Source: Escherichia coli (GTDB taxonomy: Bacteria > Pseudomonadota > Gammaproteobacteria > Enterobacterales > Enterobacteriaceae). Taken from it: a stretch of DNA of 64,000 nucleotides. The notes beneath the pieces are model-generated. The model was not told the DNA's origin. It saw nothing but the letters and a program-made list of their open reading frames with translations, and searched no databases. A program made the translations under genes and the position numbers. Positions 1 to 64,000 of the stretch are shown one piece after another (positions within the stretch are counted from its first letter, which is position 1; every line of letters begins with the position of its first letter). Location of the stretch: the NCBI RefSeq assembly GCF_002854065.1, contig NZ_CP024147.1. The stretch is one strand, 5' to 3'.

Positions 1-10668: not shown

Positions 10669-11013
10669 GTTTCATCTCCTTATTCCATATTCTCATTCTC
10701 CATAAACTTGCTATAAAAACATGATTAAAAAGTGATGATTACTATTTATAAAATAATGATTTTGTTATGAGCGAATAGCTATCAGCCACTTACACTAGTA
10801 CGTCATCTTGTCTATATACAGATTTGTAACTGTTGATATGTTTTACTTAAACACACCTCGTATTTCTTATAACACTTGTTTGGTAACTATTTTCAATACA
10901 AATCATATTTGTTAGTTCTTCATTAACACACTGCGAGTGTTTTGTTACTCCCCGCATATATTTTATTCTCTTGTTCGATTCTATTTTTCTTAATCGATCA
11001 TATAATTTTCTTG

Positions 11014-11193
11014 TTAGTCGGATTTACGAATCATGAGACTTATAATGGAAGGAATGAGACTAAGCGGCCAGGTTAAACCTGTAATTATTGCAGCAAACAA
11101 CCGATATGTTACTTTTTCTTCCGAGAAGATAAATATTAAAGTCGATGTCACAACCAGACCTATCAGGTAAGCTAACAGTAATTTATTGATCAC
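11014..11193 (-). CDS. Hypothetical small membrane protein (59 aa, two predicted helices)
   Basis: GTG start 5 nt after GGGAGG; translation MINKLLLAYLIGLVVTSTLIFIFSEEKVTYRLFAAIITGLTWPLSLIPSIISLMIRKSD; absent from the ORF track (below 60 aa). Confidence 0.45.
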   Translation of the reverse strand: MINKLLLAYLIGLVVTSTLIFIFSEEKVTYRLFAAIITGLTWPLSLIPSIISLMIRKSD

Positions 11194-11259
11194 TTTTACC
11201 TCCCCTTTCGATTTCTCTTTGAGCGGTCCTTTTAATCCAGGACCGCCTCATTATGAAAA

Positions 11260-12870
11260 CTATTTAATTCCCTCATCATTGATAAGGTTGGACATCTCTT
11301 TCAACATGAGAGTCATTGAAGCTTTCGACCAATTTAGCGGAATGATAGGGCTTGGCGCTTCATGCAAAGTTCCCGACTTGTGGATATAGTTATAGCTTTC
11401 GGGAAGTGCCATTTCTGGTACGCTCCTGCCATTTGCACCAATCATATTCTCGCCTGTTATTTGGGCCAATGATCTATTCATAAATTGTACTGAGTCATTC
11501 AAATACTCTTCTTTTCTTGATTCTTTATAAACAATTGCTGCTGATTTTGCATACCATGAGTCAAAAAACCATTCTGCTTCTGTTGATGGAATGAAGCTCT
11601 TTTCTCTTTTTGCATGCGAATTTTGATCGGTATCGGTTTTAATATCATTGAACCAAAAATTTGCCGACTGATAATTATCCTTCTCGTATCTTTTTATACC
11701 ATACGGACCTGCTAGTTTTTTAACTATTTTTAGAACTTGCTCTTTTCTTCTGGTGTTTATCTTTGAAAGATTTGCAGGATAAATAACATTAAGTAAAGCC
11801 GCATCGGCTTCTCTGTAATGTTTATCTTTTTCCAGATAACCTGGGGATTCTCCCCCTAAATCAAGCTGTAACGTTATTCTTTCATAACCTTTATCTATGA
11901 GGTGGTTCAACCTCGTTGTTGAAAGAGGTTCATCCAGTTCATTGGCTTTAGCTTCGCGTAGTAAATCAGAGACAAAAACAGATTCTTTCTTCGAGAGTAA
12001 GTTCGACAAACGTTCCAGTCCAGAGGTCACCAGTGCAACGGAAGATGTGTTTAATCGGGCATCTTCCTCCCACGCTCCGGAATCTTCCATAACATAGAAA
12101 TTGGCTTTATCCAGATAAGCAATCAGCAACGCAACCGATTTTAATCGGTCACCTTTTTGCCAATCTTCAGCGTTAATAGTACCAGTATTGATTGCTTGTA
12201 TAAGGAGATCAAGATAAAGACCTAACGCATCATTTTGTTTATGGTTCCACAGCTGCGGCTTGCCTTCTTCCTGCACATCTGCCATCACGGGGGAGTTGCT
12301 GTCAAATCGGATATGCACAGCATTCATTTGCCCGGGAATACCATCCAGTCGTTTTGGGTTGCTAATGATGTCCTGCATCCGCTTAATCTGGTCGGGCGTA
12401 GACATATAATCCCACAGGGTGAGCAGAACCTTTTTTGCGGCTACACTATTTCCCTGGTCTGATACTAATGCCATATAGCCCCATAAACTATCCCTCAGCC
12501 AGACAGCATCATAGTGGGTTTCTGCCGCTGTTTTGTCATCTTCGAAAGTAGAAGCAAGAATAAACGTTACCCAGGGTTTCTCCGTCAACGTTAACTTTCG
12601 TGTGTTTTCTGTTAATGTTAGCAATCCTTGAATTTCGTCTTTGGTATAGTGGCTCTTTATTTCATTTTGTAATTTGGCTGAGTGAATCAGAAGACGATAA
12701 TTAGGATACTTATCTGGATTTAACGATAAATAACTTTTATCTGTTGCTGCCCCCGTGGAATTAAGAATGTTAAATACAGATTCACTCGTCACTTCTGCCC
12801 CTGTCGCCTGGCATGTGCCGCACGAAAATATACCAGCGAGCAGAAGAGTTAATGCAGATTTCCCTTTCAT
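11260..12870 (-). CDS. Secreted or lipoprotein glycoside hydrolase family 15-like protein
   Basis: 536-aa ORF from MKGKSALTLLLAGIFSCGTCQA (signal peptide with Cys); GH15-type motifs (AVWLRDS; GAWEEDARLNTSSVALV). The track's N-terminal extension to 12939 reads into IS2 and is rejected. Confidence 0.6.
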   Translation of the reverse strand: MKGKSALTLLLAGIFSCGTCQATGAEVTSESVFNILNSTGAATDKSYLSLNPDKYPNYRLLIHSAKLQNEIKSHYTKDEIQGLLTLTENTRKLTLTEKPWVTFILASTFEDDKTAAETHYDAVWLRDSLWGYMALVSDQGNSVAAKKVLLTLWDYMSTPDQIKRMQDIISNPKRLDGIPGQMNAVHIRFDSNSPVMADVQEEGKPQLWNHKQNDALGLYLDLLIQAINTGTINAEDWQKGDRLKSVALLIAYLDKANFYVMEDSGAWEEDARLNTSSVALVTSGLERLSNLLSKKESVFVSDLLREAKANELDEPLSTTRLNHLIDKGYERITLQLDLGGESPGYLEKDKHYREADAALLNVIYPANLSKINTRRKEQVLKIVKKLAGPYGIKRYEKDNYQSANFWFNDIKTDTDQNSHAKREKSFIPSTEAEWFFDSWYAKSAAIVYKESRKEEYLNDSVQFMNRSLAQITGENMIGANGRSVPEMALPESYNYIHKSGTLHEAPSPIIPLNWSKASMTLMLKEMSNLINDEGIK

Positions 12871-13002
12871 AAAATATTCCATCAATCGTTTGTTAAAAGC
12901 GTAGATAACCATAGACTGGCCCCCTGAATCTCCAGACAACCAATATCACTTAAATAAGTGATAGTCTTAATACTAGTTTTTAGACTAGTCATTGGAGAAC
13001 AG

Positions 13003-13368
13003 ATGATTGATGTCTTAGGGCCGGAGAAACGCAGACGGCGTACCACACAGGAAAAGATCGCAATTGTTCAGCAGAGCTTTGAACCGGGGATGACGGTCTC
13101 CCTCGTTGCCCGGCAACATGGTGTAGCAGCCAGCCAGTTATTTCTCTGGCGTAAGCAATACCAGGAAGGAAGTCTTACTGCTGTCGCCGCCGGAGAACAG
13201 GTTGTTCCTGCCTCTGAACTTGCTGCCGCCATGAAGCAGATTAAAGAACTCCAGCGCCTGCTCGGCAAGAAAACGATGGAAAATGAACTCCTCAAAGAAG
13301 CCGTTGAATATGGACGGGCAAAAAAGTGGATAGCGCACGCGCCCTTATTGCCCGGGGATGGGGAGTAA
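13003..13368 (+). CDS. insC: IS2 protein InsC (OrfA)
   Basis: 121-aa [21 protein letters not shown]..., RBS GGAG upstream; the track ORF starts 15 codons earlier inside the terminal repeat. Confidence 0.95.
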
Positions 13369-14231
13369 GCTTAGTCAGCCGTTGTCTCCGGGTGTCGCGT
13401 GCGCAGTTGCACGTCATTCTCAGACGAACCGATGACTGGATGGATGGCCGCCGCAGTCGTCACACTGATGATACGGATGTGCTTCTCCGTATACACCATG
13501 TTATCGGAGAGCTGCCCACGTATGGTTATCGTCGGGTATGGGCGCTGCTTCGCAGACAGGCAGAACTTGATGGTATGCCTGCGATCAATGCCAAACGTGT
13601 TTACCGGATCATGCGCCAGAATGCGCTGTTGCTTGAGCGAAAACCTGCTGTACCGCCATCGAAACGGGCACATACAGGCAGAGTGGCCGTGAAAGAAAGC
13701 AATCAGCGATGGTGCTCTGACGGGTTCGAGTTCTGCTGTGATAACGGAGAGAGACTGCGTGTCACGTTCGCGCTGGACTGCTGTGATCGTGAGGCACTGC
13801 ACTGGGCGGTCACTACCGGCGGCTTCAACAGTGAAACAGTACAGGACGTCATGCTGGGAGCGGTGGAACGCCGCTTCGGCAACGATCTTCCGTCGTCTCC
13901 AGTGGAGTGGCTGACGGATAATGGTTCATGCTACCGGGCTAATGAAACACGCCAGTTCGCCCGGATGTTGGGACTTGAACCGAAGAACACGGCGGTGCGG
14001 AGTCCGGAGAGTAACGGAATAGCAGAGAGCTTCGTGAAAACGATAAAGCGTGACTACATCAGTATCATGCCCAAACCAGACGGGTTAACGGCAGCAAAGA
14101 ACCTTGCAGAGGCGTTCGAGCATTATAACGAATGGCATCCGCATAGTGCGCTGGGTTATCGCTCGCCACGGGAATATCTGCGGCAGCGGGCTTGTAATGG
14201 GTTAAGTGATAACAGATGTCTGGAAATATAG
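13326..14231 (+). CDS. insD: IS2 transposase InsD (OrfB), IS3 family
   Basis: 301-aa ORF overlapping insC in the -1 frame; DDE-type integrase core. Confidence 0.95.
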
Positions 14232-14439
14232 GGGCAAATCCAAACCACTTATTTAACAACTTGAAAATAAGGTATTTTACCTGGGTTGTTATAAAAGGAT
14301 TGCATTGCGTAAACGCTTTTTATTTACAAAATAATGGGGAAGTGTTACTGCGATTGCGAAAAGTCTGAACCGATTGAATTAAGATAATATAGAAAATCAG
14401 ATACAACAAAAATGGCAGGTTGATGAGGTGAAGATAAAT

Positions 14440-14513
14440 TGGAGCGGGCGAAGGGAATCGAACCCTCGTATAGAGCTTGGGAAGCTCTCGTTCTACCATT
14501 GAACTACGCCCGC
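14440..14513 (-). tRNA. glyU: tRNA-Gly (anticodon CCC)
   Basis: Minus-strand 74-nt sequence GCGGGCGTAGTTCAATGGTAGAACGAGAGCTTCCCAAGCTCTATACGAGGGTTCGATTCCCTTCGCCCGCTCCA; cloverleaf with CCC anticodon and encoded CCA. Confidence 0.97.
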
Positions 14514-14591
14514 TTCGAGATGCGTAAGGCATTATAAACCTTACGCTCTCCTTAGCAAGTGCCGCGCTGCTGACTGCTGATTAATTCGCCA

Positions 14592-15347
14592 TCAGCATTT
14601 TGGCTTGCTGCCCTGCGGCGGCAAGTAACGTAGCGGATCAATTGCCGTTGCACGGTAACGAATCTGGAAATGCAGGCGAACAGATGCCGCATCCGTGCTC
14701 CCCATGGTGGCGATTTTTTGCCCAGCCTTCACGCTTTGCCCATTATTTACCAGCATCGTGTCATTATGGGCGTAAGCCGTAATGTAATCTTCACTGTGTT
14801 TAATCATGATGAGATTACCGTAGCCACGCAGCTGGTTGCCCACATACACCACCTTTCCTGCACCCGCGGCGTAAATAGGTGTACCCCGTGGAGCAGAGAT
14901 ATCAATCCCTTTATTGCCGCCATCTGCTGTCGAATACGGCATGATAACTTTCCCTGTCGTTGGCCATAACCAACAACGTTGCCCTACTGGCGGCCAGGAA
15001 GATTTCGGTACCGCTGATGACGGTGTAACCGATGCGGTTTTGGTCGTTGATTTGGCGGTTGATTTACGTGTACTACTGCTACTTTTCGCCCCACCCAGTT
15101 TTAGTTTCTGACCAACTTCAATGGTGTAAGGGGGGGAAATGCCGTTCAGTCGCGCCAGCTCTTTTACGCTGGTTCCCGTGGTGCGCGAAATACGATATAG
15201 CGTATCCCCCCGTTTCACGGTGTAAACGGAGCCGGAATACGTTCCTGTATCGGATGATTTGCTACCCGAACAGCCCGCCAAAAGCAGTCCAACCGATAAC
15301 AACATCACGATACCCAGAGATTTTTTATTCAGGCGTCCCGCACTCAA
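14592..15347 (-). CDS. ygeR: LysM/M23-peptidase-family lipoprotein
   Basis: Lipoprotein signal (LLLAGCSG), LysM region, C-terminal M23 fold; TTG start at 15347 preceded by GAGGAAAG (the track extends to another TTG at 15371). Confidence 0.85.
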   Translation of the reverse strand: MSAGRLNKKSLGIVMLLSVGLLLAGCSGSKSSDTGTYSGSVYTVKRGDTLYRISRTTGTSVKELARLNGISPPYTIEVGQKLKLGGAKSSSSTRKSTAKSTTKTASVTPSSAVPKSSWPPVGQRCWLWPTTGKVIMPYSTADGGNKGIDISAPRGTPIYAAGAGKVVYVGNQLRGYGNLIMIKHSEDYITAYAHNDTMLVNNGQSVKAGQKIATMGSTDAASVRLHFQIRYRATAIDPLRYLPPQGSKPKC

Positions 15348-15489
15348 AATCTTTCCTCGCTTAAAAAACAAGACGCCATATCATAGCAGCCAGCCTCTTG
15401 ATACCCAATCTCTTGCTTCTGGAAAAACGCGGTAGGTGATGCTGCCAACTTACTGATTTAGTGTATGATGGTGTTTTTGAGGTGCTCCA

Positions 15490-15765
15490 GTGGCTTCTGT
15501 TTCTATCAGCTGTCCCTCCTGTTCAGCTACTGACGGGGTGGTGCGTAACGGCAAAAGCACTGCCGGACATCAGCGCTATCTCTGCTCTCACTGCCGTAAA
15601 ACATGGCAACTGCAGTTCACTTACACCGCTTCTCAACCCGGTACGCACCAGAAAATCATTGATATGGCCATGAATGGCGTTGGATGCCGGGCAACCGCCC
15701 GCATTATGGGCGTTGGCCTCAACACGATTTTCCGCCATTTAAAAAACTCAGGCCGCAGTCGGTAA
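15490..15765 (+). CDS. insA: IS1 protein InsA
   Basis: Protein identical to the other two InsA copies; GTG start. Confidence 0.95.
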
Positions 15766-16187
15766 CCTCGCGCATACAGCCGGGCAGTGACGTCATCGTC
15801 TGCGCGGAAATGGACGAACAGTGGGGATACGTCGGGGCTAAATCGCGCCAGCGCTGGCTGTTTTACGCGTATGACAGGCTCCGGAAGACGGTTGTTGCGC
15901 ACGTATTCGGTGAACGCACTATGGCGACGCTGGGGCGTCTTATGAGCCTGCTGTCACCCTTTGACGTGGTGATATGGATGACGGATGGCTGGCCGCTGTA
16001 TGAATCCCGCCTGAAGGGAAAGCTGCACGTAATCAGCAAGCGATATACGCAGCGAATTGAGCGGCATAACCTGAATCTGAGGCAGCACCTGGCACGGCTG
16101 GGACGGAAGTCGCTGTCGTTCTCAAAATCGGTGGAGCTGCATGACAAAGTCATCGGGCATTATCTGAACATAAAACACTATCAATAA
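15684..16187 (+). CDS. insB: IS1 transposase InsB
   Basis: Protein identical to the other two InsB copies. Confidence 0.95.
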
Positions 16188-16468
16188 GTTGGAGTCATTA
16201 CCAACGCGGTAATAGAGAAAGAGGTTAATTTCATTTGGCAAAGGGAAGTATCATCAGCAAAATTTTCGCTGTAGAGGTATCGAATTTCCTGACTTTTTTA
16301 CCCTATTTCCCATCCTGATGCGTAATAATCCCAATTTATCACATTGATTTTATCGCCACTCATATTGATACGTATCACTGTCCCTATTCAGAGTCCTGTT
16401 TCGTATCATATCTGTGTTTTTTTAACGTCATCACACTTCCTTCCTCCCCTAACGCTTATCGTCGTTTC

Positions 16469-16484
16469 TGGCGTAAATCTTGCC
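16469..16484 (+). promoter_or_regulatory. Candidate sigma-54 (-24/-12) promoter upstream of xdhA
   Basis: TGGCGTAAATCTTGCC: GG at 16470-16471 and GC at 16482-16483 with canonical spacing and TTGC at -12; about 55 bp upstream of the xdhA start. Confidence 0.5.
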
Positions 16485-16539
16485 TGCTTAGACTAAATCT
16501 TTGCCATAAGAACCAAATGTTCAAATCGAGGGGATTTCT

Positions 16540-18837
16540 ATGGAAGCGCGGGAAGCAACCGCTACGGGTGAATCATGCATGCGCGTTGATGCCATTGCTA
16601 AGGTCACCGGGCGGGCACGATATACTGACGATTATGTTATGGCGGGCATGTGTTATGCGAAATATGTACGTAGCCCTATCGCACATGGTTATGCCGTAAG
16701 TATTAATGATGAACAAGCCAGAAGTTTACCAGGCGTACTGGCGATTTTTACCTGGGAAGATGTGCCTGATATCCCATTCGCTACAGCTGGGCATGCATGG
16801 ACACTTGACGAAAACAAGCGCGATACCGCCGATCGCGCACTGCTAACTCGCCATGTTCGTCATCATGGTGACGCCGTTGCCATCGTCGTGGCCCGCGATG
16901 AACTCACGGCAGAAAAAGCGGCGCAATTGGTCAGCATTGAGTGGCAAGAATTACCCGTTATCACCACGCCAGAAGCGGCGCTGGCAGAGGACGCTGCACC
17001 AATCCATAACGGCGGCAATTTACTGAAACAAAGCACGATGTCGACGGGCAATGTCCAACAAACAATCGATGCCGCCGACTACCAGGTACAGGGGCACTAT
17101 CAGACTCCCGTTATTCAACATTGTCACATGGAAAGCGTAACATCGCTGGCGTGGATGGAGGATGACTCGCGAATTACCATCGTTTCCAGCACCCAGATCC
17201 CGCACATTGTTCGCCGCGTGGTTGGTCAGGCGCTGGATATTCCCTGGTCATGCGTACGAGTCATCAAACCATTTGTCGGTGGCGGTTTTGGTAATAAACA
17301 GGATGTACTGGAAGAGCCAATGGCGGCATTCCTGACCAGCAAGCTTGGCGGCATTCCGGTGAAAGTTTCCCTTAGCCGTGAAGAGTGTTTCCTCGCAACC
17401 CGTACCCGCCACGCTTTTACTATTGACGGGCAAATGGGCGTGAGCCGCGACGGAACATTGAAAGGTTATAGTCTGGATGTTCTGTCTAACACCGGCGCTT
17501 ATGCATCTCACGGGCACTCCATCGCTTCTGCGGGGGGGAATAAAGTCGCTTACCTTTATCCTCGTTGTGCCTACGCTTACAGTTCAAAGACCTGCTATAC
17601 CAACCTCCCCTCGGCTGGTGCGATGCGTGGTTATGGCGCGCCACAAGTCGTATTTGCCGTTGAGTCTATGCTTGATGACGCCGCGACAGCGTTAGGTATT
17701 GATCCTGTTGAAATTCGTTTACGCAACGCCGCACGCGAAGGAGATGCTAATCCGCTCACGGGCAAACGTATTTACAGCGCAGGGTTGCCGGAGTGTCTTG
17801 AAAAAGGCCGGAAAATCTTTGAATGGGAAAAACGCCGTGTAGAATGCCAGAACCAGCAAGGCAATTTACGCCGCGGCGTTGGCGTCGCCTGTTTTAGCTA
17901 CACCTCTAATACCTGGCCTGTCGGCGTAGAAATAGCAGGCGCGCGCCTTCTGATGAATCAGGATGGAACCATCAACGTGCAAAGCGGCGCGACGGAAATC
18001 GGTCAGGGTGCCGACACCGTCTTCTCGCAAATGGTGGCAGAAACCGTGGGGGTTCCGGTCAGCGACGTTCGCGTTATTTCAACACAAGATACCGACGTTA
18101 CGCCGTTCGATCCCGGCGCATTTGCCTCACGCCAGAGCTATGTTGCTGCGCCTGCGCTGCGCAGTGCGGCACTGTTATTAAAAGAGAAAATCATCGCTCA
18201 CGCCGCAGTCATGCTACATCAGTCAGCGATGAATCTGACCCTGATAAAAGGCCATATCGTGCTGGTTGAACGACCGGAAGAGCCGTTAATGTCGTTAAAA
18301 GATTTGGCGATGGACGCTTTCTACCACCCTGAACGCGGCGGGCAGCTCTCTGCTGAAAGCTCCATCAAAACCACCACTAACCCACCGGCGTTCGGCTGTA
18401 CCTTTGTTGATCTGACGGTCGATATTGCGCTGTGCAAAGTCACCATCAACCGCATCCTCAACGTTCATGATTCGGGGCATATTCTAAATCCGCTGCTGGC
18501 AGAAGGTCAGGTACACGGCGGAATGGGAATGGGCATTGGCTGGGCGCTATTTGAAGAGATGATCATCGATGCGAAAAGCGGCGTGGTCCGTAACCCCAAT
18601 CTGCTGGATTACAAAATGCCGACCATGCCGGATCTGCCACAACTGGAAAGCGCGTTCGTCGAAATCAATGAGCCGCAATCCGCATACGGACATAAGTCAC
18701 TGGGTGAGCCACCAATAATTCCTGTTGCCGCTGCTATTCGTAACGCGGTGAAGATGGCTACCGGTGTTGCAATCAATACACTGCCGCTGACGCCAAAACG
18801 GTTATATGAAGAGTTTCATCTGGCAGGATTGATTTGA
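16540..18837 (+). CDS. xdhA: Xanthine dehydrogenase, molybdopterin-binding subunit
   Basis: 765-aa ORF; GAGGGG Shine-Dalgarno before the ATG at 16540; an alternative start at 16579 (MRVDAIAKVTGRARYTDDY) gives 752 aa. Confidence 0.92.
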   Translation: MEAREATATGESCMRVDAIAKVTGRARYTDDYVMAGMCYAKYVRSPIAHGYAVSINDEQARSLPGVLAIFTWEDVPDIPFATAGHAWTLDENKRDTADRALLTRHVRHHGDAVAIVVARDELTAEKAAQLVSIEWQELPVITTPEAALAEDAAPIHNGGNLLKQSTMSTGNVQQTIDAADYQVQGHYQTPVIQHCHMESVTSLAWMEDDSRITIVSSTQIPHIVRRVVGQALDIPWSCVRVIKPFVGGGFGNKQDVLEEPMAAFLTSKLGGIPVKVSLSREECFLATRTRHAFTIDGQMGVSRDGTLKGYSLDVLSNTGAYASHGHSIASAGGNKVAYLYPRCAYAYSSKTCYTNLPSAGAMRGYGAPQVVFAVESMLDDAATALGIDPVEIRLRNAAREGDANPLTGKRIYSAGLPECLEKGRKIFEWEKRRVECQNQQGNLRRGVGVACFSYTSNTWPVGVEIAGARLLMNQDGTINVQSGATEIGQGADTVFSQMVAETVGVPVSDVRVISTQDTDVTPFDPGAFASRQSYVAAPALRSAALLLKEKIIAHAAVMLHQSAMNLTLIKGHIVLVERPEEPLMSLKDLAMDAFYHPERGGQLSAESSIKTTTNPPAFGCTFVDLTVDIALCKVTINRILNVHDSGHILNPLLAEGQVHGGMGMGIGWALFEEMIIDAKSGVVRNPNLLDYKMPTMPDLPQLESAFVEINEPQSAYGHKSLGEPPIIPVAAAIRNAVKMATGVAINTLPLTPKRLYEEFHLAGLI

Positions 18838-18847
18838 AGATAACATC

Positions 18848-19726
18848 ATGTTTGATTTTGCTTCTTACCATCGCGCAGCAACCCTTGCCGATGCCATCAA
18901 CCTGCTGGCTGACAACCCGCAGGCCAAACTGCTCGCCGGTGGCACTGACGTACTGATTCAGCTCCACCATCACAATGACCGTTATCGCCATATTGTTGAT
19001 ATTCATAATCTGGCGGAGCTGCGGGGAATTACGCTGGCGGAAGATGGCTCGCTACGTATCGGCTCTGCAACGACATTTACCCAGCTAATAGAAGATCCTA
19101 TAACTCAACGTCATCTCCCGGCGTTATGTGCTGCGGCCTCGTCCATTGCTGGACCGCAGATCCGTAACGTCGCTACCTACGGTGGAAATATTTGCAACGG
19201 TGCCACCAGCGCAGATTCTGCCACGCCAACGCTCATTTATGACGCGAAACTGGAGATCCACTCCCCACGCAGTGTTCGTTTCGTCCCGATTAATGGCTTT
19301 CACACCGGGCCGGGCAAAGTGTCTCTTGAGCATGACGAAATCCTTGTCGCCTTTCATTTTCCGCCCCAGCCGAAAGAACACGTGGGCAGCGCGCATTTTA
19401 AATATGCCATGCGCGACGCAATGGATATTTCAACGATTGGCTGCGCCGCACATTGCCGACTGGATAACGGCAATTTCAGCGAATTACGTCTGGCATTTGG
19501 TGTTGCCGCGCCAACGCCGATTCGCTGCCAACATGCCGAACAGACTGCACAAAATGCGCCATTAAACCTGCAAACGCTTGAAGCTATCAGCGAATCTGTC
19601 CTGCAAGATGTCGCCCCGCGTTCTTCATGGCGGGCCAGTAAAGAGTTTCGTCTGCATCTCATCCAGACGATGACCAAAAAAGTGATTAGCGAAGCCGTCG
19701 CCGCGGCGGGGGGAAAATTGCAATGA
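18848..19726 (+). CDS. xdhB: Xanthine dehydrogenase, FAD-binding subunit
   Basis: 292-aa ORF; FAD-binding CO-dehydrogenase-flavoprotein-type fold ([11 protein letters not shown]). Confidence 0.92.
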
Positions 19727-20202
19727 ATCACAGCGAAACAATTACCATCGAATGCACCATTAACGGGATGCCTTTTCAGCTTCATGCCGCACCAGGCACG
19801 CCGCTCTCGGAATTACTCCGCGAACAAGGACTGCTAAGTGTCAAACAAGGGTGCTGCGTGGGTGAATGTGGTGCCTGTACGGTGCTGGTCGACGGCACAG
19901 CAATAGACAGTTGCTTATACCTTGCCGCCTGGGCTGAAGGAAAAGAGATCCGCACGCTGGAAGGTGAAGCGAAAGGCGGAAAACTTTCTCATGTTCAGCA
20001 GGCTTATGCGAAATCCGGCGCAGTGCAGTGCGGGTTTTGTACGCCTGGCCTGATTATGGCTACCACGGCAATGCTGGCGAAACCACGCGAGAAGCCATTA
20101 ACCATTACGGAAATTCGTCGCGGACTGGCGGGAAATCTTTGTCGCTGCACGGGGTATCAGATGATTGTAAATACAGTTCTGGATTGCGAGAAAACGAAGT
20201 AA
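19723..20202 (+). CDS. xdhC: Xanthine dehydrogenase, 2Fe-2S subunit
   Basis: 159-aa ORF with two Cys clusters ([11 protein letters not shown]; CGFCTPG ... CRCTGY); ATGA overlap with xdhB. Confidence 0.92.
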
Positions 20203-20208
20203 AAGGAT

Positions 20209-20232
20209 ATCCGGCCTGAATTCAGGCCGGAT
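20209..20232. other. Perfect 24-bp palindrome between convergent xdhC and ygeV
   Basis: ATCCGGCCTGAATTCAGGCCGGAT; no flanking U-run on either strand; possibly a bidirectional stem-loop. Confidence 0.4.
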
Positions 20233-20241
20233 TCACTGAGG

Positions 20242-22020
20242 TTATGTGTTTAACAACTCATATTTCTTAATCTTGCGATAGAGCGTAGCAATGCCGATGC
20301 CCAGTTCATCAGCAACTTGCTTCTTGCTGTTATGACGTGAAAGCGCCTCGCGGATCATTTGCTTTTCCATCTCCTCCAGCGCCGTGCCGCCCGCATCATC
20401 GAGTGACAGGTGTGCCTCAGTGACCTCTGTTACATCACTTTGCTCCGTTGTGCCATTATTCAGCAGATTTGGCGGCAATAGCGTGCTGTCGATAACTTCA
20501 CCTGAAGGAACAACGTTAACCAGATATTCCATCAAATTGCTTAACTCGCGCAGGTTTCCGGGCCAACGATGCTTACGCAATATTTCGACGACATCGGGAG
20601 CAATGCCAGGATAAACCGATCCCAGACGACGGGTATGCAGATGTAAAAAGTAATGCACCAGTAGTTCAATATCTTCCTGACGTTCACGCAGCGGTGGCAG
20701 AGTTATCGGGATAACATTAAGTCGGTAGAAGAGATCTTCGCGGAATTTACCTTCGGCAATGAACTGGGCCAAATTCTGGTTAGTTGCAGAAATGATGCGA
20801 ATGTCGACTTGTATTGGGCTACTGGCACCAATCGGCAGAATTTCACGTGCCTCAATAGCGCGCAGTAATTTAGCCTGCAACATTAATGGCATATCACCTA
20901 TTTCATCTAGAAACAGCGTGCCCGTATTCGCCGCCTGAATCAACCCTGTTTTACCGTTGGCAGAAGCGCCAGTAAATGCGCCTTTAACATAACCGAACAG
21001 TTCGCTCTCCAGAAGCTGCTCCGGAATCGCGGCACAGTTGATAGCAATAAAGGGTTTATTCCGTCTTCCGCTCAACTTATGGATTGCACGGGCGACGACT
21101 TCTTTACCCGTGCCGCTTTCACCAACCACCATAACGCTGGATGGGCTGGGTGCAATACGGCTAATGAGTCGTTTTAATTGCCGCATAACACGGCACTCGC
21201 CAACCAATTGTTCAATATGCGGTTCATCAGGTGCATTTGCTACAGAAAAACTGGTATGCGATTGGTGAAACGCCATTAAAAATAATTGTCGGCCCTGAAT
21301 GTTATGCAATTGGCCAATGATTAATTCACTTTTATCGTCCCACGAAACAATATGCTGCATATGTCCATGGGTAAAATTACTCTCAAATGTTAATGGTCTG
21401 AAACGGATAGGTTTCCCAATAATATTATTTTGTACAATACCAAGTGTTTTTAAGGCAGTCTGATTAACAAACTGAACCCGACTTTCATCATCAACAACTA
21501 ATACGCCCTGATCCATATTATCGATCATGGTCGCGAATATTTTACTGATGTTATCTCCTGGCCCCTGATCCTCCAGAAGTTTCGAAACAAAAATGGTGGA
21601 TATATGGCGAACATAATCAGAAAATTCGCGTAAATTATCACTGATATGCTCTTGTTGCTCGTGGGTAACGGCAATCAAACTTATCACCCCAACACAACGA
21701 TCCTGTAAAATGACAGGCGTACCCAGAAATGCTTTTTCGCGGCAATTTTCTTTACTATCGCAACCTTCGCAAAGGGGATCGAAGCGAGACTGTGTCACAA
21801 CTTTTTCAGTTTTCGTTTCCAGGACGTGGCGGAGCAGGCGTGAGTTGCCGCTCAACTGGCGACCAAGAAACTTCCCATACGCGCCAGTTCCGGCGACGCG
21901 ACACAAGTTTTCATCAACGATCTCAACCTCAAGCTGCAAAACGCTGGCAAGCATTCTGGCAAAACGCTGAATTGTCGGTTGAATTTGCATCAATACTGAC
22001 TGCGTAGTAGCAAGCTCCAT
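20242..22020 (-). CDS. ygeV: Sigma-54-dependent transcriptional activator (enhancer-binding protein)
   Basis: 592-aa ORF with central AAA+ domain (VVGESGTGKE Walker A; GAFTGA motif) and C-terminal HTH. Confidence 0.92.
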   Translation of the reverse strand: MELATTQSVLMQIQPTIQRFARMLASVLQLEVEIVDENLCRVAGTGAYGKFLGRQLSGNSRLLRHVLETKTEKVVTQSRFDPLCEGCDSKENCREKAFLGTPVILQDRCVGVISLIAVTHEQQEHISDNLREFSDYVRHISTIFVSKLLEDQGPGDNISKIFATMIDNMDQGVLVVDDESRVQFVNQTALKTLGIVQNNIIGKPIRFRPLTFESNFTHGHMQHIVSWDDKSELIIGQLHNIQGRQLFLMAFHQSHTSFSVANAPDEPHIEQLVGECRVMRQLKRLISRIAPSPSSVMVVGESGTGKEVVARAIHKLSGRRNKPFIAINCAAIPEQLLESELFGYVKGAFTGASANGKTGLIQAANTGTLFLDEIGDMPLMLQAKLLRAIEAREILPIGASSPIQVDIRIISATNQNLAQFIAEGKFREDLFYRLNVIPITLPPLRERQEDIELLVHYFLHLHTRRLGSVYPGIAPDVVEILRKHRWPGNLRELSNLMEYLVNVVPSGEVIDSTLLPPNLLNNGTTEQSDVTEVTEAHLSLDDAGGTALEEMEKQMIREALSRHNSKKQVADELGIGIATLYRKIKKYELLNT

Positions 22021-22389
22021 AGCTTTACCTTCCAGACTTACTTAAAAGTCGATCATTGAAGACGTTGATGGTTCACAGATCATGATGATATTAACTCAGG
22101 CGAAATTGGCTTTGATAAAAACATAAGATTTTTATCACTTTCTAATGAAATTATGGAAGAGATATCACATTTCTATATCAATATGAGAATTACGGCGGTG
22201 AGTTTATCAAACTGACGAGGGATAGCCTGCCCCTTTATCTTATTTCTGATACTTAGCAGCAAATAAATAACGCAATAAAAAAAGCCAAACGTTTTCGTAT
22301 TTTACAAACAACCGGAAGCTAGCATCAATTTGTGATCAACCCCACACATTATCCGTCAAATTAGTCTTTTGCAGCCCCGTGGATAATTC

Positions 22390-22405
22390 TGGCACACTTA
22401 TTGTT
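22390..22405 (+). promoter_or_regulatory. Candidate sigma-54 promoter upstream of ygeW (non-canonical -12)
   Basis: TGGCACACTTATTGTT: perfect -24 TGGCAC, but -12 is TTGT rather than TTGC; about 90 bp upstream of ygeW. Confidence 0.3.
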
Positions 22406-22495
22406 AGTCCCAGGTATAGCTGTGAAAACACCAATCACTTTGGCAAGTCACAGTGAAATAAACCACTTTGCCTGTCATTCCACTACCGGGACTTT

Positions 22496-23686
22496 ATGAT
22501 GAAAACTGTTAATGAGCTGATTAAGGATATCAATTCGCTGACCTCTCACCTTCACGAGAAAGATTTTTTGTTAACGTGGGAACAGACGCCAGATGAACTG
22601 AAACAAGTACTGGACGTTGCCGCAGCATTAAAAGCACTGCGTGCTGAAAACATCTCAACCAAAGTCTTTAATAGTGGATTAGGTATTTCCGTATTCCGCG
22701 ACAACTCCACTCGTACCCGCTTCTCTTATGCTTCCGCGCTTAACCTGCTCGGCCTTGCACAGCAAGATCTCGATGAAGGCAAATCACAAATCGCTCACGG
22801 CGAAACCGTGCGTGAAACCGCCAATATGATCTCCTTCTGCGCCGACGCTATTGGTATTCGCGACGATATGTATCTGGGCGCAGGCAACGCCTATATGCGT
22901 GAAGTTGGCGCTGCACTTGATGACGGTTACAAGCAGGGTGTACTGCCACAGCGTCCGGCTTTAGTGAACCTGCAATGCGATATTGACCACCCGACTCAGT
23001 CAATGGCTGACCTCGCGTGGTTACGTGAACACTTTGGTTCACTGGAAAACCTGAAAGGTAAAAAAATCGCCATGACCTGGGCCTACTCTCCAAGCTATGG
23101 CAAACCGCTCTCTGTACCACAAGGCATCATCGGTCTGATGACTCGCTTCGGTATGGATGTCACCCTGGCCCATCCGGAAGGCTACGACCTGATCCCGGAT
23201 GTGGTTGAAGTGGCGAAAAACAATGCTAAAGCCTCCGGTGGTAGCTTCCGTCAGGTCACCAGCATGGAAGAAGCCTTCAAAGACGCAGACATCGTTTATC
23301 CGAAGTCATGGGCACCTTACAAAGTGATGGAAGAGCGTACTGAATTGCTGCGTGCGAACGATCACGAAGGCTTAAAAGCACTGGAAAAACAGTGTCTGGC
23401 ACAGAACGCGCAACACAAAGACTGGCATTGTACTGAAGAGATGATGGAACTGACCCGTGATGGCGAAGCCCTGTACATGCACTGCCTGCCAGCTGATATC
23501 AGCGGCGTATCCTGCAAAGAAGGTGAAGTGACTGAAGGCGTATTCGAAAAATACCGTATCGCTACCTACAAAGAAGCCAGCTGGAAGCCTTATATCATCG
23601 CCGCGATGATCCTGTCCCGTAAATACGCCAAACCAGGTGCACTGCTCGAGCAACTGCTGAAAGAAGCGCAAGAACGCGTGAAATAA
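22496..23686 (+). CDS. ygeW: Carbamoyltransferase-family protein (OTCase/ATCase fold), substrate unknown from sequence
   Basis: 396-aa ORF with the carbamoyl-phosphate-binding STRTR motif. Confidence 0.9.
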   Translation: MMKTVNELIKDINSLTSHLHEKDFLLTWEQTPDELKQVLDVAAALKALRAENISTKVFNSGLGISVFRDNSTRTRFSYASALNLLGLAQQDLDEGKSQIAHGETVRETANMISFCADAIGIRDDMYLGAGNAYMREVGAALDDGYKQGVLPQRPALVNLQCDIDHPTQSMADLAWLREHFGSLENLKGKKIAMTWAYSPSYGKPLSVPQGIIGLMTRFGMDVTLAHPEGYDLIPDVVEVAKNNAKASGGSFRQVTSMEEAFKDADIVYPKSWAPYKVMEERTELLRANDHEGLKALEKQCLAQNAQHKDWHCTEEMMELTRDGEALYMHCLPADISGVSCKEGEVTEGVFEKYRIATYKEASWKPYIIAAMILSRKYAKPGALLEQLLKEAQERVK

Positions 23687-23743
23687 CCCCTCGGGCCGAT
23701 CAGCTGGTCGGCCCTCTATTTCCAGAGGCCAAAAGGATAGGAT

Positions 23744-24940
23744 ATGTCCGTTTTCTCATTGAAGATTGATATCGCCGATAACAAATTTTTCAACGGCGAA
23801 ACATCACCGCTCTTTTCGCAAAGCCAGGCCAAACTGGCGCGCCAGTTCCACCAGAAAATAGCTGGTTATCGCCCAACACCGCTTTGTGCGCTGGACGATC
23901 TCGCAAACCTTTTTGGTGTGAAGAAAATTCTTGTCAAAGACGAATCAAAACGATTCGGTCTGAACGCCTTCAAAATGCTCGGCGGTGCGTACGCCATCGC
24001 TCAATTATTGTGTGAAAAATATCATCTTGATATCGAAACGCTGTCATTTGAGCACCTGAAAAATGCCATCGGCGAAAAAATGACTTTCGCGACCACCACC
24101 GACGGCAACCACGGGCGCGGTGTGGCGTGGGCAGCGCAGCAACTCGGACAGAATGCGGTGATTTACATGCCGAAAGGTTCTGCTCAGGAACGCGTTGACG
24201 CCATTCTGAACCTCGGTGCCGAGTGCATCGTCACGGATATGAACTATGACGATACCGTTCGCCTGACCATGCAACACGCGCAGCAGCACGGCTGGGAAGT
24301 GGTACAGGACACGGCATGGGAAGGTTACACCAAAATCCCAACCTGGATCATGCAAGGCTACGCAACCCTGGCAGATGAAGCCGTCGAGCAAATGCGTGAA
24401 ATGGGCGTAACCCCGACGCACGTTCTGCTGCAAGCCGGTGTCGGAGCAATGGCCGGTGGTGTGCTGGGTTATCTGGTCGACGTCTATAGCCCGCAAAATC
24501 TGCACAGCATTATTGTTGAACCTGACAAAGCTGACTGTATTTATCGCTCCGGCGTCAAAGGCGACATCGTCAACGTTGGCGGTGATATGGCCACCATCAT
24601 GGCGGGCCTGGCCTGTGGCGAACCTAACCCGCTGGGCTGGGAAATCCTACGTAACTGCGCCACCCAATTCATCTCCTGCCAGGACAGCGTTGCCGCATTA
24701 GGTATGCGCGTGCTGGGTAATCCGTACGGCAACGACCCGCGCATCATCTCCGGTGAATCCGGCGCTGTCGGTTTGGGCGTTCTCGCGGCGGTTCATTATC
24801 ACCCGCAACGTCAAAGCCTGATGGAAAAACTGGCGCTGAACAAAGATGCCGTAGTGCTGGTTATCAGCACTGAAGGTGACACCGACGTGAAGCACTATCG
24901 CGAAGTTGTCTGGGAAGGCAAACACGCTGTAGCACCTTAA
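23744..24940 (+). CDS. ygeX: Diaminopropionate ammonia-lyase (PLP-dependent, fold type II)
   Basis: 398-aa ORF; AAGGA Shine-Dalgarno upstream. Confidence 0.9.
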   Translation: MSVFSLKIDIADNKFFNGETSPLFSQSQAKLARQFHQKIAGYRPTPLCALDDLANLFGVKKILVKDESKRFGLNAFKMLGGAYAIAQLLCEKYHLDIETLSFEHLKNAIGEKMTFATTTDGNHGRGVAWAAQQLGQNAVIYMPKGSAQERVDAILNLGAECIVTDMNYDDTVRLTMQHAQQHGWEVVQDTAWEGYTKIPTWIMQGYATLADEAVEQMREMGVTPTHVLLQAGVGAMAGGVLGYLVDVYSPQNLHSIIVEPDKADCIYRSGVKGDIVNVGGDMATIMAGLACGEPNPLGWEILRNCATQFISCQDSVAALGMRVLGNPYGNDPRIISGESGAVGLGVLAAVHYHPQRQSLMEKLALNKDAVVLVISTEGDTDVKHYREVVWEGKHAVAP

Positions 24941-24997
24941 TCACCCTATTGGAACTGCTCCCTGCAAAACGGGGAGTAAAAAATCTGGAGAAAAATA

Positions 24998-26209
24998 ATG
25001 GCTAAGAATATTCCATTCAAACTGATTCTTGAAAAAGCAAAAGATTACCAGACGGATATGACTCGCTTCCTGCGCGACATGGTTGCTATTCCCAGTGAAA
25101 GCTGCGACGAGAAACGCGTAGTACATCGTATTAAAGAAGAGATGGAAAAAGTCGGCTTCGATAAAGTTGAAATCGACCCGATGGGTAACGTTCTCGGTTA
25201 TATCGGCCACGGCCCGCGTCTGGTGGCAATGGACGCTCATATCGATACCGTCGGCATTGGCAACATCAAAAACTGGGACTTCGATCCGTACGAAGGCATG
25301 GAAACTGATGAGCTGATCGGTGGTCGCGGGACTTCCGACCAGGAAGGCGGCATGGCATCTATGGTTTATGCCGGTAAAATCATTAAAGACCTCGGTCTGG
25401 AAGATGAATATACCCTGCTGGTTACCGGTACTGTGCAGGAAGAAGACTGCGACGGTCTGTGCTGGCAGTACATTATTGAACAATCCGGCATTCGCCCGGA
25501 ATTTGTGGTCAGTACCGAACCAACCGACTGCCAGGTATACCGTGGTCAGCGCGGTCGTATGGAAATTCGTATTGATGTTCAGGGTGTTAGCTGCCACGGT
25601 TCTGCGCCAGAACGCGGTGACAACGCCATTTTCAAAATGGGTCCGATTCTTGGCGAATTACAAGAACTCTCCCAACGTCTGGGTTATGACGAATTCCTCG
25701 GCAAAGGCACCCTCACCGTTTCTGAAATCTTCTTCACATCCCCAAGCCGTTGCGCTGTAGCAGATAGCTGCGCCGTCTCTATTGACCGCCGTCTGACCTG
25801 GGGCGAAACCTGGGAAGGCGCGCTGGACGAAATCCGCGCCCTGCCTGCAGTACAGAAAGCTAACGCGGTTGTTTCTATGTACAACTACGACCGTCCGTCC
25901 TGGACTGGCCTGGTTTACCCAACCGAATGCTACTTCCCGACCTGGAAAGTGGAAGAAGATCACTTCACCGTTAAAGCACTGGTGAATGCCTACGAAGGGC
26001 TGTTTGGCAAAGCGCCGGTTGTTGATAAGTGGACCTTCTCAACTAACGGCGTATCTATCATGGGCCGTCACGGCATTCCGGTGATCGGCTTTGGCCCGGG
26101 TAAAGAACCTGAAGCGCATGCACCTAACGAAAAAACCTGGAAATCTCACCTGGTGACCTGTGCCGCGATGTACGCTGCAATCCCGTTAAGCTGGCTGGCA
26201 ACCGAATAA
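24998..26209 (+). CDS. ygeY: M20/ArgE/DapE-family metallopeptidase or amidohydrolase
   Basis: 403-aa ORF with M20-type metal-binding regions. Confidence 0.9.
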
Positions 26210-26226
26210 TTACTCTTCACTTATTC

Positions 26227-26251
26227 CCCTCCGGTTCGCCGGAGGGTTTTT
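26227..26251 (+). terminator. Intrinsic terminator or attenuator between ygeY and hyuA
   Basis: Stem CCCTCCGG/CCGGAGGG with TTCG loop, then TTTTT; the hyuA GGAG Shine-Dalgarno (26252-26255) follows directly. Confidence 0.6.
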
Positions 26252-26261
26252 GGAGTTTGCT

Positions 26262-27647
26262 ATGCGCGTATTGATCAAAAACGGCACTGTCGTTAACGCA
26301 GATGGACAAGCCAAACAGGATTTGCTGATTGAAAGCGGGATTGTTCGCCAGTTGGGCAACAATATTTCGCCGCAGCTCCCGTATGAAGAAATTGATGCCA
26401 CTGGCTGTTACGTTTTCCCTGGCGGCGTGGATGTCCATACGCATTTCAATATTGATGTCGGCATCGCGCGCAGTTGTGATGATTTTTTTACCGGTACCCG
26501 CGCAGCTGCGTGTGGCGGTACAACAACCATTATTGACCATATGGGATTTGGCCCAAACGGCTGTCGGTTACGCCATCAACTGGAGGTTTATCGTGGTTAT
26601 GCCGCCCATAAAGCGGTCATCGATTACAGCTTTCACGGTGTGATCCAGCACATTAATCACGCAATCCTCGACGAAATCCCGATGATGGTCGAGGAAGGAC
26701 TGAGCAGTTTTAAACTCTATTTAACCTATCAATACAAACTCAACGATGACGAGGTTTTGCAGGCATTACGCCGTCTGCATGAATCCGGCGCGCTGACCAC
26801 CGTGCACCCGGAAAATGATGCGGCTATCGCCAGCAAGCGGGCGGAGTTTATCGCCGCAGGGTTAACCGCGCCGCGCTATCACGCCTTGAGTCGCCCTCTG
26901 GAATGCGAAGCGGAAGCCATCGCCCGCATGATTAACCTGGCACAAATTGCCGGTAACGCCCCGCTCTATATCGTGCACCTGTCTAACGGCTTAGGTCTGG
27001 ATTATCTGCGTCTTGCCCGTGCGAATCACCAGCCAGTCTGGGTTGAAACCTGCCCACAATATCTCCTGTTGGACGAACGCAGCTACGATACAGAAGATGG
27101 CATGAAGTTCATTCTTAGCCCACCGCTGCGTAACGTACGCGAGCAGGACAAACTGTGGTGTGGCATCAGCGATGGTGCGATTGACGTGGTGGCGACCGAT
27201 CACTGCACGTTCTCAATGGCTCAACGCCTGCAAATTTCTAAAGGCGATTTCAGTCGCTGCCCAAATGGCTTACCCGGTGTGGAAAACCGCATGCAGTTAC
27301 TGTTTTCCAGTGGCGTGATGACGGGACGTATAACACCGGAACGTTTTGTTGAATTAACCAGCGCGATGCCCGCCAGGCTGTTTGGCCTGTGGCCGCAAAA
27401 AGGATTATTAGCGCCCGGTTCCGATGGCGACGTGGTGATTATCGACCCACGTCAGAGCCAACAAATTCAGCATCGCCATCTCCACGACAACGCCGACTAC
27501 TCGCCATGGGAGGGTTTTACCTGTCAGGGCGCGATTGTCAGAACCTTATCCCGTGGTGAAACGATTTTCTGTGACGGCACCTTTACAGGCAAAGCCGGGC
27601 GAGGTCGTTTCCTGCGACGCAAACCGTTTGTCCCTCCCGTGCTCTAA
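26262..27647 (+). CDS. hyuA: D-hydantoinase/dihydropyrimidinase-family amidohydrolase
   Basis: 461-aa ORF from MRVLIKNGTVVNADGQ with the metal-binding HxH motif (GGVDVHTHF); the track ORF starts 4 codons earlier at a TTG inside the terminator. Confidence 0.9.
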   Translation: MRVLIKNGTVVNADGQAKQDLLIESGIVRQLGNNISPQLPYEEIDATGCYVFPGGVDVHTHFNIDVGIARSCDDFFTGTRAAACGGTTTIIDHMGFGPNGCRLRHQLEVYRGYAAHKAVIDYSFHGVIQHINHAILDEIPMMVEEGLSSFKLYLTYQYKLNDDEVLQALRRLHESGALTTVHPENDAAIASKRAEFIAAGLTAPRYHALSRPLECEAEAIARMINLAQIAGNAPLYIVHLSNGLGLDYLRLARANHQPVWVETCPQYLLLDERSYDTEDGMKFILSPPLRNVREQDKLWCGISDGAIDVVATDHCTFSMAQRLQISKGDFSRCPNGLPGVENRMQLLFSSGVMTGRITPERFVELTSAMPARLFGLWPQKGLLAPGSDGDVVIIDPRQSQQIQHRHLHDNADYSPWEGFTCQGAIVRTLSRGETIFCDGTFTGKAGRGRFLRRKPFVPPVL

Positions 27648-27694
27648 CCACTGCCAGGGATCTATACACAATCAAGAATGATGAGTGAGGAAAA

Positions 27695-28627
27695 ATGAGT
27701 AAGAAAATTGTTCTCGCCCTGGGCGGGAATGCGCTGGGCGATGACCTGGCCGGACAAATGAAAGCGGTAAAAATTACTTCTCAGGCAATTGTTGATTTAA
27801 TTGCCCAGGGACATGAAGTTATCGTCACTCATGGTAACGGGCCGCAGGTGGGCATGATTAACCAGGCCTTTGAAGCTGCCGCAAAAACTGAAGCACACTC
27901 GCCAATGCTGCCGATGTCTGTCTGTGTTGCCTTAAGTCAGGGTTATATTGGTTACGATCTACAAAACGCTTTAAGAGAAGAACTGCTTTCTCGTGGCATT
28001 AATAAACCGGTAGCAACGCTGGTTACCCAGGTCGAAGTCGACGCTAACGATCCGGCATTCCTCAACCCGACCAAGCCGATCGGTTCGTTCTTTACCGAGC
28101 AAGAAGCAGAGCAACTGACAAAACAGGGTTACACTCTGAAAGAAGATGCTGGTCGCGGCTATCGCCGTGTTGTTGCCTCGCCAAAACCGGTTGATATCAT
28201 TGAAAAAGAAACGGTTAAAGCGTTGGTAGAAGCAGGCCAGGTAGTGATTACCGTTGGCGGTGGTGGTATCCCTGTTATTCGTGAAGGTAACCATCTGCGT
28301 GGTGCCAGCGCGGTTATCGATAAAGACTGGGCCAGCGCCCGTTTAGCAGAAATGATTGATGCCGATATGCTGATCATTCTGACTGCGGTAGAAAAAGTGG
28401 CCATTAACTTCGGTAAAGAGAATGAACAGTGGCTCGATCGCCTGTCATTAAGTGATGCTGAACGCTTTATCGAAGAAGGTCATTTTGCGAAAGGTTCTAT
28501 GCTGCCTAAAGTGGAAGCTGCCGCCTCGTTTGCTCGCTCTCGCGCAGGTCGTGAAGCACTGATTACCGTATTGAGCAAAGCGAAAGAAGGGATTGAAGGC
28601 AAAACCGGAACGGTGATTTGTCAGTAA
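27695..28627 (+). CDS. yqeA: Carbamate kinase-like protein
   Basis: 310-aa ORF starting MSKKIVLALGGNALG (amino-acid-kinase-family N-terminus). Confidence 0.9.
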   Translation: MSKKIVLALGGNALGDDLAGQMKAVKITSQAIVDLIAQGHEVIVTHGNGPQVGMINQAFEAAAKTEAHSPMLPMSVCVALSQGYIGYDLQNALREELLSRGINKPVATLVTQVEVDANDPAFLNPTKPIGSFFTEQEAEQLTKQGYTLKEDAGRGYRRVVASPKPVDIIEKETVKALVEAGQVVITVGGGGIPVIREGNHLRGASAVIDKDWASARLAEMIDADMLIILTAVEKVAINFGKENEQWLDRLSLSDAERFIEEGHFAKGSMLPKVEAAASFARSRAGREALITVLSKAKEGIEGKTGTVICQ

Positions 28628-28633
28628 TTTTAA

Positions 28634-28664
28634 GGCCGGGTGGGTAATACCATCCGGCCATTTT
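28634..28664 (+). terminator. Intrinsic terminator downstream of yqeA
   Basis: 10-bp stem GGCCGGGTGG/CCATCCGGCC (one G-U pair), then ATTTTCATTT. Confidence 0.6.
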
Positions 28665-28667
28665 CAT

Positions 28668-30293
28668 TTAAGCCACTTCCAGCACTTCTTTTGTCGCTTT
28701 CACGCCCTGATGCATCAACATCATTAACGCCTCAAGTACGCCGCCGCCAATCGCCCGGGCTTTATCAGAAACGCTGGTGAAATCAGCGGTTTCACCACGA
28801 GGATCGATATCACCAATTTTAAAACCACCAACCACTGCCAGGCCGTCGTTCAACAAGCCACGCACCATCCCCGTCAACGGTGCTTTAATTTCATGCTCAC
28901 CAATCCAGGCAATCACATCGCCCTCTTTCGCCAGAACGCCTAATTTCACGTTGGATCGCATAATGCCTGCAGCAGGAGCACGGATCACCCGTCGGGTGGT
29001 ATGCCCCATAATATTGCCAGGAACACCGGTATTCTCCTGCGCACAACCAGAGTAAATCACCTGACCGAGCCAGTGCCCGCGATTTGTTTCAATTACCGCA
29101 TGACAATCCTTCCCAGCAGTAAAGCCCGGCCCAAGCGCGATTGTTACTGGTGCCATATCTGCCCGCGTTCCCAAATTCTGTTTCGCCAGAATAGCGTCCA
29201 CCACGCAAAGCGGTTTCAGTTCATCAAGCAATGAACAGGCGGGATCTACCATCACAGGGATGAATCCGCGTTCGGTAAGTTTCATCGCTTCCGCAGAGCT
29301 GGTTGTCAGGCGAGCAGTGACGCCTTCGACCGTCATTTCGCCATCGAACACGGCCTGGGCAAACGCCACGGTACAACGAATCACTGTCGGTTTTTCCACT
29401 TCCAGCATGATCACTTTAAAACCCGCATGATACAGACGTAGCGCCACACCACTGGCGATATCCCCCGCACCGCGAATCACCACCAGCTGGTGTCCGGAAG
29501 GATGAGAAGGTTTCATCATCAGCCCACCCGGCGCGTTATTTTTCACCTGTAATATTTCTGCCAGCACGCTGATGGCGATCTCCTGCGGCGTTTCCGCACC
29601 TATGTTGTAACCAACGGGCGCATGTAAACGGGCAATATGTTCTTCAGCCACGCCTTTCTCACGCAATTGACGCAGGAAAAGCTGAACCTTGCGACGACTT
29701 GCCAGCAACCCCAACCATGCAATGGGCTGTTCAATGAGTTTGTCGAGGGCTTCACGATCCTGATTATTCGTGGCAATCAGGACAAAATTATCAGGGCGAA
29801 TATCCAGTGCTTCCACTGCCGCACCAAACGACTCAGCATGGAGAAGCGTGGTTGATGGTGGGAATAGTTCAGGATTGAGGCTTTCGCGATAAATATCAGC
29901 AACGGCAATATCAAATCCTAATAGCGCCGCACTCTGGGCTATCGCCCGGTTGACATGCCCCGCGCCAATCAACACCAGACGTGGACGCATACCATGGACG
30001 CTGATAAATACTGACATTGCACCTCCACAATCTGACCCGACAGCATCCGCACCGTTACGAGCCATACGTCCATGGAATAATCGCGGCTTACGTTCCTGCA
30101 ATGCCTGAAGCGACTCTTCAATCACCTTCCGCTCAACCATTCCGCCACCAATTGTACCGACGATAGAACCATCGGCGCGCACTAACATTTGTGCAGAATG
30201 GCGGGGAGTCGAGCCTCGGCTATCAACAATTTGCGCCATCGCAAACGGACAATTTTGCTCTTCGAGTTTTGCAGCCTCTGTGAAAATATTCAT
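28668..30293 (-). CDS. yqeB: XdhC/CoxI-family accessory protein (putative selenium-dependent molybdenum hydroxylase maturation factor)
   Basis: 541-aa ORF with Rossmann-like NAD-binding segments; family and function assignment from established comparative genomics, not shown by sequence alone. Confidence 0.85.
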   Translation of the reverse strand: MNIFTEAAKLEEQNCPFAMAQIVDSRGSTPRHSAQMLVRADGSIVGTIGGGMVERKVIEESLQALQERKPRLFHGRMARNGADAVGSDCGGAMSVFISVHGMRPRLVLIGAGHVNRAIAQSAALLGFDIAVADIYRESLNPELFPPSTTLLHAESFGAAVEALDIRPDNFVLIATNNQDREALDKLIEQPIAWLGLLASRRKVQLFLRQLREKGVAEEHIARLHAPVGYNIGAETPQEIAISVLAEILQVKNNAPGGLMMKPSHPSGHQLVVIRGAGDIASGVALRLYHAGFKVIMLEVEKPTVIRCTVAFAQAVFDGEMTVEGVTARLTTSSAEAMKLTERGFIPVMVDPACSLLDELKPLCVVDAILAKQNLGTRADMAPVTIALGPGFTAGKDCHAVIETNRGHWLGQVIYSGCAQENTGVPGNIMGHTTRRVIRAPAAGIMRSNVKLGVLAKEGDVIAWIGEHEIKAPLTGMVRGLLNDGLAVVGGFKIGDIDPRGETADFTSVSDKARAIGGGVLEALMMLMHQGVKATKEVLEVA

Positions 30294-30340
30294 ACCAACC
30301 TCAATGGATATCCTTTCAGTAACCCGGAATACCCGGGCCG

Positions 30341-31111
30341 CTAATTCACAAATCTGCGCGCGATTGCAGGATGTTCTTGTATATCGCCCAGCCAGATTGC
30401 CTCTACGTCATGTTGTTGCAGCGGTTGAAGGAGCTCGCTTTGTGCAATCGCATTCTCACATTGAGAAAAACGGTTAATGAACCAGACTCGCCGACAACCT
30501 TGCGGTACGTTTTTAAACGCCCCCTGAGGGTGGCGAACCAGCGCAACGAGATCGCTCAGTTGCAAGGTTGCATCAGGTGTTAACCCGGTAATATCAGCAA
30601 ACTGCGACCAGCGATGGACATTTTCTGTGCTCACTTTCGCGCCCAAAGTATGTCCTCCCATCACAGCAATCACGCAGCAACTGCTTTTGGGTATGCAAGG
30701 TTCGTGCTCATCAGGCGCTTTTAACGGCATTCCACGCGAGCCATCTGCTTCAATGAGAATTACGTCACACTCTGGTCGTTGCACCAGTGCATCAATCGCT
30801 TCTGGCGTAAATCCCTGCACTTTTCCCTGGTTCGCTTTCCAGCTGTGAAAACAAAATGAAATGGGGGATGTAAGAGACGCATGAGGAAGCATGGCGGGAT
30901 CACGACAGAAAACCACGGGCCAGTGTGACTTTGGCATAAACATATGTGTCGTCGTAGTGATTAACACACGCCTGCCGCGAGTCTGGAGCAGTTCTGCCAG
31001 CCAAAAAAGCAAGCTGGTTTTCCCCCCAGCACCAACAACAGAAATCACAGTGGGACGTTTCTGCGCACCTAAATCAATGAATAATGCCGATGGGTCAACT
31101 ATACTTTTCAC
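30341..31111 (-). CDS. yqeC: Putative selenium-dependent hydroxylase accessory protein YqeC (P-loop protein)
   Basis: 256-aa ORF with N-terminal Walker A (VVGAGGKTSL). Confidence 0.85.
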   Translation of the reverse strand: MKSIVDPSALFIDLGAQKRPTVISVVGAGGKTSLLFWLAELLQTRGRRVLITTTTHMFMPKSHWPVVFCRDPAMLPHASLTSPISFCFHSWKANQGKVQGFTPEAIDALVQRPECDVILIEADGSRGMPLKAPDEHEPCIPKSSCCVIAVMGGHTLGAKVSTENVHRWSQFADITGLTPDATLQLSDLVALVRHPQGAFKNVPQGCRRVWFINRFSQCENAIAQSELLQPLQQHDVEAIWLGDIQEHPAIARRFVN

Positions 31112-31213
31112 GAGTCTTTATGACCTCTCTGGGATAAATTACCCCCAACTTAATCCATCAGGAAGTAACGCAATTATCAGGCGTTATTAGCCCCTATAAA
31201 TAATGGAACCACT

Positions 31214-31792
31214 ATGTCAGCCATCGACTGTATAATTACCGCTGCCGGATTATCATCAAGAATGGGGCAATGGAAAATGATGTTACCCTGGCAACAGGGA
31301 ACAATTCTTGATACAAGTATCAAAAATGCGTTGCAGTTTTGTAGCCGAATTATTTTAGTCACCGGCTATCGTGGTAATGAACTGCACGAACGTTATGCGA
31401 ACCAGAGTAATATCACTATTATTCACAACCCAGATTATGCCCAGGGTTTACTAACATCAGTCAAGGCCGCAGTACCCGCAGTGCAAACAGAACATTGTTT
31501 TCTCACCCACGGTGACATGCCAACCCTCACCATTGATATTTTTAGAAAAATCTGGTCGTTACGAAATGATGGCGCAATACTGCCACTCCATAATGGCATC
31601 CCCGGCCATCCGATTTTAGTGTCAAAACCATGCTTGATGCAGGCATTCCAGCGACCCAATGTCACCAATATGCGTCAGGCACTCCTTATGGGAGATCATT
31701 ATTCCGTCGAAATAGAAAATGCAGAAATAATTTTAGATATTGATACTCCGGACGACTTTATTACAGCGAAGAAAAGGTATACTGAAATTTAG
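31214..31792 (+). CDS. mocA: Molybdenum cofactor cytidylyltransferase (MobA-like nucleotidyltransferase)
   Basis: 192-aa ORF with the N-terminal nucleotide-binding loop (ITAAGLSSRMG); K-12 synonym ygfJ. Confidence 0.88.
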   Translation: MSAIDCIITAAGLSSRMGQWKMMLPWQQGTILDTSIKNALQFCSRIILVTGYRGNELHERYANQSNITIIHNPDYAQGLLTSVKAAVPAVQTEHCFLTHGDMPTLTIDIFRKIWSLRNDGAILPLHNGIPGHPILVSKPCLMQAFQRPNVTNMRQALLMGDHYSVEIENAEIILDIDTPDDFITAKKRYTEI

Positions 31793-32016
31793 AAAACGTA
31801 GTTAAACGATTGCGTTCAAATATTTAACCCCTCCAGCACTCTTTATCATAATGATAAGGAATCACTGATTTTGAGAAAAGAGAAAAAGTGATAAATGGGC
31901 TGGCAATAATAATTTTCAGGAGTGATTTTAATTCTCATTTGGCACCTGTGAGTTCATTCACAAAAAGCCCTTAAGTTTCGAGCCGCCTCACATTTTTTTA
32001 TATTTCCCGCCAAACC

Positions 32017-32032
32017 TGGCAAGAGTGGTGCG
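32017..32032 (+). promoter_or_regulatory. Candidate sigma-54 promoter upstream of ygfK
   Basis: TGGCAAGAGTGGTGCG: GG and GC at canonical spacing, -12 region GTGC; about 85 bp upstream of ygfK. Confidence 0.35.
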
Positions 32033-32113
32033 ATTGTTGCTCTATCCCCCTAAACCACCGGATTTCTCAACACCGGTCACTCAATGATATCTGTATAAGC
32101 TAAGGAGAGGGTT

Positions 32114-35100
32114 ATGGGGGATATTATGCGTCCCATTCCGTTTGAGGAACTTTTGACGCGCATATTTGATGAATACCAACAACAACGCTCAATCTTTGGT
32201 ATTCCCGAGCAACAGTTTTACTCACCCGTAAAAGGTAAAACTGTTAGCGTCTTCGGTGAAACCTGTGCCACTCCCGTCGGCCCTGCCGCTGGCCCGCACA
32301 CGCAGCTCGCGCAAAATATTGTCACTTCCTGGCTGACTGGCGGACGCTTCATCGAACTAAAAACCGTCCAAATTCTTGACCGCCTGGAGCTGGAAAAGCC
32401 TTGTATCGATGCCGAAGACGAGTGCTTTAACACCGAATGGTCTACCGAATTTACCCTGCTTAAAGCCTGGGATGAATACCTCAAAGCCTGGTTTGCCCTG
32501 CACCTTCTCGAAGCGATCTTCCAGCCTTCTGATTCCGGTAAATCGTTCATCTTTAATATGAGCGTTGGTTACAACCTCGAAGGTATTAAGCAACCGCCGA
32601 TGCAACAGTTCATCGACAATATGATGGACGCATCTGACCATCCGAAATTCGCGCAATATCGCGATACGCTGAATAAATTACTCCAGGATGACGCATTTTT
32701 AGCCCGCCACGGATTGCAGGAAAAACGCGAAAGCTTGCAAGCCTTACCCGCTCGCATCCCCACCAGTATGGTGCAGGGCGTCACCCTCTCCACCATGCAC
32801 GGCTGTCCTCCGCATGAAATCGAAGCCATTTGCCGCTACATGCTGGAAGAAAAAGGGCTCAACACCTTTGTCAAACTTAACCCGACCTTACTCGGGTACG
32901 CGCGTGTTCGTGAGATCCTCGATGTCTGCGGTTTCGGTTACATAGGCTTAAAAGAAGAGTCATTTGATCACGACCTCAAGCTGACGCAAGCACTGGAAAT
33001 GCTGGAACGCCTGATGGCACTGGCAAAAGAAAAATCACTCGGCTTTGGCGTAAAACTGACTAACACTCTCGGCACCATCAACAATAAAGGCGCACTGCCC
33101 GGTGAAGAGATGTATATGTCAGGCCGTGCGCTGTTCCCGCTCTCCATCAATGTTGCAGCAGTTCTCTCTCGCGCCTTTGACGGCAAACTGCCCATTTCTT
33201 ATTCCGGTGGTGCCAGTCAGCTGACTATCCGCGATATTTTTGATACAGGTATTCGCCCTATTACTATGGCAACCGACCTGCTGAAACCTGGCGGCTATCT
33301 GCGCTTAAGTGCCTGCATGCGCGAGCTGGAAGGCTCCGACGCCTGGGGACTTGACCATGTTGACGTCGAACGACTGAACAGACTGGCAGCAGACGCGTTA
33401 ACCATGGAATACACCCAGAAACACTGGAAGCCAGAAGAGCGTATTGAAGTGGCAGAAGACCTGCCGCTGACCGACTGCTACGTTGCCCCCTGTGTTACTG
33501 CCTGCGCTATCAAGCAAGATATTCCGGAATACATCCGTCTGCTTGGCGAACACCGCTATGCCGACGCGCTGGAACTCATCTACCAACGCAACGCCCTACC
33601 TGCCATTACCGGTCATATTTGCGATCACCAGTGCCAATACAACTGTACCCGCCTGGATTACGACAGTGCGCTGAATATCCGCGAACTGAAAAAAGTCGCG
33701 CTGGAAAAAGGTTGGGATGAATATAAGCAACGTTGGCACAAACCAGCCGGTTCTGGTTCACGCCATCCGGTTGCCGTGATTGGTGCAGGTCCGGCGGGTC
33801 TGGCAGCAGGTTACTTTCTTGCCAGAGCGGGCCATCCGGTTACGCTGTTTGAACGCGAAGCCAATGCAGGCGGCGTGGTGAAAAATATCATCCCTCAGTT
33901 CCGTATTCCTGCAGAGTTAATTCAGCACGATATCGATTTTATTGCCGCTCACGGCGTGAAATTTGAGTATGGCTGCCCACCCGATTTAACCGTTGAACAG
34001 TTAAAAAATCAGGGCTTCCATTATGTTCTGATTGCCACAGGCACCGACAAAAATAGCGGTGTGAAACTGGCGGGCGACAACCAAAATGTCTGGAAATCAC
34101 TCCCCTTCCTGCGTGAATACAACAAGGGTACAGCGCTCAAGCTGGGCAAACATGTGGTCGTTGTCGGGGCGGGTAACACCGCAATGGACTGCGCTCGTGC
34201 GGCGTTACGCGTTCCAGGCGTAGAAAAAGCAACGATCGTTTACCGTCGTTCACTGCAAGAGATGCCCGCATGGCGCGAAGAGTATGAAGAAGCGTTGCAC
34301 GACGGCGTGGAGTTCCGTTTCCTGAACAATCCGGAACGTTTCGATGCTGATGGCACCTTAACCTTGCGCGTTATGTCGCTTGGCGAACCGGATGAGAAAG
34401 GTCGTCGTCGTCCGGTTGAAACCAACGAAACAGTAACACTGCTTGTAGACAGCCTGATCACCGCCATTGGTGAACAGCAGGATACTGAAGCCCTGAATGC
34501 GATGGGCGTGCCGCTGGACAAAAACGGCTGGCCAGACGTCGACCATAATGGCGAAACTCGTCTGACTGACGTCTTTATGATCGGCGACGTACAGCGCGGA
34601 CCATCCTCCATTGTCGCTGCTGTCGGAACCGCGCGTCGGGCGACCGATGCCATCCTTAGTCGGGAAAATATCCGTTCCCACCAGAACGATAAATACTGGA
34701 ACAACGTCAATCCGGCGGAAATCTATCAACGTAAAGGCGATATCTCTATCACGCTGGTGAACAGTGACGATCGTGACGCGTTTGTCGCCCAGGAAGCCGC
34801 TCGCTGCCTCGAATGTAACTACGTTTGCAGCAAGTGTGTGGATGTCTGCCCGAACCGCGCCAACGTCTCCATTGCGGTCCCAGGCTTCCAGAACCGTTTC
34901 CAGACGCTGCACCTCGACGCTTACTGTAACGAATGCGGCAACTGCGCTCAGTTCTGTCCGTGGAACGGTAAACCATACAAAGACAAAATCACCGTCTTCA
35001 GCCTGGCGCAAGACTTTGATAACAGCAGCAACCCAGGCTTCCTTGTGGAAGATTGCCGGGTACGAGTACGTCTGAATAACCAAAGCTGGGTGTTAAACAT

Positions 35101-35212
35101 CGACAGCAAAGGTCAGTTTAACAACGTACCACCGGAGCTGAACGATATGTGCCGCATCATCAGCCATGTCCACCAGCATCATCATTATATGCTGGGCCGC
35201 GTGGAGGTGTAA
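32114..35212 (+). CDS. ygfK: Large Fe-S/flavin oxidoreductase (putative selenate reductase-associated subunit)
   Basis: 1032-aa ORF with FAD/NAD(P) dinucleotide-binding motifs ([12 protein letters not shown]; VVVGAGNTAMD) and C-terminal ferredoxin-like Cys clusters. Confidence 0.9.
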   Translation: MGDIMRPIPFEELLTRIFDEYQQQRSIFGIPEQQFYSPVKGKTVSVFGETCATPVGPAAGPHTQLAQNIVTSWLTGGRFIELKTVQILDRLELEKPCIDAEDECFNTEWSTEFTLLKAWDEYLKAWFALHLLEAIFQPSDSGKSFIFNMSVGYNLEGIKQPPMQQFIDNMMDASDHPKFAQYRDTLNKLLQDDAFLARHGLQEKRESLQALPARIPTSMVQGVTLSTMHGCPPHEIEAICRYMLEEKGLNTFVKLNPTLLGYARVREILDVCGFGYIGLKEESFDHDLKLTQALEMLERLMALAKEKSLGFGVKLTNTLGTINNKGALPGEEMYMSGRALFPLSINVAAVLSRAFDGKLPISYSGGASQLTIRDIFDTGIRPITMATDLLKPGGYLRLSACMRELEGSDAWGLDHVDVERLNRLAADALTMEYTQKHWKPEERIEVAEDLPLTDCYVAPCVTACAIKQDIPEYIRLLGEHRYADALELIYQRNALPAITGHICDHQCQYNCTRLDYDSALNIRELKKVALEKGWDEYKQRWHKPAGSGSRHPVAVIGAGPAGLAAGYFLARAGHPVTLFEREANAGGVVKNIIPQFRIPAELIQHDIDFIAAHGVKFEYGCPPDLTVEQLKNQGFHYVLIATGTDKNSGVKLAGDNQNVWKSLPFLREYNKGTALKLGKHVVVVGAGNTAMDCARAALRVPGVEKATIVYRRSLQEMPAWREEYEEALHDGVEFRFLNNPERFDADGTLTLRVMSLGEPDEKGRRRPVETNETVTLLVDSLITAIGEQQDTEALNAMGVPLDKNGWPDVDHNGETRLTDVFMIGDVQRGPSSIVAAVGTARRATDAILSRENIRSHQNDKYWNNVNPAEIYQRKGDISITLVNSDDRDAFVAQEAARCLECNYVCSKCVDVCPNRANVSIAVPGFQNRFQTLHLDAYCNECGNCAQFCPWNGKPYKDKITVFSLAQDFDNSSNPGFLVEDCRVRVRLNNQSWVLNIDSKGQFNNVPPELNDMCRIISHVHQHHHYMLGRVEV

Positions 35213-35214
35213 TC

Positions 35215-36543
35215 ATGTTGATTCTGAAGAATGTCACCGCAGTGCAGTTACACCCGGCGAAAGTGCAGGAAGGCGTTGATATCGCTATCGAAAATGATGT
35301 GATTGTCGCTATCGGAGATGCCCTGACGCAACGCTATCCCGATGCCAGCTACAAAGAGATGCATGGTCGGATTGTGATGCCGGGAATTGTCTGCTCGCAC
35401 AACCATTTTTACTCGGGGCTTTCCCGCGGAATTATGGCAAACATCGCCCCTTGCCCGGATTTCATCTCAACGCTGAAAAATCTCTGGTGGCGGCTCGATC
35501 GCGCCCTTGATGAAGAGTCGCTCTATTACAGCGGACTGATTTGTTCCCTGGAAGCGATTAAGAGCGGATGTACATCGGTTATCGATCACCATGCCTCTCC
35601 GGCGTATATCGGCGGGTCGCTCTCCACATTGCGCGACGCATTTTTAAAAGTTGGCCTGCGCGCGATGACCTGTTTTGAAACTACTGACCGTAACAACGGC
35701 ATCAAAGAGTTGCAGGAAGGTGTAGAAGAAAACATCCGCTTCGCCCGTCAGATTGATGAGGCGAAGAAAGCAGCAACCGAGCCGTATCTGGTGGAAGCAC
35801 ATATCGGTGCTCACGCGCCGTTTACCGTGCCAGATGCCGGTCTGGAGATGCTGCGTGAAGCCGTGAAAGCCACAGGCCGTGGTTTGCATATTCACGCTGC
35901 GGAAGACCTTTACGACGTTTCCTACAGTCACCACTGGTACGGCAAAGACCTGCTGGCACGACTGGCGCAATTCGATCTCATCGACAGCAAAACGCTGGTC
36001 GCTCATGGGCTGTACTTGTCGAAAGATGACATCGCCCTACTCAATCAGCGCGATGCGTTCCTGGTGCATAACGCCCGTTCAAACATGAACAACCATGTCG
36101 GCTACAACCATCACCTTAGCGACATCCGCAATCTGGCATTGGGAACAGATGGCATTGGTTCGGACATGTTTGAAGAGATGAAATTTGCCTTCTTTAAACA
36201 TCGCGACGCGGGTGGTCCGCTGTGGCCTGACAGTTTTGCCAAAGCCCTGACTAACGGTAACGAACTGATGAGCCGCAACTTTGGCGCGAAATTTGGGCTT
36301 CTGGAAGCCGGTTACAAAGCTGATTTAACCATTTGCGATTACAACTGGCCGACGCCGCTGCTGGCAGACAATATCGCCGGGCATATCGCTTTCGGTATGG
36401 GCTCAGGCAGCGTTCACAGCGTGATGGTCAATGGTGTGATGGTCTATGAAGACCGTCAGTTTAACTTCGATTGCGATTCCATTTATGCACAAGCCAGAAA
36501 AGCCGCTGCCAGTATGTGGCGTCGGATGGATGCGCTGGCATAA
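35215..36543 (+). CDS. ssnA: Amidohydrolase-superfamily protein (chlorohydrolase/deaminase-like)
   Basis: 442-aa ORF from MLILKNVTAVQ with the metal-binding HNHF motif; ATG lies 2 nt after the ygfK stop. Confidence 0.9.
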   Translation: MLILKNVTAVQLHPAKVQEGVDIAIENDVIVAIGDALTQRYPDASYKEMHGRIVMPGIVCSHNHFYSGLSRGIMANIAPCPDFISTLKNLWWRLDRALDEESLYYSGLICSLEAIKSGCTSVIDHHASPAYIGGSLSTLRDAFLKVGLRAMTCFETTDRNNGIKELQEGVEENIRFARQIDEAKKAATEPYLVEAHIGAHAPFTVPDAGLEMLREAVKATGRGLHIHAAEDLYDVSYSHHWYGKDLLARLAQFDLIDSKTLVAHGLYLSKDDIALLNQRDAFLVHNARSNMNNHVGYNHHLSDIRNLALGTDGIGSDMFEEMKFAFFKHRDAGGPLWPDSFAKALTNGNELMSRNFGAKFGLLEAGYKADLTICDYNWPTPLLADNIAGHIAFGMGSGSVHSVMVNGVMVYEDRQFNFDCDSIYAQARKAAASMWRRMDALA

Positions 36544-36593
36544 ATGACAGATGCCCTCTTCCCGCAGGGAAGAGGGTTAAATAAGGAAAGAAG

Positions 36594-37373
36594 ATGATTG
36601 AACAATTTTTCAGGCCCGACTCTGTCGAACAGGCGCTGGAACTGAAGCGCCGCTACCAGGATGAAGCCGTCTGGTTCGCCGGGGGCAGCAAACTCAATGC
36701 TACACCAACCCGTACCGATAAAAAGATTGCCATCTCCTTACAGGATCTGGAACTGGACTGGGTTGACTGGGATAACGGTGCACTGCGGATTGGCGCAATG
36801 TCTCGCTTGCAGCCACTGCGTGATGCGCGATTTATTCCTGCAGCGCTGCGTGAAGCCCTCGGTTTTGTTTACTCACGCCATGTTCGTAATCAGTCGACCA
36901 TTGGTGGTGAAATCGCCGCCCGGCAGGAAGAGTCGGTGCTGCTTCCCGTCCTGCTGGCACTGGATGCTGAACTGGTTTTTGGCAACGGCGAAACGCTGTC
37001 AATCGAGGACTACCTGACCTGCCCATGCGATCGCCTGCTAACCGAAATTATCATTAAAGATCCGTATCGCACCTGTGCGACCCGCAAAATTAGCCGTTCT
37101 CAGGCAGGTTTAACCGTCGTGACGGCAGCCGTTGCAATAACAGACCACGACGGTATGCGAATTGCGCTGGATGGCGTCGCCAGTAAAGCACTGCGTCTGC
37201 ACGATATCGAAAAACAAAATCTGGAAGGCAATGCACTTGAACAGGCTGTCGCCAACGCCATTTTCCCGCAGGAAGATTTGCGGGGCAGCGTGGCCTATAA
37301 ACGCTATATCACGGGAGTTCTGGTAGCCGACCTGTATGCCGACTGCCAACAGGCTGGGGAGGAAGCCGTATGA
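36594..37373 (+). CDS. ygfM: FAD-binding subunit of a molybdo-enzyme (CO dehydrogenase flavoprotein-like)
   Basis: 259-aa ORF; FAD-binding domain (WFAGGSKL). Confidence 0.88.
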   Translation: MIEQFFRPDSVEQALELKRRYQDEAVWFAGGSKLNATPTRTDKKIAISLQDLELDWVDWDNGALRIGAMSRLQPLRDARFIPAALREALGFVYSRHVRNQSTIGGEIAARQEESVLLPVLLALDAELVFGNGETLSIEDYLTCPCDRLLTEIIIKDPYRTCATRKISRSQAGLTVVTAAVAITDHDGMRIALDGVASKALRLHDIEKQNLEGNALEQAVANAIFPQEDLRGSVAYKRYITGVLVADLYADCQQAGEEAV

Positions 37374-40240
37374 TCATCCACTTTACTTTAAATGGCGCGC
37401 CTCAGGAGCTAACCGTTAATCCAGGCGAAAACGTGCAAAAGCTATTGTTTAACATGGGAATGCACTCTGTACGCAACAGTGATGATGGCTTCGGGTTTGC
37501 CGGTTCTGACGCAATAATCTTTAACGGTAATATCGTTAACGCGTCCTTGCTTATTGCCGCACAGTTAGAGAAGGCAGATATTCGTACCGCAGAATCTCTG
37601 GGCAAATGGAACGAGTTAAGTCTGGTTCAACAGGCAATGGTTGATGTTGGCGTGGTGCAGTCTGGTTATAACGATCCAGCTGCAGCTCTGATTATCACCG
37701 ATCTTCTCGATCGCATCGCCGCACCTACCCGCGTAGAGATCGACGACGCGCTCTCAGGTCTGTTTAGCCGCGATGCTGGCTGGCAGCAATACTATCAGGT
37801 CATTGAACTGGCGGTTGCACGTAAAAATAATCCGCAGGCCACCATTGATATCGCTCCGACTTTCCGTGACGACCTTGAAGTCATTGGCAAGCATTATCCT
37901 AAAACTGATGCCGCAAAAATGGTGCAGGCGAAGCCCTGCTATGTTGAAGACCGCGTAACGGCTGACGCCTGCGTCATTAAAATGTTACGTAGCCCACACG
38001 CTCACGCACTGATTACTCATCTGGATGTCAGCAAAGCTGAAGCCTTACCGGGCGTCGTTCACGTTATTACTTATCTGAATTGCCCGGATATCTACTATAC
38101 CCCGGGGGGGCAGAGCGCGCCGGAACCGTCACCGCTTGACCGCCGTATGTTCGGCAAGAAAATGCGTCACGTCGGCGATCGTGTTGCTGCGGTGGTCGCA
38201 GAAAGTGAAGAAATTGCGCTCGAAGCACTGAAGCTTATCGACGTTGAATATGAAGTGCTTAAGCCGGTAATGTCGATCGACGAAGCAATGGCGGAAGATG
38301 CGCCTGTCGTGCACGATGAACCGGTGGTGTATGTTGCTGGTGCGCCAGATACTCTGGAAGACGATAACAGCCATGCAGCCCAGCGCGGCGAGCATATGAT
38401 CATTAACTTCCCGATCGGTTCTCGCCCCCGCAAAAATATCGCCGCCAGTATTCATGGTCATATTGGCGATATGGACAAAGGCTTTGCCGATGCCGATGTG
38501 ATCATTGAGCGAACCTATAACTCAACGCAGGCGCAGCAGTGCCCGACTGAAACACATATCTGCTTTACCCGCATGGATGGCGATCGTCTGGTTATCCACG
38601 CCTCCACCCAGGTACCATGGCACTTACGCCGCCAGGTCGCGCGCCTCGTGGGCATGAAACAGCATAAAGTTCATGTCATTAAAGAGCGAGTTGGCGGCGG
38701 TTTTGGTTCCAAACAGGACATCCTGCTGGAAGAAGTGTGCGCATGGGCAACCTGCGTGACCGGGCGTCCGGTACTGTTCCGCTACACCCGTGAAGAAGAG
38801 TTTATTGCTAACACCTCTCGTCACGTCGCGAAAGTCACCGTCAAACTGGGAGCGAAAAAAGATGGTCGCCTGACGGCAGTGAAGATGGATTTCCGCGCCA
38901 ACACTGGCCCTTACGGCAACCACTCACTCACCGTACCGTGTAACGGACCGGCGCTGTCGCTGCCCTTATATCCGTGCGATAACGTCGATTTCCAGGTCAC
39001 CACCTACTACAGCAACATTTGCCCAAATGGTGCTTATCAGGGTTATGGCGCACCGAAAGGTAACTTCGCTATCACCATGGCATTAGCGGAACTTGCTGAA
39101 CAGTTACAGATCGACCAACTGGAAATTATCGAACGTAACCGGGTACACGAAGGGCAAGAGCTGAAAATTCTCGGTGCAATCGGTGAAGGTAAAGCGCCAA
39201 CCTCAGTTCCTTCCGCCGCCAGCTGCGCACTGGAAGAGATCCTGCGTCAGGGTCGCGAGATGATCCAATGGTCGTCACCGAAACCGCAAAATGGTGACTG
39301 GCACATCGGTCGCGGCGTCGCCATTATCATGCAGAAATCGGGTATCCCGGATATCGATCAGGCTAACTGCATGATCAAACTGGAATCGGACGGCACCTTT
39401 ATCGTTCATTCTGGCGGTGCGGATATTGGTACTGGTCTGGATACTGTAGTGACGAAACTGGCAGCAGAAGTGCTGCACTGCCCACCGCAGGACGTGCATG
39501 TTATCTCCGGTGATACCGATCATGCGTTGTTTGATAAAGGCGCATATGCCTCGTCCGGTACTTGCTTCTCGGGTAACGCGGCGCGTTTGGCAGCGGAAAA
39601 TCTGCGGGAGAAAATTCTGTTCCACGGCGCGCAAATGTTGGGTGAGCCAGTGGCAGATGTTCAACTAGCAACGCCGGGCGTCGTGCGCGGCAAGAAAGGC
39701 GAAGTTAGTTTCGGGGATATTGCCCATAAAGGCGAAACCGGCACCGGCTTTGGTTCACTGGTGGGAACTGGCAGTTATATCACGCCTGATTTCGCTTTCC
39801 CGTATGGCGCAAACTTCGCTGAAGTTGCCGTCAACACGCGTACGGGTGAAATCCGCCTGGATAAATTCTACGCCTTGCTGGACTGCGGTACACCGGTCAA
39901 TCCAGAGTTAGCGTTGGGACAAATCTACGGGGCCACCCTGCGTGCTATCGGCCACAGTATGAGCGAAGAGATCATTTATGACGCCGAAGGTCACCCGTTA
40001 ACGCGTGATTTACGCAGTTACGGCGCACCGAAAATTGGTGACATTCCGCGTGATTTCCGCGCTGTGTTGGTGCCGAGCGACGATAAAGTCGGCCCGTTCG
40101 GGGCGAAATCGATCTCGGAAATTGGTGTAAATGGCGCAGCTCCGGCGATTGCTACCGCAATTCACGATGCCTGCGGCATCTGGTTACGCGAATGGCATTT
40201 CACACCGGAGAAAATACTCACCGCGCTGGAAAAAATATAA
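37370..40240 (+). CDS. xdhD: Fused 2Fe-2S/molybdopterin hydroxylase (xanthine dehydrogenase-family, putative selenium-dependent)
   Basis: 956-aa ORF with molybdopterin-binding large-subunit homology (GGGFGSKQD); ATGA overlap with ygfM. Confidence 0.9.
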   Translation: MIIHFTLNGAPQELTVNPGENVQKLLFNMGMHSVRNSDDGFGFAGSDAIIFNGNIVNASLLIAAQLEKADIRTAESLGKWNELSLVQQAMVDVGVVQSGYNDPAAALIITDLLDRIAAPTRVEIDDALSGLFSRDAGWQQYYQVIELAVARKNNPQATIDIAPTFRDDLEVIGKHYPKTDAAKMVQAKPCYVEDRVTADACVIKMLRSPHAHALITHLDVSKAEALPGVVHVITYLNCPDIYYTPGGQSAPEPSPLDRRMFGKKMRHVGDRVAAVVAESEEIALEALKLIDVEYEVLKPVMSIDEAMAEDAPVVHDEPVVYVAGAPDTLEDDNSHAAQRGEHMIINFPIGSRPRKNIAASIHGHIGDMDKGFADADVIIERTYNSTQAQQCPTETHICFTRMDGDRLVIHASTQVPWHLRRQVARLVGMKQHKVHVIKERVGGGFGSKQDILLEEVCAWATCVTGRPVLFRYTREEEFIANTSRHVAKVTVKLGAKKDGRLTAVKMDFRANTGPYGNHSLTVPCNGPALSLPLYPCDNVDFQVTTYYSNICPNGAYQGYGAPKGNFAITMALAELAEQLQIDQLEIIERNRVHEGQELKILGAIGEGKAPTSVPSAASCALEEILRQGREMIQWSSPKPQNGDWHIGRGVAIIMQKSGIPDIDQANCMIKLESDGTFIVHSGGADIGTGLDTVVTKLAAEVLHCPPQDVHVISGDTDHALFDKGAYASSGTCFSGNAARLAAENLREKILFHGAQMLGEPVADVQLATPGVVRGKKGEVSFGDIAHKGETGTGFGSLVGTGSYITPDFAFPYGANFAEVAVNTRTGEIRLDKFYALLDCGTPVNPELALGQIYGATLRAIGHSMSEEIIYDAEGHPLTRDLRSYGAPKIGDIPRDFRAVLVPSDDKVGPFGAKSISEIGVNGAAPAIATAIHDACGIWLREWHFTPEKILTALEKI

Positions 40241-40249
40241 GTAATAAAT

Positions 40250-40278
40250 GGCCGCTTCGGCGGCCTGTTTCTCTGTTT
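40250..40278 (+). terminator. Intrinsic terminator downstream of xdhD
   Basis: Stem GGCCGC/GCGGCC with TTCG loop, then TGTTTCTCTGTTT. Confidence 0.7.
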
Positions 40279-40404
40279 GAACGATGACTAAATAGTGACT
40301 GCGAAAATGAGATAAGCCGTTCTCAAGGCGTCCTGCGCCCCAAATTCGTGGGAATTTATTTTACTAATTCAGATGATCAAATTTACTTTAAAAGGAGTGA
40401 AGGG

Positions 40405-41805
40405 ATGTCTGATATAAACCATGCAGGTTCTGACCTTATATTTGAACTGGAGGATCGCCCTCCCTTTCATCAGGCTCTCGTTGGTGCCATTACCCATCTG
40501 TTGGCAATTTTCGTTCCGATGGTAACCCCCGCGTTAATCGTGGGTGCGGCCTTACAGCTTTCCGCTGAAACAACCGCCTATCTTGTTTCTATGGCGATGA
40601 TCGCCTCTGGTATTGGTACCTGGTTACAAGTAAACCGCTACGGCATCGTCGGTTCTGGCCTACTCTCAATTCAGTCAGTCAATTTTTCATTTGTTACGGT
40701 CATGATTGCGCTGGGCAGCAGCATGAAAAGCGACGGTTTTCACGAAGAGTTAATCATGTCGTCGCTTCTCGGCGTCTCCTTCGTTGGCGCATTTCTGGTT
40801 GTCGGATCTTCATTTATCTTGCCCTATTTACGTCGGGTTATTACGCCTACCGTCAGCGGTATTGTGGTACTGATGATCGGCTTAAGCCTGATTAAAGTCG
40901 GCATTATCGATTTTGGTGGAGGATTTGCAGCCAAAAGCAGCGGTACGTTCGGCAATTACGAACATCTCGGCGTTGGTTTATTGGTTTTAATTGTGGTGAT
41001 CGGCTTTAACTGCTGTCGCAGTCCGTTGCTACGCATGGGAGGGATCGCCATTGGGCTATGTGTCGGCTATATCGCATCGTTATGCCTGGGCATGGTGGAT
41101 TTCAGCAGTATGCGCAATTTGCCGTTAATCACCATCCCGCATCCGTTCAAATACGGCTTTAGTTTTAGCTTCCATCAGTTCCTGGTGGTTGGCACGATTT
41201 ATCTGCTTAGCGTGCTGGAAGCAGTCGGCGATATCACCGCCACGGCAATGGTTTCCCGCCGCCCCATTCAGGGGGAAGAGTATCAGTCCCGACTGAAAGG
41301 CGGCGTGCTGGCAGATGGTCTGGTTTCTGTTATCGCCTCCGCTGTTGGTTCATTACCATTAACCACGTTTGCGCAAAATAATGGGGTTATTCAGATGACT
41401 GGCGTCGCTTCACGTTATGTCGGGCGAACCATCGCGGTAATGCTGGTTATCCTCGGCTTATTTCCGATGATTGGCGGCTTCTTCACGACCATTCCCTCGG
41501 CAGTTCTGGGAGGCGCAATGACGTTGATGTTTTCCATGATTGCCATCGCTGGGATTCGCATCATCATCACCAACGGATTAAAGCGGCGTGAAACACTTAT
41601 TGTCGCCACTTCTTTAGGTTTAGGGCTTGGCGTCTCCTACGATCCCGAAATTTTTAAAATATTGCCAGCCTCTATTTATGTATTAGTTGAAAACCCTATT
41701 TGTGCTGGCGGGTTAACTGCGATTTTATTAAATATTATCCTCCCTGGTGGCTACCGACAGGAAAACGTTCTGCCTGGTATTACCTCAGCGGAAGAGATGG
41801 ATTAA
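40405..41805 (+). CDS. xanQ: Xanthine permease (NCS2/NAT family)
   Basis: 466-aa ORF from MSDINHAGSDLIFELEDRPPF with AAGGAG Shine-Dalgarno; the track ORF has a 19-codon upstream extension. Confidence 0.92.
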   Translation: MSDINHAGSDLIFELEDRPPFHQALVGAITHLLAIFVPMVTPALIVGAALQLSAETTAYLVSMAMIASGIGTWLQVNRYGIVGSGLLSIQSVNFSFVTVMIALGSSMKSDGFHEELIMSSLLGVSFVGAFLVVGSSFILPYLRRVITPTVSGIVVLMIGLSLIKVGIIDFGGGFAAKSSGTFGNYEHLGVGLLVLIVVIGFNCCRSPLLRMGGIAIGLCVGYIASLCLGMVDFSSMRNLPLITIPHPFKYGFSFSFHQFLVVGTIYLLSVLEAVGDITATAMVSRRPIQGEEYQSRLKGGVLADGLVSVIASAVGSLPLTTFAQNNGVIQMTGVASRYVGRTIAVMLVILGLFPMIGGFFTTIPSAVLGGAMTLMFSMIAIAGIRIIITNGLKRRETLIVATSLGLGLGVSYDPEIFKILPASIYVLVENPICAGGLTAILLNIILPGGYRQENVLPGITSAEEMD

Positions 41806-41819
41806 CAGTAAAGGAGTCA

Positions 41820-43139
41820 ATGATGTCAGGAGAACACACGTTAAAAGCGGTACGAGGCAGTTTTATTGATGTCACCCGTACGGTCGATAACCCGGAAGAG
41901 ATTGCCTCTGCGCTGCGGTTTATTGAGGATGGTTTATTACTCATTAAACAGGGAAAAGTGGAATGGTTTGGCGAATGGGAAAACGGAAAGCATCAAATTC
42001 CTGACACCATTCGCGTGCGCGACTATCGCGGCAAACTGATAGTACCGGGCTTTGTCGATACACATATCCATTATCCGCAAAGTGAAATGGTGGGGGCCTA
42101 TGGTGAGCAATTGCTGGAGTGGTTGAATAAACACACCTTCCCTACTGAACGTCGTTATGAGGATTTAGAGTACGCCCGCGAAATGTCGGCGTTCTTCATC
42201 AAGCAGCTTTTACGTAACGGAACCACCACGGCGCTGGTGTTTGGCACTGTTCATCCGCAATCCGTTGATGCGCTGTTTGAAGCCGCCAGTCATATCAATA
42301 TGCGTATGATTGCCGGTAAGGTGATGATGGACCGTAACGCACCGGATTATCTGCTCGACACTGCCGAAAGCAGCTATCACCAAAGCAAAGAACTGATTGA
42401 ACGCTGGCACAAAAATGGTCGTCTGCTATATGCGATTACACCACGCTTCGCCCCTACTTCTTCTCCTGAACAGATGGCGATGGCGCAACGCCTGAAAGAG
42501 GAATATCCGGATACGTGGGTACATACCCATCTCTGTGAAAACAAAGATGAAATTGCCTGGGTGAAATCGCTTTATCCTGACCATGATGGTTATCTGGATG
42601 TTTACCATCAGTACGGCCTGACCGGTAAAAACTGTGTCTTTGCTCACTGCGTCCATCTCGAAGAAAAAGAGTGGGATCGTCTCAGCGAAACCAAATCCAG
42701 CATTGCTTTCTGTCCGACCTCCAACCTTTACCTCGGCAGCGGCTTATTCAACTTGAAAAAAGCATGGCAGAAGAAAGTCAAAGTGGGCATGGGAACGGAT
42801 ATCGGTGCCGGAACCACTTTCAACATGCTGCAAACGCTGAACGAAGCCTACAAAGTGTTGCAATTACAAGGCTATCGCCTCTCGGCATATGAAGCGTTTT
42901 ACCTGGCCACGCTCGGCGGAGCGAAATCTCTGGGCCTTGACGATTTGATTGGCAACTTTTTACCTGGCAAAGAGGCTGATTTCGTGGTGATGGAACCCAC
43001 CGCCACTCCGCTACAGCAGCTGCGCTATGACAACTCTGTTTCTTTAGTCGACAAATTGTTCGTGATGATGACGTTGGGCGATGACCGTTCGATCTACCGC
43101 ACCTACGTTGATGGTCGTCTGGTGTACGAACGCAACTAA
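41820..43139 (+). CDS. guaD: Guanine deaminase
   Basis: 439-aa ORF from MMSGEHTLKAVRGSF with the metal-binding HxH motif (GFVDTHIHYPQ); the track extension overlaps the xanQ 3' end. Confidence 0.92.
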   Translation: MMSGEHTLKAVRGSFIDVTRTVDNPEEIASALRFIEDGLLLIKQGKVEWFGEWENGKHQIPDTIRVRDYRGKLIVPGFVDTHIHYPQSEMVGAYGEQLLEWLNKHTFPTERRYEDLEYAREMSAFFIKQLLRNGTTTALVFGTVHPQSVDALFEAASHINMRMIAGKVMMDRNAPDYLLDTAESSYHQSKELIERWHKNGRLLYAITPRFAPTSSPEQMAMAQRLKEEYPDTWVHTHLCENKDEIAWVKSLYPDHDGYLDVYHQYGLTGKNCVFAHCVHLEEKEWDRLSETKSSIAFCPTSNLYLGSGLFNLKKAWQKKVKVGMGTDIGAGTTFNMLQTLNEAYKVLQLQGYRLSAYEAFYLATLGGAKSLGLDDLIGNFLPGKEADFVVMEPTATPLQQLRYDNSVSLVDKLFVMMTLGDDRSIYRTYVDGRLVYERN

Positions 43140-43174
43140 TAATAAAACTTTAACATCCTCGTGAGGACATCATT

Positions 43175-44542
43175 ATGTCTGGAGACATCCTACAAACACC
43201 GGACGCACCAAAGCCACAGGGCGCGCTGGATAATTATTTTAAAATTACCGCTCGTGGCAGTACCGTTCGTCAGGAAGTACTGGCTGGCTTAACGACCTTT
43301 CTGGCTATGGTTTATTCCGTTATCGTCGTTCCGGGAATGCTGGGCAAAGCAGGTTTTCCTCCCGCAGCTGTGTTTGTTGCCACCTGTCTGGTCGCGGGCT
43401 TCGGCTCGTTGCTGATGGGATTATGGGCCAATTTGCCAATGGCGATTGGTTGCGCGATTTCCTTGACGGCGTTTACCGCATTCAGTCTGGTACTCGGGCA
43501 ACAAATTAGCGTTCCTGTCGCACTGGGCGCGGTATTTCTGATGGGCGTCATCTTCACCGCCATTTCCGTAACCGGTGTGCGTACCTGGATCTTACGTAAT
43601 TTGCCGATGGGTATCGCTCACGGTACAGGTATCGGTATCGGGCTGTTTCTGCTGCTGATTGCTGCTAACGGTGTGGGTATGGTTATCAAAAACCCGATTG
43701 AAGGCTTGCCAGTGGCGCTCGGTGCGTTTACCTCCTTCCCGGTGATGATGAGCTTGCTGGGGCTGGCGGTCATCTTCGGTCTGGAGAAGTGTCGCGTACC
43801 CGGCGGGATCTTGTTGGTGATTATTGCAATTTCGATCATCGGCTTAATCTTTGACCCAGCGGTGAAATACCACGGTCTGGTGGCGATGCCAAGCCTGACT
43901 GGCGAAGATGGTAAGTCTCTGATTTTCAGCCTCGATATTATGGGCGCACTCCAGCCAACTGTACTTCCGAGTGTACTGGCATTGGTGATGACCGCAGTGT
44001 TCGACGCTACTGGCACCATCCGTGCCGTCGCCGGTCAGGCGAATTTGTTGGATAAAGACAACCAGATCATCAACGGCGGCAAAGCCCTGACCAGTGACTC
44101 TGTAAGTTCAATATTCTCCGGCCTGGTGGGCGCAGCGCCCGCAGCGGTTTATATCGAATCAGCGGCAGGAACCGCCGCCGGGGGTAAAACAGGGTTAACC
44201 GCAACCGTAGTGGGGGCGTTATTCCTGCTGATTCTGTTCTTATCACCGCTGTCATTTTTGATCCCTGGTTACGCCACTGCACCCGCTCTGATGTACGTAG
44301 GTTTGCTGATGTTAAGTAACGTCTCGAAGCTGGATTTCAATGATTTTATTGACGCTATGGCTGGCCTGGTGTGTGCCGTGTTCATCGTTCTGACTTGTAA
44401 TATCGTTACCGGTATCATGCTGGGCTTTGTGACACTGGTCGTAGGCCGCGTCTTTGCACGCGAATGGCAAAAGCTGAATATTGGTACGGTGATCATTACT
44501 GCCGCACTGGTCGCATTTTACGCGGGTGGTTGGGCAATCTAA
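43175..44542 (+). CDS. ghxQ: Guanine/hypoxanthine permease (NCS2 family)
   Basis: 455-aa polytopic membrane ORF; K-12 synonym ygfQ. Confidence 0.9.
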
Positions 44543-44547
44543 TAGAT

Positions 44548-44577
44548 TCTCCGCGCCTTTCAGCGCGGAGATTTCTT
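44548..44577 (+). terminator. Intrinsic terminator downstream of ghxQ
   Basis: 9-bp stem TCTCCGCGC/GCGCGGAGA, then TTTCTTT; abuts the convergent ygfS stop. Confidence 0.65.
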
Positions 44578-45069
44578 TCACAGAGGATTCTCACCGCTGG
44601 CAACAATACGCTGCTGGCGGACTCGCCTGAGTTCTCTTTCAGTAAGCAACTGCAGCGCCTGTGTTGGGCAAGATTCAACGCAGGCTGGCCCCTCTTCCCG
44701 CTGTTCACAGAGATCGCATTTCACGATTTGTTGCCGGGTATCCCCCGGCAGCGACTGAATGGTGATCATTCCAAACGGGCACGCACTGACGCAACTCTGA
44801 CAGCCAATACAACGGGCAGAATTGGTCTGCACCACCTGCTCGCCCATCGTCAGCGCCCCCACGGGGCAAGCGCCAACACAAGGGGCGTTTTCACATTGGT
44901 GGCACATCACCGGCGCACTGATGCAGTCCAGTCGCTGTACCTTCAGCCGGGGTAAAAAGATATCGGCATTCAACTCCTGTTCTGAAGGGTGAGCGACCAC
45001 ACAGGCCACTTCACAAGTACGGCAGCCAATACAGTCAGCCGGATTAACGATAATTAACGATTTCATCAC
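44578..45069 (-). CDS. ygfS: 4Fe-4S ferredoxin-type protein
   Basis: 163-aa ORF with four CxxCxxCxxxCP-type clusters. Confidence 0.9.
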
Positions 45070-46985
45070 GATGCCTTCGTATCAAACAGAGTTAACATAT
45101 CGCGCGCCGCCTGCCTTCCTGCGGCCATGGCAGTGACAACCAGATCCGCGCCATGAACTGCATCCCCACCAGCAAAGACTTTTTTCAGATGCGTCTGGGT
45201 AGGTAAATACCCAACGTCGCCGGTTTGAATCAGGCCCCATTTATCGAGTTTAATTCCGCTGCCCTGCAACCACGGCATGGCATGCGCCTGGAAACCAAAG
45301 GCCATAATGAGAACATCGGCGGGCAATTCAAACTCTGAACCCGCAACCGGACGAGGACGACGGCGACCATCCGGCCCCGGCTCACCCATGGCGGTACGAA
45401 TCAGGCCCACCGCAGTTAAACGCCCATCTTCGTCACAAGCGATATATTGCGGCTGAACATTGAATTGAAACTCGACACCTTCCTCGCGCGCATTGACCAC
45501 CTCTTTGCGCGAGCCCGGCATACTGACTTCATCACGACGATACGCGCAGGTCACGCTGGCGGCATTGAGGCGGATGGAAGTCCGCAAACAATCCATTGTC
45601 GTATCGCCACCGCCCAATACCACGACTCGCTTACCTTCCACGTCCGTCAGCGGATACTCTTCAGACTCCGGCAATCCCATGAGCTGGCGGGTATGGGCAG
45701 TCAGGAACGGTAGAGCCTGAATGACACCGGGCGCATCTTCATGCGGCAGATCTGCTCGCATCATCCCGTAAGTCCCCACGCCGATGAAAACTGCATCATA
45801 TTCAGAAGTTAAATCGCTAAAGGTAATATCGCGGCCAATTTCACAGTTAAGATGAAAGTCGATTCCCATTGCGGTGAATATCTCTCGCCGCTGGCTTAAT
45901 ACCGTTTTATCGAGTTTGAAAGGAGGTATGCCAAAAGTCAGCATACCGCCAATTTCTGGATGGCGATCAAAGACATCAACCTGAACTCCTGCGCGCGCCA
46001 GAATATCAGCACACCCTAACCCTGCTGGTCCAGCGCCAATCACCGCCACTTTTTCGCTACGGGGAACAACTTTGCTGACATCGGGACGCCAGCCCATCGC
46101 CAGCGCGGTATCGGTGATGTAGCGTTCCAGATTACCGATAGAGACTGCGCCAGAGTGATCTTTCAAAGTACATGCGCCTTCACAAAGACGGTCCTGTGGA
46201 CATACCCTGCCGCAGATTTCTGGTAAGGAACTGGTCTGGTGGCAAAGTTCTGCCGCTTCAATAATCTTTCCTTCCTGTACCAGACGGATGTAATCCGGAA
46301 TAGCGTTATGCAGCGGGCAATGCCAGTTGCAGTTAGCTTTTTCGGCACAATAAACACAGCGGTCACTCTCATAAGTCGCTTGTTGTGGATCCAGCCCGCA
46401 ATAGATTTCGCCAAAGTGGTTTTTCCGTTCACTTGCTGAAATTTTATCTGCGCCTTTACGCGAGTTAACGGGGAGCAACGCTGCACTGCGAGATGGCTGA
46501 GCGTCTGATGACGCTTTTCCTGCTGCCGTTTTGCGCTGGCGGGCCACCTTTATCTGCTGTAACCCTTTATCGTCCATCAGTCGTAACGCCTGTGTTGGGC
46601 AAACTTCAATACAGGCTTGCGTGCCGGAACTGCGCTGTTTACAAAGGTCGCATTTCTGCGCAATCGTATCGACCATCTCAACGACGCCAAAGGGGCAAGC
46701 GATTGCGCATCTTTTACAACCAATACATTTTTGCTCGTCCAGTTGTACGCTATCGGACTGGAAAGTCAGAGCATTAACCGGACAAGCCGTAACGCAAGGG
46801 GCATTGTTGCAGTGATGGCAGGCCACCGGATTCGCAGCCAGGCCTTTCCCTACAACGTGGATACGTGGTCGAAAGTCACTGTGACTCAGCGGCCAGTTTT
46901 CTTGATTGTGTGCCACCGCACAGGCAATTTCACAAGCATGACAGCCTATACATTCCGCAGCTTCAGCAGCGATAAACTTATTCAT
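45066..46985 (-). CDS. ygfT: Fused Fe-S / FAD-NAD(P) pyridine nucleotide-disulfide oxidoreductase (GltD-like)
   Basis: 639-aa product from [15 protein letters not shown]; N-terminal ferredoxin Cys clusters and dinucleotide-binding motif ([12 protein letters not shown]); the track ORF has 5 extra N-terminal codons. Confidence 0.9.
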
Positions 46986-47336
46986 TTGCATCCCTTTCAT
47001 TTAATGAGTTATGTCTTCTCAAATTTCGCGATGCAATAAACGGGCATATATTAGGTAGCATGACCGTTTTAATTATAATTTTGCGACTGAGTTCAAATTA
47101 TTGCCCCTCAATCTATGCCGCTTTCATTATTTCAACATTGCCGATCAAAAGAGCGCTATCCAGATAAAAACGATTAAATGCGAGAGTGCGACATGCCAGA
47201 ATGATTAATGAAATATCAATATGAGAAAATTACAGATAATTCCATTGTCAGGTTCTCTTGTCATTTTCGTGGTTTAAGCACGATTATGTGATTGCCTCCG
47301 CAATTCCTGTCTCTAACTCCCCTTCCTCGCAAAAAC

Positions 47337-47352
47337 TGGCACTCCACGAGCA
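47337..47352 (+). promoter_or_regulatory. Candidate sigma-54 promoter upstream of uacT
   Basis: TGGCACTCCACGAGCA: perfect -24 TGGCAC, GC at canonical -12 spacing; about 70 bp upstream of the uacT start. Confidence 0.45.
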
Positions 47353-47420
47353 TGTGTTTAGACAGTTTCATTAACGTAAACGGTTGCTTTTTACTCTGGC
47401 GGGCGAAAGGAGAAACACTG

Positions 47421-48869
47421 ATGAGCGCCATAGATTCCCAACTTCCCTCATCTTCTGGGCAAGACCGCCCAACTGATGAGGTTGACCGCATATTATCACC
47501 AGGAAAGCTGATCATACTCGGTCTGCAACACGTCCTTGTCATGTACGCAGGTGCAGTCGCTGTTCCTCTTATGATTGGTGACCGACTGGGCCTCTCAAAA
47601 GAAGCTATTGCGATGCTCATTAGCTCGGATCTCTTTTGCTGCGGGATCGTCACATTATTGCAATGTATCGGTATCGGCCGCTTTATGGGGATCCGCCTGC
47701 CGGTGATTATGTCGGTGACCTTTGCTGCTGTAACACCAATGATAGCCATTGGGATGAACCCGGATATCGGCCTGCTGGGGATATTTGGTGCCACTATCGC
47801 CGCGGGTTTTATCACCACATTATTAGCGCCACTTATCGGTCGCTTGATGCCTTTATTCCCGCCACTGGTTACCGGTGTGGTTATTACTTCTATCGGACTT
47901 AGCATCATTCAGGTGGGTATTGACTGGGCCGCCGGAGGTAAAGGGAATCCGCAATATGGTAATCCCGTTTATTTAGGTATCTCCTTTGCCGTCTTAATTT
48001 TTATCTTGCTCATTACTCGCTATGCGAAAGGATTTATGTCCAACGTCGCCGTATTACTGGGGATTGTATTTGGCTTTTTACTTTCGTGGATGATGAATGA
48101 AGTCAATTTATCCGGGCTACATGATGCCTCGTGGTTTGCGATTGTTACGCCGATGTCGTTTGGTATGCCGATTTTCGATCCCGTTTCCATTCTGACCATG
48201 ACTGCCGTGTTAATCATCGTGTTTATCGAGTCGATGGGGATGTTCCTGGCACTGGGTGAAATAGTCGGTCGTAAACTCTCTTCGCACGATATTATTCGCG
48301 GGCTGCGTGTCGATGGCGTAGGGACAATGATAGGCGGAACGTTTAACAGCTTCCCCCATACGTCATTTTCTCAAAACGTTGGCCTGGTTAGCGTGACGCG
48401 CGTTCATAGCCGCTGGGTGTGTATTTCTTCGGGAATTATATTAATCCTGTTTGGCATGGTGCCAAAAATGGCGGTGCTGGTAGCCTCCATTCCGCAATTT
48501 GTGCTGGGCGGCGCTGGTCTGGTGATGTTCGGCATGGTACTGGCGACAGGGATTCGAATTCTGTCGAGCTGTAACTACACCACCAACCGTTACAACCTCT
48601 ATATTGTGGCGATCAGTCTCGGCGTTGGCATGACTCCGACGCTCTCTCACGATTTCTTTTCTAAGTTACCGGCCGTACTGCAACCGCTGCTACATAGCGG
48701 CATTATGCTCGCAACCCTTAGCGCCGTTGTGCTGAATGTCTTCTTTAATGGCTATCAGCATCATGCTGACCTGGTGAAGGAATCCGTCTCTGATAAAGAT
48801 TTAAAAGTCAGGACAGTACGTATGTGGCTTCTGATGCGCAAGCTGAAGAAAAATGAGCATGGAGAATAA
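47421..48869 (+). CDS. uacT: Uric acid:H+ symporter (NCS2/NAT family)
   Basis: 482-aa ORF from MSAIDSQLPSSSGQDRPTDE with AAAGGAG Shine-Dalgarno; the track ORF starts 43 codons upstream at a TTG. Confidence 0.92.
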   Translation: MSAIDSQLPSSSGQDRPTDEVDRILSPGKLIILGLQHVLVMYAGAVAVPLMIGDRLGLSKEAIAMLISSDLFCCGIVTLLQCIGIGRFMGIRLPVIMSVTFAAVTPMIAIGMNPDIGLLGIFGATIAAGFITTLLAPLIGRLMPLFPPLVTGVVITSIGLSIIQVGIDWAAGGKGNPQYGNPVYLGISFAVLIFILLITRYAKGFMSNVAVLLGIVFGFLLSWMMNEVNLSGLHDASWFAIVTPMSFGMPIFDPVSILTMTAVLIIVFIESMGMFLALGEIVGRKLSSHDIIRGLRVDGVGTMIGGTFNSFPHTSFSQNVGLVSVTRVHSRWVCISSGIILILFGMVPKMAVLVASIPQFVLGGAGLVMFGMVLATGIRILSSCNYTTNRYNLYIVAISLGVGMTPTLSHDFFSKLPAVLQPLLHSGIMLATLSAVVLNVFFNGYQHHADLVKESVSDKDLKVRTVRMWLLMRKLKKNEHGE

Positions 48870-48870
48870 T

Positions 48871-48996
48871 ATGAGTTTTTTAATGCGCGCTATATTCAGT
48901 CTGCTGTTGCTTTTTACTCTCTCTATTCCTGTCATTTCTGACTGTGTTGCAATGGCCATTGAAAGTCGCTTCAAATATATGATGCTACTTTTTTAA
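48871..48996 (+). CDS. yqfG: Small hydrophobic protein (41 aa), translationally coupled to uacT
   Basis: ATG 1 nt after the uacT stop, with GGAG 7 nt upstream; MSFLMRAIFSLLLLFTLSIPVISDCVAMAIESRFKYMMLLF; assignment to yqfG is tentative, from memory of a 41-aa K-12 small protein. Confidence 0.45.
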   Translation: MSFLMRAIFSLLLLFTLSIPVISDCVAMAIESRFKYMMLLF

Positions 48997-49118
48997 ATGG
49001 TTTTTACCTGTCGACATCCGCTCAAAACGGGCGGTTGTCGATAAACGCTCACTTGGTTAATCATTTCACTCTTCAATTATCTATAATGATGAGTGATCAG
49101 AATTACATGTGAGAAATT

Positions 49119-49667
49119 ATGCAAACGGAACACGTCATTTTATTGAATGCACAGGGAGTTCCCACGGGTACGCTGGAAAAGTATGCCGCACACACGGCAG
49201 ACACCCGCTTACATCTCGCGTTCTCCAGTTGGCTGTTTAATGCCAAAGGACAATTATTAGTTACCCGTCGCGCTCTGAGCAAAAAAGCATGGCCTGGCGT
49301 GTGGACTAACTCGGTTTGTGGGCACCCACAACTGGGAGAAAGCAACGAAGACGCGGTGATCCGCCGTTGCCGTTATGAGCTTGGCGTGGAAATTACGCCT
49401 CCTGAATCTATCTATCCTGACTTTCGCTATCGCGCCACCGATCCGAATGGCATTGTGGAAAATGAAGTGTGTCCGGTATTTGCCGCACGCACCACCAGTG
49501 CGTTACAGATCAACGATGATGAAGTGATGGATTATCAATGGTGTGATTTAGCTGATGTATTACGCGGTATTGATGCCACGCCATGGGCGTTCAGTCCGTG
49601 GATGGTGATGCAGGCGACAAATCGCGAAGCCAGAATACGATTATCTGCATTTACCCAGCTTAAATAA
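49119..49667 (+). CDS. idi: Isopentenyl-diphosphate delta-isomerase (Nudix fold)
   Basis: 182-aa ORF starting [25 protein letters not shown]. Confidence 0.95.
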
Positions 49668-49691
49668 AAAACCCCGACATTTGCCGGGGTT
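49662..49691 (-). terminator. Intrinsic terminator downstream of lysS
   Basis: Stem AACCCCG/CGGGGTT with 8-nt loop; on the minus strand followed by UUUUUAUUU; overlaps the idi stop. Confidence 0.65.
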
Positions 49692-49709
49692 GTGAGCATA
49701 ACGTAATGC

Positions 49710-51227
49710 TTATTTCACCGGACGCATCGCCGGGAACAGAATAACGTCGCGGATGGTATGGCTGTTGGTGAACAGCATTACCATACGGTCGATGCCAATC
49801 CCCAGACCTGCTGTCGGCGGTAAGCCATGTTCCAGTGCGGTAACGTAATCTTCATCGTAGAACATCGCTTCGTCGTCACCTGCGTCTTTCGCGGCAACCT
49901 GATCCAGGAAGCGTTGCGCCTGATCTTCCGCGTCATTCAGCTCGCTAAAGCCGTTACCGATTTCACGACCACCAATGAAGAACTCAAAGCGGTCTGTGAT
50001 TTCCGGGTTAACGTCGTTACGACGCGCCAGCGGAGAAACTTCTGCCGGATATTCAGTAATGAAGGTCGGCTGAATCAGATGTGCTTCTGCCACTTCTTCG
50101 AAGATCTCGGTAACGATACGGCCCAGACCCCAGCTCTTCTCAACGTGGATACCGATAGATTCAGCAATCGCTTTTGCAGAGTCGAAGTTGTCCAGATCCG
50201 CCATGTCGGTTTCCGGGCGATATTTCTTGATCGCTTCACGCATGGTCAGTTTTTCGAACGGTTTACCGAAGTCCAGCGTCACGTCGCCGTAGGTCACTTC
50301 CGTCTTACCGAGAATATCCTGTGCCAGAGTACGGAACAGCGATTCGGTCAGCTCAATCAGATCTTTGTAATCTGCGTAAGCCATATAGAGTTCCATCATG
50401 GTGAACTCTGGGTTATGACGTACGGAAATACCTTCGTTACGGAAGTTACGGTTGATTTCGAATACACGCTCGAATCCACCAACCACCAGACGCTTGAGGT
50501 ACAGTTCCGGCGCGATACGCAGGTACATGTCGAGATCCAGCGCGTTATGGTGGGTGATAAACGGACGCGCAGCGGCACCGCCTGGGATCACCTGCATCAT
50601 CGGCGTTTCAACTTCCATAAAGCCGCGGTTCACCATGAACTGGCGAATACCAGAGAGGATCTGCGAGCGCACTTTAAAGGTGTTACGGGATTCATCGTTA
50701 GAGATGAGATCCAGATAACGCTGACGATAGCGCGCTTCCTGATCCTGCAAGCCGTGGAATTTATCCGGCAGCGGACGCAGTGCTTTGGTCAGTAGACGCA
50801 GCTCGGTACAGTGGATAGACAGTTCGCCGGTTTTGGTTTTGAACAGTTTACCTTTCGCGCCGAGGATGTCGCCGAGGTCCCATTTTTTGAACTGCTCGTT
50901 GTAAACGCCTTCCGGCAGATCGTCACGGGCAACGTACAGCTGAATGCGACCGCCAACGTCCTGCAGGGTAACGAAAGACGCTTTACCCATAATACGACGG
51001 GTCATCATGCGGCCAGCAACGGCGACTTCGATGTTCAGCGCTTCCAGTTCTTCGTTCTCTTTGCCGTCGAATTCTGCGTGCAATTGGTCAGAGGTATGAT
51101 CGCGACGGAAATCGTTCGGGAAGGCAATCCCCTGCTCGCGCAGGTTCGCCAGCTTCTCACGACGCGTTTTCAGTTCATTGTTAAGATCGACTACCGCGTC
51201 AGCGCCCTGTGCGTGTTGTTCAGACAT
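49710..51227 (-). CDS. lysS: Lysyl-tRNA synthetase (class II)
   Basis: 505-aa ORF with class II aaRS motifs. Confidence 0.97.
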
Positions 51228-51236
51228 GTTGGTTCC

Positions 51237-52335
51237 TCATAACCCTGCTTTCAAACTTGCTTCGATAAATTGATCCAGGCTGCCGTCCAGCACGGCCTGC
51301 GTGTTGCGGGTTTCTACCCCGGTGCGCAGATCTTTAATGCGGGAGTCATCAAGGACATAAGAACGAATCTGGCTGCCCCAGCCGATGTCGGATTTGTTAT
51401 CTTCCATCGCCTGTTTCTCGGCATTTTTCTTCTGCATCTCCAGTTCATAAAGCTTCGCTTTCATCTGCTTCATGGCCTGGTCTTTGTTCTTGTGCTGGGA
51501 ACGGTCGTTCTGGCACTGGGTCACGATCCCGGTTGGGATGTGAGTAATACGCACCGCAGATTCGGTACGGTTAACGTGCTGACCGCCCGCGCCGGACGCG
51601 CGATAAACGTCAATGCGCAGATCCGCCGGGTTGATTTCGATATCAATATCGTCATCGACTTCCGGGTAAACAAACGCGGAGCTGAACGACGTATGGCGAC
51701 GACCGCCGGAGTCAAACGGGCTTTTACGCACCAGGCGGTGAACGCCGGTTTCTGTACGCAGCCAGCCGTAAGCGTAATCGCCGGAGATTTTGATAGTCAC
51801 GGATTTAATACCCGCCACTTCACCTTCCGACTCTTCGATGATTTCAGTTTTGAAACCACGCGATTCTGCCCAGCGCAGATACATACGCTCAAGCATGCTC
51901 GCCCAGTCCTGTGCTTCCGTACCGCCAGACCCCGCCTGAATATCGAGGTAGCAGTCGGCGCTGTCATATTCGCCAGAGAACATACGGCGGAACTCAAGCT
52001 GCGCTAGTTTTTCTTCCAGGGCGTCGAGTTCAGCAACGGCTTCGTTAAAGGTTTCTTCGTCGTTAGCTTCTACAGCCAGTTCCAGCAGACCAGAAACATC
52101 TTCCAGTCCCTGTTTCATTTGGTCGAGGGTGTCGACAACGGCTTCGAGGGAGGAACGCTCTTTACCCAGCGCCTGTGCGCGTTCGGGTTCGTTCCAGACA
52201 TCCGGCTGTTCCAGCTCGGCGTTTACTTCTTCCAGACGCTCTTTCTTGGCGTCGTAGTCAAAGATACCCCCTAAGAACGTCGGAGCGTTCCGTGAGGTCC
52301 TGAATGCGATTATTTACCGGATTAATTTCAAACAT
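51237..52335 (-). CDS. prfB: Peptide chain release factor 2, with programmed +1 frameshift
   Basis: Codons 1-25 at 52335-52261 (ATG ... AGG GGG TAT CTT) then in-frame TGA; a +1 shift at CTT-T (skipping 52260) joins the 1023-nt frame 52259-51237; GGQ motif in the product ([11 protein letters not shown]). Confidence 0.95.
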
Positions 52336-52425
52336 GGTCTGATTTCTTTTATTGAGCTAGTCAAAATGCGGTGATAAGAGCGGGATTGTACCCAATCCAC
52401 GCTCTTTTTTATAGAGAAGATGACG

Positions 52426-64000: not shown

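What the first reader, a model, noticed from the sequence alone, without database searches (positions are those of the whole stretch)
28668..40240. Gene set matching the selenium-dependent molybdenum hydroxylase signature
yqeB (XdhC/CoxI-like), yqeC (P-loop), mocA (cofactor cytidylyltransferase), ygfK, ssnA, ygfM and xdhD are adjacent. From established comparative genomics this combination marks molybdenum hydroxylases that use a labile selenium cofactor; sequence alone shows only the domain content and gene order. The substrate of the XdhD-type enzyme is not evident here.
Basis: established knowledge. Interest (0 to 1): 0.55.

Follow-up and report, generated by a model that had tools for sequence, protein, structure and literature searches.

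The report
Known E. coli urate-breakdown, selenium-linked gene cluster
This is the well-known E. coli gene cluster for anaerobic uric acid breakdown and its selenium-linked helper genes, so the finding is ordinary; however, its molybdenum enzyme XdhD has lost all the cysteines that normally hold its iron-sulfur clusters.

Summary
yqeB, yqeC, mocA, ygfK, ssnA, ygfM and xdhD lie intact at 28668-40240 in an E. coli chromosome. Each scores above the curated cut-off of its NCBIfam model.

The interpretation restates Haft & Self (2008), whose Table 1 lists this same locus. It is also out of date on the substrate. E. coli XdhD-YgfM reduces uric acid to 2,8-dioxopurine, and YgfK plus SsnA then reduce and open the ring (Li 2025). 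The Clostridium sporogenes counterpart is inactive when purified from a selD mutant (Liu 2025 preprint). C. difficile needs selD and yqeB but shows no yqeC phenotype. Selenium dependence of the E. coli enzyme has not been tested directly.

Six distant genomes confirm the yqeB-yqeC-mocA-hydroxylase linkage, including gene fusions. Structure models show YqeC as a metallocentre-assembly-type P-loop NTPase. The YqeB-specific domain is a Rossmann-like half plus a biotinyl-like half, with no invariant cysteine.

One unexpected result: all eight [2Fe-2S] cysteine ligands of XdhD are replaced. The replacements are conserved in 91 of 120 homologues, and 25 relatives keep all eight. No paper I read mentions this, and the route of electrons from FAD to molybdenum is unexplained.

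Verdict: already known, low interest.

The parts
28668..30293 (-). yqeB, 541 aa. N-terminal XdhC-like molybdenum-cofactor chaperone half (residues 12-247, nt 29553-30260) fused to the YqeB-specific TIGR03309 domain (residues 271-526, nt 28716-29483).
30341..31111 (-). yqeC, 256 aa, a P-loop NTPase with Walker A motif GAGGKTS at residues 27-33.
30694..30710 (-). Sigma-54 promoter inside yqeC that drives yqeB.
   Evidence: The published motif TGAGCACGAACCTTGCA is present verbatim. Bonocora 2015 showed that mutating it abolishes YqeB protein.
31214..31792 (+). mocA (ygfJ), the molybdenum cofactor cytidylyltransferase, which makes the cytosine dinucleotide form of the cofactor.
   Evidence: TIGR03310 214 bits against 186.
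31844..31856 (+). Palindrome TATCATAATGATA, 181 bp upstream of the ygfK -24 element. It is related to the TCTCATATTGATA motif shared by the xdhA, ygeW and ygfT sigma-54 upstream regions and is a candidate enhancer site.
   Evidence: The function is inferred only.
32025..32041 (+). Sigma-54 promoter of the ygfK-ssnA-ygfM-xdhD operon.
   Evidence: The published ChIP-seq motif GTGGTGCGATTGTTGCT is present verbatim.
32114..35212 (+). ygfK, 1032 aa, an Fe-S flavoprotein that acts as the 2,8-dioxopurine reductase. RefSeq still names it 'putative selenate reductase subunit'.
   Evidence: Cysteine motifs for 4Fe-4S clusters at residues 898-948. Nearest solved relatives are NfnA, GltD-like proteins and dihydropyrimidine dehydrogenase. 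Activity shown with SsnA by Li 2025.
35215..36543 (+). ssnA, 442 aa, an amidohydrolase that opens the reduced purine ring.
   Evidence: (TIGR03314 737 bits against 455).
36594..37373 (+). ygfM, 259 aa, the FAD-binding subunit. It overlaps xdhD by 4 bp.
   Evidence: It co-purifies with XdhD (Li 2025). Its four cysteines are not conserved in homologues.
37370..40240 (+). xdhD, 956 aa, the molybdenum subunit that reduces urate to 2,8-dioxopurine.
   Evidence: (TIGR03313 2117 bits against 1102). E606 and the catalytic-Glu equivalent E917 are present. No solved structure exists; the best PDB sequence match is 4-hydroxybenzoyl-CoA reductase alpha. Activity shown by Li 2025.
37370..37864 (+). Degenerate [2Fe-2S] domain of XdhD (residues 1-165). 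All eight cluster-ligating cysteines are replaced: D38, A44, D47, S59, S98, N101, S133, D135.
   Evidence: XdhD has no cysteine before residue 190. The same pattern occurs in 91 of 120 homologues, while 25 relatives keep all eight Cys. Pfam finds only a weak Fer2_2 match and no Fer2 match.
40250..40265 (+). Intrinsic-terminator-like hairpin GGCCGCTTCGGCGGCC directly after xdhD.
   Evidence: sequence.
28634..28659 (+). Terminator-like hairpin between the convergent genes arcC (yqeA) and yqeB.
20242..28627 (.). Rest of the pathway and its regulator: ygeV (20242-22020, -; sigma-54 activator), ygeW (22499-23686), ygeX/dpaL (23744-24940), ygeY (24998-26209), hyuA (26262-27647), yqeA/arcC (27695-28627). 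The ygeW sigma-54 promoter lies at 22389-22405.
   Evidence: Annotation; promoter; enzyme roles from Li 2025.
16540..20202 (+). xdhABC, the conventional three-subunit xanthine dehydrogenase. Its Fe-S subunit XdhC keeps all its cysteines. The sigma-54 promoter lies at 16468-16484.
40405..48869 (.). Flanking purine genes: xanQ, guaD, ghxQ, ygfS (44578-45066, -), ygfT (45066-46985, -), uacT (47421-48869, +). The ygfT sigma-54 motif lies at 47032-47048.

Best explanation
The region is the second half of the E. coli anaerobic (reductive) uric acid degradation locus, together with the genes that mature its molybdenum cofactor.

Shown in the literature for E. coli proteins: XdhD with its FAD subunit YgfM removes the C6 oxygen of urate to give 2,8-dioxopurine. 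YgfK (NAD(P)H, flavin, 4Fe-4S) reduces that product and SsnA hydrolyses the ring. The upstream genes hyuA, ygeW/yqeA, ygeY and ygeX finish the breakdown to pyruvate, ammonia and ATP.

Established: MocA makes the cytosine dinucleotide form of the molybdenum cofactor. The operons are transcribed from sigma-54 promoters. The activator is probably YgeV.

Inferred: YqeB holds the cofactor with its XdhC-like half. Its YqeB-specific half (Rossmann-like plus biotinyl-like) and the SIMIBI-class NTPase YqeC then install a labile selenium ligand on molybdenum, using SelD-derived selenium, before the cofactor is inserted into XdhD and possibly XdhA.

Unresolved: XdhD has no cysteine ligands for the two [2Fe-2S] clusters that normally connect FAD to molybdenum. 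The electron route into the active site therefore cannot be the canonical one.
For: Gene identity.

Pathway biochemistry on E. coli proteins and on xdhD and ygfK mutants: Li 2025.

Selenium: the C. sporogenes enzyme is inactive when purified from a selD mutant, and urate use needs Se and Mo. C. difficile needs selD and yqeB. E. coli MS 200-1 needs added Mo and Se to grow on urate. TIGR03309 is restricted to selD-positive genomes, and E. coli has selD, b1764.

Linkage tested here, in six distant loci. The YqeB domain is 55-59% identical to the E. coli one. YqeC is adjacent in 5 of 6 loci and a MocA-like gene lies nearby in 5 of 6. A xanthine-oxidase-family hydroxylase or urate-pathway genes lie within 10 kb in 5 of 6. 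Three fusions were seen: YqeC-MocA (Moorella), YqeB-MocA (L006) and XdhC-YqeB (E. coli).

Folds: YqeC resembles UreG, HypB and CooC-type assembly NTPases. The YqeB domain is Rossmann-like plus barrel-sandwich.

Regulation: all five published sigma-54 motifs are present verbatim.
Against: No experiment has tested selenium in E. coli XdhD. Li 2025 purified active enzyme from an overnight culture and reports no selenium supplement.

The E. coli selenium requirement for growth on urate could come from the selenoprotein formate dehydrogenase H, because urate use in E. coli is linked to formate.

Deleting yqeC gave no phenotype in C. difficile.

The YqeB domain has no invariant cysteine to carry selenium.

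The missing Fe-S ligands in XdhD conflict with the simple NADH to FAD to Fe-S to Mo scheme assumed in the papers. The published assay was an end-point assay at 10 uM enzyme with no kinetics.
Confidence: 0.75

Rival explanations
1. In E. coli the accessory genes mature a conventional sulfur-containing cofactor. YqeB acts simply as the XdhC-type chaperone shared by XdhABC and XdhD, and XdhD carries Mo=S rather than Mo=Se. The link to selenium is indirect.
For: The N-terminal half of YqeB is a clear XdhC homologue. Neumann and Leimkuhler proposed exactly this shared-chaperone role. Active XdhD was obtained with no reported selenium addition. No active-site residue distinguishes Se-dependent from S-dependent enzymes.
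Against: [quoted passage not shown] It is genetically required, like selD, in C. difficile. E. coli needs Se for growth on urate. The orthologous-function clostridial enzyme is dead without SelD.
Confidence: 0.2
2. YgfK-YgfM-XdhD form a selenate reductase. This is the older reading, and it survives in the RefSeq product name of YgfK.
For: RefSeq and NCBIfam still use the name 'putative selenate reductase subunit YgfK'. It goes back to Bebien 2002, as cited in Haft & Self.
Against: The purified proteins catalyse urate reduction and 2,8-dioxopurine reduction, and the mutants block urate catabolism. The genes sit inside a purine regulon with urate, xanthine and guanine transporters. Haft & Self already treated selenate reduction as the less likely alternative.
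Confidence: 0.03
3. Because it lacks an internal Fe-S wire, XdhD is re-reduced at or near the molybdenum site itself. This could be ping-pong 'transhydroxylase' chemistry with a second substrate, an external Fe-S partner such as YgfK or YgfS/YgfT, or aromatic-residue hopping. YgfM would then be mainly structural.
For: All eight Cys ligands are absent. The replacements D38, D47, S98 and N101 are nearly invariant in 63 diverse homologues, so this is a selected state and not decay. YgfM has no conserved cysteines that could hold a compensating cluster. Fe-S-rich YgfK, YgfS and YgfT are encoded in the same regulon. Formate-dependent urate use needs YgfT or AegA.
Against: Li 2025 report NADH-dependent product formation with only XdhD and co-purified YgfM. 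The xdhA mutant does not consume xanthine, so xanthine is unlikely to be a direct reductant of XdhD. ygfM is retained directly upstream of xdhD in the one cysteine-free locus examined outside E. coli (L010) as well as in E. coli itself. No structural model of the complex was made here.
Confidence: 0.3

Closest known systems
Selenium-cofactor trait / SDMH accessory set of Haft & Self 2008 (TIGR03309 YqeB, TIGR03172 YqeC, TIGR03310 YgfJ/MocA)
   Same: It is the same locus: E. coli b2875-b2881 are the type entries in Table 1 of that paper. All models match above their cut-offs.
   Different: Nothing differs in gene content. The E. coli YqeB is the XdhC-fused form, whereas most family members are about 270 aa and stand alone.
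2,8-dioxopurine dehydrogenase (DOPDH, XdhAC) of Clostridium sporogenes and the reductive urate pathway (Liu 2025 preprint; Li 2025)
   Same: It catalyses the same reaction, urate to 2,8-dioxopurine, followed by the same YgfK, SsnA, HyuA, YgeW, YgeY and YgeX steps.
   Different: The clostridial enzyme has Fe-S binding domains, has no FAD subunit, does not use NAD(P)H and was assayed with methyl viologen. E. coli XdhD has a YgfM FAD subunit, is reported to use NADH, and has no Fe-S cysteine ligands. SelD dependence has been shown only for the clostridial enzyme.
Rhodobacter capsulatus XDH with its XdhC chaperone
   Same: XdhD shares the xanthine-oxidase-family Mo domains (PDB 1jro, E 2e-53). The N-terminal half of YqeB is an XdhC homologue.
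   Different: XdhC, as described from my own knowledge of the Leimkuhler work, delivers a sulfurated cofactor. YqeB carries an extra 270-aa domain with no solved homologue as a whole.
4-hydroxybenzoyl-CoA reductase (PDB 1rm6) and Desulfovibrio gigas aldehyde oxidoreductase (1sij, 1dgj)
   Same: 4-HBCR alpha is the best solved sequence match (E 5.6e-80) and is also a reductive dehydroxylase. D. gigas AOR has the same fused layout, with the Fe-S domain N-terminal to the Mo domain.
   Different: Both bind two [2Fe-2S] clusters through cysteines, and XdhD cannot.
Nicotinate dehydrogenase of Eubacterium barkeri (PDB 3hrd)
   Same: It belongs to the same enzyme family. From my own knowledge of Wagener 2009, it is the one selenium-dependent member solved with a Mo=Se ligand.
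   Different: It uses a different substrate and has split Mo subunits. The sequence match is weaker (E 1e-44 over residues 360-597).

Membership tests
Selenium-dependent molybdenum hydroxylase (SDMH) system, genomic signature | YqeB-family protein (TIGR03309) present | tested here: met
   408.6 bits against cut-off 220, over residues 271-526.
Selenium-dependent molybdenum hydroxylase (SDMH) system, genomic signature | YqeC-family P-loop protein (TIGR03172 / PF19842) present and adjacent | tested here: met
   241 bits against cut-off 73; PF19842 E 3e-42; it lies 47 bp from yqeB.
Selenium-dependent molybdenum hydroxylase (SDMH) system, genomic signature | MocA/YgfJ cytidylyltransferase (TIGR03310) in the locus | tested here: met
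   214 bits against cut-off 186.
Selenium-dependent molybdenum hydroxylase (SDMH) system, genomic signature | Xanthine-oxidase-family molybdenum hydroxylase encoded nearby, with the linkage conserved across taxa | tested here: met
   xdhD and xdhABC lie in the window. In six distant YqeB loci, YqeC was adjacent in 5 of 6, and a hydroxylase or urate-pathway genes lay within 10 kb in 5 of 6.
Selenium-dependent molybdenum hydroxylase (SDMH) system, genomic signature | selD (selenophosphate synthetase) in the same genome | not testable with these tools
   selD is not in the 64-kb window. Haft & Self list E. coli selD as b1764, and Liu 2025 used E. coli MG1655 SelD as a query.
Selenium-dependent molybdenum hydroxylase, as an enzyme | Labile, non-selenocysteine selenium required for activity | not testable with these tools
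   This has been shown for the C. sporogenes enzyme and genetically in C. difficile. For E. coli there is only a Mo+Se growth requirement on urate. No in-frame UGA is needed, because all ORFs are uninterrupted.
Reductive urate (2,8-dioxopurine) pathway cluster | XdhD, YgfK, SsnA, HyuA, YgeW, YgeY and YgeX homologues encoded together | tested here: met
   All are present and intact between 22499 and 40240.
Reductive urate (2,8-dioxopurine) pathway cluster | Catalytic activities of the encoded enzymes | not testable with these tools
   Reported for E. coli proteins by Li 2025. The window's XdhD N-terminal 350 residues are 99% identical to the main E. coli cluster of 6144 sequences.
Canonical xanthine-oxidase-family Mo/Fe-S flavoprotein | Two MoCo-binding domains plus the catalytic glutamate | tested here: met
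   PF02738 E 4e-72 and PF20256 E 6e-68. E917 aligns with the GE motif of XdhA.
Canonical xanthine-oxidase-family Mo/Fe-S flavoprotein | Eight cysteines that ligate two [2Fe-2S] clusters | tested here: not met
   All eight are replaced (D38, A44, D47, S59, S98, N101, S133, D135), and there is no Cys before residue 190. The RefSeq name 'Mo/Fe-S-binding subunit' is therefore misleading for this protein.
Canonical xanthine-oxidase-family Mo/Fe-S flavoprotein | FAD-binding subunit or domain | tested here: met
   YgfM matches PF00941 at E 7e-20 and TIGR03312 at 487 bits.
Selenate reductase YgfKMN (name used in RefSeq/NCBIfam) | Selenate as the physiological substrate | not testable with these tools
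   The published activities are urate and 2,8-dioxopurine reduction. I did not file the locus under this name.

The most novel reading that the evidence does not exclude
E. coli XdhD and a large clade of relatives (91 of the 120 best homologues) are xanthine-oxidase-family enzymes that have lost both [2Fe-2S] clusters while keeping the domain and the FAD subunit. The replacement residues are conserved. Electrons must therefore reach molybdenum by a route not described for this enzyme family. Candidates are an external Fe-S partner, hopping through aromatic residues, or re-reduction at the Mo site. The published 'NADH to FAD to Mo' description of the first step of gut urate degradation would then be incomplete.
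Probability: 0.45. Interest if true: 0.6.

Novelty: already known. Interest (0 to 1): 0.28.

Why it matters
The cluster matters biologically. It encodes the anaerobic route by which gut bacteria remove uric acid, which is relevant to hyperuricaemia and gout. It also contains the only known genetic markers for the least understood form of biological selenium use. All of that is already published, however, for this very locus.

Two things remain open, and both could be tested directly in E. coli. The first is whether E. coli XdhD really carries selenium, and what YqeB and YqeC do chemically. The second is how a molybdenum hydroxylase with no iron-sulfur ligands receives its electrons.

The second point affects how the enzyme should be assayed and engineered, for example in the uricolytic probiotic strains now being built.

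Tried and rejected
1. Rfam scan of the whole window found only tRNA-Gly, and no RNA element in the locus.

2. A generic sigma-54 consensus search was not enriched over shuffles (46 found, 43 expected). Only the published motifs, found verbatim, are meaningful.

3. The sigma-70 promoter scan was not above chance (13 found, 11.9 expected).

4. I looked for a conserved cysteine in the YqeB domain that could carry selenium and found none.

5. I looked for a compensating Fe-S site in YgfM. Its four cysteines are not conserved in three homologues.

6. Sequence search of the PDB found no solved structure for the YqeB C-terminal domain, YqeC or XdhD itself.

7. I tried to read Xi, Schneider & Reitzer 2000 (PMC110974), which might comment on the XdhD cysteines, but it is not held. 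I therefore cannot exclude an earlier mention.

8. I assumed the window was colinear with strain CUWW06. That is wrong upstream of xdhA, and I corrected all coordinates.

9. I considered a transhydroxylase model with xanthine as the reductant and rated it low, because the xdhA mutant does not consume xanthine.

10. I did not locate selD in a genome record. It lies outside the window.

Full report
**What is there.**
The window is an E. coli chromosomal segment running from araE/kduD/yqeF to gcvP. The flagged stretch, 28668-40240, is 100% identical to E. coli CUWW06. It is present in 5185 of 5426 complete E. coli genomes. RefSeq annotates it as yqeB, yqeC, mocA, ygfK, ssnA, ygfM and xdhD.

All seven ORFs are intact and have the lengths annotated in RefSeq for CUWW06. 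Each exceeds the curated cut-off of its dedicated NCBIfam model. Pfam confirms the domain content.

**Context on both sides.**
The seven genes are the second half of a larger purine and urate regulon:
- xdhABC at 16540-20202.
- The sigma-54 activator ygeV at 20242-22020, on the minus strand.
- ygeW, ygeX/dpaL, ygeY, hyuA and yqeA/arcC at 22499-28627.
- Downstream of xdhD: xanQ, guaD, ghxQ, ygfS, ygfT and uacT.

All five sigma-54 binding motifs mapped by ChIP-seq in K-12 (Bonocora 2015) are present verbatim. They are xdhA at 16468, ygeW at 22389, ygfK at 32025, ygfT at 47032, and one inside yqeC at 30694-30710. The last was shown experimentally to be the promoter for yqeB.

Terminator-like hairpins close the ygfK-xdhD operon at 40250-40265 and separate arcC from yqeB at 28634-28659. 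ygfM and xdhD overlap by 4 bp, and ygfK and ssnA are 2 bp apart.

**What it does, from the literature.**
Since then the substrate has been found.

- Li et al. 2025 purified E. coli XdhD, which co-purified with a protein of about 30 kDa taken to be YgfM. They showed NADH-dependent conversion of urate to 2,8-dioxopurine.
- YgfK plus SsnA convert that product to ureidomethylhydantoin.
- HyuA, YgeW, YgeY and YgeX complete the path to pyruvate.
- xdhD and ygfK mutants behave as that scheme predicts.

Liu et al. 2025 (preprint) found the same pathway in C. sporogenes. The enzyme purified from a selD mutant was intact but inactive, and urate use needed both Se and Mo. Johnstone & Self 2024 showed that C. 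difficile needs selD and yqeB for growth on xanthine and urate, whereas a yqeC deletion had no phenotype. Kasahara et al. (preprint) saw a requirement for added Mo and Se when E. coli MS 200-1 grows on urate.

None of the papers I read tests selenium in the E. coli enzyme.

**Independent test of the signature.**
I searched with the YqeB-specific domain (residues 262-541). At least 8000 relatives came back. Most are stand-alone proteins of about 270 aa, and some are fused to XdhC domains. I then fetched six distant loci: Moorella, a Comamonadaceae MAG, an uncultured contig, Sphaerochaetaceae, Azotosporobacter and Psychromonas.

- The YqeB domain is 55-59% identical across these phyla. YqeC is only 28-34% identical.
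- YqeC is adjacent in 5 of 6 loci.
- A MocA-like nucleotidyltransferase is present in 5 of 6.
- A xanthine-oxidase-family hydroxylase or urate-pathway genes lie within 10 kb in 5 of 6.
- Three different fusions occur: YqeC-MocA (Moorella, 455 aa), YqeB-MocA (L006, 462 aa) and XdhC-YqeB (E. coli).
- The Sphaerochaetaceae locus has yqeC-yqeB followed by a class-V aminotransferase, a cysteine-desulfurase or selenocysteine-lyase-like protein.

These results support a shared role of all three accessory proteins on the cytosine dinucleotide cofactor.

**Structure-based inference on the accessory proteins.**
Neither YqeC nor the YqeB-specific domain has a solved relative by sequence.

The domain has many invariant Asp, Arg, Lys, His and Thr residues but no invariant cysteine. 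A conserved persulfide or perselenide carrier cysteine is therefore unlikely. A ligand-binding role, for cofactor, nucleotide or selenophosphate, fits better. This part is inference.

**The unexpected point.**
XdhD is annotated as a 'Mo/Fe-S-binding subunit', but it has no cysteine before residue 190. I aligned it with E. coli XdhC and three other Fe-S domains or subunits. All eight ligands of the two [2Fe-2S] clusters are replaced, by D38, A44, D47, S59, S98, N101, S133 and D135. Pfam finds only a weak Fer2_2 match and no Fer2 match.

This is not a strain artefact or random decay.
- Among the 120 best homologues of the N-terminal 350 residues, 91 share the cysteine-free pattern. They go down to 39% identity over the Fe-S-like domain (43% over the 350-residue query) and include spirochaetes and Oscillospiraceae.
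- D38, D47, S98 and N101 are almost invariant in 63 diverse members.
- 25 relatives at 35-45% identity over that domain keep all eight cysteines.
- In the three loci examined (one cysteine-free, L010; two cysteine-containing, L011 and L012), a ygfM-like FAD gene lies directly upstream with the same 4-bp overlap.
- YgfM has no conserved cysteines that could hold a replacement cluster.

In every characterised member of this family that I know of, electrons pass between FAD and molybdenum through these two clusters. That statement rests on my own knowledge of the family.

Li 2025, the Liu 2025 preprint and a 2025 commentary describe YgfM as the electron-transfer module and do not mention the missing ligands. 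Literature searches for XdhD with 2Fe-2S, and for ygfN, found nothing relevant. The published assay was an end-point assay with 10 uM enzyme, so slow long-range transfer cannot be excluded. How electrons reach the Mo site remains unexplained.

**Comparison with known systems and verdict.**
The locus is a member, in fact the reference member, of two published systems: the SDMH accessory signature and the reductive urate pathway cluster. It is not a canonical Mo/Fe-S flavoprotein, because the Fe-S feature was tested and is not met. The old selenate-reductase name is not supported.

The finding as written is already known. Its one open statement, that the substrate is unknown, has been answered. 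Selenium dependence of the E. coli enzyme is likely by homology and physiology, at roughly 0.7 in my estimate, but it is unproven. Interest is low for the finding itself. The cysteine-free Fe-S domain is the only item that might surprise a specialist.

Noticed in passing
window 37370-37864 (XdhD residues 1-165): All eight [2Fe-2S] cysteine ligands are replaced, and the replacement pattern is conserved in 91 of 120 homologues. 25 relatives keep all eight. None of the papers I read mentions this, and the RefSeq product name still says 'Fe-S-binding'.
   Followed up: yes
window 16358-16370(+), 22176-22188(-), 47214-47226(-), 31844-31856: The motif (T/A)CTCATATTGATA lies 110-213 bp upstream of the -24 elements of the xdhA, ygeW and ygfT sigma-54 promoters. 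A related palindrome lies 181 bp upstream of the ygfK promoter. There are 10 matches at up to 2 mismatches against 1.43 expected. It is a candidate YgeV enhancer site. The papers I read give no YgeV binding site.
   Followed up: partly
window 7420-16204: There are three IS1 copies: a direct pair 23 bp apart at 7420-8188 and 8212-8980, and an inverted copy at 15435-16204. IS2 lies at 12912-14242. Between them are remnants of the ETT2 type III secretion island: a truncated SctC secretin fragment at 8975-9922 and an InvF/EivF-like AraC regulator at 9919-10668. No complete RefSeq E. coli genome covers 80% or more of window 7000-16600 in one place.
   Followed up: partly
window 15435-16204: An IS1 copy is inserted between actS (ygeR) and xdhA, with a 9-bp target duplication. 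It lies 154 bp upstream of the candidate enhancer motif and 264 bp upstream of the xdhA sigma-54 promoter. The promoter itself is intact, but more distal regulation could be affected.
   Followed up: no
L004 8525-9892; L006 5550-6938: Natural fusions exist between YqeC and a MocA-like nucleotidyltransferase (Moorella, 455 aa), and between the YqeB domain and a MocA-like domain (462 aa). Many YqeC-family representatives of 440-475 aa suggest that the first fusion is common.
   Followed up: partly
L007 7958-10649: In a Sphaerochaetaceae MAG, yqeC-yqeB is followed directly by a class-V aminotransferase (NifS or selenocysteine-lyase-like). This is a possible selenium donor, and no hydroxylase lies on the 16-kb contig.
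   Followed up: no
L009 5055-8183 and 10898-13546: In Psychromonas sp. KJ10-10, the ygfK, hyuA and dpaL homologues are each split into several called genes. This is either pseudogene decay of the urate pathway or sequencing frameshifts.
   Followed up: no
window 32114-35212: RefSeq and NCBIfam still name YgfK 'putative selenate reductase subunit', although it has been shown to act as a 2,8-dioxopurine reductase. About 450 N-terminal residues have no Pfam match.
   Followed up: partly
window 35149-35215: The mechanical ORF for ssnA starts at a GTG at 35149 (464 aa) and overlaps the end of ygfK. The annotated start is the ATG at 35215 (442 aa), and the NCBIfam models align from residue 1-2 of that shorter form.
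   Followed up: partly
window 28668-40240: Only 118 of 5185 E. coli genomes are 99% or more identical over this stretch. The remaining 5067 are 95-99% identical, so the window comes from a sparsely sampled lineage.
   Followed up: no
window 14443-14513(-): tRNA-Gly is the only Rfam hit in the 64 kb. prfB, with its programmed frameshift, lies at about 51237-52335 according to the annotation.
   Followed up: no

Follow-up and report, generated by a model that had tools for sequence, protein, structure and literature searches.

Which bases upstream of ygfK are used by sigma-54 RNA polymerase, and which activator would act on it there? The question arises in the purine/urate cluster of Escherichia coli, which makes up the window analysed here, a 64-kb stretch of DNA (64,000 nucleotides). 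An earlier note on this DNA had marked a sigma-54-like motif upstream of the ygfK-ssnA-ygfM-xdhD block and proposed that it links these genes to the activator of xdhABC. The 601 bases around the motif lie between mocA (ygfJ) and ygfK and have matches in over 5,100 complete E. coli genomes. The RefSeq annotation of an identical strain gives the order xdhABC, ygeV (opposite strand), ygeW-dpaL(ygeX)-ygeY-hyuA-arcC, yqeB and yqeC (opposite strand), followed by mocA, ygfK-ssnA-ygfM-xdhD, xanQ-guaD-ghxQ, ygfS and ygfT (opposite strand) and uacT, and thus bears out the four-gene block. In window coordinates, mocA spans 31214-31792, and ygfK, the first gene of its operon, spans 32114-35212 on the plus strand. 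Subtracting window coordinates from those of MG1655 (U00096.2) gives 2,981,788 at the xdhA and ygeW sites and 2,981,968 at the yqeC, ygfK and ygfT sites; as these offsets differ, the window seems, by arithmetic only, to be 180 bp short of MG1655 somewhere in ygeW-yqeC (22.4-30.7 kb).

The products of the operon carry out the first steps of a reductive route of uric-acid degradation that was described recently in gut bacteria (PMC12507026). XdhD-YgfM converts urate to 2,8-dioxopurine, which YgfK, acting in 2,8-dioxopurine reduction within this pathway, reduces and opens together with SsnA (PMC12507026; bioRxiv 10.1101/2025.05.19.654654).

The feature is a real one of an ordinary kind, and the literature already has both sigma-54 control of ygfK and co-regulation of the gene with xdhABC. 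In 2010, Zhao, Liu and Burgess placed ygfK among 22 new sigma-54 regulon genes: its microarray signal rose 2.1-fold when sigma-54 was induced and dropped 2.4-fold when rpoN was deleted. Their Table 2 gives the promoter as aaccTGGCAAGAGTGGTGCGATtgtt at -97 to -80 (PMC2831329). The rpoN effects in that study are small (about 2-fold), and most of its list was considered to be false positives by Bonocora et al. (2015) (PMC4591121). The latter authors reported a strong sigma-54 ChIP-seq peak at ygfK in vivo (OS31; FAT 26, PSSM 10.06) with the motif GTGGTGCGATTGTTGCT, against FAT values of 11 at xdhA, 3 at ygeW and 3 at ygfT elsewhere in the cluster (PMC4591121). They predicted a start 62 nt before ygfK and pointed out that a predicted promoter was already in EcoCyc (PMC4591121). 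A fifth sigma-54 site of the cluster lies inside yqeC and faces yqeB (Bonocora IS34; PMC4591121). The two published assignments at ygfK differ by 9 bp, and the resolution of ChIP-seq is too coarse to separate registers so close together.

The motif of the earlier note is present in the sequence. Positions 32017-32032 read TGGCAAGAGTGGTGCG, with GG at 32018-32019 and GC at 32030-32031, 10 bases apart as in the canonical sigma-54 spacing. The spacer had been counted as N6 and is in fact N5 (TGGCAA, GAGTG and GTGCG, 16 bases in all). The distance of about 85 bp to the gene was a fair description, as the motif begins 97 bp and ends 82 bp before the ygfK ATG (32114). The idea is not new: the motif is letter for letter the promoter of Zhao, Liu and Burgess (TGGCAAGAGTGGTGCGAT, -97 to -80), an assignment since superseded by the ChIP-seq study. 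It has three mismatches to TGGCACGNNNNTTGCW, and the window contains 110 matches with at most three mismatches, compared with 122.6 +/- 10 expected from shuffled sequences, so that on its own the motif is not more than chance. The motif GTGGTGCGATTGTTGCT overlaps it 9 bp downstream on the same strand, at 32025-32041, with GG at 32027-32028 and GC at 32039-40, again 10 bases apart. The core of this second motif, TGGTGCGATTGTTGCT, has two mismatches to the 16-mer consensus TGGCAC-N5-TTGCW and departs from it at -22/-21 (TGGTGC versus TGGCAC).

We scored both registers with a weight matrix built from 38 intergenic ChIP-seq-validated E. coli sigma-54 sites, leaving out the four sites within the window. 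The training sites score 8.1-20.8, with a median of 16.7. The downstream motif scores 12.2 (rank 4 of about 128,000 window positions), below the median of known sites, and the upstream 17-mer CTGGCAAGAGTGGTGCG (32016-32032, plus strand) scores 11.3 (rank 10), within the range of real sites and well below their median. With 11.3 against 12.2, the E. coli sequence alone cannot tell the two registers apart. The scan also returned CTGGCACGACTGGCGCA at 35953-35969, inside ssnA. It scores 12.4, above the ygfK promoter, but lacks the TTGC of a -12 element; it is absent from the published high-stringency ChIP-seq sites and is probably a chance match.

We compared the ygfK orthologues of 80 species, taken with 3 kb of flank, and applied the matrix to the 400 bp that precede each start codon. 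The downstream register, TGG-N9-TTGC, was the best match (score at least 9.5) in 74 of the 80 species, 49-155 bp before the ygfK ATG. The background rate predicts about three loci by chance, although formal binomial p-values for this excess are too optimistic because the species are related and their independence is overstated. The species with this register include Enterobacterales, Aeromonas, Vibrio, Photobacterium, Shewanella and some Betaproteobacteria; examples of the orthologous promoters are CTGGTGCGAATGTTGCT, CTGGTGTGATTGTTGCT, CTGGCCTGATTGTTGCT and TTGGCGCAGTAGTTGCT. The other six are four Spirochaetes, an Ideonella and a locus whose flank is only 53 bp long. Of 72 distinct orthologous sequences, 71 have both GG and GC of the downstream register and 3 have those of the upstream register, counts that are inflated because the matrix hit served as their anchor. 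An independent check comes from a MAFFT alignment of 18 genera in which the matrix played no part: TGG (32026-32028) and TTGC (32037-32040) are invariant columns, and the spacer and flanks are variable.

The three sequences with the upstream GG and GC are all from Escherichia. This register scores positive in three Escherichia lineages only and decays within the genus from 11.1 to 8.6 and 7.3. Across the distinct orthologous sequences, the information content of positions 32016-32024 is below 0.6 bit, so the upstream -24 GG (32018-32019) lies in unconserved sequence. The upstream -12 GC (32030-32031) falls inside the -24 element TGGTGCG of the downstream register and is GT in most species, among them Klebsiella, Kluyvera, Raoultella, Enterobacter and Aeromonas, all of which have retained the operon together with the downstream motif. 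This comparison indicates that 32025-32041 is probably the working promoter, settling the register in favour of Bonocora et al., and that the upstream motif is most probably an Escherichia-specific look-alike in an overlapping register. The earlier note was right that a sigma-54 site precedes ygfK, as the ChIP-seq and microarray literature supports, and would have placed it 9 bp too far upstream.

The published ChIP-seq peak points the same way. Measured from the downstream motif, its centre is at +18, and from the upstream one it is at +27; the peak offsets at the other 41 intergenic sense sites have a mean of +5.2, a standard deviation of 5.7 and a maximum of 22. We consider it highly improbable that the upstream register, TGGCAA-N5-GTGCG (32017-32032), is the working -24/-12 element with a start near 32043. 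Its score is within the range of validated sites, MEME/BioProspector picked it in the 2010 study (PMC2831329), it is invariant in the sampled E. coli strains, and a ChIP-seq peak does not separate sites 9 bp apart; yet it is missing outside Escherichia and weakens inside the genus, its GC is replaced by GT where the operon persists, and it would require an offset larger than at any of the 41 other intergenic sites. Polymorphism within E. coli is of no help in choosing a register, because both are invariant in the sampled strains. Over 81 bp, 4470 of 5168 genomes are identical, and the sampled strains with an aligned difference (R3, 1444) carry a change at C32010, outside both motifs.

Both registers might also bind the sigma-54 holoenzyme in Escherichia in a mutually exclusive manner, giving two starts 9 nt apart or making the upstream copy a decoy that modulates occupancy. 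The near-equal scores on the same strand, the invariance of both across sampled E. coli and a ChIP signal beyond what motifs this modest would usually give (FAT 26, compared with 11 at xdhA and 3 at ygeW) are what such an arrangement would produce. Nothing requires the upstream site, however. It is lineage-specific, its unique positions vary in E. coli E69 and E. whittamii, and a match as good as this arises by chance about every 6-13 kb. We regard dual binding as very unlikely.

With the conserved -24/-12 element 9 bp downstream, the expected transcription start is near 32052, and not near 32045 as the earlier note had expected. Position 32052 (plus strand) lies 19 nt past the motif centre (32033) and leaves a 62-nt leader, following the rule of Bonocora et al., whose "distance 62" equals 32114 minus 32052. 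We found no mapped ygfK 5' end in the literature. The leader ends in a strong ribosome-binding site: the Shine-Dalgarno sequence AAGGAGAG and the RefSeq ATG of ygfK (32114) occupy 32102-32116 on the plus strand, and neither AAGGAGA nor ATGGG varies in the MAFFT alignment. The fold of the E. coli leader contains a stem-loop close to its 5' end, ACCGG-N11-CCGGU, at 32057-32077 (plus strand). Aeromonas, Photobacterium, Buttiauxella and others also have a hairpin at +5 to +30, formed by unrelated sequences; its mean z-score is -1.31, compared with -0.11 for a control segment, and z falls below -1.5 in 47% versus 9%. Taken as a whole, the E. coli leader has no unusual stability (z = 0.00), covariation of the hairpin within Enterobacteriaceae amounts to a single compensatory pair, and no Rfam family was detected in 31750-32250 even at a permissive E-value.

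Occupancy by sigma-54 does not in itself make a promoter, as Bonocora et al. stressed for their binding sites in general (PMC4591121). Binding at ygfK could be non-productive, with the gene transcribed mainly by CRP-activated sigma-70 RNA polymerase or by read-through from mocA. CRP sites are present (see below), a TATATT hexamer is found at 31999-32004, and no terminator-like site follows mocA. Genomic SELEX in vitro with the RpoN holoenzyme recovered the ygeV/ygeW spacer and did not recover the ygfK site (PMC8743547). These points are outweighed by the retention of the -24/-12 element in more than 70 species, whereas TATATT is not conserved even within Enterobacteriaceae, and by the lack of a sigma-70 consensus match between the CRP site and ygfK. 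Furthermore, ygfK goes down in the rpoN deletion (PMC2831329), is co-expressed with the other sigma-54 operons of the cluster, and has orthologous genes that are predicted to be controlled by sigma-54 and an enhancer-binding protein (EBP) even in Clostridiales (PMC6615313). Non-productive binding is, in our assessment, very unlikely. The sole sigma-70-like match in the region (31824-31852) overlaps the palindrome described next, and its -35 hexamer is not conserved; we rejected it as a promoter.

A sigma-54 promoter at 32025-32041 would depend on an activator bound upstream, and the mocA-ygfK spacer contains a candidate upstream activating sequence. The palindrome TATCATAATGATA (TATCA-N3-TGATA) lies at 31844-31856, its centre at about -202 from the predicted start, and the core T.TCA...TGATA is invariant across the 18 genera of the MAFFT alignment. 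Its distance to the -24 motif is 160-161, 181-182 or 193-194 bp in most of 74 species (about 160-195 bp overall). Between the two main classes, -181 and -160, the difference is 21 bp, or two helical turns, as expected for a site whose position on the helical face is important. Of 94 such palindromes in 550 kb of related sequence from the 80 loci, 63 fall within a single 130-bp interval, -330 to -200 from the ygfK ATG. Ten of the Photobacterium/Vibrio loci also have paired full palindromes 29-30 bp apart, about 400-780 bp before ygfK, in addition to the palindrome near -194 relative to the promoter. Within 260 bp of these pairs, no second sigma-54-like site reaches a score of 11. Tandem copies of a palindrome are an arrangement typical of enhancer-binding proteins.

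The palindrome also recurs at the other sigma-54 promoters of the cluster. The pattern TMTCANNNTGATA has four sites in the window, compared with 0.17 expected: one in the ygeV/ygeW spacer, one upstream of ygfK, one in the ygfT/uacT spacer and one inside dpaL, so that three lie in intergenic regions holding a sigma-54 site. Allowing one mismatch adds the region upstream of xdhA, and the palindrome is thus found upstream of all four intergenic sigma-54 sites (xdhA, ygeW, ygfK and ygfT). Upstream of the sigma-54 sites of the cluster, TATCA-N3-TGATA or its variant TCTCA/TGAGA occurs at 31844-31856, 16337-16349, 22176-22188, 22078-22090 and 47214-47226. An exact 14-mer, TTCTCATATTGATA, is common to the ygeW and ygfT regions of E. 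coli and the ygfK region of Kluyvera and Cedecea.

We trained a palindrome matrix on ygfK sites from outside Escherichia only and then ran it on the E. coli window. The regulatory regions of ygfK, ygeW, ygfT and xdhA take ranks 1 to 4, and six of the top eight matches fall in the four spacers, whose combined length is 2.6% of the window (p about 8e-9). Strong matches also occur in coding sequence, at 24016-24036 (dpaL/ygeX; score 14.5) and at 30450-30470 (3' part of yqeC; score 14.0). The latter lies about 160 bp before the start of yqeB (minus strand), near but downstream of IS34 (30694-30710, minus strand). The matrix scan found no palindrome upstream of this yqeC-internal sigma-54 site.

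The cluster encodes one enhancer-binding protein, YgeV (20242-22020, minus strand), which is of the standard type, with Sigma54_activat (9e-71), AAA_lid_14, HTH_8 and PAS domains. The published YgeV iModulon, a co-expression set, groups ygfK, ssnA, ygfM and xdhD with xdhABC, ygeWXY, hyuA, ygfT and uacT, and a ygeV mutant is cited in PMC10602906 as having reduced ygfT expression. The shared palindrome, the domains of YgeV and this co-expression together support the regulatory proposal of the earlier note, that ygfK has the same activator as xdhABC, at a level short of proof. YgeV would then presumably be the protein that binds the palindrome. We searched the 80 loci by tblastn and found no YgeV homologue within 3 kb of ygfK in other species; gene neighbourhood therefore cannot tie the palindrome to YgeV, and another regulator is possible. 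No paper describing a YgeV operator or binding motif was found in the searched literature. Fur, FNR, ModE, PurR and NtrC were considered as binders, and none of their known consensus sequences fits a conserved TATCA/TGATA with a variable spacer. In FNR sites and in the 7-1-7 form of Fur sites, the half-sites have the opposite orientation to those of this palindrome.

Two further conserved blocks resemble variant half-sites of the palindrome. The first, TTTTGAGAAA (31869-31878), contains TGAGAA, has TGA.AA invariant in the MAFFT alignment and keeps a constant distance of 28 bp from the palindrome in Enterobacterales; it is a putative functional element. The second, TGATTTTAATTCTCATT (31923-31939), contains TTCTCA, the other variant half-site, with TGA and TTC.CA invariant, and lies at about -93 from the -24 motif (in most Enterobacterales, TTCTCA is found at -92 to -95). 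This block may serve the activator as a second site or may have an architectural role.

At sigma-54 promoters, the interval that separates enhancer from promoter is usually where a DNA-bending factor binds. We saw by eye no convincing match to the IHF consensus (WATCAANNNNTTR) between the palindrome and the ygfK promoter. The interval contains the perfect CRP-type site TGTGAGTTCATTCACA at 31947-31962, centred at about -97.5 from the predicted start, which is the sole zero-mismatch TGTGA-N6-TCACA in the 64-kb window and is kept in most Enterobacterales. CRP would thus take the usual place of the bending factor. A second, weaker CRP-like block, TTCGAGCCGCCTCACA (TTCGA-N6-TCACA; 31977-31992), is centred at about -67.5, which puts the two blocks 30 bp apart, or about three helical turns. 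Its invariant columns in the MAFFT alignment, T..GA......TC.C, fall on positions of the CRP consensus, and it may be a second CRP site. The ygeW region has a CRP site with one mismatch at 22331-22346. Genomic SELEX for CRP recovered ygfK, ygeV<>ygeW and ygfT<>ygfU as targets (PMC3105977), and urate degradation by E. coli is glucose-repressed (PMC12507026).

We propose the following model, to which as a whole we assign a probability of roughly 0.8. The mocA-ygfK intergenic region would contain one conserved RpoN promoter, TGGTGC-N5-TTGCT (32026-32041), at which sigma-54 RNA polymerase is held as a closed complex. Only when an AAA+ enhancer-binding protein remodels this complex would ygfK-ssnA-ygfM-xdhD be transcribed, from about 32052. 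The activator would most likely be YgeV, bound to the palindrome at 31844-31856, about 200 bp upstream, and perhaps also to the TGAGAA and TTCTCA blocks, and it would reach the promoter via DNA looping. The intervening DNA would be bent by CRP-cAMP at 31947-31962, and perhaps by a second copy at 31977-31992, and the operon would in this way be subject to glucose repression. A broader proposal is that a YgeV operator at the palindrome and in-phase CRP sites form a composite enhancer common to the sigma-54 promoters of xdhA, ygeW, ygfK and ygfT; we give this an even chance.

The closest known systems are in the same cluster. The published site OS31, predicted in EcoCyc, is the same locus, with the same 17-mer (32025-32041), predicted start and 62-nt leader, and we find no substantive difference. 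The neighbouring sites at xdhA (OS29), ygeW (OS30) and ygfT (OS32) share with ygfK the sigma-54 motif, the cluster and the YgeV iModulon, and have a TATCA-N3-TGATA-type palindrome upstream, at -110 to -235; ygeW and ygfT, like ygfK, also bind CRP in SELEX. Among these promoters, ygfK has the strongest ChIP signal and is distinguished by a C-to-T and an A-to-G departure in the -24 element, and IS34 inside yqeC differs from it in having no upstream palindrome that we could find.

A similar combination of controls is known for the catabolic prpBCDE promoter of E. coli and Salmonella, where sigma-54 acts with PrpR, with dependence on IHF and CRP and control by cAMP-CRP. The activator and the signal differ from those at ygfK, which has a CRP site, and no evident IHF site, between enhancer and promoter. 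Outside this group, the DioR regulon of Clostridiales places orthologues of ygeW-ygfK-ssnA-ygeY, dpaL, yqeB and yqeC-ygfJ under sigma-54 and a dedicated EBP (PMC6615313). It differs in phylum and in the activator-binding motif, and is itself a computational reconstruction (PMC6615313).

The additions made here are modest: the register is resolved across species, and a candidate shared enhancer palindrome is described. The first would remove the 9-bp disagreement between two published assignments. The uric-acid pathway is being engineered into probiotic strains against hyperuricaemia, and the exact register, with the likely enhancer and the CRP site, offers an engineer's guide to the bases to keep or replace. 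The composite enhancer, if true, would be conserved from Enterobacterales to Aeromonas, Vibrionaceae and Shewanella, and would define a gamma-proteobacterial urate-degradation regulon that joins a purine signal with catabolite repression.

Follow-up and report, generated by a model that had tools for sequence, protein, structure and literature searches.

The ygfT-ygfS locus of Escherichia coli, a probable electron-transfer module linking formate oxidation to anaerobic uric acid degradation

Genes and gene products of the locus

The window, a stretch of Escherichia coli DNA of 64,000 nucleotides (GCF_002854065.1, NZ_CP024147.1), contains two overlapping open reading frames on its minus strand, 44578..45069 and 45066..47000. 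In the RefSeq annotation of an identical strain these correspond to ygfS (44578-45066, minus strand) and ygfT (45066-46985, minus strand), and the span 44578-46985 given for the pair in the initial annotation is exact. An upstream ATG for ygfT, at 47000, is not kept outside Escherichia. The pair is flanked by ghxQ (plus strand, ending at 44542) and uacT (plus strand, starting at 47421). The coding sequences are as follows:

44578..45066, minus strand: ygfS, 162 amino acids, ATG at 45066, HydN/HycB-type free ferredoxin
45066..46985, minus strand: ygfT (= uacF), 639 amino acids, NF009451 equivalog

The region 44400-47300 has 100 % identity with two complete genomes, those of strains 100416 and CUWW06, and collinearity of the window with strain CUWW06 starts at position 16203. 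Of 5,426 complete E. coli genomes, 5,323 contain the ygfS-ygfT locus, nearly always as a single copy. Further ORFs, antisense to the two genes or overlapping them, lie on the plus strand at 44464-44955, 45447-45713, 46493-46777 and 46617-47039 and on the minus strand at 46163-46486. Pfam gave no match for any of them and they were treated as shadow ORFs, and an Rfam search of 43000-50000 gave zero family matches.

The pair had initially been described as convergent with the purine permease genes. This applies to ghxQ, from which it is separated by a gap of 35 bp, but not to uacT, from which ygfS-ygfT diverges. The convergent gap contains one structural feature:

44548..44571, no strand assigned: GC-rich hairpin in the 35-bp ghxQ/ygfS gap, with a stem of approximately 9-10 bp

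The terminator scan gave nine pairs followed by TTTCTTTC on the plus strand, and on the minus strand the hairpin folds with -21.8 kcal/mol (z = -4.67), suggesting that it is probably a bidirectional terminator. Promoter-like matches in the sigma-70/terminator consensus scan were no commoner than in shuffled sequence, so that these were left unused and the hairpin alone was kept.

The reading frames of ygfT and ygfS meet, on the coding strand, in GCATCGTGATGAAATCG:

45064..45068, minus strand: TGATG stop/start overlap of ygfT and ygfS, the TGA stop and the ATG start having one base in common

The initial annotation described the genes as translationally coupled by an ATGA overlap. An overlap is indeed present, although its sequence here is TGATG, and a 4-nt overlap, GTGA, is obtained only with an alternative GTG start. 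The literal ATGA is found at the junction in several other genera, and in all eight loci of other genera in which both genes have been called the overlap is 1 or 4 nt. The TGATG overlap is a candidate for translational coupling of ygfT and ygfS.

The predicted YgfT protein aligned over residues 1-639 of 639 with NF009451, "formate-dependent uric acid utilization protein YgfT", with 1500.6 bits (E = 0), the equivalog cut-off being 1154 bits. Pfam matches were obtained for Fer4_11/Fer4_7 (aa 9-137), Fer4_20 (aa 188-298) and Pyr_redox_2 (aa 312-623), giving the architecture of YgfT/UacF, in which a four-cluster ferredoxin domain is followed by Fer4_20 and then by an FAD/NAD(P)H domain of the Pyr_redox_2 type. 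The position of the gene is also that of ygfT/uacF, adjoining the urate permease gene uacT and the urate-degradation cluster. The parts of the protein map to the window as follows:

46566..46985, minus strand: N-terminal four-cluster ferredoxin domain (aa 1 to approximately 140), from Pfam and Cys motifs
46425..46565, minus strand: linker of approximately 47 amino acids, rich in Ala, Ser, Lys and Arg (aa 141-187, without domain match)
46092..46424, minus strand: Fer4_20 (aa 188-298), predicted to hold two GltD/DPD-type [4Fe-4S] clusters (PF14691, 126 bits)
45117..46052, minus strand: Pyr_redox_2 (aa 312-623), with FAD and NAD(P)H sites, from Pfam and structure-sequence alignment

The N-terminal domain has 16 cysteines in four motifs (aa 12-22, 56-68, 87-97 and 112-129). 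Its top match among solved structures was HycB of formate hydrogenlyase (7z0s_B, 108 bits), and it also matches the HDCR subunits HycB3/4 in 7qv7. The linker may be flexible, and the alignment with GltD starts at approximately aa 176. YgfT scored 850 bits with TIGR01318, gltD_gamma_fam (cut-off 483), and 368 bits with the solved GltD 6s6s_G, with approximately 50 % identity over aa 176-631. Residue-level comparison with GltD (6s6s_G) and NfnB (4ylf_B, 5jca_L) shows that YgfT keeps the Cys ligands of the two GltD-type clusters, GAGPAG for FAD, GGGDTTMDC for NADPH, and YRRD. The initial description of YgfT as ferredoxin-type Cys clusters fused to a GltD-like dinucleotide-binding domain is borne out by the Pfam, TIGR01318 and motif-alignment results. 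YgfT is labelled "glutamate synthase small subunit" in some databases; there is no gltB-like gene from dpaL to ubiI, and without a GltB partner this label was rejected.

YgfT also matches the NfnB-type proteins 4ylf_B and 5jca_L (approximately 293 bits) and StnC (8oh5_C), a strong similarity which could be taken to mean that the FAD of YgfT acts like that of NfnB or StnC, bifurcating or confurcating electrons and coupling formate or ferredoxin with NAD(P)H so as to power an otherwise difficult reduction; bifurcation has been raised for AegA in a review. YgfT is, however, closer to the non-bifurcating GltD than to NfnB, an NfnA-like or NuoEF-like partner is absent beside ygfT in all loci examined, so that the arrangement is not of the NfnAB type, and there is no experimental indication of such coupling. 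We consider this explanation very improbable.

YgfS contains four [4Fe-4S] Cys motifs (16 Cys; aa 12-22, 55-67, 86-96 and 117-133), passes the Fer4_11 threshold of 26.2 bits and has a HycB/HydN-type ferredoxin fold, its cluster content being predicted. Its best solved relative is HycB (7z0s_B, 112 bits), and the description as a four-cluster ferredoxin in the initial annotation agrees with the Cys motifs, Fer4_11 and this match. HycB, subunit 2 of formate hydrogenlyase, is the one that docks FdhF. YgfS scored 134.6 bits on the HydN model NF007658, for which the equivalog cut-off is 260, and is a paralogue rather than HydN. Over its full length it has 46 % identity with aa 1-157 of YgfT, so that the operon encodes the same module twice, once free and once fused. 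Together, YgfT and YgfS are predicted to carry ten [4Fe-4S] clusters and one FAD. In the literature YgfS, YgfT, HydN, YsaA, HycB, HyfA and AegA have been placed in one paralogous group (Pinske 2018), and we found no published study on ygfS itself.

Regulation of ygfT-ygfS

Two regulatory elements were assigned upstream of and within ygfT:

47032..47048, minus strand: non-canonical sigma-54 element TATGCCCGTTTATTGCA, upstream of ygfT, from a ChIP-seq site and conservation
46693..46708, plus strand: PurR box GGGCAAGCGATTGCGC inside the ygfT coding sequence, an exact match to the published motif

No sigma-54 motif had been noticed for the pair initially. This is correct for the canonical form, as TGGCAC-N5-TTGC is lacking and the scan of the ygfT-facing strand of the intergenic region gave a single GG-N10-GC with a poor match (6/12), but it overlooks a published site. 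The sigma-54 ChIP-seq data (Bonocora et al. 2015) list sites for xdhA, ygeW and ygfK, which our scan located at window positions 16469, 22390 and 32026, and, for ygfT, a weak site, OS32, with the sequence TATGCCCGTTTATTGCA, 36 bp from the gene and with a motif score of 4.5. The -12 part of this element is a perfect TTGCA, whereas the -24 part lacks the GG, ATGCCC replacing TGGCAC. The 17-mer TATGCCCGTTTATTGCA does not vary among Escherichia and Citrobacter, including cases in which the remaining intergenic region has diverged. In Klebsiella, Arsenophonus, Erwinia, Buttiauxella, Salmonella diarizonae, Pantoea and Cedecea the ygfT start is preceded, at a distance of 50-62 nt, by nGCCy-N5-TTGCAT.

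Expression data also connect ygfT with the urate genes. It belongs to the YgeV iModulon together with xdhD, ygfM, ygfK, ssnA and uacT, its expression is lowered in a ygeV mutant according to papers citing the original work, and ygfT and ygfK are strongly induced by urate, aegA being induced modestly (Liu et al.). Because of the ChIP site, the conservation of the element, the YgeV iModulon and the decrease in the ygeV mutant, the preferred reading of ygfT-ygfS is that it belongs to the sigma-54/YgeV urate regulon and that its -24 element is non-canonical. An FNR box (TTGAT-N4-ATCAA) was sought by eye in the ygfT-uacT intergenic region and none was convincing. The PurR box coincides with the motif GGGCAAGCGATTGCGC carried by a PurR ChIP-chip peak named 'ygfT-ygfS'.

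Formate dehydrogenase genes and the route of electrons to urate

Anaerobic urate breakdown by gut bacteria affects host uric acid levels and is being engineered into probiotics. Both ygfT and ygfS already have names, annotations and a partial characterisation, and their role is known. According to papers which cite Iwadate and Kato (2019), E. coli depends on formate to consume urate anaerobically, with aegA, ygfT and ygeV taking part; for this degradation K-12 requires ygfT, redundantly with aegA. The deletion phenotype on urate which the initial annotation had suggested as a check is thus essentially published, at least as these papers report it. The same papers relate the proposal that AegA and YgfT receive electrons at formate dehydrogenase and deliver them to NADP+ or to urate, and a review describes anaerobic urate degradation as dependent on formate and FDH-H. 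The enzyme reactions from XdhD through to YgeX were reconstituted in a system which did not include YgfT or YgfS (Li et al. 2025): XdhD-YgfM reduces urate to 2,8-dioxopurine with NADH, YgfK dearomatises the product and hydrolytic steps follow. Genetics assigns the entry of reducing power into the pathway in vivo to YgfT/AegA and formate.

The synteny sample consisted of 15 loci outside E. coli with a full-length YgfT orthologue. A scan of genome contigs with the single YgfT protein gave 12 loci, mostly from Escherichia and Citrobacter, and four more matches (L012-L015) over the GltD-like part only, which are probably other GltD-like paralogues. In the sample, ygfT lies beside uacT/urate-degradation genes in 10 of the 15 loci, and ygfS directly follows ygfT in 12; Arsenophonus, Citrobacter R56 and Atlantibacter lack ygfS at this place, so that some lineages can do without it.

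Six of the 15 loci have an fdhF-type gene next to ygfT-ygfS. In Erwinia and Pantoea ygfT, ygfS and fdhF form, in this order, one operon of overlapping genes, and the FdhF-type protein there, with 893 bits on TIGR01591, carries Cys in place of Sec. In Klebsiella aerogenes, K. michiganensis and S. diarizonae an fdhF-type gene lies just past uacT. The K. aerogenes gene is 84 % identical to E. coli fdhF at the nucleotide level and keeps the in-frame TGA Sec codon (CARV*HGPS), which identifies it as an FDH-H orthologue. In Cedecea fdhF is divergent from ygfT, and the ygfT-ygfS-fdhF trio has no urate genes, including xdhD and ygfK, within 10 kb. In E. coli and in the other nine loci fdhF is not adjacent; it is absent from the annotated stretches of the window that were checked, so that the link with FDH-H is invisible from the E. 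coli window alone. The fdhF synteny at ygfT-ygfS is an addition of the present analysis, and it gives the genetic link of FDH-H with YgfT/YgfS a second, independent support.

The usual direction of electron flow in GltD/DPD proteins is from NAD(P)H toward the Fe-S clusters, and YgfT might accordingly be regarded as an NAD(P)H:ferredoxin (YgfS) oxidoreductase serving another enzyme, the need for formate then being indirect. That fdhF shares an operon with the pair in Erwinia and Pantoea and adjoins it in K. aerogenes, K. michiganensis, S. diarizonae and Cedecea, together with the published FDH-H dependence, makes such a reverse flow the least credible of the explanations considered, and we give it almost no weight.

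The best explanation, which we regard as probable, is that ygfT-ygfS encodes the UacF/YgfS module of the anaerobic reductive uric acid pathway and couples the oxidation of formate to the supply of reducing power for the pathway. Formate would be oxidised by formate dehydrogenase H (FdhF), whose electrons would pass to a HycB-like four-cluster ferredoxin, either the free YgfS or the N-terminal domain of YgfT or both, then to the two GltD-type [4Fe-4S] clusters of YgfT and its FAD, and from the FAD to NAD(P)+. The NAD(P)H formed could feed XdhD-YgfM, for the reduction of urate to 2,8-dioxopurine, and YgfK, for dearomatisation. The two genes would be transcribed from the weak non-canonical sigma-54 promoter, within the YgeV (UacR) urate regulon, and co-expressed by means of the conserved stop/start overlap. 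The identity of the genes, their domains and cofactor motifs, the co-regulation with the urate genes and the fdhF synteny are established, as is, from the literature, the genetic need for ygfT/aegA, formate and FDH-H. That FdhF touches YgfS/YgfT, which way the electrons flow, that NAD(P)+ accepts them and which cofactors are bound we infer. In a two-hybrid analysis AegA bound HycB, HydN and YsaA and did not bind FdhF (Pinske 2018), suggesting that an adaptor may sit between AegA and the dehydrogenase. We found no biochemical reconstitution of YgfT or YgfS in the literature, which counts against the path from FdhF through YgfS to YgfT, as do the three loci lacking ygfS beside ygfT and the distance of fdhF from the pair in E. 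coli and nine of the 15 loci.

The initial annotation regarded the pair as an electron-transfer module for a neighbouring hydroxylase. That it is an Fe-S/flavin electron-transfer module is supported by Pfam, the HMMs, the unambiguous sequence matches to solved GltD and HycB and the motif alignment, and the YgeV iModulon and the induction by urate tie it to the purine/urate genes. A direct feed to XdhD or XdhA is not supported, however, and the electron source, formate by way of FDH-H, to which the literature and the fdhF synteny point, was missed.

Direct transfer, in which YgfS/YgfT would hand low-potential electrons to XdhD and/or YgfK and bypass NAD(P)H, would fit the position of ygfT-ygfS next to xdhD-type genes in many genera and the regulation that they have in common. 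Formate (approximately -420 mV) is also a better reductant than NADH (-320 mV) for the reduction of urate (near -360 mV). Iwadate and Kato (2019), as cited by others, left open a transfer 'directly to uric acid', and the XdhD and UacX proteins of Clostridioides difficile, which lack FAD modules, are thought to use ferredoxin. E. coli XdhD, in contrast, co-purifies with its own FAD subunit, YgfM, and NADH alone suffices for urate reduction; YgfK, described as NADH-reliant, has its own modelled FAD site for electrons from NAD(P)H. Since XdhD-YgfM uses NADH and YgfK is described as doing so, a supply of NAD(P)H would suffice. YgfT itself keeps its NAD(P)H site intact, although pure Fe-S wiring would make it superfluous, and the trio in Cedecea occurs without the hydroxylase gene nearby. 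For these reasons direct transfer is less necessary, and we consider it unlikely.

A more specific form of the preferred reading, formate oxidation coupled to pathway reducing power, is that FdhF, YgfS and YgfT together form a dedicated soluble formate:NAD(P)+ or formate:urate-pathway oxidoreductase, a second home of FDH-H outside formate hydrogenlyase. We propose this tentatively, with slightly less than even confidence. By analogy YgfS would play the part of HycB in such an enzyme, the GltD-like FAD might bifurcate as in NfnB, and the ygfT-ygfS-fdhF operon of Erwinia and Pantoea would be its ancestral or explicit form. If FdhF, YgfS and YgfT do constitute a formate-driven supply of reductant, the formate requirement would be explained and the genes to be co-expressed would be indicated to those engineering the pathway. 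The fdhF synteny offers, at the level of gene order, a concrete model of what the biochemical partners of YgfT and YgfS may be.

Comparison with known systems

YgfT (UacF, b2887) and YgfS (b2886) of E. coli K-12 are the closest known counterparts: YgfT passes the equivalog cut-off, the genes have the same position between ghxQ and uacT, and nucleotide identity across E. coli is 95-100 %. There is no difference of substance, the window being from a non-K-12 strain.

AegA, the E. coli paralogue designated 'formate-dependent uric acid utilization protein AegA', shares the three-part architecture of YgfT and, according to papers citing Iwadate and Kato (2019), has a redundant role in urate degradation. 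YgfT scored 950 bits on the AegA model, below the cut-off of 1003, and is therefore not AegA, which also differs in being modestly induced by urate, whereas ygfT is strongly induced. In E. coli aegA is not known to have a ferredoxin gene beside it, and one aegA operon of Pectobacterium carries such a gene.

GltD (6s6s_G, 2vdc_G) has the two [4Fe-4S] clusters, the FAD and the NADPH motifs in common with YgfT, over the region of approximately 50 % identity (aa 176-631). YgfT differs from it in the additional N-terminal four-cluster domain and in lacking a neighbouring partner gene of the gltB type; it is therefore no subunit of a glutamate synthase. Similarly, NfnB, SudA and StnC contain a homologous module of FAD, NADPH site and two clusters, but YgfT has no partner gene of the NfnA or StnAB type. 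HycB, HydN and YsaA of the formate hydrogenlyase system have the same 16-Cys module as YgfS and the N-terminal domain of YgfT; the genomic partner of YgfS is, however, a flavoprotein and not a hydrogenase.

Putative promoter elements between ygfT and uacT

A near-canonical sigma-54 motif faces the urate permease gene uacT, and the PurR-box-like sequence and the conserved block found in the same intergenic region are listed with it, together with a second PurR-box-like sequence elsewhere in the window.

47337-47352, plus strand: sigma-54 motif TGGCACTCCACGAGCA, 69 bp upstream of the uacT ATG
47374-47389, plus strand: PurR-box-like sequence ACGTAAACGGTTGCTT, in the uacT leader
about 47085-47095, minus strand: TCGCAAAA(T) block, upstream of the ygfT sigma-54-like element
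22283-22298, plus strand: PurR-box-like sequence, in the ygeV/ygeW intergenic region

At eight other loci, from seven genera, the equivalent motif, TGGCAC-N5-nnGCA, is the best GG-N10-GC on the uacT-facing strand, and often the sole one. A look through the ChIP-seq study of sigma-54 did not find TGGCACTCCACGAGCA in its main text. Divergent sigma-54 promoters therefore seem to be present in the ygfT-uacT intergenic region.

Most genera keep the TCGCAAAA(T) block (L003, L005 and L009, among other ygfT loci), which lies upstream of the -24 element of ygfT at a distance of about 35-40 nt and is palindromic in its K. aerogenes form, GTTCGCAAAAACGAAC. The block is possibly a binding site for a regulator or for IHF. 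The PurR-box-like sequence of the uacT leader is kept in Escherichia and Citrobacter; it and the ygeV/ygeW sequence are the only PurR-box matches with three or fewer mismatches in the 64 kb searched, 0.46 per window being expected by chance.

Flanking regions of the window

Collinearity with E. coli strain CUWW06 is missing upstream of 16203, and 8981-10595 and 11191-12911 are without a match in that strain. Downstream of uacT, collinearity with an annotated strain places yqfG and yqfH, which are tiny overlapping genes, and also prfB, which has a programmed frameshift.

about 7430-16204: IS-rich patch, with three IS1 copies and IS2
about 7430-8188, 8212-8980 and 15435-16204 (the last inverted): IS1 copies
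51237-52335 (minus strand) and 48871-49064: prfB, yqfG, yqfH region

Molybdo-hydroxylase and FdhF homologues in other genera

L003 1881-5096, L005 6402-9632, L020 6437-9655, L024 1310-4522: fused molybdo-hydroxylase genes (Klebsiella, Erwinia, Pantoea)
L005 12440-14590, L020 12452-14602: Cys-type FdhF homologue genes (Erwinia, Pantoea)

In Erwinia and Pantoea, the FdhF homologues encoded in the operon carry Cys (CARVCHGPS) at the selenocysteine position of the E. coli and Klebsiella enzymes. The molybdo-hydroxylase near ygfT in Klebsiella, Erwinia and Pantoea scores under the cut-off of all XDH equivalogs; it unites Mo-binding and FAD-binding parts in one fused chain of about 1,070 amino acids and is accompanied by a separate [2Fe-2S] subunit of 152 amino acids, whereas E. 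coli has XdhD, which combines the Fe-S and Mo parts, plus YgfM.

Follow-up and report, generated by a model that had tools for sequence, protein, structure and literature searches.

A conserved candidate sigma-54 promoter with a non-canonical -12 element upstream of the urate transporter gene uacT in Escherichia coli

The window analysed here is a 64,000-nt stretch of Escherichia coli DNA that carries the ygeV-to-uacT cluster, which encodes the anaerobic urate degradation route of gut bacteria; this route has recently been tied to host urate levels and gout. The regulation of this cluster is described in the literature as poorly understood, and urate strongly induces ygfK and ygfT. The gene uacT encodes a urate/proton symporter of 482 aa and occupies 47421-48869 on the plus strand, according to the RefSeq annotation of an identical E. 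coli stretch and to the ORF list. The gene ygfT (RefSeq annotation, 45066-46985, minus strand) is divergent from uacT, and the spacer between them has 435 bp. The sole gene of the cluster for a sigma-54 enhancer-binding protein is ygeV (20242-22020, minus strand), whose product matches the PFAM models PAS, Sigma54_activat and HTH_8. Upstream of xdhA there are three ORFs of 167 aa (7436-7939, 8227-8730 and 15684-16187) with repeated flanks, such as CCGGCAGTGCTTTTGCC at 8057, 8848 and 15550, which look like three copies of an insertion sequence. When published K-12 motif coordinates are placed on the window, the offset changes by 180 bp on going from ygeW to yqeC; the interval from about 22400 to 30700 therefore holds a 180-bp indel relative to MG1655.

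Sigma-54 promoters carry GG (-24/-25) and GC (-12/-13) doublets 10 bp apart, and transcription starts about 12 nt downstream of the GC. The candidate sigma-54 core promoter of uacT, evaluated by matrix score and ortholog conservation, is the 17-mer CTGGCACTCCACGAGCA at 47336-47352 on the plus strand. Positions 47337-47352 read TGGCACTCCACGAGCA, with GG at 47338-47339, GC at 47350-47351 and exactly 10 bases between them, which is the sigma-54 spacing, while the consensus TT is replaced by G47348 and A47349. The initial annotation recognized both doublets properly but miscounted the bases between the two halves as six; the sequence is TGGCAC-N5-GAGCA, which equals TGGCAC-N6-AGCA. Its distance of about 70 bp to the uacT start agrees with the 68 nt found between the end of the motif and the RefSeq ATG at 47421, and its remark that the motif falls in a spurious N-terminal extension is also borne out, as a longer ORF with a TTG start (47292-48869) encloses the motif. 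This TTG is evidently not the real start of uacT, since coding-type conservation across species begins only at the ATG, which is preceded by a GGAG ribosome-binding site in the cross-species alignment. Bonocora et al. 2015 place transcription starts 19 bp downstream of the centre of sigma-54 motifs (PMC4591121), and by this rule the predicted uacT start is 47363 on the plus strand, 19 nt downstream of the motif centre 47344, with a leader of 58 nt up to the ATG.

Bonocora et al. 2015 (PMC4591121) report 135 sigma-54 ChIP-seq sites with an associated motif; these were turned into a position weight matrix, with which the uacT motif was scored. The motif reaches 5.5 bits and ranks 194th, with 193 positions of the window scoring higher, and it lies below all of the bound sites, whose minimum, 5th percentile and median are 6.7, 10.4 and 14.4 bits. 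The shortfall sits in the -12 half: position 14 is A, found in 1/135 bound sites against T in 127/135, and position 13 is G, found in 5/135. The G+C-rich spacer TCCACG also scores worse than an A/T-rich one. A loose-consensus scan with TGGCAC-N5-TTGCW and up to 2 mismatches gives 46 matches vs 43 expected, and the window has 4 instances of the loose pattern TGGCAC-N7-GCA vs 0.96 expected. Judged in the E. coli sequence alone, the motif cannot be told from chance; its non-randomness becomes apparent only through its conservation in orthologous loci.

The three best matches in the window are the known xdhA, ygfK and ygeW promoters, and these are the only positions of at least 13 bits in the 2x64 kb of the two strands. 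Sigma-54 ChIP-seq peaks of Bonocora et al. 2015 (PMC4591121) are located at xdhA, ygeW, ygfK, inside yqeC and at ygfT. The intragenic site of yqeC, IS34 (TGAGCACGAACCTTGCA), is found at 30694-30710 on the minus strand. The ygfT site (47032-47048, minus strand, TATGCCCGTTTATTGCA) corresponds to ChIP-seq site OS32 with FAT 3 (PMC4591121) and is conserved in orthologs. It has a degenerate -24 element and a perfect -12 element (TTGCA), which is the mirror of the uacT defect, and scores only about 1 bit above the uacT motif. The ygfT -24 was compared between the window (47032-47048, minus strand) and loci L002, L003, L004, L016, L081, L082 and L087, and in every ortholog checked TATGCC, ATCGCC or AGCGCC stands for TGGCAC, so that a single G of the GG is left. 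Within xdhB, at 19546-19562 on the minus strand, there is a 12.8-bit matrix match, ATGGCGCATTTTGTGCA, antisense to the xdh genes and about 200 bp from a genomic SELEX site between xdhB and xdhC (K-12 position 3,001,538). In the Pluralibacter locus L088, a 13.3-bit motif centred at 5475 on the minus strand faces yqeB in the yqeB-ygfK spacer, which suggests that yqeB may also be under sigma-54 control.

Orthologs of uacT with 68-97% protein identity were collected with their flanks from representative genomes, and more were added by protein look-ups. The 11 loci in which uacT has its own upstream region belong to E. coli, E. albertii, two Citrobacter, Pseudocitrobacter, Serratia oryzae, Kluyvera, Raoultella, Pluralibacter and two metagenomic relatives. 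AAAACTGGCAY-N6-(A/C)GCAT precedes uacT in the same orientation in all 11 of them, at 54-132 nt from the ATG; the CTGGCA and GCAT blocks and their spacing are invariant and the bases between them vary. The 17-mers are CTGGCACTCCACGAGCA in E. coli (the window) and Pseudocitrobacter (L081), CTGGCATTCCACGAGCA in E. albertii (L001), CTGGCATCCCACGAGCA in Citrobacter sp. R56 (L016), CTGGCACTTTCTGAGCA in one metagenomic relative (L087), CTGGCACTGTCTGCGCA in C. freundii (L002), CTGGCATTCCCTAAGCA in Serratia oryzae (L003), CTGGCATCACCTAAGCA in Kluyvera (L004), CTGGCACTGCCTAAGCA in Raoultella (L082) and the other metagenomic relative (L086), and CTGGCACCGGATAAGCA in Pluralibacter (L005/L088). The alignment of the whole spacer has a mean column identity of 49%, and neutral sites are saturated at this distance, since YgfT itself is only 67-80% identical among these species. 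Conservation per position of the motif correlates with the information content of the bound sigma-54 sites (Spearman 0.57).

In E. coli, a query of 430 bp spanning the spacer has matches in 5316/5426 complete genomes, and the one divergent strain compared (97.4% identical) has 11 differences, none of them in the motif, the CRP-like sites or the palindrome described below. Two of the loci, L086 and Pluralibacter L005/L088, lack a neighbouring ygfT and have co-oriented upstream genes, yet they keep the uacT motif and the CRP-like site, so the element belongs to uacT and not to ygfT. The module is absent where uacT is internal to an operon, as in ygfK-ssnA-uacT of Erwinia L083 and of L084, and behind another permease (L085). 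In L083 (Erwinia sp. CGal63, 1-4446) and L084, uacT comes immediately after ygfK-ssnA and is co-oriented with it, the gaps being 19 and 132 bp. The transporter has here become part of the ygfK-ssnA catabolic operon; in E. coli, the corresponding operon is served by a sigma-54 promoter. In L007 (Hafnia), L010, L011, L012 and L014 (Aeromonas), a different conserved palindrome, TGYGCAYGTTYTGTGCA, is found about 150-180 bp upstream of the uacT homolog; that it takes the place of the sigma-54 module suggests that another regulator may govern the transporter in these genera.

The -12 half shows a conserved deviation of its own. Positions 13-14 are never the consensus T in the Enterobacteriaceae, being RA in 10/11 loci and GC in 1/11. 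Scores are 4.9-5.8 bits in the Escherichia-like group and 6.7-9.7 bits in the other orthologs. Morganella psychrotolerans and M. morganii have canonical sigma-54 motifs before uacT, TTGGTCTGTATTTTGCT with 13.5 bits and CTGGTCTGAATTTTGCT with 15.6 bits, respectively, and their uacT genes are also preceded by a pair of the palindromes with 21-bp spacing. A search for the YgeV protein, made to see if Morganella encodes it, returned near-identical E. coli sequences only.

A CRP-like site, TGTGATTGCCTCCGCA, is located at 47287-47302 and has 2 mismatches to TGTGA-N6-TCACA. Sites of this level are common by chance, with 35 matches vs 27 expected in the window. Its centre is 49.5 bp upstream of the uacT motif centre and would be at about -68.5 from the predicted start. 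The TGTGA is invariant in 11/11 loci and begins 48-49 bp before the motif, and the 30 bp between them are unconserved; in the right half, all orthologs keep the C, C and A. On the ygfT side, the CRP-like site TGCGACTGAGTTCAAA (47082-47097) is likewise centred 49.5 bp from the ygfT motif centre, a geometry that mirrors the uacT side. A TCACA-bearing element stands 48.5 bp from the motif centre at xdhA (16420-16435) and ygfK (31977-31992). A perfect CRP consensus occurs at 31947-31962 (ygfK) and a site with one mismatch at 22331-22346 (ygeW), and a 2025 preprint mentions a native Crp-binding site in the ygeV-ygeW spacer.

Binding sites of sigma-54 activators typically lie 80-200 bp upstream of the promoter. 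The ygfT-uacT spacer was compared with the regions upstream of the xdhA, ygeW and ygfK sigma-54 motifs, and the 12-mer TATCAATATGAG (47214-47225) recurs with 2 mismatches in total over the three other regions, vs 6-8 in shuffled controls. The full element is the palindrome TTATCAT-N-ATGATAA (consensus TTATCAWWATGATAA), which in the spacer reads ATATCAATATGAGAA at 47213-47227 and is a candidate YgeV site, YgeV being the obvious candidate binder because the cluster encodes no other enhancer-binding protein. The literature searched does not describe a YgeV binding site; the IsrR (YgeV) paper gives neither a binding site nor purine targets. The palindrome is centred at 47220. This places it 124 bp upstream of the centre of the uacT motif, at about -143 relative to the predicted uacT start, and 180 bp from the centre of the ygfT motif.

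The core TATCAWTATGAKA has, with at most 1 mismatch, 6 matches at 5 places in the window, vs 0.30 expected, and 4/5 of these places are upstream of ChIP-supported sigma-54 promoters, namely xdhA, ygeW, ygfK and ygfT/uacT. Upstream of the xdhA promoter (motif 16468-16484), the element lies at 16358-16370 on the minus strand, with a second copy 21 bp away at 16337-16349. The same search places it in the ygeV-ygeW spacer at 22176-22188 on the plus strand (ygeW motif 22389-22405), in an arrangement of 215 bp that is also found in L086, and in the ygfT-uacT spacer at 47214-47226. A perfect copy, TATCATTATGATA, is found at 31844-31856 upstream of the ygfK promoter (motif 32025-32041) and is also kept in Pluralibacter L088. 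The fifth place is intragenic, TATCAAGATGATA at 24020-24032 in ygeX with one mismatch, and no obvious sigma-54 motif was assigned to it.

Measured between centres, the palindrome lies 121-133 bp from the uacT motif in nine loci; four of them, those of E. coli, E. albertii, Citrobacter R56 and Serratia oryzae, share the value of 124 bp. The distance to the ygfT motif is 143-214 bp in the six loci measured. Where ygfT is not adjacent, the palindrome is clear in L086 (2 mismatches), which has a pair with 21-bp spacing, and weak in Pluralibacter, where the best match, 157 bp upstream of the uacT motif, has 4 mismatches. In Kluyvera, the scan of the expected place found nothing with 4 mismatches or fewer. 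The block CCAGAATGATT (47196-47206), about 21 bp farther upstream than the first site, is shared by E. coli, E. albertii, Citrobacter R56 and Serratia oryzae. In view of the pairs with 21-bp spacing at xdhA, in L086 and in Morganella, it may be another, partial enhancer site.

Published sigma-54 binding data, all from K-12, do not include uacT in any of three sets (ChIP-seq, ChIP-exo and genomic SELEX). The only ChIP-seq peak of the ygfT-uacT spacer is on the ygfT motif (OS32), about 300 bp from the uacT candidate, and no peak of high or low stringency is near U00096.2 position ~3029312, where the candidate lies (PMC4591121). The RpoN ChIP-exo target list has ygfS and ygfT and lacks b2888 (uacT), and the genomic SELEX tables for sigma-54 have the ygeV/ygeW spacer and lack both ygfT and ygfU (uacT). 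For ChIP-seq, cultures had been grown aerobically at 30 C in M9-glycerol without urate, and the authors report that genuine promoters, such as that of crl, escaped detection at high stringency (PMC4591121). Low CRP activity was considered as a cause of the absent signal and rejected, as these cultures were grown on glycerol. The non-canonical -12 element, which is the main reason for doubt about a sigma-54 promoter of uacT, may also explain why the ChIP signal is absent, and the negative occupancy data are not decisive.

Expression data connect uacT with the other operons of the cluster. [quoted passage not shown] PMC10602906 cites lowered ygfT expression in a ygeV mutant. The literature search found no paper linking ygfU/uacT with sigma-54 or rpoN, no transcript-start data for uacT and no data on rpoN or ygeV dependence of its expression. 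A sigma-54 promoter of uacT is absent from the binding maps examined and from the literature found that names ygfU/uacT.

The best account of these data, and a probable one, is that uacT has a promoter dependent on YgeV and sigma-54, with its core at 47336-47352 and a -12 element that is non-canonical yet conserved. The initial annotation had proposed a sigma-54 promoter of uacT, and shared sigma-54 control of transport and catabolism, from the perfect -24 and the GC doublet; this argument is insufficient at a chance-level score, and the proposal itself is supported by the invariance in 11 loci, the canonical motif in Morganella, the shared palindrome and the YgeV iModulon listing. The sequence elements, their conservation and their fixed geometry are what the analysis shows; how sigma-54, YgeV and CRP would bind them, and where and how transcription would be started, is inferred as follows. 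Sigma-54 RNA polymerase would bind the -24 element (AAAACTGGCAC) and the weak, T-less -12 element (GAGCAT). YgeV would bind the palindrome at 47213-47227, probably together with the partial site about 21 bp further upstream, and would contact the polymerase through DNA looping, with ATP hydrolysis opening the promoter. The CRP-like site, at its fixed 48-49 bp upstream, probably contributes by bending the DNA or by a contact, and would make expression responsive to carbon status. Lying between uacT and the divergent ygfT promoter, the enhancer may act on both. In this scheme, induction of urate uptake would go together with that of the xdhA, ygeW, ygfK and ygfT operons.

A different protein may instead use the conserved blocks. 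CTGGCA...GCAT could be its operator, for example as the direct repeat GGCAY-N6-AGCAT, with uacT transcribed from a sigma-70-type, CRP-assisted promoter and the resemblance to sigma-54 sites being coincidental; we consider this unlikely, although it is the alternative that survives best. It would account for a -12 half that never shows the consensus T at positions 13-14 in the enterobacteriaceal orthologs and that looks selected for a non-sigma-54 sequence, and it agrees with the missing sigma-54 ChIP signal and with the conserved CRP-like site upstream. From the CRP-like site to the uacT ATG, the orthologs share no sigma-70 -35/-10 pair, which favours the sigma-54 reading. A sigma-70 scan gives 2 weak matches vs 1.3 expected, neither of them conserved; one sigma-70-like sequence, TTGTCA-18-GATTAT (9/12) at 47258-47287, could be counted in its favour, but it is at chance frequency and its -35 is unconserved. 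Class I and class II CRP/sigma-70 geometries on the conserved blocks were tried and rejected: the distance from the CRP centre to the only conserved A-rich hexamer is 36-37 bp vs the 29.5 bp of class II, and no conserved -10 is found at class I distances. We know of no operator consensus that fits the CTGGCA...GCAT block, which also counts against this explanation, as do the canonical sigma-54 motif at the same place in Morganella and a palindrome that in the window, the intragenic copy apart, accompanies only sigma-54 promoters. A riboswitch in the uacT spacer or leader was a separate candidate and was rejected, as the Rfam scan of the spacer and leader gave only a sub-threshold chance match.

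It is distinctly improbable that the sigma-54 promoter has decayed, or is very weak, in E. coli and contributes little there, while working in Pluralibacter, C. freundii and Morganella, which have better motifs, with E. coli uacT transcribed mainly from another start. In favour of this, the lowest scores are those of E. coli, E. albertii and Citrobacter R56 (4.9-5.5 bits), with 6.7-9.7 bits in the others and 13.5-15.6 bits in Morganella, and the ChIP signal is absent in E. coli K-12. Against it, the GG and GC doublets, the CRP-like site and the palindrome are intact in E. coli, including the 97.4%-identical strain; the 430-bp query spanning the spacer has its matches in 5316/5426 complete E. 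coli genomes; the listing of PMC12133099 has uacT co-varying with sigma-54 operons in K-12 transcriptomes; and the ChIP-positive ygfT site is just about 1 bit better. A functionless chance match, to which the chance-level score and the 194th rank would point, is hardly credible and is already contradicted by the conservation data, as nine specified bases recur 48-49 bp from TGTGA in 11 loci with diverged sequence between them, for a per-locus chance of about 2 x 4^-9.

If uacT is under YgeV and sigma-54, urate uptake and catabolism would form one regulon, and its control elements at this locus, namely the sigma-54 core, the candidate YgeV operator and the CRP-like site, would be mapped, which could be of use for engineering probiotics that degrade urate. 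It would also mean that ChIP-based sigma-54 maps can overlook conserved promoters with weak -12 elements. The candidate YgeV operator and the conserved promoter geometry are by-products of the analysis. A further, tentative proposal, which we put forward with low confidence, is that the RAGCAT -12 element is kept under selection and forms a closed complex too unstable for ChIP, so that occupancy would need a stereospecifically placed CRP at -68.5 and the YgeV enhancer, the polymerase being 'recruited' and not pre-bound, and that TTATCAWWATGATAA would be the YgeV operator defining the anaerobic urate regulon.

Sigma-54 promoters, enhancer sites and CRP co-control are all of known kinds, and the closest systems for comparison are in the same cluster. 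The xdhA, ygeW, ygfK and ygfT promoters (OS29-OS32) have the GG-N10-GC core in common with the uacT motif, and, like uacT, they have a palindromic enhancer-like element 110-215 bp upstream, a CRP-like or TCACA element 48.5-58.5 bp upstream of the motif centre, and a place in the YgeV iModulon as listed in PMC12133099. In contrast to uacT, they have sigma-54 ChIP-seq peaks, and xdhA, ygeW and ygfK score 14-16 bits vs 5.5 for uacT. The uacT motif has a perfect -24 and a poor -12, and the divergent ygfT site is the opposite. The bound ygfT and paaY sites match the consensus comparably poorly to the uacT motif. The paaY site, intragenic IS16 (TTGGCATGGAAAAAGCA, FAT 5), is the sole bound site of the 135 that shares A at position 14 with the uacT orthologs (its -12 half has AAGCA), and its occupancy indicates that sigma-54 can occupy an A-14 type of -12 element in vivo; unlike uacT, it is intragenic and has an A/T-rich spacer and no known activator. 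The strong and well-characterised promoter glnAp2 (TTGGCACAGATTTCGCT, OS37) has C at position 14, as in the C. freundii uacT ortholog, so T at this position is not obligatory, and TGC at -14 to -12 is a consensus feature and not an absolute requirement. Unlike uacT, glnAp2 retains T at 12-13, has NtrC as its activator and gives a clear ChIP signal. The prpBCDE promoter of E. coli and Salmonella reportedly depends on sigma-54 and PrpR and requires cAMP-CRP, as is said to have been found by Lee, Newman and Keasling in 2005. Its site (OS01, GTGGCACACCCCTTGCT) is canonical and ChIP-positive, unlike that of uacT; both systems are catabolic and have an enhancer-binding protein encoded nearby, and the positive control by CRP that is reported for prpBCDE is the same that is proposed here for uacT.

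Follow-up and report, generated by a model that had tools for sequence, protein, structure and literature searches.

Escherichia coli yqfG, a small-protein gene kept directly behind UacT-type urate permease genes, may encode a membrane partner of the permease

The stretch of Escherichia coli DNA analysed here (64,000 nucleotides in all, hereafter the window) carries uacT (ygfU, b2888), the gene for a urate:H+ symporter, at 47421–48869 on the plus strand, as assigned from RefSeq annotation in the O157:H7 and MG1655 records that match it and from the list of open reading frames. Its product differs from K-12 UacT at one residue (R383S), and the gene adjoins those of the anaerobic urate pathway (PMC12507026). 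The uacT stop codon (TAA, 48867–48869) is followed by a single base (t, 48870) and then by the ATG of yqfG, a coding sequence of 41 codons (48871–48996, plus strand, ending in TAA at 48994–48996) that is recognized from its translation, RefSeq annotation and a dN/dS below 1, and that encodes a small inner-membrane protein of 41 aa, MSFLMRAIFSLLLLFTLSIPVISDCVAMAIESRFKYMMLLF. The junction reads ...gag cat GGA Gaa TAA t ATG agt ttt tta..., in which a GGAG Shine–Dalgarno-like motif (48861–48864, plus strand) lies within the last uacT codons, 6 nt before the ATG; this is the geometry of a coupled pair (TAA-t-ATG, with the Shine–Dalgarno sequence inside the upstream gene). An earlier note on this DNA had described an ATG lying 1 nt past the uacT stop, a correctly spaced GGAG and a hydrophobic product, and was accurate in every detail.

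The list of open reading frames opens the yqfG frame earlier, at ATG 48853 (47 aa), and holds a further in-frame ATG at 48859 (45 aa). Since neither of these longer starts has a Shine–Dalgarno sequence at a usable distance, neither is conserved in position (the in-frame upstream ATG of Citrobacter lies at −9, not at −12 or −18), and the Kluyvera orthologue begins at the equivalent of residue 3, i.e. with a shorter N-terminus, the 41-aa start is supported. The region around this start folds with −12 kcal/mol (z = −1.6), which is not unusually stable, so that occlusion of the start is not evident. An antisense frame (48801–48974, minus strand, 57 aa) was considered as the true gene and set aside; it is interrupted by stops in the relative L090 and in both Kluyvera sequences, and judged by this comparison it is a shadow frame.

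It is virtually certain that the frame at 48871–48996 is the known E. coli gene yqfG and that it is a genuine protein-coding gene. The MG1655 counterpart (b4684, 3032817–3032942) is annotated as ‘uncharacterized protein YqfG’ and stands in the order uacT (b2888), yqfG, a convergent gene for 23 aa, yqfH (b4753), and idi. The window protein shares with K-12 YqfG (b4684, YQFG_ECOLI) this same locus (uacT – yqfG – yqfH – idi) and the same length, is identical to it at 40 of 41 residues, and retains the residues of the published mutagenesis (I8, L11–L13 and F15 are all present). The two alleles differ solely by two nucleotides, one giving N2S and the other synonymous, both typical of the O157:H7 lineage, and nothing functional distinguishes them. 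They fall into one 90% cluster, whose K-12 member bears the UniProt name YQFG_ECOLI, and each of the two proteins occurs on at least 1000 contigs in a public protein collection. The suggestion of the earlier note that this may be a known K-12 small protein is therefore correct; yqfG has been a known, named gene for years, and the frame adds nothing to the annotation of E. coli.

Within the species the gene is nearly ubiquitous: a 381-nt query around it (window 48750–49130), which is identical to an O157:H7 genome (TR01 record), finds a match in 5384 of 5426 complete E. coli genomes, and the yqfG frame by itself is found at ≥95% identity and ≥80% coverage in 5359 of the 5426. The feature under the match was yqfG in all 29 full-length matches of the 381-nt query that were sampled and in all 39 sampled matches of the frame. 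The hosts that have been given ygfU on a plasmid (PMC9067508) also keep chromosomal yqfG.

Downstream of yqfG the convergent gene yqfH (48993–49064, minus strand, RefSeq), a small open reading frame of 23 aa listed by VanOrsdel et al. 2018 (PMC6001520), overlaps the yqfG stop by 4 nt and spans a conserved stem–loop. It is poorly conserved, with a 61% identical counterpart in E. albertii only and none in Citrobacter, and as far as is known it is a neighbour and not a part of yqfG function. The stem–loop itself (49009–49043, plus strand) begins 13 nt after the yqfG stop, has a minimum free energy of −24.1 kcal/mol (z = −4.26), and keeps 6 of 10 consensus pairs through two-sided changes across Escherichia and Citrobacter. 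It probably marks the 3′ end of the uacT–yqfG transcript or stabilizes that transcript. A canonical intrinsic terminator was considered at this position and rejected, as the stem–loop is not followed by a U-tract and a scan with a U-tract consensus calls none there, and in Rfam the segment 48700–49200 matched only a model for an Enterococcus sRNA, whose gathering score of 100 exceeds the 20.9 bits reached, a chance match. The 3′ arm of the stem–loop contains TTGTCG (49035–49040), the −35 hexamer of the constitutive idi promoter (TTGTCG-18-AATCAT) listed by Shimada et al. 2014 (PMC3946193). The idi coding sequence follows at 49119–49667 on the plus strand, a position next to yqfG that it holds in Escherichia and Citrobacter only.

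The length of the frame carries no weight, given that a 41-codon open frame has a chance of about 0.14 in random sequence by simple arithmetic; it is conservation, not length, that makes yqfG more than a chance frame. Comparison of the window with orthologous DNA of E. albertii, three Citrobacter lineages and two metagenomic relatives gave dN/dS values (Nei–Gojobori) of 0.10–0.46 between species; two near-identical Citrobacter pairs, with 4–10 differences, gave 0.47 and 1.01 and are uninformative. The 10 nucleotide differences between E. coli and E. albertii are distributed 1/1/8 over the three codon positions, those between E. coli and Citrobacter sp. R56 15/6/17, so that substitutions are concentrated at third positions and second positions change least. 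Seven sequences of 41 codons show no indels, and among the six frames only frame +0 is open in all nine orthologues (9/9). Judged from these substitution patterns, the yqfG frame is under purifying selection. The earlier note had proposed conservation of the frame downstream of uacT orthologues as a check, and frame-disrupting differences in close relatives as the outcome that would speak against a gene. The check came out in favour of the gene, and in E. coli frame-disrupting alleles are rare (1–7 contigs each, or 1–33 when IS-junction alleles are counted as well), set against three intact alleles on at least 1000 contigs each.

These data leave practically no room for a chance open frame in the uacT–idi spacer with no product. 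A frame of 41 codons is unremarkable by itself, and a comparison of YqfG with the NCBIfam and Pfam-A models returned 0 families at E ≤ 1, as such a frame would lead one to expect; this explanation is already refuted by the conservation of the frame and of its motif across genera, and is at odds with the curated annotation and with the published detection and handling of YqfG (PMC4597795, PMC10470546).

The yqfG family is wider than Escherichia. Profiles built from six and then from fifteen sequences, searched against libraries of 5.8 billion proteins and 1.84 billion representatives, recover relatives of 38–45 aa down to about 30% identity, and their sources are Escherichia, Citrobacter (amalonaticus, enshiensis, sp. 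R56 and sp. Marseille-Q6884), Kluyvera, Enterobacter and Klebsiella michiganensis/oxytoca/pasteurii, the last of these with members on more than 1000 contigs; public records label almost all of them hypothetical. The N-terminal half of the family follows the pattern M-x(1-5)-R, about 13 hydrophobic residues and [SA]-[ILMV]-P-[AVSI]-[IV]. The C-terminal half continues with about 8 residues, [ILF]-x-[SG]-R-F-x-[FYW] and 3–5 mostly hydrophobic or aromatic residues to the end. Arg6, Leu14, Pro20, Ser32 and Arg33 are invariant among 15 aligned sequences and Phe34 is nearly so, the [SG]-R-F motif is present also in 21 diverse members, and the strongest conservation lies in the C-terminal tail, not in the hydrophobic core. 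A family HMM run over the 64-kb window and 101 loci found no second copy or paralogue, and the best match of a PDB sequence search with YqfG, photosystem II D1 at E = 0.18, is a chance match.

Conservation of this kind also bears on whether the act of translation might matter and not the peptide. On this view, ribosomes that carry on beyond uacT could shield the 3′ end of the mRNA, block Rho termination or set the end of the transcript at the stem–loop. The stem–loop close behind the yqfG stop is conserved, and so are the Shine–Dalgarno sequence and the stop–start geometry, which would suit such a role; nevertheless it appears highly improbable, considering the constraint on the amino acids measured above, the invariance of the Arg, the Pro and the Ser-Arg-Phe across proteins whose DNA is about 30–37% diverged or unalignable, and the length of 38–42 aa in 20 of the 21 sequences from which the profile was built.

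The surroundings of the family were followed in 14 distinct members, namely those whose flanking DNA was examined, and in all 14 the gene lies directly 3′ of a gene of the Xan_ur_permease family on the same strand. These permease genes have 481–490 codons (on contigs L088 and L098 the 3′ portion alone is visible, and on L093 the upstream sequence is permease-like and untranslated), and their products range from 100% down to 41–43% identity to E. coli UacT. The gap between stop and start runs from −1 (a TAATG overlap) to +4 nt in 12 of the 14 visible junctions, those with low-identity permeases among them. Two lineages, Kluyvera L005 and contig L099, have wider gaps of 66 and 81 nt and a Shine–Dalgarno sequence belonging to the small gene itself, so that tight uacT–yqfG coupling is not universal. 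A Shine–Dalgarno-like motif precedes every orthologous start (GGTG, AGGA, GAGGA, GGGAG, GGGGGGG and AGGAGGGG), and in the 12 close junctions it lies in the final codons of the permease gene. The downstream neighbour varies: it is idi in Escherichia and Citrobacter, an FdhF-like molybdopterin enzyme gene in the Klebsiella/Enterobacter-type contigs, AraC-type regulators on L088, and xdhC on the opposite strand on L096. A ygfT-like gene lies divergently upstream in most contexts. The permease gene is the only invariant neighbour, the ygfT-like gene, idi and the fdhF-like gene each being missing from some contexts.

The stop–start overlap is kept down to about 42% permease identity, as would be expected if the products of yqfG and of the permease gene are needed together. 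The relation is not reciprocal: no family member was found behind the uacT orthologues of Citrobacter freundii, Serratia oryzae and Pluralibacter gergoviae, which are 82–83% identical to E. coli UacT, nor behind the more distant orthologues retrieved, including those of Hafnia, Edwardsiella, Aeromonas and Burkholderiales. Because close orthologues of uacT occur without the small gene, YqfG cannot be an obligatory subunit of UacT. The earlier note had called yqfG translationally coupled to uacT and possibly associated with the transporter. For the former, the geometry is as described and is conserved across genera, and coupling is what it would predict; the latter gains support from the strict, conserved synteny with UacT-like permeases, from which an association may be read. 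In the literature searched we found no paper connecting YqfG with UacT, and the synteny between the yqfG family and the permease, read from gene order, is the one result here that goes beyond the literature surveyed.

As a protein, YqfG is strongly hydrophobic (GRAVY 1.48), with a 9-residue Kyte–Doolittle maximum of 2.9 over residues 7–15. Hydropathy and the family alignments place a membrane-spanning or signal-peptide-like segment at codons 3–23 (FLMRAIFSLLLLFTLSIPVIS; 48877–48939, plus strand), which contains R6 and P20, and this is followed at codons 24–41 (DCVAMAIESRFKYMMLLF; 48940–48993, plus strand) by the conserved C-terminal tail, with its [SG]-R-F signature and aromatic-rich end, which is predicted to be periplasmic. 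AF2 supplied with the family alignment gave one continuous helix over residues 3–40 (mean pLDDT 82.9, falling to about 52 at the C-terminus). In 20 of 21 members a conserved Arg falls among residues 1–8, and the net charge of the tail is −1 to +1, a weak agreement with the positive-inside rule, and TMHMM predicts a type II protein, N-in/C-out (Akiyama et al., eLife 2015, PMC4597795). In the same study fractionation and alkali extraction showed HA-MBP-YqfG to be integrally membrane-associated (PMC4597795, Figure 2-figure supplement 1), and the proposal of a small membrane protein in the earlier note is thus backed by published membrane integration of the tagged form. Considering these data together, we infer that YqfG inserts as a single-pass N-in/C-out helix. 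The possibility of a lipoprotein modified at Cys25 was also considered and rejected: no lipobox L-[AS]-[GA]-C is present (E. coli reads V-I-S-D-C), and the Cys is replaced by Gly, Ser, Ala, Gln, Tyr or Val in Citrobacter, Kluyvera, the Klebsiella group and other members.

Chromosomally SPA-tagged YqfG was reportedly detected by Hemm et al. in 2008. The protein has since become a standard model substrate for the S2P intramembrane-cleaving protease RseP, for the test of which it was picked owing to its resemblance to a signal peptide (PMC4597795). HA-MBP-YqfG was cut inside the hydrophobic segment by wild-type RseP and not by the active-site mutant E23Q, and proline substitutions from Ile-8 to Phe-15 modulated cleavage, a region that the transmembrane assignment covers (PMC4597795). 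YqfG is listed as a class I RseP substrate, positive in four assays (Yokoyama et al., mBio 2023, PMC10470546 Table 1), and with HA-MBP and 3xFLAG tags it was cut by plasmid-borne, chromosomal and, in vitro, purified RseP (PMC10470546). The membrane and RseP data rest on N-terminally tagged, overexpressed YqfG, and the authors warn that tags can alter topology (PMC10470546). Cleavage of YqfG by RseP fits a type II topology.

The resemblance that led to these experiments raises the question of whether the first ~23 residues serve as a Sec signal peptide that is cleaved off, in which case the product would be a secreted or periplasmic peptide of 14–18 residues (DCVAMAIESRFKYMMLLF or shorter) and RseP would clear the leftover. 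YqfG shares with Sec signal peptides, and with type II single-span RseP substrates, a positive N-terminus, a short hydrophobic core, a helix-breaking Pro and a tiny periplasmic part. Its layout is n-h-c-like, Arg6 being followed by a hydrophobic core of 13 residues, short for a transmembrane helix; small residues come after the invariant Pro20 (E. coli V-I-S, Kluyvera V-Q-A), the tail is better conserved than the core, and RseP is stated to cleave remnant signal peptides (PMC4597795). Unlike a signal peptide, YqfG is encoded by a gene of its own and does not lead into a larger protein, and it carries a conserved tail of 17–18 residues with S-R-F, whereas a signal-peptidase site is not uniformly conserved. 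A permissive −3/−1 rule, which is a weak test and not a dedicated predictor, is satisfied somewhere in every sequence, and no column satisfies it in all of them; behind the Pro, the most favourable column reaches 16 of 21 members, and many members read P-A-V-Q-Q-A, with Gln at −3. Moreover, HA-MBP-YqfG accumulates at the expected full size when RseP is missing (PMC4597795). On balance we regard processing to a free peptide as improbable. A second group with which YqfG could be compared is that of the Hok-family type I toxins, which are likewise small, hydrophobic inner-membrane proteins and stand in the same table of RseP substrates (PMC10470546). In contrast to them, YqfG has no reported toxicity, no upstream mok-like frame, no dedicated antisense RNA and no sequence similarity, and yqfG is the distal cistron of a metabolic transporter operon, conserved with that operon.

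We suggest that YqfG is made by translational coupling to uacT, spans the inner membrane once as a partner of the urate permease, and is turned over by RseP, a reading to which we assign a probability of about 0.5; the functional partnership of YqfG with UacT is in this scheme inferred from synteny alone. In the mechanism that we propose, yqfG would be co-transcribed with uacT, and ribosomes ending at the uacT stop would re-initiate at yqfG, so that YqfG would be made in step with the permease. In the single-pass helix Arg6 would face the cytoplasm and Pro20 would come close to the outer leaflet, from where the conserved tail (...G-I-x-S-R-F-x-aromatic...F) might contact a UacT-type permease at the periplasmic face or at an interface. 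YqfG could then be a small, non-essential subunit with an accessory or regulatory role that affects the stability, assembly or activity of the permease, and RseP would clear those copies of YqfG that are not engaged with it.

One published observation counts against this partner model, in that plasmid-borne ygfU alone raises urate uptake, in hosts with their own chromosomal yqfG (PMC9067508), i.e. overexpressed UacT works without added YqfG. The same observation is what a real small membrane protein with a target other than UacT would produce: YqfG may ride on the uacT mRNA because it serves the urate-utilization module in another way (through YgfT/UacF, an FdhF-type enzyme or a sensor), or may have a general RseP-linked envelope role. 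That yqfG lies in a neighbourhood of purine and urate catabolism, with the ygfT-like gene divergently upstream in most contexts and the FdhF-like gene following it in the Klebsiella/Enterobacter-type contigs, would suit the former, and its efficiency as an RseP substrate (PMC4597795, PMC10470546) the latter. Each of these neighbours is missing somewhere, whereas the permease gene never is, and it is with the permease gene that the stop–start overlap has been preserved down to about 42% permease identity; we therefore consider a target other than UacT doubtful, if worth keeping in view.

A role as partner of the permease would not be without parallel. Small single-pass proteins modulate transporters and other membrane complexes in several cases, such as KdpF with KdpABC, AcrZ with AcrB, MgtS with MgtA and CydX with CydAB. 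To our knowledge, no small-protein subunit has been described for transporters of the NCS2/NAT family. The general class of small single-pass modulators is summarized in PMC10470546. Features that YqfG has in common with KdpF, AcrZ, MgtS and CydX are a length below 50 aa, one hydrophobic helix, a gene in or beside the operon of the partner, and dispensability in some lineages; for YqfG the co-location with one partner gene family is strict. It differs from them in that it has no sequence similarity to them and that its putative partner is a secondary transporter of the NCS2/NAT family. Extending the partner model from E. coli to the family, we put forward more tentatively that YqfG and its relatives may be dedicated small-protein partners of UacT-type urate permeases, with the S-R-F/aromatic tail contacting the permease and RseP removing unassembled copies. 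In a remote variant, the aromatic C-terminus (…LLF, …FYF or …YYF) would mimic the C-termini of outer-membrane proteins and be read by a periplasmic PDZ protease.

Finally, considering what the partner model would mean if it is true, YqfG would be the first small subunit or regulator described for a transporter of the NCS2/NAT family, and the removal of unassembled YqfG by RseP would tie urate uptake to envelope proteolysis. The cleavage of YqfG by RseP would in this way gain the physiological context that the authors who described it call missing (PMC4597795). UacT/YgfU is being built into probiotic strains for the clearance of uric acid (PMC9067508), and if YqfG stabilizes or tunes UacT, co-expression of the two could matter for such urate-clearing probiotics. 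Of modest value in itself, the conserved linkage gives the orphan small protein YqfG a specific candidate partner, the urate permease, that is cheap to test.

The yqfG stop codon is closely followed by a strong stem-loop (49009-49043, + strand), for which folding gave -24.1 kcal/mol (z = -4.26) and which is preserved by compensatory base changes across Escherichia and Citrobacter. The element carries no U-tract, and its 3' arm overlaps the -35 hexamer (TTGTCG, 49035-49040) of the idi promoter, published as constitutive with AATCAT (49059-49064) as its -10 hexamer (PMC3946193). The conserved hairpin also falls within the coding span of yqfH (b4753; 23 aa, 48993-49064, - strand), which is convergent with yqfG and shares a 4 nt overlap with its stop codon. 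A counterpart is recognisable only in E. albertii (61%). yqfH could be an sORF of recent origin or a side effect of the sequence that forms the hairpin. A second minus-strand frame, an antisense ORF of 57 aa (48801-48974) that wholly overlaps yqfG, runs uninterrupted through Escherichia and most of the Citrobacter sequences and is broken in L090 (one of the compared orthologous sequences) and Kluyvera, as shadow frames that face a hydrophobic coding sequence typically are.

Within E. coli, several rare yqfG protein alleles (P0030, P0046, P0056 and P0048, with P0046 found in 33 contigs) begin with a foreign N-terminal stretch, MNKLESLP... or MSKLASSP..., which is fused at differing points within the region of yqfG equivalent to window 48871-48930. 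These fusions look like recurrent insertion-sequence junctions, and as such imply both that loss of yqfG is possible and that insertions target the uacT-idi spacer. Distinct from the fusions are the frameshift alleles P0062, P0064, P0065, P0086 and P0087, each present in 1-7 contigs. In the adjacent permease gene, residue 383 of UacT (codon at window 48567) is Ser in the window versus Arg in K-12 MG1655 and O157:H7 TR01, a natural-looking single substitution.

In Kluyvera, uacT and the yqfG homologue are separated by 66 nt (L005, 4450-4515; L087, 3935-4000). Since an inverted repeat (gggcgctggga...tcccagcgcc) lies in this spacer and the homologue has its own SD (AGGA/GGAG), an intercistronic hairpin has taken the place of tight stop-start coupling in this lineage. 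Finally, in five Klebsiella oxytoca-group/Enterobacter-like contigs (L092, L094, L098, L100 and L101), a uacT-like permease gene is followed by a yqfG-like gene and then by one for an FdhF-like molybdopterin oxidoreductase, with a divergent ygfT-like Fe-S flavoprotein gene upstream in L092, L100 and L101. This arrangement is in keeping with what has been described for E. coli YgfT/UacF, namely formate-dependent urate utilisation.

Follow-up and report, generated by a model that had tools for sequence, protein, structure and literature searches.

The programmed +1 frameshift site of prfB (RF2) in a 64-kb stretch of Escherichia coli DNA: anatomy, conservation, and genetic context

Introduction

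The +1 frameshift site in prfB of Escherichia coli K-12, the gene encoding peptide chain release factor RF2, was reportedly described by Craigen and Caskey in 1986 and by Weiss et al. in 1987; it has been reviewed in PMC12421855. The frameshift of dnaX has in common with that of prfB an internal stimulator resembling a Shine-Dalgarno (SD) sequence, which acts on the elongating ribosome at a slippery sequence; in dnaX, however, the shift is -1, the SD-like element stands at a longer distance from the shift site, and a downstream hairpin is needed. For prfB, the published consensus consists of AGGGGG, CTTT at a distance of 3 nt, and then TGA followed by C, and the premature stop was found in 8,164 of 12,753 genomes (64%) in the corresponding survey (PMC12421855). 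Both the +1 shift and its fall with rising RF2 have been shown experimentally for the K-12 sequence (PMC5373646; PMC12421855). Ribosome profiling of the endogenous K-12 locus gave about 28% frameshifting, and 21% with an RF2 carrying Ala246, the canonical and more active form of the protein (PMC5373646).

The current study deals with a prfB site on the minus strand of a 64-kb stretch of E. coli DNA (64,000 nt, here called the window), whose recoding signal had proved recognizable from the raw sequence alone in an earlier note. The site is almost certainly the canonical autoregulatory +1 programmed ribosomal frameshift site of E. coli prfB. It is an already known, textbook example that is unchanged from the reference form, and it differs from dnaX in the +1 direction of the shift, the 3-nt spacing, the use of a stop codon as the pause, and a surrounding sequence without significant local structure.

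Results

Anatomy of the site

All four elements of the published motif are present at the window site (Table 1); the SD-like element, the slippery CUU, and the in-frame UGA, which the earlier note had claimed, are each found at the published spacing. The site itself, AGGGGGTATCTTTGAC, is a 16-mer on the minus strand at positions 52272..52257, read directly from the window sequence. Its previously given range of 52257-52273 comprises 17 nt and is correct for the site as such, but its upper end lies one base too far, at 52273, the final T of the CTT codon (Leu21) that precedes the motif. The minus-strand reading around the site is ...GAC GTT CTT AGG GGG TAT CTT TGA CTA CGA C.... The CUU codon proper occupies 52263..52261 and is followed by T52260, which completes the CTTT; this T, which had been named earlier as a possible error base, is the T of TGA and the skipped nucleotide. 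At the other end of the stop, C52257 also serves as the final base of GAC (Asp26), the codon with which the +1 segment begins.

Exactly one real motif match was found in the window and none in 100 dinucleotide-preserving shuffles (up to two mismatches allowed); the motif is not a chance occurrence. Folding of the 121 nt around the site made no stimulatory structure evident (z = -0.57), an unremarkable result that fits a mechanism needing no downstream structure. A search of positions 51000-52700 against Rfam (E ≤ 10) returned no family at the site and only a chance-level match to IS009 (14 bits versus a gathering score of 117), an absence that means that no curated model matched and is uninformative.

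Table 1. Features of the prfB locus and its surroundings, in window coordinates
Feature	Position	Strand	Basis or remark
prfB zero-frame segment, codons 1-25	52261..52335	-	ATG at 52335..52333; same as residues 1-25 of the solved E. coli RF2
prfB +1-frame segment, RF2 residues 26-365, with SPF (205-207) and GGQ (250-252)	51237..52259	-	340 codons plus TGA stop
Internal SD-like element AGGGGG	52267..52272	-	Sequence; 3 nt 5' of CUU and 6 nt 5' of the stop; consensus and spacing per PMC12421855
UAU (Tyr24) spacer codon, the predicted E-site codon at the moment of the shift	52264..52266	-	Sequence
Slippery run CUU-U, with CUU (Leu25) as the predicted P-site codon	52260..52263	-	Sequence; mechanism per PMC12421855
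In-frame RF2-specific UGA stop, codon 26	52258..52260	-	Sequence
C next to the stop on its 3' side (weak context UGAC)	52257	-	Sequence; PMC12421855
lysS (lysine--tRNA ligase)	49710..51227	-	Start 9 nt past the prfB stop; downstream in the conserved recJ-prfB-lysS arrangement
Stable hairpin AAGAGCG-UGGAUUG-GGUA-CAAUCC-CGCUCUU	52376..52406	-	Fold of the 95-nt intergenic stretch, -23.4 kcal/mol, z = -3.0

Two reading frames and their joined product

The zero-frame ORF, including its stop, extends from 52335 to 52258 and is composed of 25 codons (52335..52261) and the TGA at 52260..52258. From the GAC at 52259, the +1 frame is open for exactly 1,023 nt, up to a TGA stop at 51239..51237, and its phase is that of the mechanically listed ORF 51237..52118, just as the earlier note had stated (52259 - 52118 = 141 = 47 × 3). 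Across the 1,099-nt gene, the +1 frame contains only two stops, namely codon 7 and the final one, and the other frames contain 22 and 14.

Skipping of T52260 results in a 365-aa protein, and the proposed check against characterized prfB returned full-length RF2. Residues 1 to 365 of the joined protein align end to end with the crystallized E. coli RF2 (PDB 1gqe; E = 3.5e-240) and do so ungapped across the junction of ...RGYL and DYDAKK.... The NCBIfam model TIGR00020 (prfB) was passed with 526.1 bits at a cut-off of 370, and the models of RF1 gave 304 to 305 bits, which is under their cut-offs of 400 to 423. The SPF motif for stop codon recognition is located at residue 205 and the GGQ motif for hydrolysis at residue 250. 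Judged from these matches, the joined product is the class I peptide chain release factor RF2.

Recurrence of the arrangement across phyla

When species-representative genomes were scanned for exact occurrences of AGGGGGNNTCTTTGAC, with the A before GGGGG and the T before CTT fixed, at least 120 loci were returned; being based on a fixed pattern, the scan shows the motif to be a marker of prfB and is biased as a measure of how much the motif varies or how common it is. The phyla among the matches listed include Bacillota, Bacteroidota, Pseudomonadota, Gemmatimonadota, Myxococcota, Fusobacteriota, and others. Of the 120 matches listed, 106 have an RF2 homologue in the +1 frame that begins with GAC; these homologues have a median of 340 aa, which is also the value for the window. 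Another five of the 120 listed loci have recognizable prfB N-terminal peptides and are broken or cut by the end of the locus, and about nine look like chance matches. Among the 106 listed RF2 matches, TAT is the commonest spacer codon (62), ahead of TCT (27), TTT (8), and CAT (6). The prfB sites of other phyla, e.g., Bacillota and Bacteroidota, accordingly resemble the window site in motif architecture and in the size of the +1 ORF (about 340 aa), but the spacer codon is variable and the sequence of the N-terminal peptide has diverged. The outcome of the scan agrees with that of the published survey (PMC12421855).

A long ORF could in principle also be made without any frameshift, by independent initiation downstream of the site, e.g., at the ATG at 52118, from which the mechanical ORF list derives a 293-aa ORF (51237..52118). 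Yet residues 1 to 25 and residues 26 to 72 are both part of the solved 365-aa RF2 and are contiguous at the junction, the open, conserved +1 frame reaches back to the GAC at 52259, well upstream of this ATG, and the zero-frame N-terminal peptides, with their RG(Y/S)L ends directly 5' of the motif, are conserved across phyla. Given the continuity of the solved protein and the conservation of these peptides, re-initiation at 52118 was rejected, and we regard it as exceedingly improbable.

Comparison with K-12 and conservation within E. coli

The prfB genes of K-12 MG1655 and of the window match nucleotide for nucleotide from the ATG to past the site. Common to both are the UGA at codon 26, the CUU-U, the AGGGGG with its 3-nt spacer, and the C after the stop, as well as the 365-aa product and the recJ-prfB-lysS context. 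Elsewhere in the gene there are 12 nucleotide differences, and the proteins differ at two residues (D91N and T246A). The window encodes the canonical Ala246 instead of the K-12-specific Thr246, and Asn91 in place of the Asp found in K-12, O157:H7 TR01, and the top PDB match 1gqe; it therefore carries a non-K-12 E. coli allele.

In a comparison set of 5,426 complete E. coli genomes, the 1,221-nt prfB region used as the query is present as a single copy in 5,425, and only two genomes are 100% identical over its whole length. The 73 nt centered on the site are 100% identical in 4,407 genomes; the remaining 1,018 differ at one to three positions, and the sole substitution in the site region of the aligned records is a synonymous TAC/TAT exchange at Tyr27. 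Each of the E. coli searches also returned one matching place on a record classed as a plasmid, and one of the 5,426 genomes had no match, which probably reflects a mislabeled replicon and an incomplete or misassigned assembly, respectively.

The formal in-frame stop at prfB codon 26 might be taken as the mark of a pseudogene that arose by a real frameshift mutation, with the RF2 function supplied from elsewhere. However, no stop interrupts the 340 codons of the +1 frame and just the two residues mentioned above distinguish the protein from K-12 RF2, the single prfB copy per E. coli genome means that there is no second copy to supply RF2, and the break sits exactly on the conserved recoding motif and not at a random place. 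With no stops or indels accumulated in the +1 frame and no second intact prfB seen, the pseudogene reading was rejected and has virtually no probability left.

Single-frame records

Three of the 5,425 E. coli genomes contain prfB in a single frame, in each case by a 1-nt deletion in a homopolymer run. In BH100 substr. MG2014 (NZ_CP024650.2; locus L004, 1266-2363), one G of the G5 run is missing, and the gene is an unjoined 1,098-nt CDS in which RGIF (RGIFDYD) replaces RGYL. The O157:H7 strains SS52 and SS17 (NZ_CP010304.1 and NZ_CP008805.1) lack exactly the T that is otherwise skipped (CTTGAC), and the prfB gene of SS52 (NZ_CP010304.1; locus L127, 1166-2263) is an unjoined CDS for a normal RF2 without a frameshift. 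All three records are probably assembly errors, which is the cheapest explanation because both deletions fall in homopolymer runs. In evolution experiments with Pseudomonas fluorescens, single-nucleotide deletions of this type arose as compensatory changes (PMC13245932), and they leave a small chance that the three genomes represent real natural lineages with a genuine loss of RF2 autoregulation. In either case the records have no bearing on the window, whose site is intact.

The existence of single-frame records documents that indel differences at the site do occur, and the two frames of the window might in the same way have been produced by a sequencing or assembly error, i.e., by one base too many in a truly single-frame gene. 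The single-frame state is nevertheless confined to these three records; the two-frame arrangement is common to all others, K-12 included, and recurs across phyla. Any error is more likely to be found in the single-frame records, whose deletions sit in homopolymer runs. The near-universal two-frame arrangement effectively refutes an error in the window, to which we assign a negligible likelihood. The window has five G's and the TTT run, like K-12 and the 4,407 genomes with an identical site, so that the earlier description of the site as intact is borne out and the envisaged one-frame error does not apply.

Annotation

A joined CDS, which had been predicted for a standard annotation pipeline, is indeed present in a 100%-identical RefSeq record, where prfB is a two-piece CDS of 1,099 nt with the note "programmed frameshift." Two-piece prfB CDSs are also present in the records of O157:H7 TR01, 13TMH22, and K-12 MG1655, and among the records examined, the "programmed frameshift" note is found in those annotated with PGAP. 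For annotation this means that the 25-codon and the 340-codon ORFs belong in one joined prfB CDS and represent neither a pseudogene nor two genes.

Discussion

Overall, what was observed directly at this locus (the parts of the motif and the distances between them, both reading frames, the joined protein as RF2, and the conserved state of the site) fits the view of the earlier note that this is a known autoregulatory recoding site, and no observation speaks against it. That the shift takes place in the window and responds to the level of RF2 can be expected from the published work on the identical K-12 sequence. Once 25 codons had been translated, CUU (Leu25) would occupy the P site and UGA the A site of the ribosome. 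This stop would be read only by RF2, and the C that follows would weaken it. Abundant RF2 would lead to termination at the UGA and release of a 25-residue peptide, and with scarce RF2 the ribosome would pause there. The anti-SD sequence of E. coli, which we take to be 3'-UCCUCC-5', would give five Watson-Crick pairs and one G-U pair with AGGGGG. Such a pairing with the 16S anti-SD, at the unusually short spacing of 3 nt, would stimulate the slip (PMC12421855), in which the P-site tRNA-Leu would move from CUU to UUU (+1) in competition with RF2. GAC would then be read as codon 26, and 340 further codons would lead to the full 365-aa RF2. Terminating at the UGA of its own gene, RF2 would therefore repress its own synthesis in a negative feedback loop. 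Since the window encodes Ala246, its autoregulatory set-point is probably nearer to the 21% of RF2-B than to the 28% of K-12.

With respect to the gene neighborhood, dsbC, recJ, prfB, and lysS are located on the same strand and idi on the opposite one, which is the standard E. coli arrangement. At the joint of prfB and lysS (window positions 51227-51240, TGAGGAACCAACATG), a GAGG resembling a Shine-Dalgarno sequence shares bases with the prfB stop codon, an overlap suggestive of translational coupling in the prfB-lysS operon. The intergenic space between recJ and prfB comprises 90 nt (52336-52425) and contains the hairpin listed in Table 1. On the plus strand, a T-run follows this hairpin, which scores there as terminator-like in antisense orientation to recJ and prfB; on the minus strand, an A-run precedes it. 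Possible roles are those of a recJ terminator, a bidirectional terminator, or a part of the prfB 5' leader. A simple sigma-70 scan returned no promoter in the recJ-prfB spacer and one weak match inside prfB, which is fewer than in shuffled sequences. The 64-kb window contains no 16S rRNA gene, and its sole RNA gene (ARAGORN; Rfam gathering thresholds) encodes a tRNA-Gly with the anticodon CCC at positions 14440-14513 on the minus strand.

Follow-up and report, generated by a model that had tools for sequence, protein, structure and literature searches.

The recJ-prfB spacer

The window analysed here, the whole of a 64,000-nt stretch of Escherichia coli DNA, is chromosomal, and its positions 52301-52460 are identical to K-12 MG1655 (window position + 2,983,947 = NC_000913.3 position). 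The 251 bases around the hairpin that concerns us have a match in 5,425 of 5,426 complete E. coli genomes, once in each, at a site annotated with prfB and recJ. All local genes lie on the minus strand, as a first-pass annotation made from the sequence had already recorded for the two neighbors of the hairpin, recJ and prfB.

49710-51227, minus strand: lysS
51237-52335, minus strand: prfB, in two joined pieces (the known frameshift)
52426-54159, minus strand: recJ
54165-54875, minus strand: dsbC
54900-55796, minus strand: xerD

The spacer between recJ and prfB is 90 nt long (52336-52425). As expected, prfB carries the classical RF2 programmed +1 frameshift site (AGGGGGUAUCUUUGAC), on the minus strand at 52255-52277.

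The hairpin that the first-pass annotation placed in this spacer is real, and the sequence given for it needs only small corrections. Read on the plus strand, it consists of AGAGCG (52377-52382), GGATTG (52383-52388), the loop TACC (52389-52392), CAATCC (52393-52398), a bulged A (52399), and CGCTCT (52400-52405); the stem is indeed interrupted, but it starts at 52377, and the start given as 52378 was one base late. An additional A-U pair (52376-52406) brings the stem to 13 bp. The run of six T (52405-52410) was correctly noted, but its first T is the last base of the stem, so that the layout is either CGCTCT followed by T5 or CGCTC followed by T6; the annotated 12-bp stem ending in CGCTCT and followed by T6 counted one T twice. 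Read as minus-strand RNA, the element is AAGAGCG-U-GGAUUG-GGUA-CAAUCC-CGCUCUU.

Predicted folding energies are -20.0 kcal/mol (z = -6.1) for the minus-strand RNA and -19.3 kcal/mol (z = -4.6) for the plus-strand RNA, and none of 200 dinucleotide shuffles is as stable on either strand. Equally stable 40-nt plus-strand segments nonetheless make up 0.4% of the whole window, at 27 distinct loci; the hairpin is therefore nonrandom yet not unique in the window. A generic promoter and terminator scan picked out the inner 6-bp stem alone, on the plus strand; over the region it returned 2 terminator-like sites versus 2.7 in shuffled sequence, with no excess.

A hairpin inside the prfB promoter

The following minus-strand features of the spacer are needed below; conservation refers to an alignment of 63 distinct sequences from the Enterobacteriaceae.

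52333-52335, minus strand: prfB start codon, preceded by a leader of 42 nt counted from the mapped start
52360-52372, minus strand: start of the prfB leader, ACCGCAUUUUGAC, nearly invariant in the 63 sequences
52367-52377, minus strand: mapped RNA 3' ends, with peaks at 52372 (MG1655 3036319) and 52369 (MG1655 3036316), from the TRS tables (PMC10687069)
52376-52406, minus strand: inverted repeat, a 13-bp hairpin with one bulge and a 4-nt loop, from folding and compensatory changes
52377 (MG1655 3036324), minus strand: prfB-lysS transcription start, from the SMRT-Cappable-seq operon table (PMC6131387)
52378-52384, minus strand: putative GC-rich discriminator CCCGCUC, the lower 3' arm of the hairpin, placed from the -10 and start-site positions
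52385-52390, minus strand: -10 hexamer TACAAT, spanning the hairpin loop and 3' arm, with the start site 8 nt downstream
52405-52410, minus strand: A6 run (plus-strand T6), comprising the 3' half of the -35 element and the first spacer bases
52408-52413, minus strand: -35-like hexamer TATAAA, matching TTGACA at 3 of 6 positions and separated from the -10 hexamer by 17 bp
52426-52428, minus strand: recJ stop codon TAG, with the hairpin beginning 19 nt downstream

The hairpin and the promoter occupy the same DNA: the 5' arm falls in the promoter spacer, the loop and 3' arm in the -10 element, and the lower 3' arm in the GC-rich discriminator. Bases that are invariant across the 63 sequences spell out a σ70 promoter (TATAAA, 17 bp, G at -14, TAnnnT). 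In the -35 columns, T11 and A15 are invariant and A14 and A16 are at least 90% conserved; T34, A35, and T39 of the -10 hexamer are invariant, as is G32, the G at 52392, which lies two bases upstream of the -10 hexamer and is numbered -14 by the hexamer convention. A TAnnnT -10 element thus stands at the right distance from the mapped start of prfB-lysS, and the conserved -35-like and -10 elements, together with a start mapped 8 nt downstream of the hexamer, identify a σ70 promoter for prfB, which a consensus promoter scan did not call. This overlap was missed in the first-pass annotation; the element lies inside the prfB promoter.

The A6 run has a double affiliation. Its last two A residues pair with the UU at the foot of the stem, and the alignment columns A14, A15, and A16 that fall within it vary little or not at all. 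The T6 seen on the plus strand is no more than the complement of this promoter A-run, which covers part of the -35 element and the spacer.

Part of the prfB leader ACCGCATTTTGAC is also among the invariant columns, and the start of the leader (ACCGCAUUUUGAC) is more conserved across the 63 sequences than are the hairpin arms. A TTGAC in the leader was considered as a second -35 element and rejected, there being no -10 element at a usable distance downstream.

Transcript starts and ends at the stem foot

Both boundaries that meet at the hairpin, the prfB start site and the recJ 3' ends, are already present in published tables. SMRT-Cappable-seq gives a prfB-lysS transcript on the reverse strand from 3036324 to 3033612 (PMC6131387); its start, at 52377, is the 3' foot of the hairpin, and prfB's own mRNA therefore lacks the hairpin. 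The same study lists the operon variants dsbC-recJ and xerD-dsbC-recJ alongside a read-through dsbC-recJ-prfB transcript.

In the TRS tables (PMC10687069), two data sets place 3' ends of minus-strand RNA at MG1655 3036314-3036324. The peaks lie at 3036319 and 3036316 (R-bar 0.53 and 0.89), each data set has three replicate p-values, ranging from 4e-5 to 6e-15, and the entry in the second is classed as "Alternative primary in TU, recJ". These peaks fall in the tail UUAUCACCG, 4 and 7 nt beyond the end of the 13-bp stem, and the ends lie within 8 nt of the prfB start site. RNAs ending at 52369-52372 are nonetheless upstream transcripts rather than products of the prfB promoter, because the latter would be only 6-9 nt long; such abortive prfB transcripts, considered as a source of the 3' ends, were rejected, since they would escape sequencing or mapping. 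Also rejected was the stalling of polymerase against a promoter-bound polymerase, which is expected to leave ends far upstream of +1 and not at +6 to +9.

A σE study groups xerD-dsbC-recJ-prfB in a single induced unit, in agreement with partial read-through. The curated Term-seq tables of Adams 2021 hold no 3' end at 3036xxx on either strand, and the minus-strand end is accordingly a weak one; their Rho table has no Rho termination region at 3036xxx. In the Ettwiller Cappable-seq supplements, the text of which may be incomplete, no coordinates matched in either genome version.

The fallback offered in the first-pass annotation, a weak recJ terminator with a suboptimal U-tract, fits the minus-strand recJ 3' ends and the coexistence of stop and read-through variants; the absence of this end from the Adams Term-seq lists counts against it.

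Conservation in the Enterobacteriaceae

Eighty recJ loci from Enterobacteriaceae were fetched and their spacers extracted, yielding 63 distinct 64-nt segments that were aligned. When the E. coli structure is imposed on the alignment, 76.7% of cells are paired, versus at most 50% when the partners are slid by 1-3 columns, and cells in which both partners have changed number 71, versus 23.9 in shuffles (none of 500 reaches 71). Individual pairs switch among GC, AU, and GU, with counts of 19/17/17, 29/27/4, and 35/12/2 for three of them. Lineages differ in the sequence of the arms and keep their complementarity, as in GAGCG/CGCTC, GGGCG/CGCCC, GGGCCCGG/CGGGCTC, and CGTAAA-CCGG/CCGG-TTTACG. On these counts the pairing of the hairpin is under selection. 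Folded one by one, 57 of the 63 sequences give z < -2 on the sense strand and 51 of the 63 on the antisense strand. RNAalifold returned no consensus structure for all 63 rows because bulges shift the register; it recovered the hairpin from the first ten rows and from the first three alone.

Several lineages depart from this plan. In Buttiauxella and Cedecea, the CCGC of the leader joins a longer stem that is followed by AUUU(U) on the sense strand, with UUUUU (Buttiauxella) or AUUUU (Cedecea) on the antisense strand; in these two genera the element looks bidirectional. The 182-nt spacer of Superficieibacter electus (L048:4235-4416) has a terminator of its own close behind the recJ stop codon, an A-run/hairpin/U-run arrangement in which AAAAU and GUAUUUUU flank a strong, separate hairpin; of the embedded hairpin only 4 bp are left, with TATAAA, TACAAT, and the leader retained. 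Intestinirhabdus alba (L025) shows a similar partial decay of the embedded hairpin behind an inserted GC-rich hairpin. Such decay sets the hairpin apart from promoter function and ties it to the ending of transcripts, an argument that draws on one or two lineages.

Other spacers have grown by insertion. Three Citrobacter loci (L006, L011, and L012) have spacers of 217-218 nt, with an insertion of ~127 nt carrying long inverted repeats between the recJ stop codon and the promoter/hairpin block, which is intact; going by the ERIC primer sequences, the insertion resembles an ERIC (enterobacterial repetitive intergenic consensus) element. In one Raoultella and two Enterobacter-labelled loci (L045, L054, and L059) with 122-nt spacers, an extra hairpin, GCCGTCA...TGACGG, lies just after recJ and is preceded by AAAAA, giving a hairpin plus U5 on the antisense strand only, and thus a second antisense-looking terminator motif within one spacer.

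A probable leaky recJ end nested in the prfB promoter

We posit that the element is probably a leaky, noncanonical recJ terminator or a stem-loop that protects the recJ 3' end, acting on the minus strand and nested in the prfB-lysS promoter. Transcripts from the xerD, dsbC, and recJ promoters would pass the recJ stop codon, whereupon the 13-bp stem-loop would fold; a fraction of them would stop in the U-poor tail UUAUCACCG, 4-7 nt beyond the stem, and the remainder would read through into prfB. The hairpin could (i) be a leaky recJ terminator or, equally, (ii) block 3' exonucleases and so fix the end of recJ mRNA. The same 34 bp of DNA form the core of the prfB-lysS σ70 promoter: the -35 element TATAAA; a 17-bp spacer whose upstream half, past the shared A-run, is the 5' arm; the -10 element TACAAT in the loop and 3' arm; the discriminator in the lower 3' arm; and the start at the foot of the stem. 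We infer that the 3' ends are produced by termination and not by trimming, and ending upstream transcripts at the hairpin would shield the prfB promoter from incoming polymerases. Release and exonuclease trimming are indistinguishable with the present data.

The first-pass annotation had read the element from the opposite strand, as a terminator-like hairpin that could mark the 3' end of an antisense or small RNA. On such a reading, an antisense RNA starting in prfB, or an unannotated small RNA, would end on the hairpin plus U6, and recJ would be kept free of antisense transcription. On sequence grounds the plus strand does make the better and more canonical intrinsic terminator. A stem of -19.3 kcal/mol leads directly into a T-run with a T-score of 4.5, versus 2.2 for the sense tail; at least 5 of the first 6 tail bases are T in 47 of the 63 relatives, and the antisense hairpin reaches z < -2 in the 51 noted above, whereas on the minus strand no U-rich tract follows the stem and none of the 63 sequences has at least 5 T in the first 8 bases of the tail. 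In Buttiauxella and Cedecea the element looks symmetric, its stem standing between an A-run and a U-run, which points the same way, and a plus-strand role could coexist with a minus-strand one, making a bidirectional terminator. Wobble pairs and energies are ambiguous as to strand: the lower stem favors sense, with 35 sense G-U cells but just 7 that are sense A-C; the two apical pairs, with 64 sense A-C cells, run the other way and favor antisense G-U; and the mean energy of the hairpin only is -14.0 for sense versus -13.2 for antisense, the sense fold being the more stable one in 35 of 63. Against the plus strand, its U-run is interrupted in Salmonella, in Klebsiella, and in part of the Citrobacter and Kluyvera sequences, a plus-strand RNA would carry a lower-stem A-C mismatch beside the U-run in 17 of the 63, and the A-run that encodes the U-run is accounted for by invariant -35 positions. 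No plus-strand 3' end near MG1655 3036357 is found among the TRS entries listed or in the Adams Term-seq tables, both thresholded lists; the consensus scan finds no plus-strand promoter-like site in 51500-53500; no plus-strand gene is present at the locus; an Rfam search at a permissive E-value matched no family to the hairpin (the sole match, IS009 inside prfB at 52063-52117, is at chance level, with E = 2.6 and 14 bits versus a gathering score of 117); and in the literature we found no paper that names an RNA in the recJ-prfB spacer and none that describes the prfB promoter. The hairpin is assigned to the minus strand because ends map there, transcription across it is known, and the plus strand has no gene, promoter-like site, RNA family, or listed end. 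We regard a plus-strand terminator as unlikely; given thresholded lists and a layout that is canonical by sequence, the role is unsupported rather than refuted.

The repeat could also act as DNA, either as a palindromic operator bound by a dimeric prfB regulator or by shaping the spacer and discriminator, with the RNA hairpin as a by-product. Its position exactly between the -35 element and +1 would suit such a role, as would the constraint that the -10 element and discriminator place on the 3' arm. What is conserved, however, is complementarity and not a half-site sequence, as the four pairs of arms cited above illustrate; G-U wobbles, meaningful for RNA only, are tolerated, the promoter elements persist in Superficieibacter without the repeat, and RNA 3' ends map to the foot of the hairpin. 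We consider a DNA-level element improbable. The exonuclease stop is of a different kind: a sub-variant of the preferred explanation, with the same strand and the same hairpin, whose likelihood is contained in that of the leaky recJ end and does not add to it. Read-through RNA would be cut in the A/U-rich prfB leader and trimmed 3' to 5' back to the stem-loop, which would stabilize recJ mRNA. The sense strand lacks a U-tract, the ends spread from the stem foot to ~10 nt downstream, and a read-through dsbC-recJ-prfB transcript exists; moreover, Dar and Sorek 2018 (PMC6061677) describe precise steady-state 3' ends immediately downstream of stable stem-loops that lack a U-rich tail and protect against PNPase and RNase II. 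The transcripts of that study are Rho terminated further downstream, whereas the Adams table lists no Rho region at the recJ end, where an essential translated gene, moreover, lies within 42 nt. The tail also begins with UUAU, and A-U pairs extend the stem as they do in weak intrinsic terminators. Taken as the sole source of the ends, trimming is possible, and we hold it only tentatively.

Within the framework of a leaky recJ end, the nesting may itself be functional: polymerases finishing recJ would release RNA at prfB +5 to +9 and recycle into prfB-lysS initiation, and the element would in addition block antisense transcription, constituting a conserved two-way insulator-promoter module. This is a speculation to which we give very little credence.

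Relation to known elements

Canonical E. coli intrinsic terminators share with the recJ end a GC-rich stem-loop, here 19 nt past the stop codon, with an A-run upstream and with 3' ends that map, on the strand of the gene, a few nucleotides beyond the stem. Unlike them, the recJ end has the sense tail UUAUCACC instead of a U-run and terminates only partially; its U-run belongs to the opposite strand, which has no known gene or transcript.

Bidirectional intrinsic terminators typically lie between convergent genes; they are said to comprise an A-run, a hairpin, and a U-run, and reportedly emerged from SEnd-seq work by Ju and colleagues in 2019. The symmetric stem at the recJ end, with an A-run on one side, resembles these elements, and the A5-stem-AUUUU arrangement of Buttiauxella and Cedecea reads as a terminator both ways, but recJ and prfB are codirectional and there is no documented use of the second strand.

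Overlapping terminator and promoter signals have a precedent in the E. coli frd terminator/ampC attenuator, and there, as here, a single short spacer both closes the upstream unit and opens the downstream one. The ampC start precedes the frd/ampC hairpin, which attenuates ampC, whereas prfB starts at the 3' foot of the hairpin and the downstream mRNA does not contain it. The rrnB P1 type represents σ70 promoters with a GC-rich discriminator; the prfB promoter is similar in its TAnnnT -10 element, 17-bp spacer, and GC-rich stretch from -10 to +1, and in lying upstream of translation-factor genes, but differs in its poor -35 element.

When sequence alone is scanned, a T-run behind a hairpin is no evidence that the strand in question is transcribed: in the recJ-prfB case, the T-run is the mirror image of the A-rich -35 region of a promoter, and the hairpin serves the other strand. 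Within a 90-bp spacer, 34 bp hold two signals, one that closes the stress-inducible xerD-dsbC-recJ unit and one that opens the essential prfB-lysS unit, and both have been kept in evolution by compensatory changes. We found no paper in the literature discussing a terminator-promoter overlap at recJ-prfB. The recJ-prfB hairpin is ordinary E. coli operon punctuation and not a sign of an antisense or small RNA, and it opens no new question; the overlap may be of use in engineering the locus, for example when prfB is recoded or amplified.

A further RNA 3' end is given in the TRS tables within recJ itself, on the minus strand at 53540-53552 (MG1655 3037487-3037499), where a predicted hairpin is followed by UUUUU; it may be a site of premature termination or processing in the recJ coding sequence.
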